From: Marsupella aquatica
Taxonomy: Eukaryota; Plantae; Marchantiophyta
Length of the DNA: 64,000 nucleotides
Direction: 5' to 3'
NCBI GenBank assembly: GCA_973895155.1
Contig: OZ316893.1
Coordinates: forward strand, 20,526,857-20,590,856
Each line of letters begins with the position of its first letter. The stretch's first letter is position 1. This document shows, one piece after another, positions 1-64,000 of this stretch. Made by a program: the position numbers and the translations under genes. A model generated the notes under the pieces. The model did not search any database. It was not told the DNA's origin and was given only the letters and a program-made list of their open reading frames with translations.

Positions 1-104
1 CTATTTAAATTAATTGGTAGTTTACATAGGGAACAAATGACATTATTGTCATTAAGTTAAAATAGCTGTGTCTTAGAAGGAACATACTATATATTGAAGA
101 CCCA

Positions 105-285
105 TGAAAATTGGAAAGCAATGCAGCCATGGATATGTGCCAAATTGGACAATTGGGGACCCTTTGGGAGTTTGGGAAAGCAATGCAGCCATGGACATAG
201 CATTTTTGCCATGGATATGTGCCAAATTGGACAATTGGAGGCCCTTTGGGAGTTTCGGAAAGCAATGGAGCCATGGACAGAGCAT
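105..285. repeat. Short degenerate tandem repeat (gcaatgcagccatggatatgtgccaaattggacaattgg units)
   Basis: ccatggatatgtgccaaattggacaattgg occurs at ~127 and ~209; gcaatg-agccatgga recurs three times. Confidence 0.75.
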
Positions 286-1944
286 TCTTTCAGTGTCTTT
301 TTCAAAACCAAGAATACTTTCCCCCCTGACCATCTCTTGACATTGAAGCTTGAATTTAGAATCAATAAATACAATAACATGTTGTACTTTATTTTGTCGT
401 GGTCGTATTTTGAATTTGCTTTGCCAAATTAAATTAAGTTAATGACAAAGAAAATGAAGAAGCAAAAAAACATTACATTTAGTGTGAAGAAAGGAGTGAC
501 ACTCTTTTACATTCAAGAAAAATGGAGCTCCCAAATGATGCACAACAATCAAGTCACCATTCAATCATGCTTATTAACTTCTCCTCCATTTGCCTTCCTC
601 TACCAGTCTTTATTGATTCCCATGGGAAGTTTCTTTCAAAATTTTGGGATGCACATGTAGCCACATCAGCATGATTTGCCACAAGCAATAACCCTTAGTT
701 ATGCAAGAAGAACCAAATTTGACTGTTTGTGTTTGGGGCAAGGCAAAGAAAAATTAATCCATGGACCCCCTTGTTTCTTTGCTTAGTTTGAGTTTCTTTA
801 TTTTGGATTCAGGGTTTAGAGTTTAGGAGTTGTAGAAATTGGTGAACACTTCCCCCCCTTATATATAGGAGTTGTAGAAACTCTGGAGACGACTGACTCT
901 GGACAAACTAAACCCGCGTTTGAGTGCCAAAAACTGAAAATTCAGAGGTGGTTACATTTTTGGGAACCACTTTAATAACTTGTTATTATTATTGAAATTT
1001 TATTTATGTTATAGTTTCTTTAATAAGTAAAAAAGATAACTAAAACATCTAATGCTTAAAAACATTAACATCTTCTTGTGTATTTGATTTACTTTTATTT
1101 TAGTTTTACGTGTAGGAATTACTGCATAGCGACCTAGTTGTTACAAAAAACTTAAAAAATCTGGGAATGTTTTTTTTTGCAAACAGTTGCGTCCTCTTTG
1201 TTGATGTCATTGTTGATGTGGCACGTCCTCGTGCCAGGAATTTGCAAGAGACTCCTAATGGGGGTCCGACAATTAAAGACCTAACTATAAAAACAATAGA
1301 AAACTGAAAACTAGCATTATAAGTACACAAAGAAAATGATAAAATAGGGTGTGAAAGAAAACAATCTTTGATGAGTTGTGATTGATATGTCAATGTTTTT
1401 TGGTAATCTATTTCAATTTTCTATTTAATTACACATTTTTGAAATAATGACAAGAAGAAATAAACTCTTCAATTACTCTAACATTACCAAGGTAACATAA
1501 GAAACCCAATAAACTTTTAAACTTCTCTGACTAACATTTACCAAGTAACTTAATAAACACTTTGGCTATTGATAAAGGAGTAACCAACAAAGGTAAGAAA
1601 TATCATAATTATTATGGGTAGAAGAATACCAAGGGACTCTAAGAACTTTCAACACTTATGCACAACGTAATATTTTGCATGAACATATGGAATGTTACAT
1701 GTATTGTATAGACATAGAGGTACTAAGTGAAACATTTTGCATGAAGAATTGCCCTTGGCATTACCGTGAATGTACTCCTATTTGCCTTCAATGAAATTCT
1801 CTTAACTATCTTTAAAATTCACTTCATTTATAATCCTCCATTTAATCTTTTTCATCTCATCTATCTATTCCAATGTGCAACTCTTCATGGCTCCAAATAG
1901 TTCAATCAAAACAAGCTTACATAACCAAGGGGTCCTCAAACTAA

Positions 1945-3098
1945 TTACCACTATAATACCTATACCGGTCTGTCCCTTTACAAACTAACTAAAAAAAGGG
2001 AACAAATCTTCACATTTTAACACCGTCAGATCTATCCATACACACCATCTAAAGTAAATGCTGCCCAAGTTGCCCTTTAGCCTGCTCAAGATTTAAAAAA
2101 CTTAATTAAAAATAATTAAATTTCTTTATATTTAAATTGGAAAATTGGGAAATAAGTTTGATTATAAATAAAATATAAAACATGTATCTCTCTGAAAATT
2201 TAAAATTTTAGAAATCAATTTTTTTTGTCATTTGACTATGCTTGGACTCTTAACACATTGACCATCACGTCTCCAATTCTATGTGCAATGCACAAGTTTA
2301 TGAACGTGACCATAAAAGTGTATGGCTGGGATCACAAATAACATGTCTCAATAAGTACATTGCAAAGCTTATAATTTTTTGCCTCGCCTTGATATCTTTT
2401 CTCGACTTGATATATTTTTCTAGTCTTCACGTATTTATCTCTCCTTAACATCTTTTCCTTGCCTTGCCATCTTTTTCTCATTTCGTTATCTTTTCTCACA
2501 TTGACATCTTTATCTCACCGTGACTTTTGTCCTCACCCTCACACCTTTTCACTCCTCAAAATCTTTTCGCTCTTCAACATCTTTTCTCACCTTGACATCT
2601 TATCTTCTTGCTTATCTTTTTCTCATCTTGCCTTGTTTTCTCTCCTTGCCTCGTTTTCTCTCCTTGTCATCACTTCCTCATCTTGACGTATTTTTTCTCA
2701 CCTTGCCATCTTATCTCTCCTCAACATATTTTTCTCACCTCAAGTTCATTTCCTCACCGCAACGTTTTCTCACGTACCTCGACATTTTTTCCTCACTTGA
2801 CATCTTTTCTCACCTCAATATCTTTTGTGCACAAGTATCAGCCAGGCCCAAGATGTATTTCACAACATCTTTTACTTCACAACATCTTTGACTAACGAGA
2901 TACTTTACTTATCGACCATTTTGTACTTAACAAAATTTTAGTTTATACTTGATGACAACTTTATACTTGATGACATCTTGGGAGACATGACAAGATCTTT
3001 TTTCTTAATAACATCTTGGGGGCGACACGACATCGTTTTTCTTAACGATATCTTGGGCGACATGACATCTTTTGTGCAATGCACGGGTAATGAGCTAG
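1945..3098 (+). mobile_element. Non-autonomous Helitron, copy 1 (5' end approximate)
   Basis: 3' end gtgcaatgcac hairpin (3074-3084) followed by CTAG|T (3095-3098). Internal blocks (tccctttacaaact, tcagatctatccata, cgtctccaattct, ttctcacattgacatctttatctc) match the reverse complement of 57868-58497. Confidence 0.75.
2380..3070 (+). repeat. Pyrimidine-rich minisatellite (~18-20 bp unit, ttttctcaccttgacatc-like) inside the Helitron
   Basis: Many degenerate copies of tctcac(c/a)ttgacatc; overlapping ORFs are low-complexity artefacts. Confidence 0.75.
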
Positions 3099-4344
3099 TA
3101 GAGTATATAGTAAGAGCATCTCCAGCTAGGTTGCAAAGCCATGTGACCTCCATCTTTTTCCATTAGCAGCCATCATTTTCAGGCAAAGCTCCCCAAGACC
3201 ACTCTATATCCCCAAATGAAAGGAGGCCCACCACCCAAATGCAATTATGTTGCCACTAGATTGTCGGGCTAGATTGGTAATCACACTAGGCACCCACAAA
3301 ATGCTGCCCCATATCAATTGACCTTCTTCCAGCCACAAAGTGTCACTTGTGACGAGAAACTCACAGCACGAAGAATACTCCCAAGTGTGTACTTTGTGAC
3401 TGACTATGGATGGAGGCTGGTTACAGAGTTCACTGGTGGTGATTCATGAAAAGGATGCAGGCCGGCTAGTTTTGAGGTCTCTCAATCAGTTAGTAACAGG
3501 CAAGCTGTCACACCATTCTAGGTAGTGTTAGAGTGTATCGTACTATCTAGATCCGTATGTTTGGTATGTGTGCTATATGAGCCGATAAGGTTTTGTCAGG
3601 TTTGTGTGAGAGGGTACTTCTCACTTGTGAGGCATTGAAAGGTCATCTTTCAATGTTGAGCCTTGGAGAGAGAGGAGCTTGAGTGGCTATGGTGGCTATG
3701 AGCTCCGCTTGTGTAACGTGGATTCCTTGAGTAGTGCAAGGTGCGTTGGCTTGACATACGTGTGTGATCGGATCGGTGCGGGATCGATGGGGTATTGTTG
3801 ACTGGGATCGTTGTGCCAATTGTATGGAGATTACATTGAAAGATCATGAGCTTCAAACTCTGTTGTGCGGACAGAAGCTCAGTCTGAGTTTATCGTTGAC
3901 GGTGACGGTTCGTGGTAGCTCGAATCAATTGGATTTGTGTTTGACGCGGATTCATGTTTCTTGAATCGTTGGTTCTATTGTTTGAGTACTCTGTTGCTAT
4001 TTGATCTGGTTCTGGCCAAGCTTGAACGTTGGATCTGGATCTGGTCTAGATCTGGATTGAGTTGGAGTCTAGATCTGGAAAAAGATGGCCGAAGGTTGCT
4101 GCTTGTATCGCACTACTGTTTTGTGGACAGATCTGTTGGAATTTTGAGTGCTCGCAGCATTTTATTGTCAAGGGACGCTCACCAAATGTCCCAGAAATGT
4201 GCGCGACAGGTTTGCAGAGGTCAAGAGCCATCGACGTTGCCATTTTTTTGAAGGAAATTGCTGCTTTTGAGTGGCAAATGTTGCCATTTCTGAGCCCGAC
4301 GACTTCTGTTTTGTGTACACACATAACTGTGCGCGCATAAGGCG

Positions 4345-4565
4345 ACGCGTGAGGTCACCCATCCCGAAAGTGCTCCCACCATGAGCGCAAAGTCACCCAT
4401 CGTGAGCGCAAGCAGGCGCGAGGTCGAGGTCACCCATCGCGAGCGCAAGCAGGCACGAGGTCGAGGTCACCCATCCCGGGGCTGTTCCGGGTCGTGAGCG
4501 CAAGGGGAGGCACGAGGTCGAGCGCGAGGAGGTCACCCATCCCGGGGCTATTCCCAGCCGCAAGC
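4345..4565 (+). repeat. GC-rich tandem repeats in the retrotransposon leader
   Basis: gtcacccatc recurs 5 times, interleaved with gagcgcaagcaggc and gaggtcgag. Confidence 0.75.
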
Positions 4566-5132
4566 GCTTAACTGGCAAGTTCTCATCCCACCTTGTGTGC
4601 ACACAAGTTTTCACAACTTGTTTAGATTCAAGCGCCAGGGGGCTTTATACACTTTCCGGTTTGCTTAGAACCTTGTTTCGGGCCAAATAAGAGGCTCTTT
4701 AGAGGTTTTTGATAGTTTTGAGTTCATCTAAATACACAGATTGAACTAATTGTGCATAGTTTCTCATCTATAACATTGGGATATCATGAAGCCTATTATG
4801 AAGGCCTTTCATTGAACATTATGAATATTTATTTGATCAATGTGTGATCACTCTTGGTGTGGAGAGTTAGTGTTTGACTATTCTTGTTGATTGGATCCTC
4901 TCCACGCTTGTTTCCTGTTTATGTGCCATGTTGGTTCGGTGTGGGGGCTTGATTCCATAGGAGTGATCCGGGTTTGCAACTGGACATTCTAGTGTGCTGT
5001 GTATTTCTCTCCTGGTGATGTTGGAGTGATGCCCAACACACCATGGTGAGTGCTTGTGGTGCTGACAGGGATAGATTGCCCTTAGGGTTAGCACATAGAT
5101 TAGGTTAGGGTTGGTCACCACGGATTCTTCTG

Positions 5133-7150
5133 GTGCTGCTGGATTACCCGATGGACGATGGACGACGGACCGATTTCACTCGGAGTGGGGCACAGTTTCG
5201 GCCAGCGGCATTGGTAGCAATCAGCAGTGCAGCTTCAGACAGTGATTTTGATGAGGACTCAGTGACCAGTTCTCCTCATGATCAAGTGGTTGCACCTTTG
5301 TTGTGGGATATGGACGAGATGTACGGGGCTACAAAGGGCCCACGACGATACTCTGGTGCAGTTGGCACGATTGATCTGGATGACTTCATCCAGGAGTTTG
5401 ATACGTGGTGCGATATGCAGACATTGCATAACGCCACATTGTTTACCCCTTTCATGGCATGGAAGGGATTATTTCAGCATTTGGAGGGGCCACCCATGGA
5501 TGACTACCATGAGTTTCGGAAGGCTCATTTGGTTGAGATTGAGGCATGGAGGCAACATTGGTCGCCTAATTACGTGTCCATCACCTATGGCACTAGTGCG
5601 GCTGCCCAACCCATTGCCACAGCTGCTGCTTCTTCTAGCAGCACTAGCCAGAGTGGCACACCATCCACCAGCAGCACTCCAGCAACATCCACCGCTACTC
5701 CTGCCGGTGTGATTGCGACAGGAACTGGAGTTGCGCCAACATTTAACCCTATGGTGGAATTCTTTGAGGTACTGAAGCAGAACTATCAGGGTGTAAGAAC
5801 TGATAAGTTGAAGGGTCTTCAGGAGTTCCAGCGCAAGACTGGAGAGAGTCTACGTGAGGCATACACTCGTATGCTCAGATTGATCACTGTCACCAAAGGA
5901 ATGACAGAGGCTCAGGCAGTCCAGTTTTGGTATGCAATTCTGGACAGAGAATTGCGACGCAGAGTGAGAGATGTCACTCTGCTTAGGGATGCAGATCCCA
6001 CATTAGCAGTTGTTTTTACACTTTCTGAGCGCATTGAGCTCAATATGGTGAATGAGAAGGTGGTGACTTCCGGATTTGCCAAGGAAGCACCAAAGGCTGC
6101 ATCCACATCCACACCACAACCTACTACACGGAAGAGCCAGAGGGAGAAGCCTACTACACGAGAGTCTACCAGCCCTCTGTGCCCTCTTATGTTGGACAAC
6201 AATCAGGATGTTGAACCTGTGGTGGGGATCATGCACAGAGATATTGCCTAGATCATAGAGGATCAGGGGGAGCATCAGCACCTGATCAGCGACAGTGTGA
6301 TCATTGTGGAGCTCCTGGACACACCAAGGATAGGTGTTTCTCACTCCACCCTGAGTTACGGAGGGGAGGATCCCGTACACATGATCAGGGAAGAGGAGGA
6401 GGAGGTAGAGGTGGTGGACGTGGTCGTGGCATGCCACATGCAGGGAGACAGGGAGGTGACGCTGCCCCTGCTGTAACCATAGATCCAAAGGATGCTAAGA
6501 TTGCTCAATTGGAGCAACAGCTAGCTGCCATGGCTAGTTCCCAGGCGAGACCTACTTCTGGTGATGGGGCATCTACATCCTATGGATCTTCCACATCCCA
6601 TGGTCCTTCCACATCTTATGGAGCTGATGGAGATCTTGCCACCATGGGATTCATGTGTGGCACTGCACATATTGATGCATCAACAACTTTGACACGTGGG
6701 GCAGCCAAAGCTCTTGAGCCCCGAGGAGCAGTAGTGGAGCTAGATCCACATAGGGGGGATGCACGTCGACAGACAAAGCTTCCTCAGTCTTTTACATTGT
6801 CAGAGACAGTTCAGACTGCCTCTATGAACCCGGTTCAGACAAACCCTGGCGTGGGTAAGTTGGAAGAATCCGGTAGTGATACAGTAGGGATGACAGGTAC
6901 CCTGCTGGGGGTGGCTACTGCCATAGTACGCACCCCATTATTTTCAGCGACAGACATGCTGAACTTGGGAGTTGGTCTTGCAGAAGTATTCAGATTGGCA
7001 GCTACACTCTGTGAGGACACTACAGTTGTTGCTTCCCATGTAGAAGCGGCTTGCAGTGTTGAAGCAGTGAAGACCATACCACCTACTGCTACTAGTGAGA
7101 CATGGCATGCAGCAGCAGCAAGGTTTAGGGTTTACCAGCATGCCCTGCAT
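5133..7150 (+). pseudogene. Gag region of the DNMT-gypsy element (frameshifted), with two zinc knuckles
   Basis: Retrotransposon gag-like LQEFQRKTGESLREAY; knuckles C*TCGGDHAQRYC (6209) and CDHCGAPGHTKDRC (6296) in the frame of ORF 6431. Confidence 0.8.
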
Positions 7151-7179
7151 TTGAGAGGACTAGGTTTAAACCTAGTGTT

Positions 7180-7620
7180 GTGTCATTGGATAATCGGAGT
7201 GGTATCTTCCGATTAGTTGGGCCTTCTGGAGCAGTATACCAGCCAGAGAGAGTGTTACTGGATACTGGTGCTAAGCCCTTGATGTTGGGGAAGTCTGCCA
7301 TACGTGGATTGGGATTGCGTCCAGAGGATTTGGAGGATTGTCCCTTTCCCATTCAGACTTCATTGGGGGGACCTACACCTACATAGCATATCACCAGGAG
7401 ACCACTTGATTTGAGGATTCAGGAAGGTCATACCACAGATAGCTCACAGATACAGGCGCGAGCTATTCTGACTAAGGCAGAGTCATATGATGTGTTGGTG
7501 GGATGTACAGTGCTCTACCCCACGGGATTTATTCTTGATTTTTTGGGAGGAATCAGTGTCATATAGACCTGATTGGCAGTCAGGAGATGCTCGATTGAGA
7601 AAATTGCCAGTGAGATTTAG
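7180..7620 (+). pseudogene. Aspartic protease of the DNMT-gypsy element
   Basis: RVLLDTGA active site; YDVLVG flap-distal motif after an in-frame TAG at 7384. Confidence 0.8.
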
Positions 7621-7840
7621 TGGACCTGTGGGAGACCCTAAATCCACACCATTGTCTTTGGCAGCATTCAGTGGTGTAATTGCTGGACCTGATGATTTGA
7701 TTGAGGGTAATGCGCATGCAGCCAATGTTCCACCATTGGAGGAGTCTCACGAGGAGCACATCATGCGAGGATTACCTGTTGGCAATGTTGTGCCACCAGT
7801 GTGGGGTACTGCACAGGCCTTGCCATAGGCAGTAGCACGA

Positions 7841-8900
7841 TTGGTACATGATGCATGGCGTCATGCTTTTACATCACAGTCAGGAGCAGAGCAGTCTCTT
7901 GCAGATGGACCTGTGACTCTTTCACCATTGGATACCACTCCTATTGCTTGGCAATATCCACCGGAGGGTATTTGTTTGTTGGATCTTTTTGGTGGGATTA
8001 GCACTGGATTGGCTGCTATTCTTCAGGCAAGAATTCCTGTGCATCGTTATTTGTATGTGGAGACAGATGAGACAGCACGGAGGGTCTCATTGCGACATGT
8101 GGCTATGTTGGTGGATAGATACCCACAGTTGCTGCCAGTGGATACTGTTCGTGGTTATCAGCATGCACTACCTGCTGATATTTCATTGCTGGGGGCGGAT
8201 CATCTACATCGTGTTGGCCCCATTGATTTGGTGATTGCTGGTTGGCCATGTCAGGGCCAATCTAGAGCTGGCATTGGGCATGGACTTCATGATCCACGCT
8301 CTGCATTGTTTTGGGAGATGTTACGGGTGCTGCGTCATCTCCAGCTACATCAGACACAGTCTCCAGCATATATTTCGGAGAATGTGCCATTGTTAGATGA
8401 TGATCGTAGTCGGATTGTTGCCAGTGTTCACCAGGTGAGGTCTTGGATTGGACCTGCTGTGTTATTGGATGCTGCACGTGTGGGTTCTCGTGCATATCGT
8501 CCACGCTTGTGGTGGACTAATTTGATCCCATGTGAGGTGCTGAAGCGCGCATTTGACAGCATTCCACGCTCACTAGCCTTAGTGGTGGATGATATTTTGG
8601 ATCCAGGGTATCGTGCACAAGGTGTGACCCAACCTGATAGACCTCCATTGGCAATGGTCAATGTAGTTGGGTGCCCACGTTGTGCATTACCCACTCTTGT
8701 AAGCCACTCTGTTTCATATGCATTCAGAGCAGGTGGCCCTGGACTTGTGTGGGACACAGCTCTCCAGCAGTTAGTGGAACCTACTGCTGATGAGAGAGAG
8801 CGTGCTATGGGATTTTTGACTAGCACCACTGTAGTTGCCTCTATGTAAGAGGGTTTGTGGCGCCAGGTTCTTGGTCAAGCAATGGACCTGAATTGTTTGA
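7841..8900 (+). CDS. C5 cytosine DNA methyltransferase domain (DNMT3/DRM-like, unpermuted) embedded in the retrotransposon polyprotein; one stop before motif X
   Basis: Motif I LDLFGG (7979), II YVETD, III ADIS, IV AGWPCQG (8240), V DPRSALF, VI ENV (8378), VIII RPRLWWTN (8498), IX ERERAMGF, X LGQAMD (~8870, same frame after TAA at 8846). Confidence 0.9.
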
Positions 8901-9248
8901 CTTGGATTATCAGCTTGGGAGTAGCTGAACAGTTGTGGATGCGCTCTGCTGGGATTACTGATTGTCCCTTGGTGAGCTTGCGGTCCACTGAGACAGTACT
9001 GACCACAGCTGGGGGCGAGCAGACAGTCCATGGACCTATGGCAGGATTGGCCAAGGCTGGACAAATTGTTGAGCAGGGAGGGAATTCTCAATCTACTGCT
9101 AAATAGCAATCATCGGCTATCTCTTCTACCCTACAAAGAGATATTAGGGATTTGGTGAAGAGTTGGGAACCATAACTTGACCCGAAGTTGACAGGGGAGG
9201 AGAGACGTTGCATGCATCGATTCCTGAAGAGTTACTGGAATTGTTAGC

Positions 9249-10601
9249 ATGAAAGATTTGGGGACATTAAAGGGTCTTGGTATTCAGATTGAATTGGCTA
9301 GTGATGCGCCAATCTTTCGTAGGCCATACCGTTACAATGACATGGAGAGAGCTCTGATTCAAAGTAGAACTCAAGATTTGTTGGAGGCTGGATTGGTGGA
9401 GATTTCATATGGGGAGTATGCATCTGCCACCGTGATGCCAGCCAAGAAGGATGTGCATGGCAATTACACAGATAGGTGCATGTGTGGTGATTACAGACCT
9501 ATTAATCGCCAGACAAAATCTGATCGATATGCCATGCCCACACTTGAGGAGATCTTTGATGTTGTGGGGCATGCAAAGGTTTTCAGTTCATTGGATCTGA
9601 GGGCAGGGTACCATCAGCTTCCAATTAGGCATGCTGACAGGTCCAAGACAGCATTCTGGGGGATTGATTCTTATGGCAAAGATCGTTTGTATCAGTGGTT
9701 ATTCTTACCATTTGGGTTGAAGAATGCACCAGCTGAGTTCTAGAGAGTCATGGATCGAATCCTTGCAGGTTTGGATTTTGTCAGATGTTATATTGATGAT
9801 ATTTTGGTCTATTCTTTTATTGTGGAAGAACATCAGCAGCACTTGCAGATTGTGTTGGAGAGATTGAGAGCACATGGGCTAAAGCTCCATCCTGGCAAGT
9901 ATAAGTTTTTCCAAGACCAGATTGAGTATTTGGGCCACACTATATACCCAGGGGGATTGGGTGTACAGCAGACTAAAGTGGAGGCCCTTACACAGATTCC
10001 TTGTCCTACTGACGTGAGTAGAGTTCGTGCATTCTTGGGATTGGTGAGCTACTACAGGAGGTATGTTAAAGGATTTAGCCAGCTTGCTAAACCTTTGACC
10101 ATACTCACTAAGTTGGATCACGAATGGATTTGGGGTGATGACTAGGAGCATGCCTTTCAGGAGTTGAAGCAAAGGTTGGCATCATCCCCTATTTTGAGAA
10201 GACCCATTTCAGGCAGACCATTTCAGCTACACACTGATTGGAGTGGAGTAGGACTTGGAGCAGTGCTGACTCAGAAGGATGATGAGGGGAATGAGTTTGT
10301 TGTGGCTTATGCCAGTAGATCAAACAATTCAGCAGAGGCTAAGTATAGCTCTTATGAGGGAGAGTGTTTGGCAGCAGTGTGGGCTGTTGCACACTTTCGT
10401 TGCTACTTGTTTGGTAACCCCTTCACCTTGATCACTGATCATCAGCCTCTTAAGTGGTTAATGGAGTCTGACAAGCTTACAGGGAAGCTTGCACGATGGG
10501 CATTGTTGTTACAGGAGTATGATTTCCAGGTGGTGCATAGGCCTGGAAAAGTGAACTTGGATGCAGATGGATTAAGCCGCAATCCATGTACCAGTCAGTA
10601 G
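9249..10601 (+). pseudogene. Reverse transcriptase and RNase H of the DNMT-gypsy element
   Basis: MCGDYRPIN, LDLRAGYHQ, PFGLKNAPAEF*R, YIDDILVYS, TDWS, TDHQPL, ADGLSR; all one frame with stops at 9741 and 10143. Confidence 0.93.
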
Positions 10602-10682
10602 GATGAGACTGGAGCCAGATGGCATGATGAGTCAGATAAGGAGATGGTGCCAGGATGACATGCATCTACCTTTCTTTGTTGG

Positions 10683-12216
10683 GTGTCAGCATACAATGGA
10701 TCTGTGGACTCTACCTCATTGGATGGAGTGGATGATGAGTCTTCAGATGTGGATGTTGGTGAGGTAACTTTTGGACAGCAAGATATTCACAATGATGTGA
10801 GAGTGTTGGAATATCTGCGCAGTGATTCTATTGTTGGCAGTGTTGATGCCAAAGAATGTGACAGGGTTCTACAAAGAGCCAAGAGGTTTCGATGGGAGGG
10901 AAACCATCTTTTGAGAGTACTGCATGATGGTAGAGTGTTGGTGGTCCCAAAACCATCACAGAGAGTACATTTGGTGCGACATGCGCACGAGGAGTTGGGT
11001 CACTTTGGTGTAAGGCGCACTTACAGCTTGCTGCAGACACAGTATTGGTGGCGTGGTATGCACACTCATTTCCAACAGTTGATAGCTAAGTGTATGGTAT
11101 GTGATAGAGTGAGAGCATCATTTAATGCTCCCACTCCCCAGTTGCACCCGTTGCCGATCATGGGTTTGGGATATCGTTGGAGTTTGGATTTTGCTGGTCC
11201 ATTACCTCTTACCCAACGTCATAATCGGTATGTTTTGGTCATGGTGGAGCACTTCTCCAAGTGGATTGAGCTAGTGGCGTTGCCAGATAAAGCTAGTGGA
11301 GGAGTTGCTGCTACATTTTTGGATCGTGTACTCAGTCATTTTGGAGCACCAGCTAAGGTGTTGACTGATCAGGGAACTGAGTTCCGTGGAGAGTTTGTGT
11401 GAACAACCTCTGATTGATCATCGTACTACCTCTCGTGATCATCCTGAGGCAGATGGATTAGCTGAGAGAGTTGTGCAAATTGTGAAGAGAGGATTGCGTA
11501 AGTATGGCTTGCAGGTTGGTCATCTGGGAGATTGGGATCTCCAGCTACCTTGGTTAGCTATGGGCTACCGTTTCAGTCGGCAAGCATCACTTGCATCCTT
11601 CTCACCTTACTTTTTGCTCTATGGTAGAGAGCCAGATTTGCCAGCAGCTATTCGTCGTGATGCTGCATCAGTTGTGAACTTGGATGATCCTGATGTTTGG
11701 GTCAAGGTGTGTTCATTGAGAGCACGGGTATTTCAGCGAGTGATGCCCATGGCTTTCGACAACCTTGCCATTGCCCAACATTGTGATACTTTGAGGTATG
11801 CCACTATTCGTGGAGGAAGTTACCGTGCAAACATTCGGCGATTTCATCCTGGTGATTATATTTATTTGCAGCAGACAGCACCCACGACACTTGATGTGAT
11901 GACAGGCCGGACAATCTTACGTGTGCGTGAAGTGTTTCCTTCTGGTGTCCTGATGTTGGAGGGACGCGATGGTATGGTTTGGAAGGATCATGTGCGCAAC
12001 TGTGCACCATGTCACCTTCCCAACATTGATGGTACAATAGATCCAAGCTTGGCACATATTTGTGCTGGCTTAAAATGTATGTTGTGTGGATCTGCTCAGG
12101 GAGCAGCTACTATGTTGATTTGTGATAAGTGTTCTAGAGGATGGCACATGTCATGTTTGACACCACCATTGCAGGTGATTCCTAGTGGATCATGGTTGTG
12201 TCCTCAGTGTCGGTGA
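10683..12216 (+). pseudogene. Integrase with C-terminal PHD finger (frameshift near 11395)
   Basis: HHCC (HEELGH...CMVC), WSLDFAG, TDQGTEF, GLAER; C-terminal CMLC...ICDKCSRGWHMSCLTPPL...WLCPQC is a C4HC3 PHD. Confidence 0.92.
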
Positions 12217-13047
12217 AGCCGACTAGTTATCATTTGTGTTCTCTTGGCAGATATGGATTGTAGGTAGGTGATCGATGGGGCTCACTTGCACTCGGCCTCC
12301 TGATCTTCACACCTAAAAAGGTGTATATCAACGTTGTAGAACTCATGGCTAGCTAGAGTTAGGGGACCTTACTCCCAACTAGGGGGGCGATTGTGGGTTT
12401 TGGACATGTGTGGACATGAGTTCCACTTGTATTCCATTCTCTTGTGTTTGTGATGTGGCAGTATGACTATGTTTGGATGTATGTGACAAGCGATGTATGT
12501 TGTGTAGCAATGTGTATGCGCACGACAAAGCAATCAAAGGTGCAGCTGGGTCCAGTCAACCCTTTCTGCACTGAGGTGGCAAGGTGAGAGGCCAGATTCC
12601 CCGAGCGCTGCAACTGTTTCGTGATTTCCTAGTCGAGTGATCATTTGTTAAGATGATTTGCTTTGTGCTTGGATTTAGTTTTATAGTCTGTTTGTGGGAG
12701 GTTGGTCAAATTTTTGACAAGAAAAAATCTGATTGAGCAATGGAGATTTAATTGCTTCGTGGTCTACGGGGAAGTCTAGTCTACCAAGAAAATAGTGGAA
12801 TCGAGCCAATTCATGAATCTGCAGGCTAGATAGCAATATTACTACAGTATCAGTTCAAAACATCCAAGCTTCAATGATGGTGAATGACATGGAATTCAGT
12901 CTACAGAGAAAGTAGGAAACTTGGGAATCAAGGGCCAATTCACTAATCCACAGGTTAGGTAGCAAATTTTTTTCTAGGATGAGTTTGGAGACAATCGCGG
13001 AACTCGACTACCTTAAAACTTAGCTTTGGCATCGCTGACTCCGACGC

Positions 13048-14416
13048 TGTCGTGATAATTCAATTATTCATGATGAAATCATTACCACTAAGTATATAAG
13101 TAAGTATATAGGTTAGCTTTATATATTGTTACGGGGTAACTAAATAATTTGACTATTATGTATGTGCATGCAAGGTAAGCAACTATGCAAACCACAAGAT
13201 GCATGTGCAAATTGTTTTATTTGCATGCAATAGTCATTTTATGTGCATGCAAGATGAGCAAATGTGCAAGCCACAAGGTGCATGCACAAATTATTTTAGG
13301 TGCATGCAAATTGTTTTATTTGCATGCATTAGTTATTTTATGTGCATGTAAGGTGAGCAAATGTGCAAGTCACAAGGTGCATGCACAAATTATTTTAGAT
13401 GCATGCAAATTATTTTAGGTGCATGCAAATTATTTTAGGTGCATGCATTAGTTGTATTATGCGCATGCAAGGTGAGCAAATGTGCAAGCCACAAGGTGCA
13501 TGCATGCACAAATTGTTTTAGGTGCTTGCATTAGTTGTTTTACTTGCATGCATTATTTGTTTTGATTGCAATAGTACTAGCACACATTCCTACGTTGGAT
13601 GTGTGTCACTTGGCTTTCATCCAAGCGTTTGGGCGTAATCCATGCCCTCTTGGATTCAATATAAATAAAGTGGTGAGAGACACTCTCTCCTCATTCTCAC
13701 ATTTTGATAATTTTTGCGTCGAAGCGATCCTCTTTTCTTCTCTCATCTTTTTCTTCTATTCTTTGCCTTATGTACATAGTAGTGGGGCATCATTTGGCCC
13801 GGATAGCAAAGGAATGAGTGATAAACTTATAGATGGGATCTTAGGGAACAACGTCTCTTTGAGAACTTAGGGGTGAGACATCTTTTGGCCCGGATAGCAA
13901 AGGAATAAGAGAGTCATTATGAATCCAGGAAGGAGAGATATCCATAATTTTTCCTTTCGTAACCCATTTTTGGTTAGAGTCTATCTTTTAGACAAACTAT
14001 CCATGAGGCAACATTTAACTTATCACTTTGGAGCTCAATTGTAGCTGTTGTTATGAGTTCTAATGAACCAATAATATACCCAGTAGTATCTTATCAAGAG
14101 GAGTGTGAGTGCATTATCTTTGTCCTTTATTGAAGTTATGGATCTAAATAGGAGTCCAAATAATATTCCTATTTCATTTTCTCTTGGAGATATTAGGATT
14201 ATATGTCGTAAAAAAATTAGTTTCCGAGATGTGTTAATTCGCAAATATGGTGAAGTAAAATTTAATAGTATATTAATTTCACCTAAACCTTTCTTAATAT
14301 TCATCACCCTTTTTACAAGAATTATCATTTTGGTTTTAGTGTAAAACTTATGAGCATGCAAGGTTGACTTCATAAGAGCTAACATGCTCTTATCAGAAAA
14401 CACGGTCACCCGGACA
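13048..14416 (+). mobile_element. Isolated, more diverged LTR of the same family as 35607-44696
   Basis: TGTCGTGATAATT...CACCCGGACA, colinear with the other two LTRs; followed by taagtggtgagaatgctagg, resembling the PBS region; flanks gacgc/taagt do not form a TSD. Confidence 0.9.
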
Positions 14417-14559
14417 TAAGTGGTGAGAATGCTAGGTGGCAAGGTCCACCACTGAGACTCAGGGAGTTATGAAATCTTGGAAACCAGAATTGAAGTGCCA
14501 GAAGTGGTGTTTCCAATGGTGAAACATTTAAATAAGCGAAAGTTGAAGATCAATTGTAG

Positions 14560-15000
14560 GGGCTATTTTTGTCTCTACAATAGTAGAGAATCGAGGGTCA
14601 ATTCTAGAAAATGTCAAATGCAAAGGACCCAGGAACTACAGTAGAATTGAAGAGCCAACCCACACTTTCTGGAGTTAGTTATAATCTCTAGGGGAGCTGG
14701 GAATTGAGGGCCAAGTCTCAGAAGCAGATTCTATGGGAGCTACAGTAGAATTGAAAAACCAACCCACACTTTCTGGAGTTGGTTTATAATGTCTTGGTTG
14801 AGCTGGGCATTTATGGCCAAGTCTTAGAAGCAAAATTCTAAGGGAACTGAAATTCAAGAGCTAACTGAACATTTTGGAGTTGGTTTAGAATCTCTAGAGG
14901 AGCTGGAAATTGTGGGCCAATTCTCTGAACCCAAAGTCAAGGGACCCAGAACTACAATCAAAAGGCCATCCGCACAATTTCTGTACTGGATTTTGGAGTT
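14560..15000. repeat. Degenerate tandem repeat (ctacagtagaattgaa / ttctggagtt / gaattgagggccaa)
   Basis: ~110-bp unit repeated 3-4 times; related gaatc-agggccaatt motifs also at 12795-12945. Confidence 0.6.
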
Positions 15001-17752
15001 TTAATTTTTAATTTTTTTGTGTGGATTTTGGACTTACTGTAGGGGATGTATTGCATTAACCTGAAAGAAGCGACCATTATAGTTTTTGTAAGAGTTGTTT
15101 AGTCCCTTATGTGAGTCACTACAAGAACTTTCCTCAATGGTCACTTCAACTTGGAGGTCAATCCAACAGTGTTGGCATACTAATGTGCCAGAGCTCTAGG
15201 GGCTCTTTTGGAAGTGATTTAGAAGCACTTGCTATTAGGACTACCCTAGGCAATAAAATAGAGTCACTAGATTGAAATTGACCATAATTATTGAAATGGA
15301 AAACATAGACATATTCAAACCATGCTAGACTTGACTGAGGTCAAACATTGAACTCATTAATTTGACAGTAAGTCTAGTACAATAGAACTCAGAAGGCCAA
15401 TCATACATGCAAGGGGATCTCCTCACACAAGCGGGGTTGCATCTTTGACTGTAGTATGGATGAGGTCCAATACACTAAACAATACAACTGGAACAATTAT
15501 GGTTTCCATTTTCTATACTCCACAGACCTTTTCAGTTGATTCACAACAATAATGTGTCGTTCTCATCTTAGGCTCTAATAGGCAGCAGAAAGGGTCCACA
15601 AACTAATGTTACTTTTAGTTTGTTTGAAACTGAGAGATAGATATTTTTTTAAACTGGCAAGAAAACAAAAGACACCCAACCAGGAAACATGATCACGAGG
15701 GCAAAAAACCCAATCAAAAAGAGTCTACAAAAACACCAAAAGGCAATAGGATGTGCCTTCATACATCTGCCGGGAACATTCTGCCAGATAACTTCAGCAC
15801 TAACATTTACATTGCATCCTTGGAGACCTCACTAGTCTCCCGAGAGTAATTGCTCCCCCAAAATGCACTTCCTGACAGTTCTCATTGATGCTCTTGCCCA
15901 GGCAAACAAATAAAATTTATCACTCTTTCGAATCCAATCTCATTCTGCAGGATAAATTTATTCTGTGTATGCATTCCATCTTCCATTTTTGGACTCCAAG
16001 AAAATGCCCCAAATTATCTTTGTTCACACTCCATCTTTCAATATTGGACTTCTACAAGAAAGTGCAGTCACTTTATCTCTCTTCACATTCTATCTTGCAC
16101 TCTTGGACTTCTGCAAGAAAGTTCAATATTATGACTCTTCGCACTCAAACTCAATTTTGCCAACGGCCGCAATAAAGTTTTCATTTTGTGTATTGCAAGG
16201 AAGTTGGTGATTTTATTCAATTATTCATAAGGTTTTGCCATTCTTTTCTGTTCCCCCACCATTTTTCCCCATTATGAGTCTCATACAATATATATTACAT
16301 TGCCAAAGAACAAACTCTGTCACACTCTGGGAGACAAGATCCCTAAGGCAGGGACCCAAAACAACGGAGAAATTAAGGGCAACCACAGGAAGATCAAAGA
16401 GCCAAAAAAAGAGCCAAAAAAAGAGCCTGACATAATGACAAAGGAACTAGAGCCCTACTCTGTAGTAAATTGAAAAGCCTGGCTAAGCAACTGATTACAC
16501 GCCACCAGAGGTTCGAGAAGCAGAATTTGTTTAGAGGCCCTAGAACCGACAGCCTCCAGCCCTCCACAGAGTAGTCAATGTCTAAGCTGTGAATGTCTAA
16601 GCCCTCTAGTGCAACAAACCTACATGAAAGGGTCACAAAAGGAAGTTGTCTAGAGGCCCTAAAACAAACAATCTTGACCCCCCATAGAATTGTGAAGGCC
16701 TGAGGCCTTTGCAGTGCCCTTTGTAGTGCAACAACCCACACTTGTATACCCCTACTGTAGTCATTTCTGTCCAATTTTCATGACACTTTGGATAAGAGAA
16801 GTTGAAGAGCTGATAGACTGAGCACTTGAACCTCACACCCCTAATGTGGGAGTGGTAAAAGACAAATGACTGCGCCCTTGACGAATTTTGAATTACTTTA
16901 ACTGCGGTCCAGAACTCAAGTCACTCCTTAGCAGCAGTCTGGTCCGTCCTTCCAGGGGGCGTACGCGTACCTCGCGCATCTTTCTTCGCTGGCTGCTCTG
17001 AGACTGTAGCATGGGATAATTGGGGCAGAAAGCTCCCAAAGTGTGGGAAAGAAAGAAAGAAAGAGCAGGAAGTCAAATGTCATGCACAAACCTTGCCAGC
17101 GCTTCGAGAAGGCAGGACGAGGAGGAGGCTGGCAAAACTTTCCCCTATTTGAGAACTTGCAGAAGCATTTAGAAGGAAAATATCAATAACTGTTACCATC
17201 ACTAAAAAGGGCTACAATTCCCACCCTTGGAAATTAGGACAAACCATGTTTGGATGGGATCCCTTCGGTATTATTTCTTTGGACTGTTGGCCTTGACAGT
17301 TCCGTCAAAGGACACACTAAACAATCACATTCCTCAGTTCTCCAACTACAATAGGTTAGTTAAACCAACAACATAACCTGTGAGGAGCTCTAGAAGTAAA
17401 TTATTTGCTTGATATGAAAAAATTTGGTCTGGGTTTGATACCTGATACCCTCCGACTCCGGTGCCACCTGTGTACTATACTCACCTTGCTCCCTCTCCTA
17501 CCCTGTTTCTCCTGTTTCCCAATCCGTGACTCCTGCATGCTAAAAAGAATCAGTCTCCTTGGTTAAAATCTACCAATTCGTCGTCCTTGTAATGTTCATA
17601 AAGAAGGATCCGCTGGAGTATGGCTATGCCAAGTATGACTATGCCACTCGCATCCCATCTACGCTGCCGTCCCCCAAGAATCGCCTGAAAGGAAGCTCTT
17701 GGCTGAGAAAATCAGCGCTCAATCTATTGACATTAGTGGAAGAAAAGCCCTA

Positions 17753-20700
17753 CTAGACTCTTCTGATAGTGCGAGCTGCTATAACTACTGTAGCAGAACA
17801 AACACCAATGGCTAAGGCAAGTGCTACAGTAGCAACCCCAGATTCATTTGTTTTCATATTCCCAAACCAACAGCTGTTCCTCCTTTCAAAGGCTTTCTGC
17901 TTTTGCTGTTGAGAGTGAGCAAAACTGTCTCGCACAATATTACTCAGAACATCAAGTTGAGTGGTTATCTGCCGCTGACTTCGTGCCAACATCCGTACCT
18001 GCAGAAAAAATTAAGGATAACTTAAGCCAATACTTCGTAGTAAGATTCATGGCAATGAATTTACTCTACTCGTGTACAACCCATCTTAGTGACTCACCAC
18101 AAGTAAACGAAAGAAAACTGTCCAAATCAGAGAAACTCTCCCTCCCAAAGGATCACAAGTGGTTCCGCTCTTCTCATTGCCTTGTATCAAAGCACACATC
18201 ACTGAAAAGGCTGGTTCAAATAAAGTAATATGGCAATTTTTTTCGTTTGATTCTCAGATCTGACAATAACGAAGCAGCGCAAGTGTGCACACCATATATC
18301 ACTAAAACACTGACAATGTACAGAGTCATAAAAGAAGAAAAGATGGCACCAAAAGAAATCACGACAATGGCCATCTTTTTCAAATCAAATTACACGTTCA
18401 AACGATAGTGAGACTGATGGTTACCTCTTCAACTAAAGCTGAATCTGCGGGGGTACTATTGGAAGCAGTATTTCCGTTTGGAACTCCATTGGCATAAATG
18501 CAATTGCTTCCAAAAGAGCCAACTGGGGCTGTGCTTGATGCTACAAAAGAATTTGTCCGCACAACACTTGACGTACTAGGAATTTTCGACTCAATTTCTC
18601 CTAATCGCGACACTACTTCATCCAACCGCTCAGTGACCCCAGCCAACTGTTCTGCTATCTTCTGGTAAGCCTGAATGTCCATATCAGCATTTGGAGCATT
18701 AAAACGTAGGTCAGACCTGATAGTAGCAAACATCTATCCATCTGGTATAAAAAATACGAATTCAATCACAATCACTATAATCCAGTCATACCCCGATCCT
18801 TCATTAGAGTCAGGGATGCTATGAACAGTATCATGTGGTACTGTCCCTATATCTACACACAGCAAAATGAGCCTTCAGATAGTAGGGAGAAATGCACCTG
18901 ATCCCCGACGTACGATGCAGGTGAGTCGGGCACTCTGTCATCAAAACGCTGATTGTTGTGATTGGCCAGGGTGACTTTCAAAGCAGCAATTCGATTTGGA
19001 CGTTGTTGTTCGGGCTCGGGGCGCTGGGAACTTTCCAACACCACAGTCAAGACCGGCAATTAGACATCTGTAGGCATAACCGAAATTTCCTTAAAGTAGA
19101 ACATTGTCTTAATCAAACATGCACTTTTCTGGATCCATGAGCTTTCTTTCAACAACGGGTGACGGCACAAGTTCTATGATTAGGCACTGAATCAAGAAGT
19201 GACGGCACAAGTTGAGTATAAAACACAGAGGAGTTCCTAATCTTGCAAACGAAAGAATGAAGAACCCTCACCTTGTGTTAATATCCTTGGGACCATTTTG
19301 ACTCCAGCTGAGACTGTCCAATGAAACAATAATAAGGATGAACATCTAGCTAGACTGAGAGTAGCTTGTGTCATCTTTGGCATAAGATTGAATCTTCACT
19401 GCCTATATGAACTACAGTCGAACCTCTTGCCAAAATCAGTATATATTCACCTTCTACTGTATAAGCTTCGTGCACCAGGCCTCACATCTTGAAGCCATGA
19501 AAATGAAGGCAATGGGCTCGCAATCATGTCCTCGGTGAGGGACAATTTATCCTTCAAATCTTCTGGCAGAGCCTGCACGCATGACGAACATGTTTCGTGA
19601 TACCGTACTAGGGAAACACAGCTATAACGTTCTACCCTTAGATCTGGATTACCACCACGTTTGAATCTCGAAAACTTGGGACCCATTTTCTGCCAGAAAA
19701 ATGTTATCTCAATGTGGGTTGGAAAGAAGTTACAACAAACTGATGCAAAGGGGGTAAATACCGTGACTTCAGCTGTGAGCTTTTCAAGTTGAATCTGTTC
19801 TATGTAAGAACGAGGAACGTATGTTCCATCCAATCCAAGCTTCTTTGCGACCTCTCCAACAGTCAGCCTGTCCTTTCCTTGTACCTGTTACAGAAATTTC
19901 TCTCGGTTGAATTCTTTCTATCAAATGAAACGAATTCTAGCACGCAACCATCTCTTGATTGATGACAAGACTAACCTCAAATGAAGTTAGAAAACAAAAC
20001 GAGCACCCGGTATCAAAAATGGCCCAGTTAGGTTGAAAGCTGGCTATGTCCATGCAAGCTACACAAGCTTCCTCTAGAAAAAATCCAACTGAGGTGGGAG
20101 AAAGAAGTTGCTCATATTTTGATCGCAGCCCAACCTGTATGTACTTGCGCTGCAACTGTTCGAGCTGATCAATTTTCACAACAACTTTCTCATCTGAAAA
20201 AACTTGACTGCTTCTCTTCAAAATTGTCGCAATTTCATATCCAAGAGCCATGAGGCCCCCAAGAAGCCGGACACTAACTTCAAAGGTGATCCGCGGGGAT
20301 ATAATGAAGGGATTGTCGGTGACCCATTCCTGTAGAGATTGCCAAAAAACACAACAGAGGTCAACTAACACGGTCTAGATGCACAACTTATGTGACAACT
20401 AACCAAAATAACCCTTCGTAGCCGACAACGGGCTCTCCTGTCAAAACATAAAGAGATCGTAGACTACTTAAACAGTGGAGGGGTTACTTTGTTATTTTCA
20501 AACTTGAGCCACTCTCTTCATTTTCATCAACTTGGTGGTACTTTGTTCATCTTTTGCCTTTCTAATCAAGAACCACAGCTACCCACAATAAAAAAACACA
20601 AATACGTAGCATTTGCAGTTACAAGTTTTTAGGCTATCTGACTGAGCTGAAGTATTGCGAGCTAAGCAATCCCCATTCCAAATGCCGCAGGTGGTATTGA

Positions 20701-22976
20701 CTGGGAACTCAAAGTACTCTTTTTGAGCAGCTGACATACCACAGATAGATGTACGAACTGCCAGCTCTAAGTTTAAGAGACACGAAGTGAAATGAACGAT
20801 GAAATGCCCATAAAGTACCCCACCTCAAACATGAGACTGTATTTTCCATCCCGATTCCGCATCCTCAGATAGGATTGACATGTTTCTGGGTCTTCACCGG
20901 GTGGCAGAAGATAGATGTCGTACGTTTCTTCGTTGGTGACTGCATAATCACTGCCAAGTGCTTCACGAATTTGATCTTCAGATACCACCCTTGCAGACTG
21001 TATTACACCAATCTATAAATTAGTATTTTCCAATGGCAGAAGGATTAAGTTCGTCGAGCACTAGTCCTCTGAAGATTAGACATAATGAAAATCACACGAA
21101 CGGCCACTCTTCAAGTGCTCTCAGTCTCAGTTATCTCGTTTTTATATCCAATTGTATATGCTGCAATGGAACGCTATCCCTTGAGCTCAAGAAGACCCAA
21201 TGGACACCCATCCACGGGTGCACGTCATGCGAAATGTAACAATTGCTCCCAATATGTTAAGATGGAACTAAGTGTGACCTAGACAATCCCTTGGAAGAAA
21301 AAGCAATGGCAATCGATGAAGACTCCATGTACATCAAGCAAGATGTATGGCGGTTTCTGACTATTGTCTGGGGTAATACCTTCAGAATATAAGTTGCACT
21401 TTGGAACCCAGAGAAAGGGTTGAACTTGTTGACGATCTTTATGTGTGCCGTCTGCAGATCTGGTTCTATATAAGCTTTATACATGGGATACACCTGCACG
21501 GATTGTTATAATCATGTTATAAATCTCCAATCTTCGCGCCGGGCACATTTTCGTAGAGATTCGCCCTGGCGTCTATGGTTCCCACTAGAGCCTGGATTGG
21601 CAGTTGCTACCTGTTCAATGATAATACTAGCTTTCGGATTTCATTTTCACGAAACTCTAAGATTTTCACCTTGTCTACTGCTAGACGAAGCTGTCTGACG
21701 CTAGCAGTATCCAAGAGTGCATCATTGGCACGAAGATAACAAACTCACTGTTTCAGAAATTTGATGTATGATGTCTTCAGGTGCTTGTCCGGACCGATTA
21801 ATGTCCCGCAGGACCCTTTTGACGAGATCAAAATGAACACCTCCAGTGACAGAAACTCTTAGATCGAGGAGAGGCCTCAACCTTTCACTCAAAGCGTAAA
21901 TACCTTCGATGATCACTACCCTCGAAGTAGGGAATTCCACTGTCCTGTAAAACCGAGTGTCGATATATGTATCAACCAGGCTTGTATCAGTCGGCATAAA
22001 AATGGTGAAAGAAAAGAAGACTGTTTCTGGGACCAGACTAGTGCCAAAGCAGTGATCTGCGAGCAAAAACTTGAGTGCCGCAAGTACGGCCTACCAGTTC
22101 GTAGACGTCGTCTGATGCACAATTTCATAATAGGTCTAACAGAATACCTTCGGAATCAAGATGTTTGACGGCAGAGTCCATTACCACATGTTTGAAACGG
22201 ACGAGCAGAAAGAGTGCACTTACTTGTAACCAACGCGCTTACTCGTTTTAAAATCATAGATTGGCACTTGAGCAGGTTTCCCATCCCTTAGGTCGCGAAC
22301 GTTGTTCAGAAGGGTGTCATAGTCCGTCAGTCTTGGATCTGCGTAACCCGTGCAACAATTAGCGAGTTGATGAAATAGTCGGTCTCCCGGACACTCATTA
22401 GTAAAATAGGCTAAAGTTGAATTTTTCGGAAACACCGAATTGAGACGGGGACACAATGGTGCGGCATGACTTGTGAGAACACTACCGACAGAAGAAAATC
22501 AGCTCAAAGTCGAGCATTTCTCCACTCTATGGTTTATCTTATGGAGATCATTTGTGAACTTATCTGCAACGTTTTATAACATACACCATCAAGTACTTAC
22601 TGCCCTGCGGGAAGAAATGACAAATGACAAGAGCGCGCTTACCGTCATAGTTGCCATCCACCAGACGGCTAGCATCATTGTAATTGTCCATAGAAATCAT
22701 GGCAATGCCTGGCATGAAATTGCTGACCTTCTCTGTGAAAACTGTTTTCCCAGCACCAGAAGGACCTGCCAGCCCGACGACAACGACTCCCGCCGTATTT
22801 TGTGTGAGCAGTTGCATCGCACGAATGAATAAGAAAAACCCCTTATCGAAAGACAGCGGATCGGGAATCGAGGCAATTTCATAGCGATCGATGTCTTTCC
22901 GCTTCACGAGATGCAATTGATGTTTTAAGAGGCCGGATCTTCTCATACTGGAGGAATTCTTTAATGCGACGTCCAT
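17753..22976 (-). CDS. TTM: TTM1/TTM2-like triphosphate tunnel metalloenzyme (uridine kinase + CYTH domains, C-terminal membrane anchor), ~12 exons
   Basis: Exons with GT-AG: 22976-22643, 22338-22224, 21944-21749, 21493-21380, 20997-20824, 20329-20135, 19884-19762, 19572-19451, probable 19313-19272, ~19040-18898, ~18675-18425, ~17998-17753. Motifs GPSGAGKT, EETYDIYL, YLRMRNRDGKY, YIEQIQLEKL; hydrophobic tail VATVALALAIGV. 3' exon edges approximate. Confidence 0.92.
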
Positions 22977-24504
22977 TCTTTCTTTATTGAGCAGTGGCAG
23001 GGAGGATCAGGAGCAATTACGAGATGATATACTCCGAGTCACGGCCTCTAAATGACAGCAGATGTCCAGGCAGAGGCAGGACAGTAAAGTTCCGAGTTCA
23101 CACGATGTCACTTTTCAAAACGGCTGAACCCACACGACCTAAATCTCATGGCAGCGGCCCCTGGGGTTGCACAAAACGCATCTCGCACGGTAAGTTGGCG
23201 CATCAATTGCTACCAGGGCAATTCACCATCGGCATCATTATCTTTCGCTCCGATGATACCGTATGATGGAATCCACTTGACAACCTGCCTTCTAAATGAG
23301 AATCTCCGAAGAGAAACTACTGCCTTCATAAACAATCCAATTTCCCGTGCAAGGCTGAGGCTAACCAAGTCACCGCGACGAAAATCTGATTCAATTGTAC
23401 TGAGTGTAATGTCCCGCTCCCCTGGCGTCAGATAGCAATGGGAAGCCGGGGACAGCTTAAGTGCTCCGAATCTTGTCGTACTTCTGTGCAGCCTGCGCAG
23501 AATATGAGAAATGACGCACCACCGGTACGACGATGCACGAGAGAGGGAAGCTACTCGCCACATAACCATTCAACAACGGCCTTTACACGGAATCCCGGAT
23601 GCCATACCATACGTTAGAGGACACAAGTTTCCAAAGCAGGCCGAGTCATCAGCAATTCTTTCGCCCGGCCAAAGAAGCCCACCGCAGTGTGATCCATCAC
23701 GACCGCGCAGAGCAGAATGCCGTGTACAAAAGCTCAAGCACGAAGTTTCTGCGAGCAGCTCCGTAGAGGCGGAGCGGTGGTCGCGGTAGCCATCAACAAG
23801 CATGTTGCTCTCGTAAGCTGTAATCCATCCTCGAGTGCATTACAACCGTGACGGAGTATCAGTATCATCATCTTTGACTCCTGATCAACGAAACAGACTG
23901 ACTGCTCACTTCATCCAAATTTCATCCTCCAATTTCGTTCCCAGCTTGAGGACGAATGTGGACTCCACAAACACAACTCAAAGTCAGCTTGCTGACAAAT
24001 GTTAAGACTCCACACCAAACGAACCAACGCAAGTCCTCACAGCTCTGCTGCCGAATTACGACTCCACACGACTCACCTCAAATCCCGCGGGCTGCTCACG
24101 AATAAAAAACTCTACACGACACAACTGAAAGCCAAATCGCTCACCACGCTACGCAACGCAAAGCTACGCTTGGTCACTCTCCCGCCTGTATGAGTACGTC
24201 ATGTGCACAATTCCGTTCTTCCAGCTTTTTCGTCACTTGCCCGGATTCGCTTCTCTGGGCGTCATCAGCATCTCTCATTTTTGCGTTGTTCTGCAGAGAC
24301 CAAAAGACCAAAAGACCGCAGAATCTCGATCGGGCCCCAACAATGATCATTGCTCTGCTCCGATCCCCTCAGGCCGTCTTCCGCAAGTCCATTCCACCGC
24401 CCATCTGCCACAACCACCATCGCTCGTCATGCATATAAAGCTCCGCCGCTAAAACTTCGTGGAGCATGGGACCCTGCGTAAATTAGCGGAGCGCGAGTTC
24501 CACT

Positions 24505-25270
24505 TCTAGGATTAGTTTAGCACTAGTCTCATTAGTTTGATTACCCCTTAACTTAAACCACACCTCCACTATAAAAGCCTCATTCCATGTCTCATGTCTC
24601 ATTACTCACGTTAAAGGTGGAATGCTAGCATCTTTTATGGAATATTTGTCAAAAAAATTGCACTTAGCACCTTTTGTGGAGTTCAAAATACATTTTTGAA
24701 CAATTTCTCTTCACAATGAAAGCTACTGTTACCCATAGCCCTTTATAAGGACAGGTGTGGTTTAAATAGTTAGCAAGTACATTTCTAGGATTAGTTTAGG
24801 ATTAATCTAACACTAGTCTGATTACCCCTTAACTTAAATAGTTAAATAGATAGGGCATCTCAAACCAACTCATTCCTGGAGACTTCCTTTGACTTGAATG
24901 GTGCACGCCAGGTCAGAGACCAAAAATATTTGGTTTCCGCAAAAGGGGCTCATTCCTGGAGACTTCCTTTGACTGAAATGGTGCGCACCAGGTCACAGAC
25001 CAAAAACATTTGGTTTCCACAGAAGGTGATTGTCACTAACTTGGGCAGTCAATGCACCCTCATGTGCATCAACAGTTGCCTCGTGCAATATGAGTTGGCG
25101 CCCTTTGAAAATTGTTGCCACCCTTCAAGGGATTATCAGTGACCATTCAAAATTTGTCGGTGCCCGGTTGACCTACGGGAACATGTTGAAACACATCTCA
25201 AACTTGAAACCCACTGTGGATTAAGTTGACCCAAAAGTTCCACTGTGGATTAAGTTGACCCAAAAGTTGG
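24505..25270. repeat. Cluster of short local duplications upstream of TTM
   Basis: tctaggattagtttag...ttacccctt at ~24505 and ~24784; ~80-bp tandem ctcattcctggagacttcctttgact x2 (24869-25020); 29-bp ccactgtggattaagttgacccaaaagtt x2. Confidence 0.7.
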
Positions 25271-28200
25271 GTATTGGTTTAGGTTGCAGACCTAGAATTC
25301 TTACAACGGCTGACCCGGGGAAAAATGGGGAACAGCAATTGAGATGCCCTAGTAGAGACAAGACAAGACTAAAAAACCTTGCAGAAAAAAAGGATCCATG
25401 TTCTTTAATTGCACTCATCCCTGTTCTTTAATTCCACTTTCACTTTCAGTTATTCTCTGTTAGTGTCATACTCTAGAGGTTTCACTGGAGGTAGAAGGTC
25501 AGGGAGAAGCATTTGATTGCACTTTATTAGTTACATAGGTCAAGGAGCATGTGTTACCTGCTAACATTAGCCAAGCAACGGCCCACTACTAAACTAGCTG
25601 AGCATGGGTCAGCAGCCTGGGTCCTGAATGATGGGTAACTTGGTCCACTACTAAATTAGCTGAGCATGGGTTAGTGAGCACGGGTTAAGTGCTACCAATT
25701 TAGCAAATCATGGAACCTTTTCTAAAATCTGTTGTTTATTTTTGTTGCCATTTTGAACCAAGATTGGCTTGGGCAAATACAGATATATGTTAACAGTTGG
25801 ATTTTTGAGTTACTAAATTGGTGAGATGAGTTTATTTTGATGACATGGACTGATGTAAGTCATCTTCTACGTCCCAACAGATCCCCTTATTATACAAAAT
25901 TCTCCATTTAAATTCTTACAGCCACCATCAGCATCTTGGTTTTCCATGGTTGCAAGCCAATTGCGGGCTTGGTCAAAATAAGTTTCCCCTTTAAAAAGGA
26001 AAAGAAACTAGTACAAAGCATGTTCATGTGGCACATAACACATTTGGACATTTGTCTTCACCCAGCAGTTCCCATGTCACCTGGCCATTTCCCTTGTCAC
26101 CCTAGCCAGGGTCGTCTTGCAGGGAACTTTCAATTCACCTTGCCATTTTGCCTATGCTCACCTGGGAGTTTCCCCTCTGACCCTTTTGTTTCTCCCTGCA
26201 CACAAACAGACAGTTTAGAGCCCTCACTTTGCTCGAGGCCAGACATGGATACTAGGAATGGCTTCAATGAGAAGTAAAGCATGACCTATCTGTGATTTAC
26301 CATGATTAAAATTAGAGTGGGCATAGATCGTTCATGTATGCACTATATGATTAAAATTGCCCTTGATGGCAAGTCTTTTTGGCCAAATCATGGCCCCTCT
26401 TTGTCGGTTGGTGGTTCCTTATTGACTCAACAAAATGAAGCAAAGTACTGGGACCTCAAATCTCAAACCTGTATGCAAGGACGGGTAGGATTGCTACTAC
26501 AAATGAAAAGTTTGCAGTCATCCAGGTTTATAAAAACTGGAGTCTCCATTTACAATGGATAATCCTTGTAAAGCTCATGACCCTACAACAGACCCAACAG
26601 TACATGGACCAAGAAATTGGCAAGTAAATGGCACCCAGACGCTACCTGGTTGGTTGCATGTTCCAGAGACTGGCACAATCTGTTGAGACCATCAAGAGTC
26701 AGGACCATGACCTAAGTGAGGGCTTGACAATGAAGCCGTCTCAAACAGCCCAAAGGTGTGCCAAAATCAGTCAGTTTGCCAAAAATTGGCTACCTACCCT
26801 ACAACAATTGTGTAGATATGAAACTTTGACGTTTGTCATAGGGTGTGTGGAGATGGGGGAGGGCAGGGGGGCAGGAAGGGGGGTTTTGTTAACCTTCACA
26901 GCAAGAATACATAGGTAAAGGCTGACTATGAGAGCCTGAGCCCATGGATCCACATAACAGGGGTACTATAGAGGTTGCCTCGTGCCACTTTCTGCATGAT
27001 CCATATAGGCCCTCTCATGGAACCTCCAAAGGCAAGCAAGCTACAGTAATTATCACAAGCCAGGTGCCATTTTCTCACCAACAATGTTTTTGCACAAATT
27101 TTACCTGGAAAATAATATTGCGCTCACTACAAAGAAAAAAAACTGAGATTTTATCATTTTATTCCCGACATCCTTTTCCTTCTAATCTTGTTAGCGTTGT
27201 CCTGTCTAACAAGTTTCCTTAAATGTGGGGAAATTCAACAGCTCACGTGTATAAGTCAGGAATTTTATGATAGAAACTACTTCCCAGGGACAGAGCAAAG
27301 TTGCCATTCATAGTCCTCTGTCAGCCGTGAAACACGGTCAATGCTTTCCACCCTTGTGTTTGTAAAAGCCAGAGGAAATCACAATCATATGTCATTTTAG
27401 GGCAGCTCTCCTGGAGTGGACTGGGAACCCTGTCATTCTCTCCCTTTGTTGCCCTCAAGTTCACCAGTGCAGTTTGAGGGCCCATGGAATAATGCTCTCA
27501 CACTCTTTTCCCAACAAAAGACATGATGGGGGCCCCATCAAAAGCACCCAAGGAGCCACTTTATTTTGAATAGAACCTCCTCTGGCCTCGCAGTACTCCA
27601 AGAATGTGAGAATATTGTAAAAATATAGGGATAAAAAAATCACTAAAAACATTATTTACTTATGTTTTCTGGTATTTATTACCCAAAAAACACTGTGCGT
27701 GCTATGGGAACATTGCAGCCAACATTTTGTAAAGGATGGCCTTGATCACATCTTGGACACCCCAAAAAAGTTGGAAGTGCCCCTTTGTTTCGTAATGCCA
27801 CTGTTTAGAAACGTGTGGACTAATTGACAGCTGCAAATTACGCTGTAGATTGACTCTGTCAATGAGAGGATTCAATATGTCCTTGCTCCCCACCACCATT
27901 TCCTTGTAAATTCTCTATGAAATCTCTGTTATACTTTTTTCATAACTGAAATAAGGATTACAACCAAGAATATAACTTGTTGTTTAAGCTCTTGTCCTAT
28001 TTTACCTCAAGTAACCACTCATCATATGATGTCCTGTCACCAACAGGCCCACCTCATCTGGAATGCCTCTTGTAGCCATTTGTGTGATTAAAGTAGCCCT
28101 GCCATTTCCGTAAAAGAAAATCTAGAGGCAAGCCAACAAGCTTGGGGTTCTCACTTCCGCAGAAATGGCACCACCTGCATTAGAGCATAGGGTCTTTTTC

Positions 28201-29596
28201 TTGGGTCTAAGAGAAGACTTAAGATTTTAAATGTAAACAAACATTGAGCCTTTTAAATCCAATTTTGAAACTTTTAAGAAAAGAAAGTGTTCTTGACACC
28301 AATTTCCCTAGTTCTAAATTATTCTAAAAGTTGCTCTAAAATCAAATAGTGTTCTGAGCACCAAGTTCTAAAAACCAAATTCATGAGTGTCATGCCATGA
28401 AGGTTCCTCCATTTGAATGAGCCTCAACATCCTACAAACCCTGCCACCCCCTATTGACAAGAAATAGCAAAATCCACAGTCTTCGAGCGAGTCATGAAAC
28501 AGTCATGCAGCGCCTCGCTCAATTCAATAGAGAAATGGGTGCAAATGAAGTCCCCTTGCCCACACACCCTCAATAGGTAGTCTCTCCCAGACCTCCTGTG
28601 CTCCCGCCTGTGCTCGGATTGGTTAGTTGTTTAAACCACCACTGGCCATATAAAAGGAGGAGTGTCCAAAACTACTCCCTTTTTTCATTCCTCTCTTTTA
28701 CTGTGAGGTTTTGCTCCTCAATTTTTCCGACAAAAATACCAAAAATAGTGAAATCTGTGGAACCATGTTTGTGTCATGGCTAGTGCCTCTTTAAACATTG
28801 GCTCCACTAGCAATTACTTTTAGCATTGTAACGCTTGGATACATTAGGTTATCTGGTTTTGGACAACAGTTACTAGACCTAACCGACCTCCCAATCACTC
28901 CCAAACCCTTCGTGGCTCTCCGCCGGTCAGGATCCAATCAAAACTGTATCCCCACTATTCGCAATTACTCCGATTAGGGCCCAATAACCCCCGACTTAAA
29001 CTAGACTATCTTAATTAAACAAATCACAGGGAAGACGGGGACTGTCTTGTCGAGTGCCGTTCTCACGAGGGGAGGGGAGGTGAGTCAAGTCTTTCCGTGC
29101 GCTTTTCCCAAAATGACCCAAGAAAAAGGTTGGCTGGCACCACCCATGCCCCCATCCCATGACTTCATCACCAGTCGTGTACTGTAAAGTACAGAAGCAG
29201 CATTCACAGTCGTTCCAAGGGACTGAGAGACGCACTGTGATAACGTACTGCGCTGTCACTGCGGTACTCCGTCCTGCACAGTCCTGAACTGAATGGCGAC
29301 CCGAATTTCCACATTCCGTATTTATTTTTAATTGTTTTAAAAGGCAAGGGCTGACGTTTGGCGGTGACGTCTGAGAGGAGATCGAGACCGTGACTTTCGT
29401 AAATGGCGAATATTAATAATGATCAGTTTTCTGCCCTCGCGGACTATGCAGTAAGAGCAATTAAGGACGAAAGATAATCTCGAGGACAATCAATGTGGAT
29501 TAGCATTGATTACCCCATAAATGCTGCCGCTGCCTGCATGTGCTGTATCTGATTTCAGTTTAAGTACCTGGCGCGAATGTACCTCATCATGAATTG

Positions 29597-29670
29597 AGTA
29601 AGGGCTCAATGGTAGCCGAGATCACTCGGGGAGTTGAATGTCCCAGGTTCAAACCCTACTGTATGAAGAA
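29597..29670 (+). mobile_element. tRNA-derived SINE-like head (Pol III A and B boxes)
   Basis: A-box-like gggctcaatggt (29602) and B box ggttcaaacc (29646); no convincing cloverleaf. Confidence 0.5.
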
Positions 29671-30991
29671 TGCTTTTTAGCATTCACCCCACCCAAAAAG
29701 TGGGGATCATTCATGCTAGTAAAATTCGAAAAAAATGTGAGCGGGGCGGGCAGTAGCGCGGGCAGGTGTACCCAAGGCTCTTAATGAGCTTGGAGATTGT
29801 CTTTCGTGGTGAATGTAAGAGCAGCGGTGGATAGGGATTTTTGAAATGCTTACTAGTGACCTACCTTTTCTCCCCCCACTCCCCCACTCCCTCTCTCAGT
29901 TTCTCGAGCCGTCCACTGTGGTACGGTGTACTCCCGTCCTGAAGCCGTTGTACACGTGTGCGGCCAAGTGGATAGTGCTAATTAAATCATCTCTCATTGG
30001 TCCACTGCACAATCATGCTTGACAAAATCAAGAGCACCTGTCATTCGTGCACTGCACATGTTCCGGAAACGATTTCATTGCGCCGAGTGCAGAACGTACT
30101 GCAGATGTCCGTTTACAGCATGTGATTGTTTTTATAACTTTATCTCATCGCATTTTTGTTTTAAAAAGCACTTGTGAGTTGTGACTGACCGACAAAACGC
30201 ATCTGAATGTCTGTCGATTTGATTGTTTGTTATGATTTGACCGCGCTTTTTAGTGACCAATGAAATGCAATAGCGGAACAAGCCGGGCCCACGAAAGAAA
30301 TAACCGATGGAATTACTTAGTGGGGATCAAACGCATAAATCTTCCTGCAAGTTTCAAAATTGCTTTGTGTAGGGCCCTAATCTATGGTACCCTTGGTCTA
30401 TGCTTCTAAGAGTTATGGCAAGGAGAAGAAAATAACTTACTCAAGTCCGAAATGCATAAAAGTCGCTTAGCCGACCCACAAGTCAATAAAAGAGAGCTTT
30501 AGGGTGGAGACATGACACTGCACGAGAGAGTAAAAACTTAAATCTAATTGTAATGCAGCTGAGAGTAGGAGGGATGGGAATACATGTTGATTTGAATTTA
30601 GATTTCTGGGTTGGTTTAGCATATTCTTTACCTTTTAAGGCCCCAGTGCTACGTAATTCTCTCCTCCCTGCCGGATCTTAGGAGAATAGACCTATGATAC
30701 AGTTGACTGGGGCCTAAAGTGATTTCTAAAACTTGTGGGTCTCTTTAAGCAAGTTTATGAATTTGGGCTGGTATTCTCACTAAGTAAACTTCTCAAATAA
30801 AGACAAGTGCAGGTGGAAACATACACAAACTTTTTACGGAAAAGGGCCAAACAGAGTACAAAACAATAAACAAAAGAGGTCCCAAGTAGGTAAAACCAAA
30901 TGCAAAAGAAGTGAGCAAAAAGAAACCTCTAAAAACCAAGAAATGGGAACTAAAATGACTGCAAATGAACCAAGGTCCTTAACATTCCTAG

Positions 30992-33437
30992 CTAATGGTC
31001 CACATCAAGTGTTGAAACTAAATCGAGCAGTGGGAATGGAATGTCCTCGAGGGGGGCTAGCCGCTGCGGAGGCACACTAGCACCCACTATCAGAGATCGA
31101 CGATGGATGGCCCAAGCTTGAGCACGTTGTAAGGTGACTGAAATGCGTTGGCAAAAGTGCGTGGTCAAAACAGATAGTGGGGGTCCGGTGGGACCCATCC
31201 GACCATGAACATCCCGAGCAGCTTGTCGAAGAAGCCCGTCGAATTGATGGTGGATATGCCCAAATATCTCGAGAGCAAGGGGGATGAAGCTATCAGATGA
31301 AGCTCGGGCAGCATATTTGGCCTCCTTCGTTGTTGCCGCTCGTGACACCGCTGCCTTTGCCATTGTTGCCGCTGTCCCGATGATGTCTTGGCGCAATGGG
31401 TTTGCCACTACTACATCTGCCAAAGTACGTTGACCCTCACGGACCATAGCAAGATCCACTCGTAAACGCTATGATGGAGGACCAGGTAACTCAAGCACCA
31501 CCTCCCGCAACACGCTGACCAAAGAGCTAGAGAGAACCTGAGCAGTCGTATCTCTCACAACATCATGGACAAAAATGGTTTCGCCGCCCAAACTGCACCA
31601 AAGAAGATGGACACCTGTGGCATCATAAGGCTTCCCACAAGTGCAAGAAGGAGGTAAACCAGCAAGAAGTGGGTGGGGCAGCCCCATACAAAGACGCATG
31701 GCTGTCGAGAACTCCGTTGAAGACATCTGCAGATGAGGAATGACTAGATTGGCTTGAAGCCATCCTGCTGTGCCCTTCCTTTTGGAAGAAAGAATCCAAG
31801 CTCGGTCCATGTCAGGTGCCTTGGTGAGGATGCTGGAGAGGGTGAAAGTGTACATACGCCCAGCAAGGTCTGCCTAAAGACGGATGGGGTCCAAGGATAA
31901 AAACTCCTGAAATAAAGGTAACACAGCTCGGACGGGATCTGGTAATGATGAATGCGCTACACGCAAATGAACCTGAAATGGGAGGGAACCCTCCTCTACC
32001 TCCATGAGAGACAAAAGTTAAAAAGGTCGATCCTCAATAAGGAAACCATCTGCCAACAATGAGAAGGCGGCCGCCCACACGCTCAAAAAGGCCAAAGGTG
32101 CAAGGCGCTCAATGGAAGTAAGCCCAAACCCGCCCTAAGAAATAGGAAGACAAAGCTATCGATAAAGCCACTAAGATGAGAGCAATGTACCCGGCCCTAA
32201 AAGAGAGGCCAAAGTCTCTTGAATGGAGACATCAAATGCTCGAAGATGGAGACAAAGATTCTCCATAGGGGGATGCGTCCTAGCCAAATAAGACGCACGA
32301 GGGTGGATGCACCTCAACAACATCCCAAATGTTGCCTGAGAATCTGCTAACCCCGCTTCTAACTTAGGGAGCATAGGAGTAGGGGCTAAGACCGCCTGTA
32401 GAGCATCAGCGATGAAAGATGAGCAAAAGGAGGCGGTACCGACTGGGGAGCCAAGGACTCAAAGACCGTCGGCTGGACGCAAGAACCCAAGGGGAAGCGC
32501 AAGATCAGAGGGTAACCCAGTTGGACTCCAAACATGACTCTTCACAGGCTGAACCCGTAAACCGAGGCCCATAAAATGGGTGGAAAGAGTGGCAATGGCA
32601 AAAGTAACCGCAACAGGGGGACCAATGATGTGAGTGTCATCTGAAAGGGAGGGGAAGATACACTAGGGTGGGCCAGGGCGGCTTTCCATAAAGTTATAAA
32701 ATGGGCAATGGCAAAAAGAGGCCCACTCAATGGGTCACCTTGACGTGTTCCTCCTGCAGAAGAAAGAGTGGTATACAATCCACTAGAGGTGTGATGACTC
32801 TAGAAGAGCGGGGCCTTGAGTCCATAAAAACAACGGACAAAGGGGATAAAGGACTGGATGTCTCGATCCGCCAAAAAATGGCTGCCCAAGAAACCGTATT
32901 GAAAGCGTTAGAGACATCAACCTAGAGGACAACCCAATCAAGGTGGAGGTCCAAGGTAGCACAAATACCCGCAATAACTGTCTCACAACCGCTAGGAACG
33001 CCCACTGCAAACTGATGTGGAGAGAGATGATCCAAAAGTGCAGAGCGATATTGCGATGAAAGTGTACGAGACACAAGACAAAGAAAAACCTCTCCAATAG
33101 CTATGGGCCAAACCCTCGATGAGGACTTAGCCATGGCCAATAAATGAGAAGCACTCAAAAGTTGAGAGACAAGAGGAGGCAAACGACCGGCTACAATACA
33201 TTGGCAGAGGGAGAAGAAAACTGAAAAACCAAACTGAGGATCCTCAAGGGGGAATAAATCACAAAAATGCTTAAAGACATAGCCAAAGGGGCCACTAGCC
33301 GTGCAACGCGAGGAATGGAGGAAGGCATAGGTGAAGTGGTCCCTACTAAACTGAAGATCCTTCTTAGGCTTGAAATCCTCCACGAACAAAGGGAGCTGAT
33401 CATAGGGCTGCAGATGGAGATCCTGAAGGGCCGTCAA
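30992..33437 (-). pseudogene. RT and C-terminal Zn-knuckle/REL endonuclease of the CRE-like element
   Basis: PIAIGE, HQFAVGVPSGCE, DVSNAFN, GTRQGDPLSGPLF, CTCG...HLLWC, HDVVRD, RVDL...LADVVV, TKEAKY, FIPLALEIFG, RISVTLQR. Confidence 0.85.
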
Positions 33438-34508
33438 GGTGTGTCACCTGCTTATCAAACAATTTACACGACAAATACATATTTACTCCTACTAAAATTG
33501 TTTGTTATCGTATGACGGGAACGTGGAGGGACGCTATTAGGATTCTATTGCATGTAGGATGAGTATGTTTATTTTTGCTCTCGGAAATGTAATTTTTGAT
33601 CAAGTCTACCGACTAGCCGCTCTACTTTTGATCAAGTCCCATGGACTACGCCACACACACACTCTTGCTGGTCGCTGGTGGAGTGTTGTCACCACCCCCC
33701 CTACACACATGGTTGACCAATCCATTCAAGTATTCCTTAGACACTTCTTGGGGAAAGAACACAATCGTGAGCCGGAAAAGATAACGCCACACCAAAACCT
33801 GATGAATCAAACCAAATCCATATCTTTTGGCAAAAAGTGGTAACACATTGCAAGGACAACCCGGCCTCCGGCCTGCCGTCTGCCCAACTCCTGCCTCACT
33901 GGGGCAAGCGCTACACCTCTACCTCACTACTCTGGCTCAATTTCCCCTTCTGGCTATGAACTAACTTCCCTAAAACCAACACTAGACTGAGTTCCCCCCC
34001 TCACAACCGGGGGCTGCCCCCTAAATACGGAAAAAACACCAAAGCACCCCTCACGGAGGGGCAACAACGGCGGCAACCCTAGCGGCGCCGCCAAAAACAT
34101 GTAAGAGATAAACTAACCTAAAGCGTGCGGCACACACACACTGTGAAAAACCCTAGCCCACCACGGTACCAATGGTGCCTTCACTGGTACTAACATCCAA
34201 TCCGTAGTGCATAAAAAGCAAGGTCCTACACTAGTCTTCACCGGACTCACTGACTGAACCAGGGCTCCACCCCCTGCAATCCTCACCTCCACCGCTTTCC
34301 CCAGAAGGGGATGCATCACTCCTAACCTGCCGTACCGGGGGAGTTCGGGCGGGAGTCCGACCGGAAGTGCTCCGCCTCCTCAAGGCAGCCAAGGCTTGCC
34401 AAGCCCTCACATAACCCTGGCTAATAGTATCCTTCCATAAGGGAGCCTCTTCATCTCCGTGCAACTGCAAAGGTAAGACCTGGCCGGTAGCCAGAGGAGT
34501 CCCCGGGT

Positions 34509-35603
34509 TTACGGATTGGGGTGGCATCCCTGGCATCGTGACTCCGTGACTCGGTGCCAGAGCCTCCGCTGGTAATGATGAGGGTGATGAAATGTTGGCA
34601 GCGTGACTAGTTGATACGGTGGCACCGTGACCAGCTTGGGTTTCCCGTGATGACTTGCGGGTCTCCCGCAACTGTTTCTCCAACATCTTACTCTTCTCCT
34701 TCTCTTCTTGGCCGCTTCCAACATTCGTCCGTACCGTTGAGTTACTTCTCTTACCACCATCTCAATGGCTTTTGAGATCAAATCTGGGGAGAGGGTAGGG
34801 CTAGAGGGAGATGGGCTCTTCCTCTTCCCCAGCCTCAACGTATCATTCCTCTTGGCCCTGGTCTCAAGGAGTCCAACTTGACCCCGTAATTCCACAACTT
34901 CCTTCTTGAGCCTCTCTACCTCACCAGTGTCCCGCTTGAGCTTGGCCAATTCATCTCTCACAATCCCCACCTCCAACGCCTCCTTAGCCTTAGTAGATAA
35001 GGCTCCTTCCAACTGTAAAACCTGAACATGTGACTCCTTGAGCGACCTCCCTTGCTCTTGAATCACCACCTCCTTTGCCTTGACCACCTCCTTCAAGGCC
35101 TGATTACTTACTTGTAACATTTCCACCTTGGCCTGGGCTTGGTTGATAGCCTCCTTCAATGTTCGGCACAACTTAAGCCCCTCATGCACTCCATCACGAA
35201 AATCACGTAATTCGGCCAAGTACACCTTGGGCACATCGTAATCAAGAGACTCCTCCGGGTTCCCCACAAGTGACTCCAACCACGCCATAATGCTATCCTC
35301 ATCTAGGTCATCTTCCGTAGTAGGTTGGGCTATTGGCTCAGACGGTGGCCCATTCACCAGACTTCCTAATATGGTGGTGGCTATCCTCTGTATTTCCGTG
35401 GTGAAGGGTGGCACCGTTTCCTCTTTAATTCCCGGTGAGGAAAGAAACCCTTCCCGCCTGGCCAATAGGAAAGACCCCATCAAGTACATGCCTCCTCCTA
35501 TCTTCACACTCTTAGGATCCATGGCCAACGACTTCCCCGATCCGTACGTGTGACGTGGATGAGTTTTGATGTCATTTGCAATAGCCAACTGATCTCCACT
35601 CAT
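34509..35603 (-). CDS. C-terminal part of the extra ORF of the TG...CA element (coiled coil, basic tail)
   Basis: 364-aa ORF starts exactly at the gypsy junction; heptad-rich E/K/L region; likely continues by frameshift into 34231-34686. Confidence 0.6.
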   Translation of the reverse strand: MSGDQLAIANDIKTHPRHTYGSGKSLAMDPKSVKIGGGMYLMGSFLLARREGFLSSPGIKEETVPPFTTEIQRIATTILGSLVNGPPSEPIAQPTTEDDLDEDSIMAWLESLVGNPEESLDYDVPKVYLAELRDFRDGVHEGLKLCRTLKEAINQAQAKVEMLQVSNQALKEVVKAKEVVIQEQGRSLKESHVQVLQLEGALSTKAKEALEVGIVRDELAKLKRDTGEVERLKKEVVELRGQVGLLETRAKRNDTLRLGKRKSPSPSSPTLSPDLISKAIEMVVREVTQRYGRMLEAAKKRRRRVRCWRNSCGRPASHHGKPKLVTVPPYQLVTLPTFHHPHHYQRRLWHRVTESRCQGCHPNP

Positions 35604-35606
35604 GGT

Positions 35607-37019
35607 TGTCGTGATAATTCAATTATTCATGATGAAATCATTACCACTAAGTATATTAGTAAGTATATAGGCTAGATTTATATTTTGTTACGGAGTAACT
35701 AAATAATTTGACTATTATGTATGTGCATGCAAGGTAAGCAACTATGCAAACCACAAGTTGCATGCACAAATTGTTTGGATGCATGTACAAATTGTTTTAT
35801 TTGCATGCAATAATCGTTTTATGTGCATGCAAGGTGAGCAAATGTGCAAGCCACAAGGTGCATGCACAAATTGTTTTAGATACATGCAAATTATTTTATT
35901 TGCATGCATTAGTTGTTTTATGTGCATACAAGGTGAGCAAATGTGCAAGCCACAAGGTGCATGCACAAATTGTTTTAGATGCATGCAAATTGTTTTATTT
36001 GCATGCATTAGTTGTTTTATGTGCATGCAAATTGTTTTATTTGCATGCATTAGTTGTTTTATGCACATGCAAGGTGAGCAAATGTGCAAGCCACAAGGTG
36101 CATGCATGCACAAATTATTTTAGGTGCTTGCATTAGTTGTTTTATTTGCATACATTATTTGTTTTGATTGCAATAGTACTAGCATACATTCCTACGTTGG
36201 ATGTGTGCCACTTGGCTTTCATCCAAGCATTTGGGCGTAATCCATGCCCTCTTGGATTCAATATAAATAAAATGGTGAGGGGCACTCTCTCCTCATTCCC
36301 ACATTTTGATAATTTCCGCGTCAAAGCGATCCTCTTTTCTTCTCTCATCTTTTTCTTCTATTCTTTGCCTTATGTACATAGTAGTGGGGCATCCTTTGGC
36401 CCGGATAGCAAAGGAATGAGTGGTAGACTTATAGATGGGACCTTAGGGAACAAGGTCTCTTTGGGAACTTAGGGATGGGGCATCCTTTGGCCCGGATAGC
36501 AAAGGAACAAGAGAGTCATTATGAATCCAGGAGGGAGAGATATCCCTAATCTTCCCCTTCGTAACCCATTTTTGGTTAGAGTCCATCTTTTAGACAAGCC
36601 ATTCATGAGGCAGCATTTAACTTATCACTTTGGAGCTCAATTTGTAGCTGCTGTTATGAGTTCTAATGAGCCAATAGTATACCCAGTAGTGTCTTATCGA
36701 GAAGAGTAGGAGTGCATTATCTTTGTCCTTTATTGAAGTCATGAATCTAAATAGGAGTCCAGATAACATTCCTATCTCATTTTCTCTTGGAGATATTAGG
36801 ATTGTATGTCGTAGAAAAATTAGTTTTCGAGATGTATTGATCCGCAAGTATGGTGAAGTAGGATTTAATAGTATATTAGTTTCACCTGAACCTTTCTTAA
36901 TACCCACCACCCTTCTTACAAGAGTTATCATTTTGGTTTTAGTGTAGAACTTATGGGCATGCAAGGTTGACTTCATAAGAGCCAACATGCTCTTACCAGA
37001 AAACACGGTCACCCGGACA
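35607..37019 (+). repeat. 5' LTR
   Basis: TGTCGTG...CCGGACA; about 14 substitutions versus the 3' LTR counted by eye (~99% identity). Confidence 0.95.
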
Positions 37020-37023
37020 TAAG

Positions 37024-37041
37024 TGGCGACCATACTAGGGA
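37024..37041 (+). other. Primer-binding site, probably tRNA-Arg type
   Basis: tggcgaccatactaggga 4 nt after the LTR; TGGCGACCA is complementary to the 3' end of plant tRNA-Arg(UCG) as recalled, not checked. Confidence 0.65.
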
Positions 37042-37166
37042 CCCGCTGGATTTTGGAGTTAACTTGTGCATGTCTAAGTTTTGGTTGATAGAGAGAGATA
37101 TGATTTTGGAACTATAAGTCCTTAAATTGTGAGTATATCATTAGTCAAGAAGGAAAAATTGCAATC

Positions 37167-39849
37167 ATGGGAACTGAGATTAATCCAACTGACATGGAGA
37201 GGTTTTCATCTTTGGTTGCTGCATACTTATATGAAATGAAGGAGAAGGAGATGGAAGAGAACAAGAAGAAGAAATTGCTTGGAAGGACCACCAAGTACTT
37301 GCACTCGGTCCTTACTAAGCAAGGAGAATTTGATGGGCGGAATGTGACAAGGTATCTTAAGGGATACTGGACAGAGGCTACAATTCACAAGATTGATGCT
37401 GAGGTAGCAGTCAAGGAGTTTGTATCTTTGGTGGAACCTGAACTCAAGGAAATTGTTGTTTCCTTGACAGAGGGAGCTAATGGAGAAAAGACATGGAATA
37501 TTTTTGAGGTGAGAATGAAAGAAGAATTTCAGCTGGAAGATCCAGATAGGGTCACCCAAGCATCTTTCCTTGATTGGGTGACTGACAGAAGTAAGAAGTT
37601 GGGACCTCAAGAGTTGATGAGGGAGTTTGTCAAGAAGTTCAATCAGCTTCCCGAGATAGGCTCTGAAGTTATCAAGGTCCAGAAGGCTACTCTACTCATC
37701 CGAGCTGTTGATGAGAAGCTTCAGGATGAGTTAGAGCTTGCTCTTGAACTAATAAACCCAAGTCGTGGGGCTAATCAGCCAACTTGGGAGGAGGTTGAGA
37801 CTGCTGTGCTAAGAGTCACTCAAAAGCACAGAAGGAAGAAACTCAGTCATGAAGGTGTTCTGGACACAGTAGCACCTGTGACTTCTATGAGGAGAGTGGA
37901 GAAAATAGAATCAACAATCGGTAGGGGTGAGAAGAGTGTGGACAAGATGGATGAGTTGTTTGAACTCATGAAGAATCTTACCATTCTTGCCACCCAAGCT
38001 TTGGGACAAATTGGAGGCAACACATCGAGGCCACCATCAAGAGGTAGTGGAGGAGCAGGAAGTTCTATCGGAGGACCAAGAAGTTGGAATTGCATCTGGT
38101 GTGATAGCAAAGAGCACTCTAGAAGAGAGTGTGTTGAGCTGTCTGTTGCTCTAAAAGAAAGAATGGTTAAGTTTGTTGAGCATGATGGCATAAGAAAGCT
38201 TGCCTACCATGATTCAGGTGAACTTATTCTAGTCAATGCCAACAAAGGTGGCATGAAGGTTAGGTGGAGAAGAGAATGACTGAACATCATAACTCAGCCA
38301 TTGCTGCAGCTTATGGGGACAAGGGTGAGCATGATGCAGATGTCTACACTGTGTTTGGGGATCCTTCGTCAGTAGGATCCTCAGAGACAGATAAGAAAAG
38401 GCTGGCAGAGTTTGTAAGAAGGAAATCAGGATGGAATGATCATGTTTTGATCTCTGCTTTTACTGCAGAAGTAGGGTCTCTATGGGATTCTATGGTGGAG
38501 GAGAAGAGAAAGTTTGTGGAGCCTTTGGAAGAACGTGCTAGAGGAAAACAGAAAGTGGATTCTGGACCTTCTACTCCTAGGCCATTACCTGATGTGCCAA
38601 TGAGAAGGAGTGTTCGATTTGAGGACAGAGTAAGCACACCAAAAGAGTCTACTTCAACCCCTTCAAAGGAGCTGGAAGTAGTAAAAAAGGAGAAGGCAGA
38701 AAAGAAAGGACCTGGTTGGATACTTGGAAGGGATGTGGAGCAACACATAGAGTATGACCAGGTTGCTGACAAGTTTTGGAAAGCCACAGTGAGTGGAGTC
38801 ACCAATGAGGAGTTTTTTTTGCTTGCATGAACTCCAAAGCTCAAGATGCTTTACTTGCAAAGGTGAAGTGAAAAAGATTTTATAAAGAAGGACCTCATGC
38901 ATTGGGAGCAGAGTTTTATTCTGAAGTTGAAGAGGATGGAGAATGATCATTTTCAAGAGCTAATACAGAGTGTCAAGTGTATCAAGTGAATGTTGAGAAA
39001 ATCCTTGGACCACAGATGCTAGGGTTTTCAAAAGAGGAGATCCCTGGACCACAGATGCCAGGGTCTTCAAAGGAGAAGATCCCTAGACCACAGATGCTAG
39101 GGTTTTCAAATGATGAAGTTTCTGGACCACAGATGCCAGAGTCTTCAAAAGAGGTAGTTTCTGAACCAAAGATATCAAAAGCTAAGCTATTGGACTTGGG
39201 AAGATGGGAATCATTGATGGGAGAAAAGTTTGATAAGTCACAAGAAATGGCAAAAATCAGTCAAGAGGAGGTACTCAAGGCTTCACAAAGTGTGTGGGTC
39301 ATGTGTGCCTCTACCATGAAGAATCTTGAATTGGGAGATGGCAAGGAGTCCATCTTGGAACCATTTTGGGCAAGAACTTGCTCAGTGGTGGAAGTGGAGC
39401 TTGTGGGGATGGAGGGCAAAGCCTGAGCATTGATTGATACTGGATCAGAGGTAAACCTAATGTCAAGAAGCATCTATGATCTTGGGCAATGGATGGTTGA
39501 TTGTGATACCCAGTGGTCGGTAAACTCAATCAATCGTTCAAAGAATACACTTTGGGGAGGATGTCCAGGAGTTCCAGTGAAGGTTGGCAATGTGATTGAG
39601 CCAACTAACATTTTTGTGCATGATAGCTTATCCTATGACTTGATTTTAGGGCAACCCTACATTACTCAAGCTCGATTGGAATACAAGGTTTTGCCAGATG
39701 GTACTCATATGGCAAAGATGAGGAGTCGAGATGATTTGCGGATTATCCAGTTTCCTGTGGTGAAACCTGGACATTGGAGGAACCGAAAGGAGTTGAGAGG
39801 ACCTGAATCCAAGGAAGGAAATGAGGATTTCCTGAAGGTGTCTCGTTAA
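37167..39849 (+). pseudogene. gag-protease region (frameshifts and stops)
   Basis: Zinc knuckle CIWCDSKEHSRREC; 36-bp repeat GPQM(L/P)G.SKE x4 at ~39000-39160; protease LIDTGSEVNLM and YDLILGQP. Confidence 0.85.
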
Positions 39850-39890
39850 ACAATGCGGGATGGCAGGGCGCCGTCTCTGATGACCCGCTG

Positions 39891-42800
39891 ATGGCTTGGA
39901 ATGTGAATAGGTTGTTGGCAAGCTCATTTGAAGGTGAAAGCTTGTATTATCGAATTTCTTATGTAAAAGTGTGTGAAACTACTAGAAAATTCAAAAAGAA
40001 AATTACGAGGATTGAGGATACTATGCAAATACATGGATTGCTAGAGGAATGTGAGGAGATTGAAGGCCTTCTAGATGAAGAAGGAGTGGTAGTCTCTTTG
40101 GAAGAAGTAATTGAAGGTCTTTCAGAGGGGAGAACTTTTATGGAAATCAATCATGAGTTGTATGGTGAGTTATCTCAATTTGTTGAGGTCAACACCAAGT
40201 ACAAAATGGTGGACAAGAAAGTGAGACCAGCGGCACTTCCTTTGCCTTTGGATGCTAAGGAAGTTCTAGAGAAGGCAAGGAAGGAGACTAGTCTTAGAGA
40301 TCGGACTAAGATTGACCATAAATTCACAGAGGAGACCCTTAATCAACTAAGGATTGGCGATGATGGGCTGTTGACAAGGAGAGAAAGAGAGAAGTTTCGA
40401 CAAATGATTGGTGAACATGGTAAGACTTTTGCCTTTTATCCTGAAGAGATGGGATGTGTGGATCCTAGTGTTGTTACTCCTATGGTGATTTTCACTGTCC
40501 CTCATATTCCTTGGGACTTGAAACTTATTCCGGTGCCAAAGGCTTTGTTGCCTAAACTTATTGATCTATTGAAGGAGAAACTTTCTATTAGGATCTTGGA
40601 AAGAGCAGATGCACCTTATTCTAATCGTTGGTTTACCATTCGCAAGAAAAATGGTAAACTTAGATTTATTCAGGATATGCAACCCCCCAACAAGGTTACT
40701 ATTCGCAACACTGGAATAGGACCTATAGTTGATGAGTTTGCAGAAGAGTTTGCCGGTAGAGCCATCTATTCATGTGGTGACCTCTATTCAGGCTATGATC
40801 AGTTTCAGTTGGCTCAAAGTAGCAGAGATATCACTACAATGAGGACACCTTTGGGGCTACTTCGCATGTGTACTTTGCCTCAAGGAGCAACCAATTCAGT
40901 GGCACACATGCAGAATGCCATGAATAAGGTACTACATCGTTTTATTCCAGAGAAGACTCAATCATTTCTTGATGATATGCCAATCAAGGGGTGCTTGGAG
41001 ACAAAGAAGGATGAGACTGTACGAGAAGATGGGTTGCGACAGTTTGTATGGGAGCACATTCAGGATGTAAAGGCCATCTTGAAGAGACTGATTGAGGTTG
41101 GGCTCACTCTTTCTGGAGAAAAATCTTCATTTGGACTCCGTGAAGTCCTGATTGTGGGACAGATTTGTGGAGTTGAAGGGAGGAGGCCAAATGAAGGAAA
41201 GGTGGATGCAATCAATCAGATGAAAGATTGCAGAACATCTTCAGAGGTGCGAAGATTTCTTGGTGCTTGCTTGTTTTACAGGGTTTGGATTCCACACTTT
41301 GCACATATTGCTGATCCTTTGTATGGATTACTAAGGAAGAATGTGCAATTTGTTTGGACTGAGGCACACAAAGAGGCTATGCAAAGATTAAAGGAGGCAT
41401 TACTTAGCCCCCTTGTTCTACGTCCCTTATGCTATGATGGGAGGCCAATCATTGTTACTGTCGATTCAAGCCCTGATGCTGCTGGATGGGCAGTAGGGCA
41501 AGATGATGAAAAGGGAAGGAGATTTGCATCAAGGTTTGGGGCTAAGGTCTTCTCAGCAAGACAAAGACATTATCCTCAAATCAAACGAGAATTATGGGGT
41601 GCAAGAATAGCTTTGTGTCAAGAAAAGGTCTACTTGATTGGAGCACAAGTAATTCTTGAGACAGATTGTTTACCACTTTTAGGGATGATTGCTAATTGTG
41701 ATACTCCAGATATTGCTATGCTATGTTGGATAGCTTTTATCAGAATGATCAATTTTGAGCTTCGGCATATTGCTGGAAAAGATAACCTTGTAGCTGATAT
41801 GCTGTCAAGAGCTCGATATGATCATACTGAGATAGAAGCAGTTCAAGTTATGAGTGGAGAATTTGAGGTTTTACAGTTGCAGGAGGAGTTATATTCTGGA
41901 CAGTTGCTTTTGATTGGAAGGTACCTTAGTACTCTTCAAAGGTCTTTTGAATTGACAGATGATGAGTTTCAGCGATTACGAAAGAGGCTTACAAGTTCAT
42001 GCTGAAGGATGGTGTCTTATGGAGAAGATCTTTTAAGAAAAGACATGTTCCATGTAGAGTCCTTGATACTGAAGAGGAGAAGAAAAAGGTCTTGTGGGAC
42101 TCTCATGATGCAGTTGAAGCAGGACATCGAGGAGTTAGAGCTACTTATGAACGGATTCAGAGATGGTATTGGTGGTCAGGCATGTATGTGGATGTGAAAT
42201 CATATGTTGGGTCTTGTAAGACTTGCCAATACTACTCTAAAGTTCGATTTAGAGATGGGTTTAATCCTACTAGTCTTTTATCATTACATTTTCAGTGGGC
42301 AATAGATGTGGTACACATGCCATTGGGAGTTAGAGGAGCAAAGTACCTTGTCCTTGCAAGAGAAGATTTATCTTCTTATGTGGAAGGAACGGCTTTGACC
42401 TCTAATACTACTGAAGCAGTATGCAGGTTTGTACTTGAAGATATCATTGCACGTCATGGTTATTTTGTGCAAATGAGAGCAGATAGAGGAGAACTCAATT
42501 CGGATGAGGCTGCAGATTTTTTTGATCGATTCAACATCAAGCTCAAACTTACTACTGCCTACAACCCGGAAGGCAATGGGAAGATTGAGCGAGGGCACCC
42601 ATCAATTGTAAATGCCTTGGTAAAGTCTTGCCAAGGAAAAGCATCAATGTGGCCAAACCTTTTACCGTTTGCTCTTTTAGCAGATCGGATGATATGCACT
42701 TCAACAACAGGATTTGCACCTGCCGAATTGGTCTGTGGACATTTACCTTTGATGCAGACTGAAGAGAATGTTCAAAGCTGGAGAACAATTGATTGGGAAG

Positions 42801-43240
42801 ATGACATCACTCGAGAGAAATTATTGGAACGAAGGATTGAGCACTTTAGCCAGACCAAGGAGAAAATTGAGGAGGCTTTACTAAGGCTAAAGAAGGCTCG
42901 TGAGAAGAATAAGGAGCGATTTGATAAGACTCATCGTTTGAGGCCAATTCCAATCTAGAGTGGAGATTGGGTGTTGATCTATGAAGGAGGCCTTGAGCAA
43001 TAACATTCTACCTTAAAGAAGTTTGCACGTCGTTGGAGAGGACCGTTTGTTGTTGAAAAAGTCAATCCTAATGCAACCTACTTGGTTAGAGAACTGGATG
43101 GAGCAATGCATCGCACTCCCTATATAGGAAAGCAAGTGAAATTGTTCAAGCGGCGAACTCACTTTATGACAGAAGAGGAAGAGTTTGAACCAGATGACTT
43201 TGAAGCTTTGGATGAGAATGAAGATTATCGCGATCTATAG
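39891..43240 (+). pseudogene. RT-RNase H-integrase
   Basis: LRFIQDMQ, DLYSGYDQF, LPQGATNS, FLDDMPIKG, TVDSS, ADMLSR, HHCC, WAIDVVHM, ADRGE, NGKIERGH, RWRGPF; frameshift near 41990, stops at 42956 and 43001. Confidence 0.93.
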
Positions 43241-43283
43241 GTGTGGTGCATCCGGAGGTTGCACAGGTTTGGTAGGGGTGATA

Positions 43284-44696
43284 TGTCGTGATAATTCAAT
43301 TATTCATGATAAAATTATTACCACTAAGTATATTAGTAAGTATATAGGTTAGATTTATATTTTGTTACGGAGTAACTAAATAATTTGACTATTACGTATG
43401 TGCATGCAAGGTAAGCAACTATGCAAACCACAAGTTGCATGCACAAATTGTTTGGATGCATGTACAAATTGTTTTATTTGCATGCAATAATCGTTTTATG
43501 TGCATGCAAGGTGAGCAAATGTGCAAGCCACAAGGTGCATGCACAAATTGTTTTAGATACATGCAAATTATTTTATTTGCATGCATTAGTTGTTTTATGT
43601 GCATACAAGGTGAGCAAATGTGCAAGCCACAAGGTGCATGCACAAATTGTTTTAGATGCATGCAAATTGTTTTATTTGCATGCATTAGTTGTTTTATGTG
43701 CATGCAAATTGTTTTATTTGCATGCATTAGTTGTTTTATGCACATGCAAGGTGAGCAAATGTGCAAGCCACAAGGTGCATGCATGCACAAATTATTTTAG
43801 GTGCTTGCATTAGTTGTTTTATTTGCATACATTATTTGTTTTGATTGCAATAGTACTAGCATACATTCCTACGTTGGATGTGTGCCACTTGGCTTTCATC
43901 CAAGCATTTGGGCGTAATCCATGCCCTCTTGGATTCAATATAAATAAAATGGTGAGGGGCACTCTCTCCTCATTCCCACATTTTGATAATTTCCGCGTCA
44001 AAGCGATCCTCTTTTCTTCTCTCATCTTTTTTTTCTATTCTTTGCCTTATGTACATAGTAGTGGGGCATCCTTTGGCCCGGATAGCAAAGGAATGAGTGG
44101 TAGACTTATAGATGGGACCTTAGGGAACAAGGTCTCTTTGGGAACTTAGGGGTGGGGCATCCTTTGGCCCGGATAGCAAAGGAACAAGAGAGTCATTATG
44201 AATCCAGGAGGGAGAGATATCCCTAATCTTCCCCTTCGTAACCCATTTTTGGTTAGAGTCCATCTTTTAGACAAGCCATCCATGAGGCAGCATTTAACTT
44301 ATCACTTTGGAGCTCAATTTGCAGCTGCTGTTATGAGTTCTAATGAGCCAATAGTATACCCAGTAGTGTCTTATCGAGAGGAGTGGGAGTGCATTATCTT
44401 TGTCCTTTATTGAAGTCATGGATCTAAATAGGAGTCCAGATGACATTCCTATCTCATTTTCTCTTGGAGATATTAGGATTGTATGTCGTAGAAAAATTAG
44501 TTTTCGAGATGTGTTGATCCGCAAGTATGGTGAAGTAGGATTTAATCGTATATTAGTTTCACCTGAACCTTTCTTAATACCCACCACCCTTCTTACAAGA
44601 GTTATCATTTTGGTTTTAGTGTAGAACTTATGGGCATGCAAGGTTGACTTCATAAGAGCCAACATGCTCTTACCAGAAAACACGGTCACCCGGACA
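43284..44696 (+). repeat. 3' LTR, preceded by PPT ggtaggggtgata
   Basis: 1413 bp, near-identical to 35607-37019. Confidence 0.95.
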
Positions 44697-45318
44697 CCGT
44701 CCCTGATTGCCCCCGCCCAAGTACCCGCTGGTGTATCTTGGCCACAAATACCTTGTACGCTGGATCCTTGAACGTTGAGAGGAGAATGGTAGTTACGGAA
44801 ATGGGATCCTTCACCACCTCAGCTAGCTCCTCCAACGTAAAAACACCAGGGGGCTCTACTGGCTGAAACGTGAAGTCCTGGTTGTCGAGAAATAAGAGCT
44901 TGGCCAACTCCACGTGAGGGATCAACTGCCTGTTACAATGAAAATAAATCCCCTCCGTACGGCACTCCAATCCAACCGCAATGTCCCAAGTCCTGCCGGG
45001 AGGAATCCTAATCTCTACACCCATGAAATTGGTGAGCCCTGTAACCTGAAAAATCTCCTTGCCCTCTTCCATCACCTTGGCAGAAGTGCGGGGGTACACC
45101 CTACGGAAAACCTTCCGTACAACCGTAGTGCTAAGCGTTCCAAATCCGATACTCATGACTGTTGACCGTTGTTTCTCTCCCTCCTCCCTAATTCGTGTGG
45201 CAATATAATCCCGGTAAGCAGCCTTGTATCGACGAACACGGGTTGTACTGAACTCAGGTGGATCAAACATGCACACTAAAAATTCTACCATCGCAACAAT
45301 TCCCGTCACACCGTACAA
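44697..45318 (-). CDS. N-terminal part of the extra ORF of the TG...CA element
   Basis: Open frame runs up to the gypsy junction (…KIHQRVLGRGQSGT) and plausibly joins MSGDQLAIA on the other side. Confidence 0.55.
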
Positions 45319-45565
45319 TTCCTGGTCCGAATAGCCCCCGTATCACAATCACGGATGTCACTCTTAATCCCCTTCCAAGAGTCAACCACTGCCCACCCAA
45401 TGCTGCCAGCGCTACTATAGTCACAAGGTCCCCCAAAATAATGAACACCAAGCCCCAAGGAAAGGGGGAATAAACCAAGGTAAGAGCTCCAAATAATGAG
45501 AGAGAGAACCAAATGCAGTCGGCATGAGAGAGGAAACAATGTTAGGCATAAGAGAAGGGGGAGGA

Positions 45566-45575
45566 GTTTTATAGG
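45566..45575 (-). promoter_or_regulatory. TATA box (CTATAAAA) of the TG...CA element
   Basis: Minus strand reads cccctataaaactcc, ~250 bp upstream of the ORF. Confidence 0.5.
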
Positions 45576-46468
45576 GGAGAGGAGAGTTTGTTTTGGCCCC
45601 CCTACTCACAATTTCCTATATATGGCTTCGTGCCCTCCTATAGGGGATTTTAACTCCATTTTGTTTTTCCTTCTAATTCCTTCTTCCTGCTGCGCTGCCA
45701 TGCCCCCGACTCTTTATGGGTCCAGCTGCCTCCTAGCTTGCGGTCTATCCTAACTTGCCCCATCCTGGGCTCACGGCCTCGTATCAGGGGATTTTAATCC
45801 CCCTTTTGTTTTCTCCCTCGCACCCCGCTACACCTCAAAACTGCCCCGTGCGCCCCGGACACTGTGTGCCTCCCTATGGCTCGCCCCAACTCACGCGGCT
45901 CGCTGTAGCCCTATGACACGGGGCCCTATGTAGGGCTCGAGCTCGTTTGATTTTGGGGGAATTTTAACCCCTCCGGCTCGCCACCGCAGCTCTGCGCCCT
46001 GCTCACCTGTGCCCACTCGCGATCCCACCTGCGCCCCGGCCAAGCCTGCCACTCGCGGCAGCCCCTCAAACGGGGGATTTTAATTCCCCCCCACACTTCC
46101 TCCCTTTTATTCCTCTTTTTACAAGGGGGTCTTGTTGTTTTGGTTATACCCCCTTAACACTAAAAATTAAAGTTCCTCCCTTAGACTTTGCAATGGGGGT
46201 CTCAACAATAGCTCAAGCAAAATGGTAAGTCCTATGGGGTTGGCCCTAGCTTTTAAGGTCTCGAAATATTTGTCTGCTTAGGTCGCCGCAAATCTTAGAA
46301 CTGTTATGAGAGAAAGAATATAAAGTCACCCGGGGCATCATCAACCTATAATGGCGGAATTAACTAAAAAATTTAAAAATGGCTTATTTACAGTGGCTAT
46401 TAACAAGGCACACCACTCTGCAACCCATTATTCATGATTTTGAGTGACGGGGACCCCGTCACAAGGTG

Positions 46469-47670
46469 ACCTCGCCAGGGGGGCAGGTGTGGTGGGAGAA
46501 AGGGCCTGGATAACACGACAATATTCACCAGCCTGGGCTACACAACAAGAGCAATGAAGGCTTCTATGCTCTGGAGGATGAGAGTGGCAAGTTGGGTCAG
46601 ACAAAGCTCGGGTGGTATAGGAACAGGCTCGAAGAAAGTACTCTTCCTGAAGCTCTTCCCAATCTCCCCGCAGATGGATACAAGAGGCAGTCTCACGGTG
46701 ACCCACGCAACCACCATGACAAGGGAGGGTAAGAGTCCACTGTGGAAAAAACATGAGTAAAGACCAATAAGAGACCTCTATAGGATGCACCAAGATAAGT
46801 TGCATGAGTTGCAACAAGGATGACCGAACTAAAGGGCGCAACGCTAGTGGGATGTGATTATAGAGACGAGGTCTAATGTACCCTACATGGTAGGCTCGAA
46901 GGGTGTCTAGAGTGCGAACCCAACTCCATGTCTGCTCAGAAGCCTCCAAGGTGGGAGGGGCAGAGCTAACAAGGTCAAGAGGGGGCTGAGGCTGGGATTG
47001 TGCTTGTTGGCGACGTTGGCACCGGCCCTGCCCATGATGATGAGGGAGGGAGATGCCAACCCATCCTCAATCAGGGCAAGTGTGCAGGGACGCTCATATG
47101 GGGAGGGAGCCGGGAAAGACTGGACGGGAGGTTGGGGTGGAACAGACGTGGATGAAGAGGCTGGAGGGTGATGCTGGGGGGGTGGGGGCGGAATGGGGTG
47201 GGGAGAGGAGCTAGGGCGACAATGGGGTGGGCAGTAGAGTGGGGGGGGGGGATTGGAAGAGCATCGGGAATGGGGTCATCACGACGATGAGAGAGATCCA
47301 GTGAAGAAGAGCAAACACGAAGGCGACCAAGAGGCGGGGGGGAGGAGGGGGAGAAGTGTGTGGTGGGGCTGGGTGCTTGCCCCGCGCCAACACTCTCAAT
47401 GTAGACATGTCAGGCCGCAACCCACTAAAAGCAAAAGCGCATCAAGAAGCGACAAAAGGCCCAACCAAAACATGTGAAAAGAAAGGGAAGACTGTGGAGA
47501 GAGCCCACAGCGTCAATCCAAGAAATGGCGCCACCGCGAGCCTAGGAAACCGTTGAGCCCGTGCAGGGACAGTAGGGGACAAAGCTGAAGCACTTGTTGA
47601 TGTGTCCATGGAGGATTCGATGCGAGTGAAATCCGCCTGCTGAGTTGAGCGTGCTGTTATAGCTCCCAAA
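46469..47670 (-). pseudogene. N-terminal part of the CRE-like ORF
   Basis: HIPLALR, LLMFFPQWTL, GDWEEL, AGEYCRVIQAL...PAP are typical of the region preceding the RT in these elements; Pro-rich linker upstream. Confidence 0.65.
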
Positions 47671-50499
47671 GATGGTGGAATGCAATCTGGTCCCTCAAAC
47701 TTGGCAAAAGCCCACCCTGCCAGAAGTGAAGAAGAAAGGCAACCACCAACTGGAGGAGAATCGTGGTGCTACAGGAATGCTCCAAAGTTGATCAAGGGAA
47801 ACCGTCACCTCAAATTGGGGAGGAAACCTAATTGAGAGAGAGTACGGGTGAAATTGAAGAAAAAATGTGAAATCTAATCAAGGTCCAATTGGAGCAATAT
47901 GAGACCAATCGGACCGCTGTTGGGATCAATCTGAAGCTCTCGGAGAAGAGCTATCCAAAGCACTTGAGAAATCCGGAATCCGTGAAAGATGGACCAAGAT
48001 ATGACAGTCAAAAGGAAGGCAAAAATTGCAAAAACAACAACATAAAAACGTAAAAAACTAATAAGACTATAAGTATGTCGATACGGTTTTGTTTGTGACG
48101 TGTTTTATATTGATTTGATGCGCCTCGACAAGAGCAAGCTAATGCAACTGAGAAAACTGGATTCCGTGGAGAAATGAGTGCAGGAGGTTAGTCAAACTGG
48201 TGCAAAAAGAGTCTCTAGGGTTACTCCATAGCTAGAAAGCTTCAGTTGCAGGTGGAAAGCCTGCAAAATAATCTAGAGGAAAACAAGATTTTTACTCACA
48301 CATAAGATTCCTCAAGGAACAAAACCAGTTTCACTGATCAAATTATCCTCCATGATCTCCCAAAGTTGCTGTTAATTTGTAAGATATTCTCCTTCTTCTC
48401 TGAAAAATCCCAGAATTAACCCCCCATCCAACTTGGACCAATCACACTTCAATGTGGTGACAAAAATTCTACCTTGAGTCACAGCCACTTCTCGGTGCAA
48501 TCCAATGTAAAGTCATTGATTATACACAAGATCTAATATAAATCTCCTTGCAAAATAACATGTTATAATAACAGAAAGTGTTTGGCTGCCACAAGCCCCC
48601 ATTAGGCATAGGTAATGTCTTTCACTATTCTGAGTGAAAGTTTATGGTTCCAAATATTTGGTTCCAACAGGAAAGAGTGCAATGGATACAACTCCATCCC
48701 AAGAGCATTCCACTTATGAGATAACAAACAAAATGACAATTGCTCCCTTATATCTTTTCCAATAAGTATAGAGCTGTACTTGAGCATGAATCTTGCACCC
48801 ACATTAGGGGAATGCATGCAAAAGGATTGCTATGCAACAATTGACTACAAACTTCACATAAACTATTTACTCTCAGACAATTTAGGTAAATAGTGTGTGC
48901 TGCTAACCACTGCCACCATGGGTCAAAATAGTGTCACATGTTCTTCGAGGTATATGTTTGATGGGACCTCTGGCATAACTTTTTTACATGATAGGACCAT
49001 TTGACAGTATTGTTAACCAACTAGGACCCCTCTGCACTTTTGTGTCAGAAGTTCTTGTAGCAGTCTATACTGTGAGCAACAACAACTACTCTAAAATTTG
49101 GTCAATCGTGCCTCAACCACAAACTGCACGGTCAAACATAAGGCCCAAGAACGGTTGATAAATTGGGAGAACCGCAAAATAGTGTCCGCCACAACCTGAA
49201 CTGCAATGTGAGTGTGAAGACACCATGGTTAATGTTTCCGGTTTGAATTTATACAGTATCGGTTTTCAGTAGGTTAACTTTCTGCAAGCCACCCATGGTT
49301 TTTCCACGTCGTTTCTGATATTTCTTGGTGTGACAGTCCGTGCAAACACAGCAAAATTGATCTCACGCTCACAATGTAACATACTTCTCTCGATTATTTG
49401 TCTTACTTTATACTAGGCACAAACCTTTCAGGATGCAAACTAGCCATCCTATAATCATAACTTTTTGCTCACTCAAAATGCATTCAAATGATCAGGAAGA
49501 AAGGAAAGTCCAAATGGCATGGAAATCCACGACAAACTATGATTGCCCCTAAAACTGACAACATAGAAGCGACAATACCAAACCGTGATTGATCTGCACG
49601 ATAATGTCGTCACCAAACAACAACAAAAAACTGCATTAGTAAACTATATGAACTTGCATAGGGCTACCCTACCGCTGATAGACCCTAACCACAAACAAAA
49701 GTACACAACAACATGGTAAGCTGGGGCCAAAAACTATGTAATTCCTCCCTTTCAACGAACTTCTTGTACGGGTCATTAAGAGGGGTCCTAGTAGGTAACA
49801 AAACTTTCATAGGCGTCCTAGTAGATAACAATAGTTTCATAGGGGCTTATCACGTAAAAAGGCTATGCCAAGGGTCCCATCAAAGCATATACATTACTTC
49901 CACGTTCTTCTTATACAAGTGTCCATGTGACTAACTATATTGTTAGTCACCTAGGTTATTTCACAAAGATTTATGCAATTTATCAGAAAACCTACGTGTC
50001 AACCCAATTGTTCAGCACTTCCAGATTAAAGTCAATCATGAAAATGTGCAGACATCATCCCCCCACCCTTAGATTCCAATAGAGCAGGTCAATTTGAGTG
50101 AAACAAAATTTAATGCATGCATCCTCTTACATACAGGATTCATGAGAATGTGTAACCATGCATGCATCGATGACATCTAATAATCAATGCTAATCAATAG
50201 TATATTAAGATTTTGTAAAAGACTATGCCACCCCGTGCAGTCTCGATAGACCTAGATGTTGAGTCTACTTATCCAATGGCCTGGGTAAAGTCAATCGGTT
50301 GCCTTCAGAAAGACGTCCTACATTTTGTCAAAGAAGTCCCAATGAGTTTTAGCAGGTTCCTGGACTGGCCATAAGTTGTTGGTTTTTGGTCAAGTTTTGT
50401 CCATTTAATTATTAAAAATTTGAACTCAATTTTATTTATTTAGTTTTGAAACTCAAAGTTGACCCATCCAACAAAAGATAGACAATCAACTTCCCCGCA

Positions 50500-50760
50500 T
50501 GGGCCTTTGTAGGGTAGCTGACAAGGGGTCTTTCCCAAGGATTGCTCAGGGACCAGACCAAGAGGGAGAGAGGGTTGAACCAGAGCCCCAAAACTGACCA
50601 GCTAGGGGCTAAGGAGAAACCAGTACTCCCATCACTACACACAATCACACACACCTGGCCTCCACTAACCCTTGCATGTGGAGGGTGGATTGAACCTGGG
50701 ACCTCTCAGTTCTAGGCTAATCCCCTAGGCTAATCCCCTGGTCAAACCAATTGGGTCTTT
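50500..50760 (-). mobile_element. tRNA-derived SINE-like element (3' boundary approximate)
   Basis: Minus strand A-box-like gacccaattggt and B box GGTTCAATCC (50687-50696); 13-bp internal duplication ctaggctaatccc between them. Confidence 0.55.
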
Positions 50761-52819
50761 CAACTCAAACTTTTGCCAACATATTCTCTAATGTTAAGTT
50801 ATTACCTGACAAAGTCAGAACTGCTTTTTAGATTATTTGTTTCATTTCAGATGAGTACAAAGATGGTCAGAATGACACTCTACCAGAGATAGGATCTCAA
50901 AGGCAAAAAACCCAATAAGGGGGGGGGGGGGGATGAACTGATGGGAAGGCCAAAGAGCCAAGTATGAAGATCTTACCAAGTATGCATGTTGCCATTATTG
51001 TTTAGGTTGCTCACTTACAAAGAGAACACCATTTTGATAAAGCAAATGGGTTTGAAGCATGAAAAATGTGAGACCATGTAGTAACTATTGGGCTAAAAGA
51101 AATTCCAGGGGACACCCAAGGAAGCCAGATGATCACACAATGGCTGACTGCACATCTTGTTGATTGTACGATCATGCAGGATGATGTGCATTGACTATAT
51201 ATAGAGAGAGTTGAATCAACAAACCAGAACAATAAATATTTACTTCGTTGAATGAATGATATATTTGCTCAACTTTGCAAAGCTAGATTGTTAACAAATT
51301 GGTTGCATTGAGTGAATACCAGATTCAAATTGCATCCAAGGATATACCAAAAACAACATTTCAAACTGCTCGATTCTTTGTCAGTGTGTGAGGGTGTTGG
51401 ATTTGCTTTGGTCGCATGCTTGGTCTCTTTTGGCTTCTGAAATTTTGTGATAACAAGTTGCCTTTGAGGGTTCATTTAGGTGCTTACGCTACTGGCTCTA
51501 CTCTTTGGATATCCTTGTTGTTGCTGGCCTACCTTAGGAAATTGTACATTTAATGTGTGCTGCCCATTTTTGTCTGGGATCTTTCCCCAATCAGTGCAGT
51601 TTTTGCAGAATAGACTTATAACAAATAATGATATTTTGAATATCTGGTTATGTCATTTGATTTATCAATACTGGGATCCTCCATGTGCCTAGTGGTTGAC
51701 AGATCCCAAAGGCAAGAGACCCAGTACAGAATATGAATGAGTGAAAACTTGAGAAATCAAAGAGCCAAAAGGTCCAAGTCAGAGTCTCCTCTAATGGCAA
51801 AATTACTGAAGCCTGCTAAGCAAACTGAACCCCTATTGTGGGTTTGGCCATTTGTTCAATCACACTCTACTGGCTACATGCTCCCGTGCGTAGCGGTGAG
51901 CAAATACGGAGTAGGCTTTAGTTCTCTCTTTATTCAATTTGTTGAGAATATAATGATGGGAAAAGTATTAAGGGAATTGTGAAAAAGATTGGAAAGTCTG
52001 AAATAGGACCCTCTAGGCAAACTAAATAGAATCCTCTAGCCAACCCACTAACCCAGTGGAGAGTCTAGTCGTGCAGTGTAGGATGCACGTGCAGCAAGGG
52101 AGTCGCAATGCTTCATTGTTGCAAATGTTGGTTTTTGGCCACAAACAAATGGCCATAACCTTTTCACAAGGTTGTGTAAAAGTTTTTTTGTTTTTCATAA
52201 CTTTACACTCATGAGAATTTTTATGGCAAAAAGTTATTGATGACAAATTTGGTTTTTCTGTTTGTAATGTTAACTGCTAAGTTAAGGTATATCAAATATT
52301 GAGGTTTGAGACCCCATAATGTTGTATCTCAAGTAGAGTGCACTACATTGCTGTTATGGACTGCCCATCTCTAACTATGAAGCTAGCATCTCAAGTCCAA
52401 TTGTGTTGTGGGCTGCGGGGGCCATTCAATCTCTCTCCATCCAAAGCAAAGCTGATGGCCACCTCCATACACTATTATTATATGGCTGAGCCAAAATGTG
52501 TCAAGTCTGGAAATAATAAATACAATTCCTTGAAAAGAAGTGACCGCTTGCTCCATTTTTGTAGACCATCTCAAGATGAGGTCTAAGTTTTTGAGATAAA
52601 ACCATATGCACATCACCAAAAATAGGGACCCACACTAGCCCACTAACAGATGACTTTAATGTGTTTGTTTGATCGTGCCCCCAAGTTCATGTAAATCTAT
52701 TATCACATTTGAATGACTAGGATTACATCTCACACCTCGAAAAAATCTTGTAAAGCCGCCCCAAGGTTTAAGGTCTATCAAATTTTGACTTTTGAGAGCC
52801 CCTCTTGGCTCCTGTTGTA

Positions 52820-52960
52820 TCTCAAATCCAGTCCACTGCAGTGCTGTTGTGAGCCGCCCATCTCAAGTCAAGTCCACCTGCAGTGCTGTTGTGGGCCGCC
52901 CATCTCAAGTCCAGTCCACACTGCACAACACTACACCACTACAGTGCTGTTGTGGGCCGC
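52820..52960. repeat. ~40-bp tandem repeat x3
   Basis: cagtgctgttgtg(a/g)gccgc recurs three times with agtccac and catctcaagt. Confidence 0.75.
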
Positions 52961-54123
52961 AGAAGGGCCATCAAGCGAGCGAGCAAGCGAGAGAGCGATG
53001 TCACGATGTGGGAATTGACTGCCAGGCAAGCGCGCGAAGAAGCGCTTCGAGGCCGATTCGGTGGGCGCAGGACAGCGAAAACGAAACAACCGAGAATGAG
53101 CGAGATCGCCATTGCTGGTCCGGGCTAGGGCGGCGTGGAAGGAGGGGGATGGGAGGAAGAAGAATTCGGACATTTCAAATGAATGCCGGGCAAGGAAGGA
53201 TATGGATTGGCGGATGGAATAGGTCGGTACATTGGCTCGCAGATTGAATGATGCCTCTGGAGGTTGTGGTGGGGGATGGGACACTATCGGGTGGAATCTC
53301 TCCTTCCACGGGCATGGAATTTCGATTCATGGCCCAATTCTCGTAAGCGAGATGCATACACGAAACAGCACAATCATACAGATCGAAATTGATTGATCGA
53401 TTGATCGGCGTTTTGTCTGACGAAGGACATAGCTTCAGAGCCATGGATGTTTAGTTTGCAGGCGGCAGGACTTCCGGGGGGAGATGGACAATCGAGCAAG
53501 AGACCACCGGGGGTTAGGGTTTGGACAATCGGAATTTAGGCAGTACACTAATGGGAGAGGCGTTGAGCGACCAGTGACTACTACGAATGTGTGGCACCGT
53601 TAATTATCCAGAAGCATTCGAGGCGTTGAGGGATCAGCGACTACTGCACACCTGTAGCACCGTTAATTGTCCAAAACATTCTCAACTGACAGAGCGGCAG
53701 ACGATTGCGGAAATTGAGTTCAATATTTAAGCTGGCTAGGGGTGCACGAACGGATCACCAATGAGGGAGTTTTATATTCTGTTGCTTGGTCTGTGCGGGG
53801 AGGAGCTTGCACATAAACTGACATAATTACTCCCATATGATCGTAATGCCCTTGCCGTGAGTTGTCGAAGTCACGTCACGATTCAGTATCTACGCACGTT
53901 CTCTCATCAGTCAGTACTTAGTAGTTATCCGGCTGCTGCAGATCCCTCCGGTAGACCTGGCAGACAGCTTCGCCCACGAGACCGCAGTAGTCATTTTTTG
54001 CTGCTTCTCCGTGTTGCACTATTTGCCTTTAAGACAGTCTACCGTCTTGACCTACAGTATTTGTCTATCGGCCCTGTGATCTAGCCGATGAAGGATTGAG
54101 TGAGTGGATTGTAGACGGTAGAT

Positions 54124-54996
54124 ATGGCCACAGCATTGTCCTCGAGTATTCTGTGCCCGGGCAGGTTCTTAGGGCGGCAGCAGGGAGTGGATGAGCTTCT
54201 CCATCATGAATCGAGCTTCCTTTCTAGAGCTGTGGATCTCTCCAGTATTGCTCAAAAGCGCAGCAGCTCCTCGAATTTGCCCGTCACCTCGAGTGCCCCT
54301 GTAGCCGGAAGGCGGAGGGTCTCCGTGCCATTTCTTCGTTATGCTAACCATTCAGACCAGCGTCGCATGAAGAGTGTGCTCTGCTCGTCGAACATTTGCT
54401 GGCAAGACGCGTGTGTAAGTAAAGAGCAACGCCGGAAATTGCTCAAGCAGAAGGGATGCATTGTCTGGCTCACTGGGTTAAGCGGCTCCGGGAAGAGCAC
54501 CGTTGCATTCACTGTGGATCAGCTCCTGACGACCATGGGGAAGGTCAGCTATGTGCTAGATGGAGACAATCTTAGGCACGGGTTGTGTAAAAATTTAGGA
54601 TTTTCAGTTGCTGATCGGCAAGAGAACATGCGGAGGGTTGGAGAAACTGCCAAGCTCTTCGTGGAGGCCGGCCTAATCACCTGTGTGAGCCTCATCTCAC
54701 CATACAAGCGAGACAGGGATGCTGCTCGTGAGAAGGTTCGAACGGGGGAATTCATCGAAGTACATATGGATGTGCCTCTGGAGGTGTGTGAGCGACGAGA
54801 CTGCAAGGGCTTGTACAAGCTTGCACGTGCAGGCGTCATCACTGGGTTCACCGGTATTGATGATCCATACGAAGCTCCCGTGAACCCCGAAATCACTATA
54901 AAGGACAATGACGACCAAGGCGTTGCCATCTCTCCAGATGAGATGGCTTGGACCATCGTTAATTACCTCTCCGATAATGGATACCTAAGCTGCTAG
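54124..54996 (+). CDS. APK: Adenylyl-sulfate (APS) kinase with probable plastid transit peptide, intronless
   Basis: WLTGLSGSGKST P-loop, YVLDGDNLRHGL, RQENMRRVGE, SLISPY, KGLYKLARAG, FTGIDDPYE; Ser-rich N-terminal extension. Confidence 0.95.
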   Translation: MATALSSSILCPGRFLGRQQGVDELLHHESSFLSRAVDLSSIAQKRSSSSNLPVTSSAPVAGRRRVSVPFLRYANHSDQRRMKSVLCSSNICWQDACVSKEQRRKLLKQKGCIVWLTGLSGSGKSTVAFTVDQLLTTMGKVSYVLDGDNLRHGLCKNLGFSVADRQENMRRVGETAKLFVEAGLITCVSLISPYKRDRDAAREKVRTGEFIEVHMDVPLEVCERRDCKGLYKLARAGVITGFTGIDDPYEAPVNPEITIKDNDDQGVAISPDEMAWTIVNYLSDNGYLSC

Positions 54997-57867
54997 CTGC
55001 AGTAACATAGAATTTACAGAATGACACACCATGAGGACCAGGGGTTGTGGTTAGATATTATCTCATTCGTGTTATTTCAGCGCAGGTCAGATCAGCCCAT
55101 TGCTTGAAAATGCAACTGAAGAAAGGATCAAAAGATTGGCTTTCCTTGTGTTGTTGTTGAGCAATGGGCAGGACCAACGTTCTCCACTGCCTCCAAATTG
55201 ATTCTCAGTCCACCCATGTACAGCAGCAGCAGCTTCCTTCACTCTTGTATGCCCTGAATTAATAGGGGAATACACCCGCGCATGGGGTTGTAAGGGGCAG
55301 CTTCCTTCACTTTTGTAGGCAGTGAAAGAGGGGGAAACATGTCTCCATGCGTTGGGCTCTAGGGGGCAGGCTCTTCCTGTACTCCAGCCAGTGTGGTAGC
55401 TGTTCCTATTATTGAAAGCAAGCTCTAACCTTGGCGTGTGGAACGATATTTCGCTCAGCAGCAAAACCTTTACCCTCCCGCGTTGAACTGGCTGTTGAAT
55501 TCAAATGTGCAGACGAATTAGAGAGAAGGCTATACTGAGGTGAGAGTGCTCATCTCCCATGCTTCTCAATGCAACATTTGCTCTTCAGACAGTCGTGGGA
55601 GGGTTGACTTGAGAAGTAAATTGGCTATGACGAAGATGAAGAGGGAGGCTCGCAAACGGCGGATCTCAGACCTGCAAGTTTGAGTAGGTGGGTTCTTGCT
55701 CACCTAGATGAGCCAGGTGATTGGGCTCATTGTTTTGTACATTAATGTATTGAACTTACTTACGTTTATGGAATTGATATTGATCCTCAAAAGTGTTCAT
55801 TTTACATACCGCTTACGATCTAAGGATGGCATGACATTCTTACAGGGTTGTCCCATGTCTTGGTAGCATCTATATCACTCACATTGCACAGTTTGCTCTA
55901 CTTACATCAGAGATAATCTTCTAATTGAAACAGTATCTCTGTCTTCCAGGAATATGATTCCCATTGTCTTTAATACTTGGAGACTGGTGTGGACAGATAG
56001 AAAGTCTCGCATTAATTTCTGATTTTTGGATACCCAGGGCACAGGGCCGATGATGTACCCCTGCTTGATGTATGTTGTGGTCCTCTGATATCTTCATGCG
56101 ATGCTGGAAATACTCTACGGGAGTTGCTTGGTTGTACCTCAAGACAGACTAGCTTGCATGCAGTTTTGAAGACGGGAGTAACACCCTATCACTAATAATA
56201 TTCTTTGAATGTATATTGAGGCAATTAATGGACAACCCACTACCAACGAATCATAAGTCTGGCATGTGCGGGCCATTTCATCGAAGCAGGTCTGGACAAC
56301 AACACCAACGGAGGACAATTTTGACCACAGAAATGAAACCGAGCATAGCCTTAACTATGGCGTTGTGTACAGGAATATATCTGGTCAATACAATTCTCCC
56401 TTGAAGCAGTTGTACACAAATTACATACTAGCTCTATTAATTGACGAGCTCTACCAACAAAGCCCATTCGTTAGTAACAGATACGTAGCAAGAAAGTTTA
56501 CTTGAAGAACAAGTCAGTAAGAGCAACGCATACATAATGAAGAGATTCGTGCATGTATGTACTCTTGCAACTTTGAGCAATATTGATTGATTTGTCCTCA
56601 ACTGAATGGTGGTAACCTGGCGCCGTTCAATTTCTCCATAACTGAACGTAGACGTATTTTGCCACATGTAAGCCTGTCTATGAGATTCAGAGGAATCCTC
56701 AAACAAATATTTGGAAAATACATCTCGTGAAGTCATAAGAATGTCATCGTTCTCCTATGCAGCCTCTGTCGAATGTGATATGCTACCACTACTGGCATCC
56801 CATCCTTATAAAGCTCGTACATCTTCATCAACGGCATTGACTTAACTTCATATCTGTGGATTTTTGTCCAATCAAAAGCTCCACTTCGTGTGCCAACACC
56901 CCGCAAATTATCCGTCTGCAATACCGGGGACCATTGGATGGAGCTCCTGCTCCTGTACCTTCAACTACTGTATCTAGAAAGCAGGTAATAAGGCTGACAA
57001 ATTTGACATTCCATGCAAGTAAGTTTGCCTACGGGGGCAAAGAAGACATGATGTGACAAATGGACTAAGGAAATGACAGATTACCTTGTAATTTGTAATT
57101 GGTAATTGGCTAGCAGTAAGTTGACGCAGTGACAAACTTCGGTATGTACACAAGTCGTGGCGTATCAATGAGCTCTGTAAAGTTGTTTTGCGGTGGTCGC
57201 AATTATTAACCTGATGATTGAAATGTGTGGTCACCACCCAGAGGGGCGAGGACAAATACTTCATCAGCTTGAAATGTTAGTGCAGTTTTATGCAAAGCAA
57301 AGCTGCAAGTGCATCTTTTGTAAGATCCTGACTCTCGATTTTCCAGTACTGTAAGCCCCGACGAAAGATGGCCGTTCTCTTCTCTTTACATTTTTGTAGA
57401 TCCAATGGAAAGTGATATTCGAGCATATATAAAGTGTCAGTCCCTAAACACCCATATGCAGCAAAAAGGTGGGTGACAAGAGAAGGGGTCGGGTGAAGCC
57501 CTTTCTCAGCAATTAATCATTGCCACAGACATCCAAACGTCCACTCACCTTGAATGAATATGTGCCCAGTCTCTTTTACTTCTCAGCGATTTTTTGTTCA
57601 CGATAAAGAAAATTGAACTGTTTGCAGTTCTTCGCAATTAAAGACATGAAACGAGAACTTGATAAGTTTCAAACCTGGTTCAAGAAAACCAAAGGCCAAA
57701 CTCTAACCAATGTCCTTGGCTGAAAGAAATGAGGCCAGATTTTGTATGACTAGCAAACAAGGGCTCTTTTTCACCCGGCCTTCCCGTGACTAATAGTTAA
57801 TTGTCCCACAACAAGTAGTGTGCACTAATTGTATTAATAATATTTTTTGTGGTTGCATTATGGGATA

Positions 57868-58497
57868 CTAGCTCAATACCTGTGCGTTGCACAAAAGATG
57901 CGTTGCCTACCCTTCCCCCGCCAGGTCTGACACCCCCCCCGGAGAGGTTAAAAAGCCAGTTCCCCGGAGTGACCTTAGACAATCCCACGTTTCATCCTAG
58001 TGTGTCGAATCGGTCCGAGATAAAGATGTCAATGTGAGAAAAAATGACAAGAGTAGAAAAAATTATTGTGATGGTGTTCAATAAACCTTGTATTGTACAT
58101 AAGAATTGGAGACGCAAGATAATGACCATTGCATCATAGAGTCCAAGGACAACCAAGTGATAGATTTTTTTTTTGTTTTAAATTTTTAACAAAATAGATA
58201 TTTTTAATATTTTATTCAAGTTTTTTCAAAAATTTAAAGCTAATATCCGATTCTTCATAGTTTTAATATCGGATTATTCCAGTTTTAATAGTTAAAAAAT
58301 TAATCAAATTTCAAATAAATTTTCATCTTGGTTATGTTTGGGCAGGTTACAGGCAGTGGCAATTGAGATTAAAAGGGGTAACTATGGATAGATCTGATTG
58401 TGCAAGGAAAACAAATTTTTAATGAAGGTCTACGAGTGGTTTGCACTTTTTATTGAGTTTGTAAAGGGAAGCCTCCTTACCCTAGTGCATTGATAGA
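57868..58497 (-). mobile_element. Non-autonomous Helitron, copy 2
   Basis: Minus strand catcttttgtgcaacgcacaggtattgagCTAG|T matches the 3098 terminus; shares internal blocks with 1945-3098. Confidence 0.75.
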
Positions 58498-60988
58498 GGC
58501 CCTCTCCATTTCCTTTGTCATGTTGGATCCTTTCTTGCTTGGAACTGCACTTCATTTACATTTTGCACTAAAGTAAATGTTCTTTTTGTTTTCTTCTCTT
58601 TGGGTAGATTCTTTTATGTTGGTCATAACACTGCAAATTTGAATGTTTATAACGCTATAAAAAGGCACAACCTTGTATTATAGCTTTGATAATGCCCCGG
58701 AAAGGGGAGCTTTAGAACACGCCCTGGTCAAGATCTGGATCACTTATTTAGGAAGATTCTCTTTTTTTTTTACTAAAGTTGGAAAAAATAAAGTCCTCTC
58801 GGGCCATTAAGTAGTAATATTATTCCAGCAGCATAATAGATTAACAGGCAATAATAGCCCCTAAAAACTAGAGTTGAATGCACTGGTATTGAGTATATGC
58901 ACGTTTTACTTATGACAATAACAGAAATGAGCTGGACCCACAAGAAGACAAACCTCAAAATGACAAAAACAAGAAGGGGCACAAATGAACTCCAAATAAC
59001 ACAGAATCTTCTTTTTTGCAAGATTTGTTTTAGTCTTCATCTCCATTTACATTGAAAGGGTAATCACTCTACAGTAATTACTTTTATCCAGAAAGTTATT
59101 CACCTATAAATGTGGTTTTTGTGCATAACTTCTGTCCACAAGAGGTTACCCAGATATATTTATCAGGGCACAAGATTATGAGACCAGCCACATGAGTAGG
59201 AATGCATACACCTTTGCAAAAATTATGTGCACAGGAGTTATGGGTGTGTGGGTTGACCAGAACGATACAGTTCTAGTCCACTCCAACTAATTTTGTGCAA
59301 CTGCCATAGCTCAGAAAACCTCGAATTTATCTTTGCTTGGTTTCACTCAACCATTATTATCGCACATAGGTTTTCTGGATGAGAGATTGTGAGCTCATCA
59401 ACTTTACTACAGGTTCGGTTCAACTTCTCGTATTTGACGACGTTACATCAAATTGGAAACGACCCATCTGCAAATCTCTTCAGAGTCTGAATAATTTCGA
59501 TTGGATTGGAACGGGATTTGCGGTTCTTAAGCTCGTGAGTTCTCTGGCTTGAATCACAATTCTTGAGCGGAAGCTCAGACGTACATGGCAGCGTGGAAAT
59601 CGCATGAAATCGATCTTCAAGTTTAAGTTCCTGCGACGTCTAGACTCCCTCTTACATCTGTTGAAGCCAGATCTTAGCCTAAGGATCTTGCAATACGAAT
59701 CAGGAGTCCGACAGCATGCCGATTCAATGAGCACCTCATCTTCCAATTGGACCAGCGATGGAAGTTTCCTGGTCACTCGAAAACCTAGAAAGACAGAGAC
59801 AAAGCATGGTTACGCAATTTCGAATCCTCAAGGATCAACTGTATTTGTCACATGTTTCTCGTTTCCTCGTTTTGATCTAAAGGTCTCGAAAGCTCAATCT
59901 CAAGCTCTGTCTGGAGCAATGGCTAATTCCCTGTCAAATCGCACGCAAGAAGCTGCCGAACGGCTGCCCTGCCTGGACCGCTACCGGGCCTTTCGAGCCC
60001 TGCACACCAGCTCCTGTCGAGAAGCCACCGACTAATAGGACTCAGCCGCATACCGGAGTTTTGACGAATCAAAGTTTCGCGGGGAATTTTGAAGATATCG
60101 GCGAGTTATCTGCGGCAAAAGTAGGGTGTCTTTATGTGTCTTTATGAGAAATCCTTCTTCTCACGAAGACGTCGCGTCCACTTGGATGCCTTGGAAGCCT
60201 TGGAAGCCCGATTTCCGCTAGTTGGATGAGCATCACTGGAGGAGTGTTTGGAACGATACTCGAATTCTACCTTCCAGATATGATCGTATCTTCTTCTGCT
60301 AAAAAAATGTATGGTCAGTGCAGTTCCATGTGGGAACCTGAGTGGATGCAGCTCTCTATATAAAGACTCGGCCGATGCTACGGGTGGCGCCAAGCGAAGA
60401 GCAAGTGTCAGAAGAAAAACTCTCCGCGTGCGTTACTGCAATTAATATACGACTCAACGCTCCGGGGACACTATCGTCACAGTCAGGAAAATTGGCATAG
60501 GCTTGAATTAGGTCAAGGTCTACGGTAGTCTATCTGACAGCCAAGATTGACTTGCGAGGTCTTCCAAGATGAGACTCGTGCTGATTTCTCCTCCTACACA
60601 ATCATTTTGACCTCTTCAAATTTCATCCGTAGGCATACTCTTGTGTTGACTCCTCCCACGCAAAGTTGTGAAGGGCGGCTCCGTCCTGTACATCGACATG
60701 GTACATATCCGTTCTCTTCAGACCTGTCAAAGTTGCTCGTTGAGTTACAATCATTGATGAGTTGCTTGTTTCAGTTGCATTAAAGAGGGAGCTCCTTTGT
60801 TGAACACCAAGAATGACTTGCTGTGAGCGGGTTCCCAGGTACTCGAGAGGTCTGCAGTGCACCCTCTGACTGACACAAGACGTGAAACAGGTATGAGAGG
60901 GGCCTATGTCGTAACACTAACTCCCTTCGTGAACTCGAATCGACGCCACGGTCAATTTTGTTGATATCTATCCCCAATACCAATAGTC

Positions 60989-63900
60989 ATGGAGCAGAAG
61001 AGCAAAATTGGCGCGGAGAATTCCGAGTCGGGTGTCAAGATGGAGAATACAATCAAGGAAATATGGATCACGGCAAACCCACGAACAAAGGAGCGAACAG
61101 TGCAGACGAGAGTGCAGATGAAATCAGAGTCACAAAATGTTTCGGAGAAAGATGCCCGAATGGTTATTGAAACGAAAAAGAGGAAAAGACAGGAGGTAGA
61201 AGTTGAAGTACAAGAGGACACGATAATGTTTGCAGATCAGCCAGATGAGGAAGGGGCACCACGTTTTACTCAGATTTCACATCGAAATCACACAACGAAG
61301 GACCACGAGCGAGATGCTCTTCGAATTCTGAAAACGAAGGCTATTTGTCTAGAACGTGAGATAGGTGATACTAAGCGTGCTTATCAGGAGCTACGAGCAG
61401 AAGGAGATGAGGTCAAACGAGAAAATGCTAAGTTACGGTCGTTGTCCACCGCGACTGTGAGGCTTCAAAGTGAGCGCGATCACGCATGGAATGAGCGCAA
61501 TACCGCATGGAATGAGCGCGATATCGCATGGAATGAGCGCGATAGTGCATGGAGTCAGTGCGAGCATTTCAGAAAGTCGTACCACATTTTGCTGCAGCAC
61601 TATCAAGAGTTGGAAATAATTAAGAATGAAGCAGCAATTGAATTACGAGATGAGAGGATAAAATCCGCCTTTCATTTAGAGAACGAAAGGAGAATCCGCC
61701 AATATCTCGTAGATATGAAGCGAAAGGACCGAGAGTCCGTGGAATGTCTGCAAGCAGACAAGCAAAAGTTAGTAGAACAACTAGATGAGAAAAAGCAGAA
61801 GGCAGATGCTCAGATACAGTCATTGACTAGCGACAAAACAAGTCTACAAGTTGAGCTTGATGCTGCACGGACTGCTATACAGACAGGGAAGTCGGTGTAT
61901 GAGAACAAACTGGCCATCGCTCTGTTAGAGAAAGAAAATGTGGAAAAGAAATTGGCTCTGGTCGAGGGCGAAAGAGTTGCTACATCAATTACAGTGGTCC
62001 AGCAGAAAGCCCAAGTGACGAAGCTTGAGGCCAAACTGACAACTGCTTTGACAACGAAAGAATGCCTGGAAAAGAAATTGGCTCTGGTCAACGCTGAAAG
62101 AGATGCTACATCAGGTGCATTGGTCCAGAAGAAAGCCCAAGCCAAAGCGATGAAGCTTGAGGCCGAATTGGAGACTGCTTTGACAACGACAGAGAATCTG
62201 GAAAAGAAATTGGCTCTGGTCGAGGGCGAGCGAGACGCTACAAAACTTCAAATGGGTCGACAGAAAGCTCAGGAACGCAACGACGAGCTTAAAGTTCAGA
62301 AGACTCTTATCGGCCAAAAACGGAAGCTTGATTCTGATATTTCGCAGAGACGGAAGGAAGCACAAGAAGATACAAGAAAGCTGGTGACAGCTAATCAGAA
62401 TGACTTGGCCGAGGCTAGGTTGGAAATTGCCCACCTGAAGATGCGTCTCGAGTACTCGAGGGAGGAGAAGAATCAATTGGGATATAATCTCAGTGCCATA
62501 CAGAAGGAAGCAGCCGAAGATAAGAGAGACTTGGTATTCGCACAGTCGGAAATAGTTCACCTGAAAAACTCCTTGAGGGAGAACCATCGACTGGAAAAGC
62601 TGGAAAAAGATATCAGTCTCATACAGGAGGAAGCAGCCGAATCTGAGAGAGCTCTGATGCAAGCACATGCCGATATATCCCAACTCAACGAATCCTTTAA
62701 GGAAGACGAGAATCAACTAGAAAAGCTGGAATATGATGTTAATCTCATGCGGGAGGAAGCAGCTGAAGACAAGAAGTTGGTGCAAGCACAAAAGAATGAA
62801 TTGGACGAGGCTAGATCTAGTTTAGTCCATCAAAAGATGAAGCTCGAATCACTGAGGGAGGAGAAGAAGAATGTGGAACGTAACCTCAGTCTCATACAGG
62901 TGGAAGCAGCCCAAAATAAAGGAATGTTGGTGCACGCAGATAATGAGTTGGGCGAGGCTAGGAGGAACATGTACCACCTGAAATTGGAGCTCGAAGCCTT
63001 GAGGGAGGAGAAGAAGCGTCTGGAAAATGACATTAATTTCACACAGGAGGGAGCAGATGAAGAGAAAAGGAAAACGATGCAAGCACAGAAGACTCAGTTG
63101 GCTGAGGCTACGAAGAATAAAGTCCACCTGAAAATGGAGCTTGATTCCTTGAGGAAGGACAAGAAGCGCCTGGAAAACAAACTAGAGAAATCAGCCGAAC
63201 AGAAAAGAAAACTGTTGCAAGCACATAACATTGAGTTGGACGAGGCTAGAACCAATACAGCAGAGTTGAAAAGGGAGCTCGAGTCGTCGTGGGAGGAGAG
63301 GAATCGACTGGCAAAGCTGGAATATGATATCTGTCGCGTACAGGAGGGAGCTGCTGAAGACAAGACAAAGTTGGTGCAAACACTGAGGGAGTTGCATGAG
63401 GCTAGAACGGATGTAGTCGGCCTGGAAAGGGAGATCGAATCTTTAAGGGAGGAAAAGAGGCGACTTGGACAGCTGGAATATGAGGTCCAATCGTTAAGGC
63501 AGGAAAGGAACCGTCTGGACTATGAGGTCAGCCGCATACAGGAGGAAACAGCTGAAGATAAGAGAAAGGTGGTGCACGAACATAGATATCAGTTGGATGA
63601 GGCTAGAACGCACATAGGCTACCTCAAATTGGAGCTCGAATCCTCGAGGCTGGAGAAGAATCGACTGGACAGTGCTCAGGAAACGATCGTCAGGAATCTC
63701 GAGGAAGCAAAAGCGCAAGTCGTCCGCCTCAAATCGGAGCTCCAATCTTTGAGGGAGGAGAAAAGTCTCCTGCACAGTGCTCATGAAAATCTAGTGAGAA
63801 ATCTCGAGGAAGAAAAAGAGAGAAGTCTGTGCCAAATTTGCCTGGACTCACCAAAAGACACCATCTCCTTTCCGTGTCTGCATTTACAATATTGTTACTC

Positions 63901-63991
63901 TTGCTTGGAGAAGCACAGAAAGCGAAGTAACACTTGTCCTAGTTGCCGGACCACCATCAACGGTGTAACTTGTCTGTCCTTACTATCCTGA
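60989..63991 (+). CDS. Repeat-built coiled-coil protein with C-terminal RING-HC finger (putative E3 ligase), intronless
   Basis: 1000-aa ORF; CQIC...FPCLHLQYCYSC...CPSCR; E/K/L-rich internal repeats; NLS-like KKRKR. Confidence 0.88.
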   Translation: MEQKSKIGAENSESGVKMENTIKEIWITANPRTKERTVQTRVQMKSESQNVSEKDARMVIETKKRKRQEVEVEVQEDTIMFADQPDEEGAPRFTQISHRNHTTKDHERDALRILKTKAICLEREIGDTKRAYQELRAEGDEVKRENAKLRSLSTATVRLQSERDHAWNERNTAWNERDIAWNERDSAWSQCEHFRKSYHILLQHYQELEIIKNEAAIELRDERIKSAFHLENERRIRQYLVDMKRKDRESVECLQADKQKLVEQLDEKKQKADAQIQSLTSDKTSLQVELDAARTAIQTGKSVYENKLAIALLEKENVEKKLALVEGERVATSITVVQQKAQVTKLEAKLTTALTTKECLEKKLALVNAERDATSGALVQKKAQAKAMKLEAELETALTTTENLEKKLALVEGERDATKLQMGRQKAQERNDELKVQKTLIGQKRKLDSDISQRRKEAQEDTRKLVTANQNDLAEARLEIAHLKMRLEYSREEKNQLGYNLSAIQKEAAEDKRDLVFAQSEIVHLKNSLRENHRLEKLEKDISLIQEEAAESERALMQAHADISQLNESFKEDENQLEKLEYDVNLMREEAAEDKKLVQAQKNELDEARSSLVHQKMKLESLREEKKNVERNLSLIQVEAAQNKGMLVHADNELGEARRNMYHLKLELEALREEKKRLENDINFTQEGADEEKRKTMQAQKTQLAEATKNKVHLKMELDSLRKDKKRLENKLEKSAEQKRKLLQAHNIELDEARTNTAELKRELESSWEERNRLAKLEYDICRVQEGAAEDKTKLVQTLRELHEARTDVVGLEREIESLREEKRRLGQLEYEVQSLRQERNRLDYEVSRIQEETAEDKRKVVHEHRYQLDEARTHIGYLKLELESSRLEKNRLDSAQETIVRNLEEAKAQVVRLKSELQSLREEKSLLHSAHENLVRNLEEEKERSLCQICLDSPKDTISFPCLHLQYCYSCLEKHRKRSNTCPSCRTTINGVTCLSLLS

Positions 63992-64000
63992 TGATGTAAT

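Follow-up and report, generated by a model that had tools for sequence, protein, structure and literature searches.

A Ty3/Gypsy-type retrotransposon family of liverworts, peat mosses and green algae with its own DNMT3-like methyltransferase and split terminal units

The 64-kb stretch of Marsupella aquatica DNA analysed here (in the following, the window) harbours a broken copy of a high-copy Ty3/Gypsy-type retrotransposon and, as judged from sequence, the family to which it belongs carries its own DNA methyltransferase (DNMT) and is present in liverworts, peat mosses and green algae. We narrowly favour a reading as a whole in which a leaky stop codon would cause the DNMT to be packed in bulk, the enzyme would methylate the element's own DNA, and a circular form of that DNA would be cut at a palindrome located inside the LTR.

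Composition of the element and distribution of the family

The element spans positions 3506-12527 of the window, not 5133-12216 as the preliminary description had it, and its parts follow the order gag-PR-DNMT-RT-RH-INT-PHD (Table 1). That description did not include the PHD finger, the permuted termini or the predicted self-priming site. The family shows the domain order gag-PR-RT-RH-INT with a DDE integrase that characterizes Ty3/Gypsy elements, together with TG..CA ends and a TSD within the 4-6 bp range (AAGC in the window, AAGG in L030 and GGTC in L054), while no matching TSD was found in the relatives L056 and L058. On the 3' side of the DNMT, Pfam matches were obtained for RT, RH, INT and the C-terminal PHD finger (PHD E 2.3e-11); the protease match is weak (E 0.003) and the gag region gave no Pfam match. 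The window copy is dead, with frameshifts near 6176, 7127, 7540, 9244 and 11390 and, besides the stop at 9104, nine in-frame stops (6212, 7384, 7826, 8846, 9173, 9741, 10143, 10599 and 10656).

Table 1. Parts of the window element and of its borders (window coordinates)
Feature	Position	Strand	Basis or remark
Left TSD copy AAGC	3502..3505	+	equals 12528-12531
Left terminal unit A, starts TGTC; putative promoter end, R and U5	3506..3835	+	depth edge, joints; unlike unit B
Predicted self-primer and transcript start	3645..3656	+	perfect complement of 3833-3844
Primer-binding site at end of A, predicted Tf1-like self-priming	3833..3844	+	complement of 3645-3656
Gag region, CCHC-like Cys/His stretch; frameshift near 6176, stop 6212	5133..7126	+	position, Cys/His motif, weak CCHC/VLP matches of alignment A1
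Aspartic protease, DTG at 7261; stop 7384	7129..7545	+	
DNMT3-like C5 cytosine methyltransferase, motifs I-X unpermuted; stop 8846 in window copy	7952..8950	+	
Conserved stop TAG-CAA-TCA (UAG-CAR-YYA readthrough context), end of Gag-PR-DNMT frame	9104..9112	+	
Reverse transcriptase (YIDD at 9789) and RNase H; stops 9741, 10143	9246..10598	+	
DDE integrase, HHCC zinc finger; frameshift near 11390	10659..12030	+	D-35-E spacing measured in relative L024
C-terminal PHD finger and stop	12061..12216	+	Pfam
Polypurine tract-like G run directly before unit B	12378..12391	+	
Right terminal unit B, putative start of U3, ends CACGACA	12392..12527	+	
Right TSD copy AAGC	12528..12531	+	

All six C5 methyltransferase motifs that had been reported in canonical order on the element's strand were recovered, on the + strand and unpermuted, starting at 7979 (LDLFGG), 8240 (GWPCQG), 8378 (ENV), 8498 (RPRLWWTN), 8792 (ERERAMGF) and 8870 (LGQAMD). 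The profile PF00145, which had been suggested as a check, matches the window domain with E 4.3e-10, and a fold predicted from a 59-row alignment (pLDDT 95.6, compared with 30.7 for the single-sequence fold) matches DNMT3A/B/C. Within the family the domain is unpermuted and intronless and has conserved catalytic residues, with the Cys kept in 172/176, the Glu in 175/176 and both motif VIII Arg in 173/176 of the relatives. By these comparisons the domain is a DNMT3-like, unpermuted C5 methyltransferase, and the DNMT3-like flavour without DRM permutation that had been proposed earlier is supported by both motif order and predicted fold. Identity with a plant DRM was rejected, as the motifs run from I to X without circular permutation and DRM chains match only partially.

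Seventy longer relatives were collected, under names that include Marchantia, Calypogeia and Sphagnum, and DNMT-bearing relatives occur in Marchantia, Calypogeia, Riccia, Sphagnum and chlorophytes; in Marchantia polymorpha, annotated copies of the family are present. DNMT-bearing Gypsy elements, which the preliminary description did not know as a characterized feature of land plants, thus exist in bryophyte genomes, as probable kin of the element described from Klebsormidium (PMC5890265), and no named Klebsormidium protein is found among the matches. Loci from prokaryote genomes were weak partial matches in 78 of 80 cases, the other two (L112 and L113) being retroelement contigs inside bacterial bins, and among viral contigs only distant phage-type methylases were matched. 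In sequencing run X1, contigs covering the element add up to a depth roughly a thousand-fold that of the unique flank, which points to a large family, depth not being a copy number.

That the DNMT represents a one-off capture or a neutral passenger is an idea to which the dead window copy might lend itself, but we give it practically no weight, since it is refuted by the hundreds of relatives, by the preservation of the catalytic residues, by purifying selection and by the agreement of the trees. In all eight between-subfamily pairs the DNMT has a dN/dS of 0.11-0.21, so that the neutral evolution named beforehand as a possible refutation is not what is seen; within subfamilies the values are 0.24-0.51 and similar to those of RT, as expected because copies decay. 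The DNMT and RT phylogenies that had been asked for agree, and a PR-DNMT-RT clade is supported in both (RT 1.0, DNMT 0.97), the trees being composed of family members without named reference Gypsy lineages, host DNMT3/DRM or Klebsormidium sequences. The sister copies carry the DNMT, and they carry it at the same place within the element, in line with the earlier statement that there is no sign of a secondary insertion. From the sequence record, the DNMT is a family trait under purifying selection.

A conserved stop codon behind the methyltransferase

The preliminary description had also read 7487-9106 as one frame interrupted only by point stops. The frame from 7472 indeed contains stops at 7826, 8846 and 9104; however, 7487 to about 7540 belongs to the protease frame, the frame changes near 7540 in this copy, where sister contigs vary in length, and the stop at 9104 is conserved. 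In the near group, each of the 19 in-frame loci has TAR-CAR-YY at the end of the DNMT frame, compared with 3 of 357 decay stops; these loci are not independent and amount to about four lineages on the tree. Five of the stops are TAA, and 15 of the 19 loci have CAR-YYC and not the canonical CAR-YYA. UAG followed by CAR-YYA, which is the signal of TMV-type (type I) readthrough (PMC2754532), is present in the window, L002, L024, L025 and L026, the largest subfamily having CAR-YYC instead. In L024, the conserved site holds the single stop in 2406 codons, and in the window no variant of at least 5% occurs at positions 9097-9115 in any of the four runs. On comparative grounds, the stop at 9104 does not stem from decay; the family conserves it, together with a TMV-like context for readthrough.

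DNMT and RT share one frame, which is split by the conserved stop in the near clade and continuous in the distant clade, in P0082 and in the algal-type proteins; a DNMT out of frame with pol, which had been named as a refuting case, is therefore not what is found. Of the earlier view that the DNMT is a polyprotein product, the common frame with RT stands, but in the near clade the domain closes the Gag-PR frame ahead of the conserved stop and is no ordinary Pol domain. The conservation and sequence context of that stop make it likely that the DNMT ends an abundant Gag-PR-DNMT protein in this clade. Tca2 and Tj1, as described, have their stops at gag-pol, whereas here the stop follows protease and DNMT. 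The conserved stop is absent from the distant clade (0/13 loci) and from the algal-type elements, and bulk expression of the DNMT is thus not required in all members. With considerable confidence we infer that readthrough of UAG-CAR-YYN would yield much Gag-PR-DNMT and little Gag-PR-DNMT-RT-RH-INT-PHD. With readthrough at the conserved stop likely of low rate, the DNMT would be packed in bulk.

Expression at the level of Gag, as suggested by the conserved stop, could serve a DNMT that is released by the protease and acts in trans on host chromatin or on other copies, by self-limiting silencing or epigenome editing, and both copy-number control and host effects are discussed in PMC5890265. We nevertheless consider such an action quite improbable: the DNMT itself lacks a targeting domain, the algal-type elements carry it inside Pol beside the integrase, which fits work on integrating DNA, and the Klebsormidium methylome is described as ordinary (PMC5890265).

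Split ends, self-priming and the palindromic junction

No pair of direct LTRs bounds the window element, and its terminal units A and B are unrelated in sequence. The window shows a short form, A-coding-B, and B runs directly into the flank, as it does there, in 5 of 14 resolved loci; the full layout A-coding-B-A-B is seen in L030, L054, L056 and L058, and both A-to-B and B-to-A joints were found in sister contigs. The segment at the end of A is complementary over 12 nt to a site within A (0 of 1000 shuffles as good), and equivalents of 11-17 nt exist in each of the four relatives tested, giving 5/5 with the window. Since it does not start with TGG, the primer-binding site is not of the tRNA type; the 64-kb window contains no tRNA gene. 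A TATA box lies about 30 nt upstream of the predicted transcript start in three of the five elements (L054, L056 and L058), and no clear one is visible in the window. Given that a polypurine tract precedes B and that a self-priming complement follows A, the LTR of reverse transcription would be B-A; the element ends are not LTRs. Transcription would start inside A, self-priming would occur after A and the plus strand would start from the purine tract before B, so that the cDNA would, very probably, be [B-NN-A]-coding-[B-NN-A].

The integrated ends lie at the internal junction GACA-NN-TGTC, which is found also in both algal-type loci (L112, L113). The A2/B2 join corresponds, within 1-2 nt, to a fusion of the end before the PBS with the start after the PPT. 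We consider it probable that the cDNA ends join into a circle with an A2/B2 junction and that the DDE integrase cuts one GACA-NN-TGTC, giving A-coding-B-NN-A-B; that circular cDNA is cut at this motif by the DDE integrase is, from the sequences compared, likely. The short form could come from B-to-B recombination, from a one-LTR circle or from cutting of both junctions. IS3-type insertion sequences offer a comparison for DDE cutting of a circle at abutted ends, and DIRS elements also pass through a circular intermediate. One could alternatively imagine that template switches, or cutting of linear or concatemeric cDNA at internal junctions, produce A-coding-B-A-B and A-coding-B without any circle. 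The short form is indeed common, and linear cDNA cut at both junctions would give it directly. The long form, however, requires a B after A2, at a join where the two predicted cDNA ends are fused almost exactly, and a circle or a head-to-tail dimer is the simplest source of such a join; we regard the absence of a circle as unlikely.

As for the role of the enzyme in the circle scheme, we lean slightly towards methylation of the cDNA or the circle by the DNMT, probably at CG, whereby the DNA would enter chromatin marked like host repeats and the PHD finger would likely steer insertion. CpG depletion is 0.36 in the window element and 0.36 in a neighbouring DNMT-less Gypsy, so that there is no footprint of self-methylation; it is a measure that cannot tell self-methylation from host methylation.

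A more specific role is conceivable, in which the DNMT would serve to modify the attachment sites of its own element, methylating CG/CWG of GACA-NN-TGTC so that only one circle junction is cut and integrated copies are not cut again. Within the junction lie CG as well as CAG/CTG sites, and it is conserved between algal-type and bryophyte-type elements, all of which carry a DNMT. The junction's spacers and flanks vary (GC/GT/AC/AT and TG/TA) in the pattern of deaminated methyl-C, and Symbiodinium DIRS elements with a Dnmt3 share the A-B-A-B layout (PMC5890265). Host methylation of repeats accounts for the same decay, though, and no DNMT-less sister with normal LTRs was found, which leaves this role rather doubtful. 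Of similarly low probability is its extension to retroelements across green plants that would combine self-primed, LTR-like reverse transcription with IS3-like cutting of a circle, DNMT3 methylating GACA-NN-TGTC so as to permit one cut and protect integrated copies. If true, DNMT and junction would make up a restriction-modification-like switch inside a retrotransposon.

Relation to known elements and significance

The closest known element is KnitGypsy-Dnmt3 of Klebsormidium nitens (de Mendoza et al., 2018; PMC5890265), with which the window family, found in bryophytes with kin in chlorophytes, was compared by published description. Gypsy domains, an unpermuted, intronless Dnmt3-like domain, purifying selection and DIRS-like A-coding-B-A-B repeats are common to both (PMC5890265). 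In KnitGypsy-Dnmt3 the DNMT lies in the Pol ORF with RT, whereas a conserved stop separates the two in the window family; in the algal-type elements of our set it is likewise inside Pol, adjoining the integrase. The passages of PMC5890265 on this element make no mention of a PHD, priming sites or an integration model. In yeast, the Klebsormidium Dnmt3 domain gave no methylation, a result that its authors call inconclusive, human DNMT3B also being inactive, and Symbiodinium Dnmt3 domains carried out de novo CG methylation (PMC5890265).

SymbioDIRS-Dnmt3 and other split-repeat DIRS share the A-coding-B-A-B layout and, in the former, the Dnmt3 domain (PMC5890265), but use a tyrosine recombinase, whereas the window family has a DDE integrase, TG..CA ends and a 4-bp TSD. 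Membership in DIRS was rejected on account of the rve/DDE integrase and the lack of a tyrosine recombinase frame, no frame above 110 aa for such an enzyme being present in the non-coding stretches 3836-5133 and 12217-12391. In Tf1/Sushi and plant Tcn1 (PMC6317226, PMC4600332), the PBS pairs with a stretch near the 5' end of the transcript itself and not with a tRNA, as predicted here, but these have ordinary LTRs and Tcn1 is a chromovirus, while the window family ends in a PHD finger; neither 'PHD' nor 'methyltransferase' occurs in PMC6317226. EpiLTRs / DAM-LTRs are likewise Ty3/Gypsy-like with a DNA methyltransferase and a chromatin reader, but their C5 DNMT is related to DNMT4 and accompanied by a chromodomain, and the same source regards 'streptophyte Gypsy-DNMT3' as a different capture that had been described before (bioRxiv 10.64898/2026.05.21.726589). 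Troyka was rejected, as it has CG..CG ends and a 3-bp TSD and is described from animals only (PMC12440569). In the literature searched, with subscription papers, Repbase, theses and bioRxiv supplements outside the search, no paper was found on the bryophyte range of DNMT-Gypsy elements, the leaky stop or the junction mechanism.

Overall, Gypsy elements that carry a DNMT3 had been described from one alga, and the present analysis adds liverworts, peat mosses and chlorophytes to their range. Such elements escape LTR finders and inflate plant DNMT gene counts. With the priming sites mapped, the 'DIRS-like repeats on a Gypsy', hitherto without an explanation, lead to a concrete prediction: the element would integrate from a circle that is cut within the LTR, a route different from the end-processing known for retroviral and LTR integrases. 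With copies present in the model plant Marchantia polymorpha, the question why a transposon carries a transposon-silencing enzyme becomes testable.

A DNMT3-like methyltransferase in a bryophyte Gypsy family

The observation of a Gypsy element bearing a cytosine methyltransferase (DNMT) is real. The six C5 motifs of the preliminary description were recovered in canonical order, Pfam returned PF00145 (E 4.3e-10), and further matches were obtained to an aspartic protease (weak), RT, RNase H, integrase and a C-terminal PHD finger. The proposed DNMT3-like character was likewise borne out, as DNMT3A/B/C chains were the best matches of a 17-relative profile (E about 1e-15), with HaeIII and DRM-type chains ranking below them (E about 1e-6 and weaker), and as all Foldseek matches listed for the AlphaFold model of the domain (pLDDT 95.6, alignment of 59 rows) were DNMT3 structures (best E 4.6e-16, TM about 0.7). 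The window copy itself is dead, carrying five frameshifts and nine decay stops.

Two protein searches, each with about 8000 candidates scored, gave 70 relatives among longer proteins and 129 among proteins of similar length, the names from the latter resting on 120 of the 129; in a full HMMER search, 185 clusters reached E 1e-30 or better. Hosts named among the matches listed were Marchantia polymorpha, M. paleacea, Calypogeia fissa, Riccia sorocarpa and three Sphagnum species, together with one bacterial-bin name, and none of these listed matches bore the name of a fern, lycophyte or seed plant. At 69-70% identity, elements from liverworts come closest among the named relatives. The placement of the DNMT between protease and RT proved to be one of two layouts in the family. 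In the second, algal-type layout the DNMT lies between RNase H and integrase (RT-RH-DNMT-INT-PHD in 53 of 231 relative proteins), and the names Scenedesmus and Haematococcus are attached to it. Bacterial genome bins also hold retroelement contigs of this family (loci L112 and L113, protein P0272), for which contamination is likely. The algal-type L112 is possibly an element with both C5 and N6 methyltransferases.

Of 176 near-full DNMT domains, 172 keep the catalytic Cys, 175 the ENV Glu and 173 both motif VIII Arg; Glu and not Pro precedes the catalytic Cys in 80, which are proteins of the algal-type layout. The DNMT and RT phylogenies, a comparison called for at the outset, agree: the window's layout forms a single clade in midpoint-rooted FastTree trees without outgroups (support 1.0 for RT-RH, 0.97 for DNMT), built from 47 of 97 two-domain records (all 22 of this layout and 25 of the other), and its inner branching order is identical in both. 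DNMT dN/dS was 0.11-0.21 in all eight between-subfamily pairs, where dS is near saturation, and 0.24-0.51 in six of six close pairs, with similar values for RT.

Features of the window and of related loci
Feature	Position	Remarks
DNMT element	window 3506-12527, + strand	TGTC (3506) to GACA (12527)
Left terminal unit A	window 3506-3835	
Tandem repeats	window 4383-4567	37 bp, short; leader between A and gag
DNMT model	window 7952-8845	
C5 motifs	window 7979, 8240, 8378, 8498, 8792, 8870	
Stop region after DNMT	window 9097-9115	no variant of at least 5% in four family-holding runs (complete table, 12 differences)
3' untranslated motif	window 12274-12300; L024:8355; L025:7939	
Right terminal unit B	window 12392-12527	
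LTR copy	window 13048-14436	90% similar to the Gypsy LTR; 520 bp beyond the right end of the DNMT element
Ordinary Gypsy element	window 35607-44696	RT, RH, INT present; no DNMT match
Its LTRs	window 35607-37019, 43284-44696	about 1.4 kb each, 99% identity
Adenylylsulphate kinase frame	window 54115-54996	293 codons; full domain (Pfam E 4.5e-66), uninterrupted by introns, among repeats
Open frame	window 60965-63991	1008 codons; internal 126-147 bp repeats, C-terminal C3HC4 RING finger
Region past PHD finger	L112:8467-9519	350 residues; weak Tudor match (E 2e-4); Atlas lead, lead only (score 0.87), to N6-adenine methylase clusters
Open frame between pol and purine tract	L113:10033-12174	713 codons; no Pfam family above noise

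The stop between DNMT and RT

The preliminary description regarded point stops as the only breaks of the frame 7487-9106, but the stop after the DNMT is conserved in relatives and is not decay. Most Gag-PR-DNMT proteins of relatives stop 50-170 residues past the DNMT domain, the C-terminal residue of P0002 being the end of the window's frame, and a few gene models continue into RT. Among 80 loci drawn from metagenome contigs, 49 belong to the near group, i.e. the window's clade. TAR-CAR-YY lies between DNMT and RT in 19 of 19 near-group loci with one frame and normal spacing and in 36 of 41 irrespective of frame; the same motif marks just 3 of the 357 stops within domains. In L024, the 2406 codons from gag to PHD hold one stop, located at this site. 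The distant group lacks the stop (0 of 13 in-frame loci), so it is a derived trait of the clade holding the window, and it likely puts the DNMT at Gag level.

In TMV, readthrough is signalled by CAR-YYA after UAG, and one plant reporter gave 32% readthrough (PMC2754532, accessible part). Readthrough is spoken against by 15 of the 19 in-frame near-group stops, which carry CAR-YYC, not CAR-YYA, and the loci amount to about four lineages. In KnitGypsy-Dnmt3 of Klebsormidium, which has DIRS-like repeats, the DNMT resides in Pol, whereas in the window's clade it is separated from RT by the conserved stop; no activity of the KnitGypsy-Dnmt3 domain was detected in yeast (PMC5890265, accessible part). 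The accessible parts of PMC12344493 and bioRxiv 10.64898/2026.05.21.726589 cite these only as 'streptophyte' elements, and those of PMC6317226, PMC11982613, PMC8557442 and bioRxiv 10.1101/2021.11.30.470311 yielded nothing on the window's family. Literature searches, covering the main text of mostly open-access papers, turned up no paper on family members in bryophytes, on the stop or on integration at the junction.

Priming and the integration junction

The window element is flanked by AAGC duplications, and its two ends have no repeat in common. In sister contigs the A end is joined to the B start, and the B end to the A start with two letters (NN) between. Four of 34 self-aligned loci show A-coding-B-A-B, three more show the B-A-B part and one further locus a partial A repeat; the others have no terminal pair, and many are cut short. 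Target-site duplications match in L030 and L054 and do not in L056 and L058. Across 19 PHD-bearing loci, the junction and A come after B in nine; in five, B gives way directly to flank, as it does in the window, and five are unresolved.

The sequence directly after A is no tRNA primer site; over 11-17 nt it is a perfect complement of a site within A, in five of five elements of three sequence types, and none of 1000 shuffles reached the 12 nt of the window. Three of the five have a TATA box about 30 nt 5' of the site within A. The complement appears to fit the self-priming pattern of Tf1-type elements, which the window family would share with them (PMC4600332, PMC6317226, accessible parts). 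Because a G-rich purine tract lies directly 5' of B and the complement follows A, the reverse-transcription LTR would be B-NN-A. The stretch between PHD and purine tract holds a short conserved 3' untranslated motif, perhaps a packaging or dimerisation signal; L024 and L025 are only about 49% identical to the window in the DNMT, yet keep it.

At the join of the second copies, A2/B2, the pre-PBS end meets the post-PPT start to within 1-2 nt, as it would in a two-LTR circle. The integrated ends are located at the internal GACA-NN-TGTC junction, which lies 120-240 nt past the purine tract also in both algal-type loci found (L112, whose contig ends just after the junction spacer, and L113). The L024 integrase is of DDE type with D-35-E spacing, and the element has no room for a tyrosine recombinase.

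A candidate replication cycle

No self-methylation footprint was seen in CpG observed/expected, which is 0.36 both in the element and in the neighbouring DNMT-less Gypsy. From our point of view, the most likely course is that reverse transcription would be primed by the element's own transcript, that the cDNA would be closed into a circle, and that the integrase would cut one internal junction and insert the element with a 4-bp target-site duplication, while packaged DNMT would methylate the newly made DNA. Self-priming, circle formation and junction cutting are suggested by the anatomy of the elements, and the methylation step by the position and conservation of the DNMT and by the finding that Dnmt3 domains from Symbiodinium methylate CG sites (PMC5890265, accessible part). 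In the boldest reading, the junction itself would be the substrate of the DNMT.
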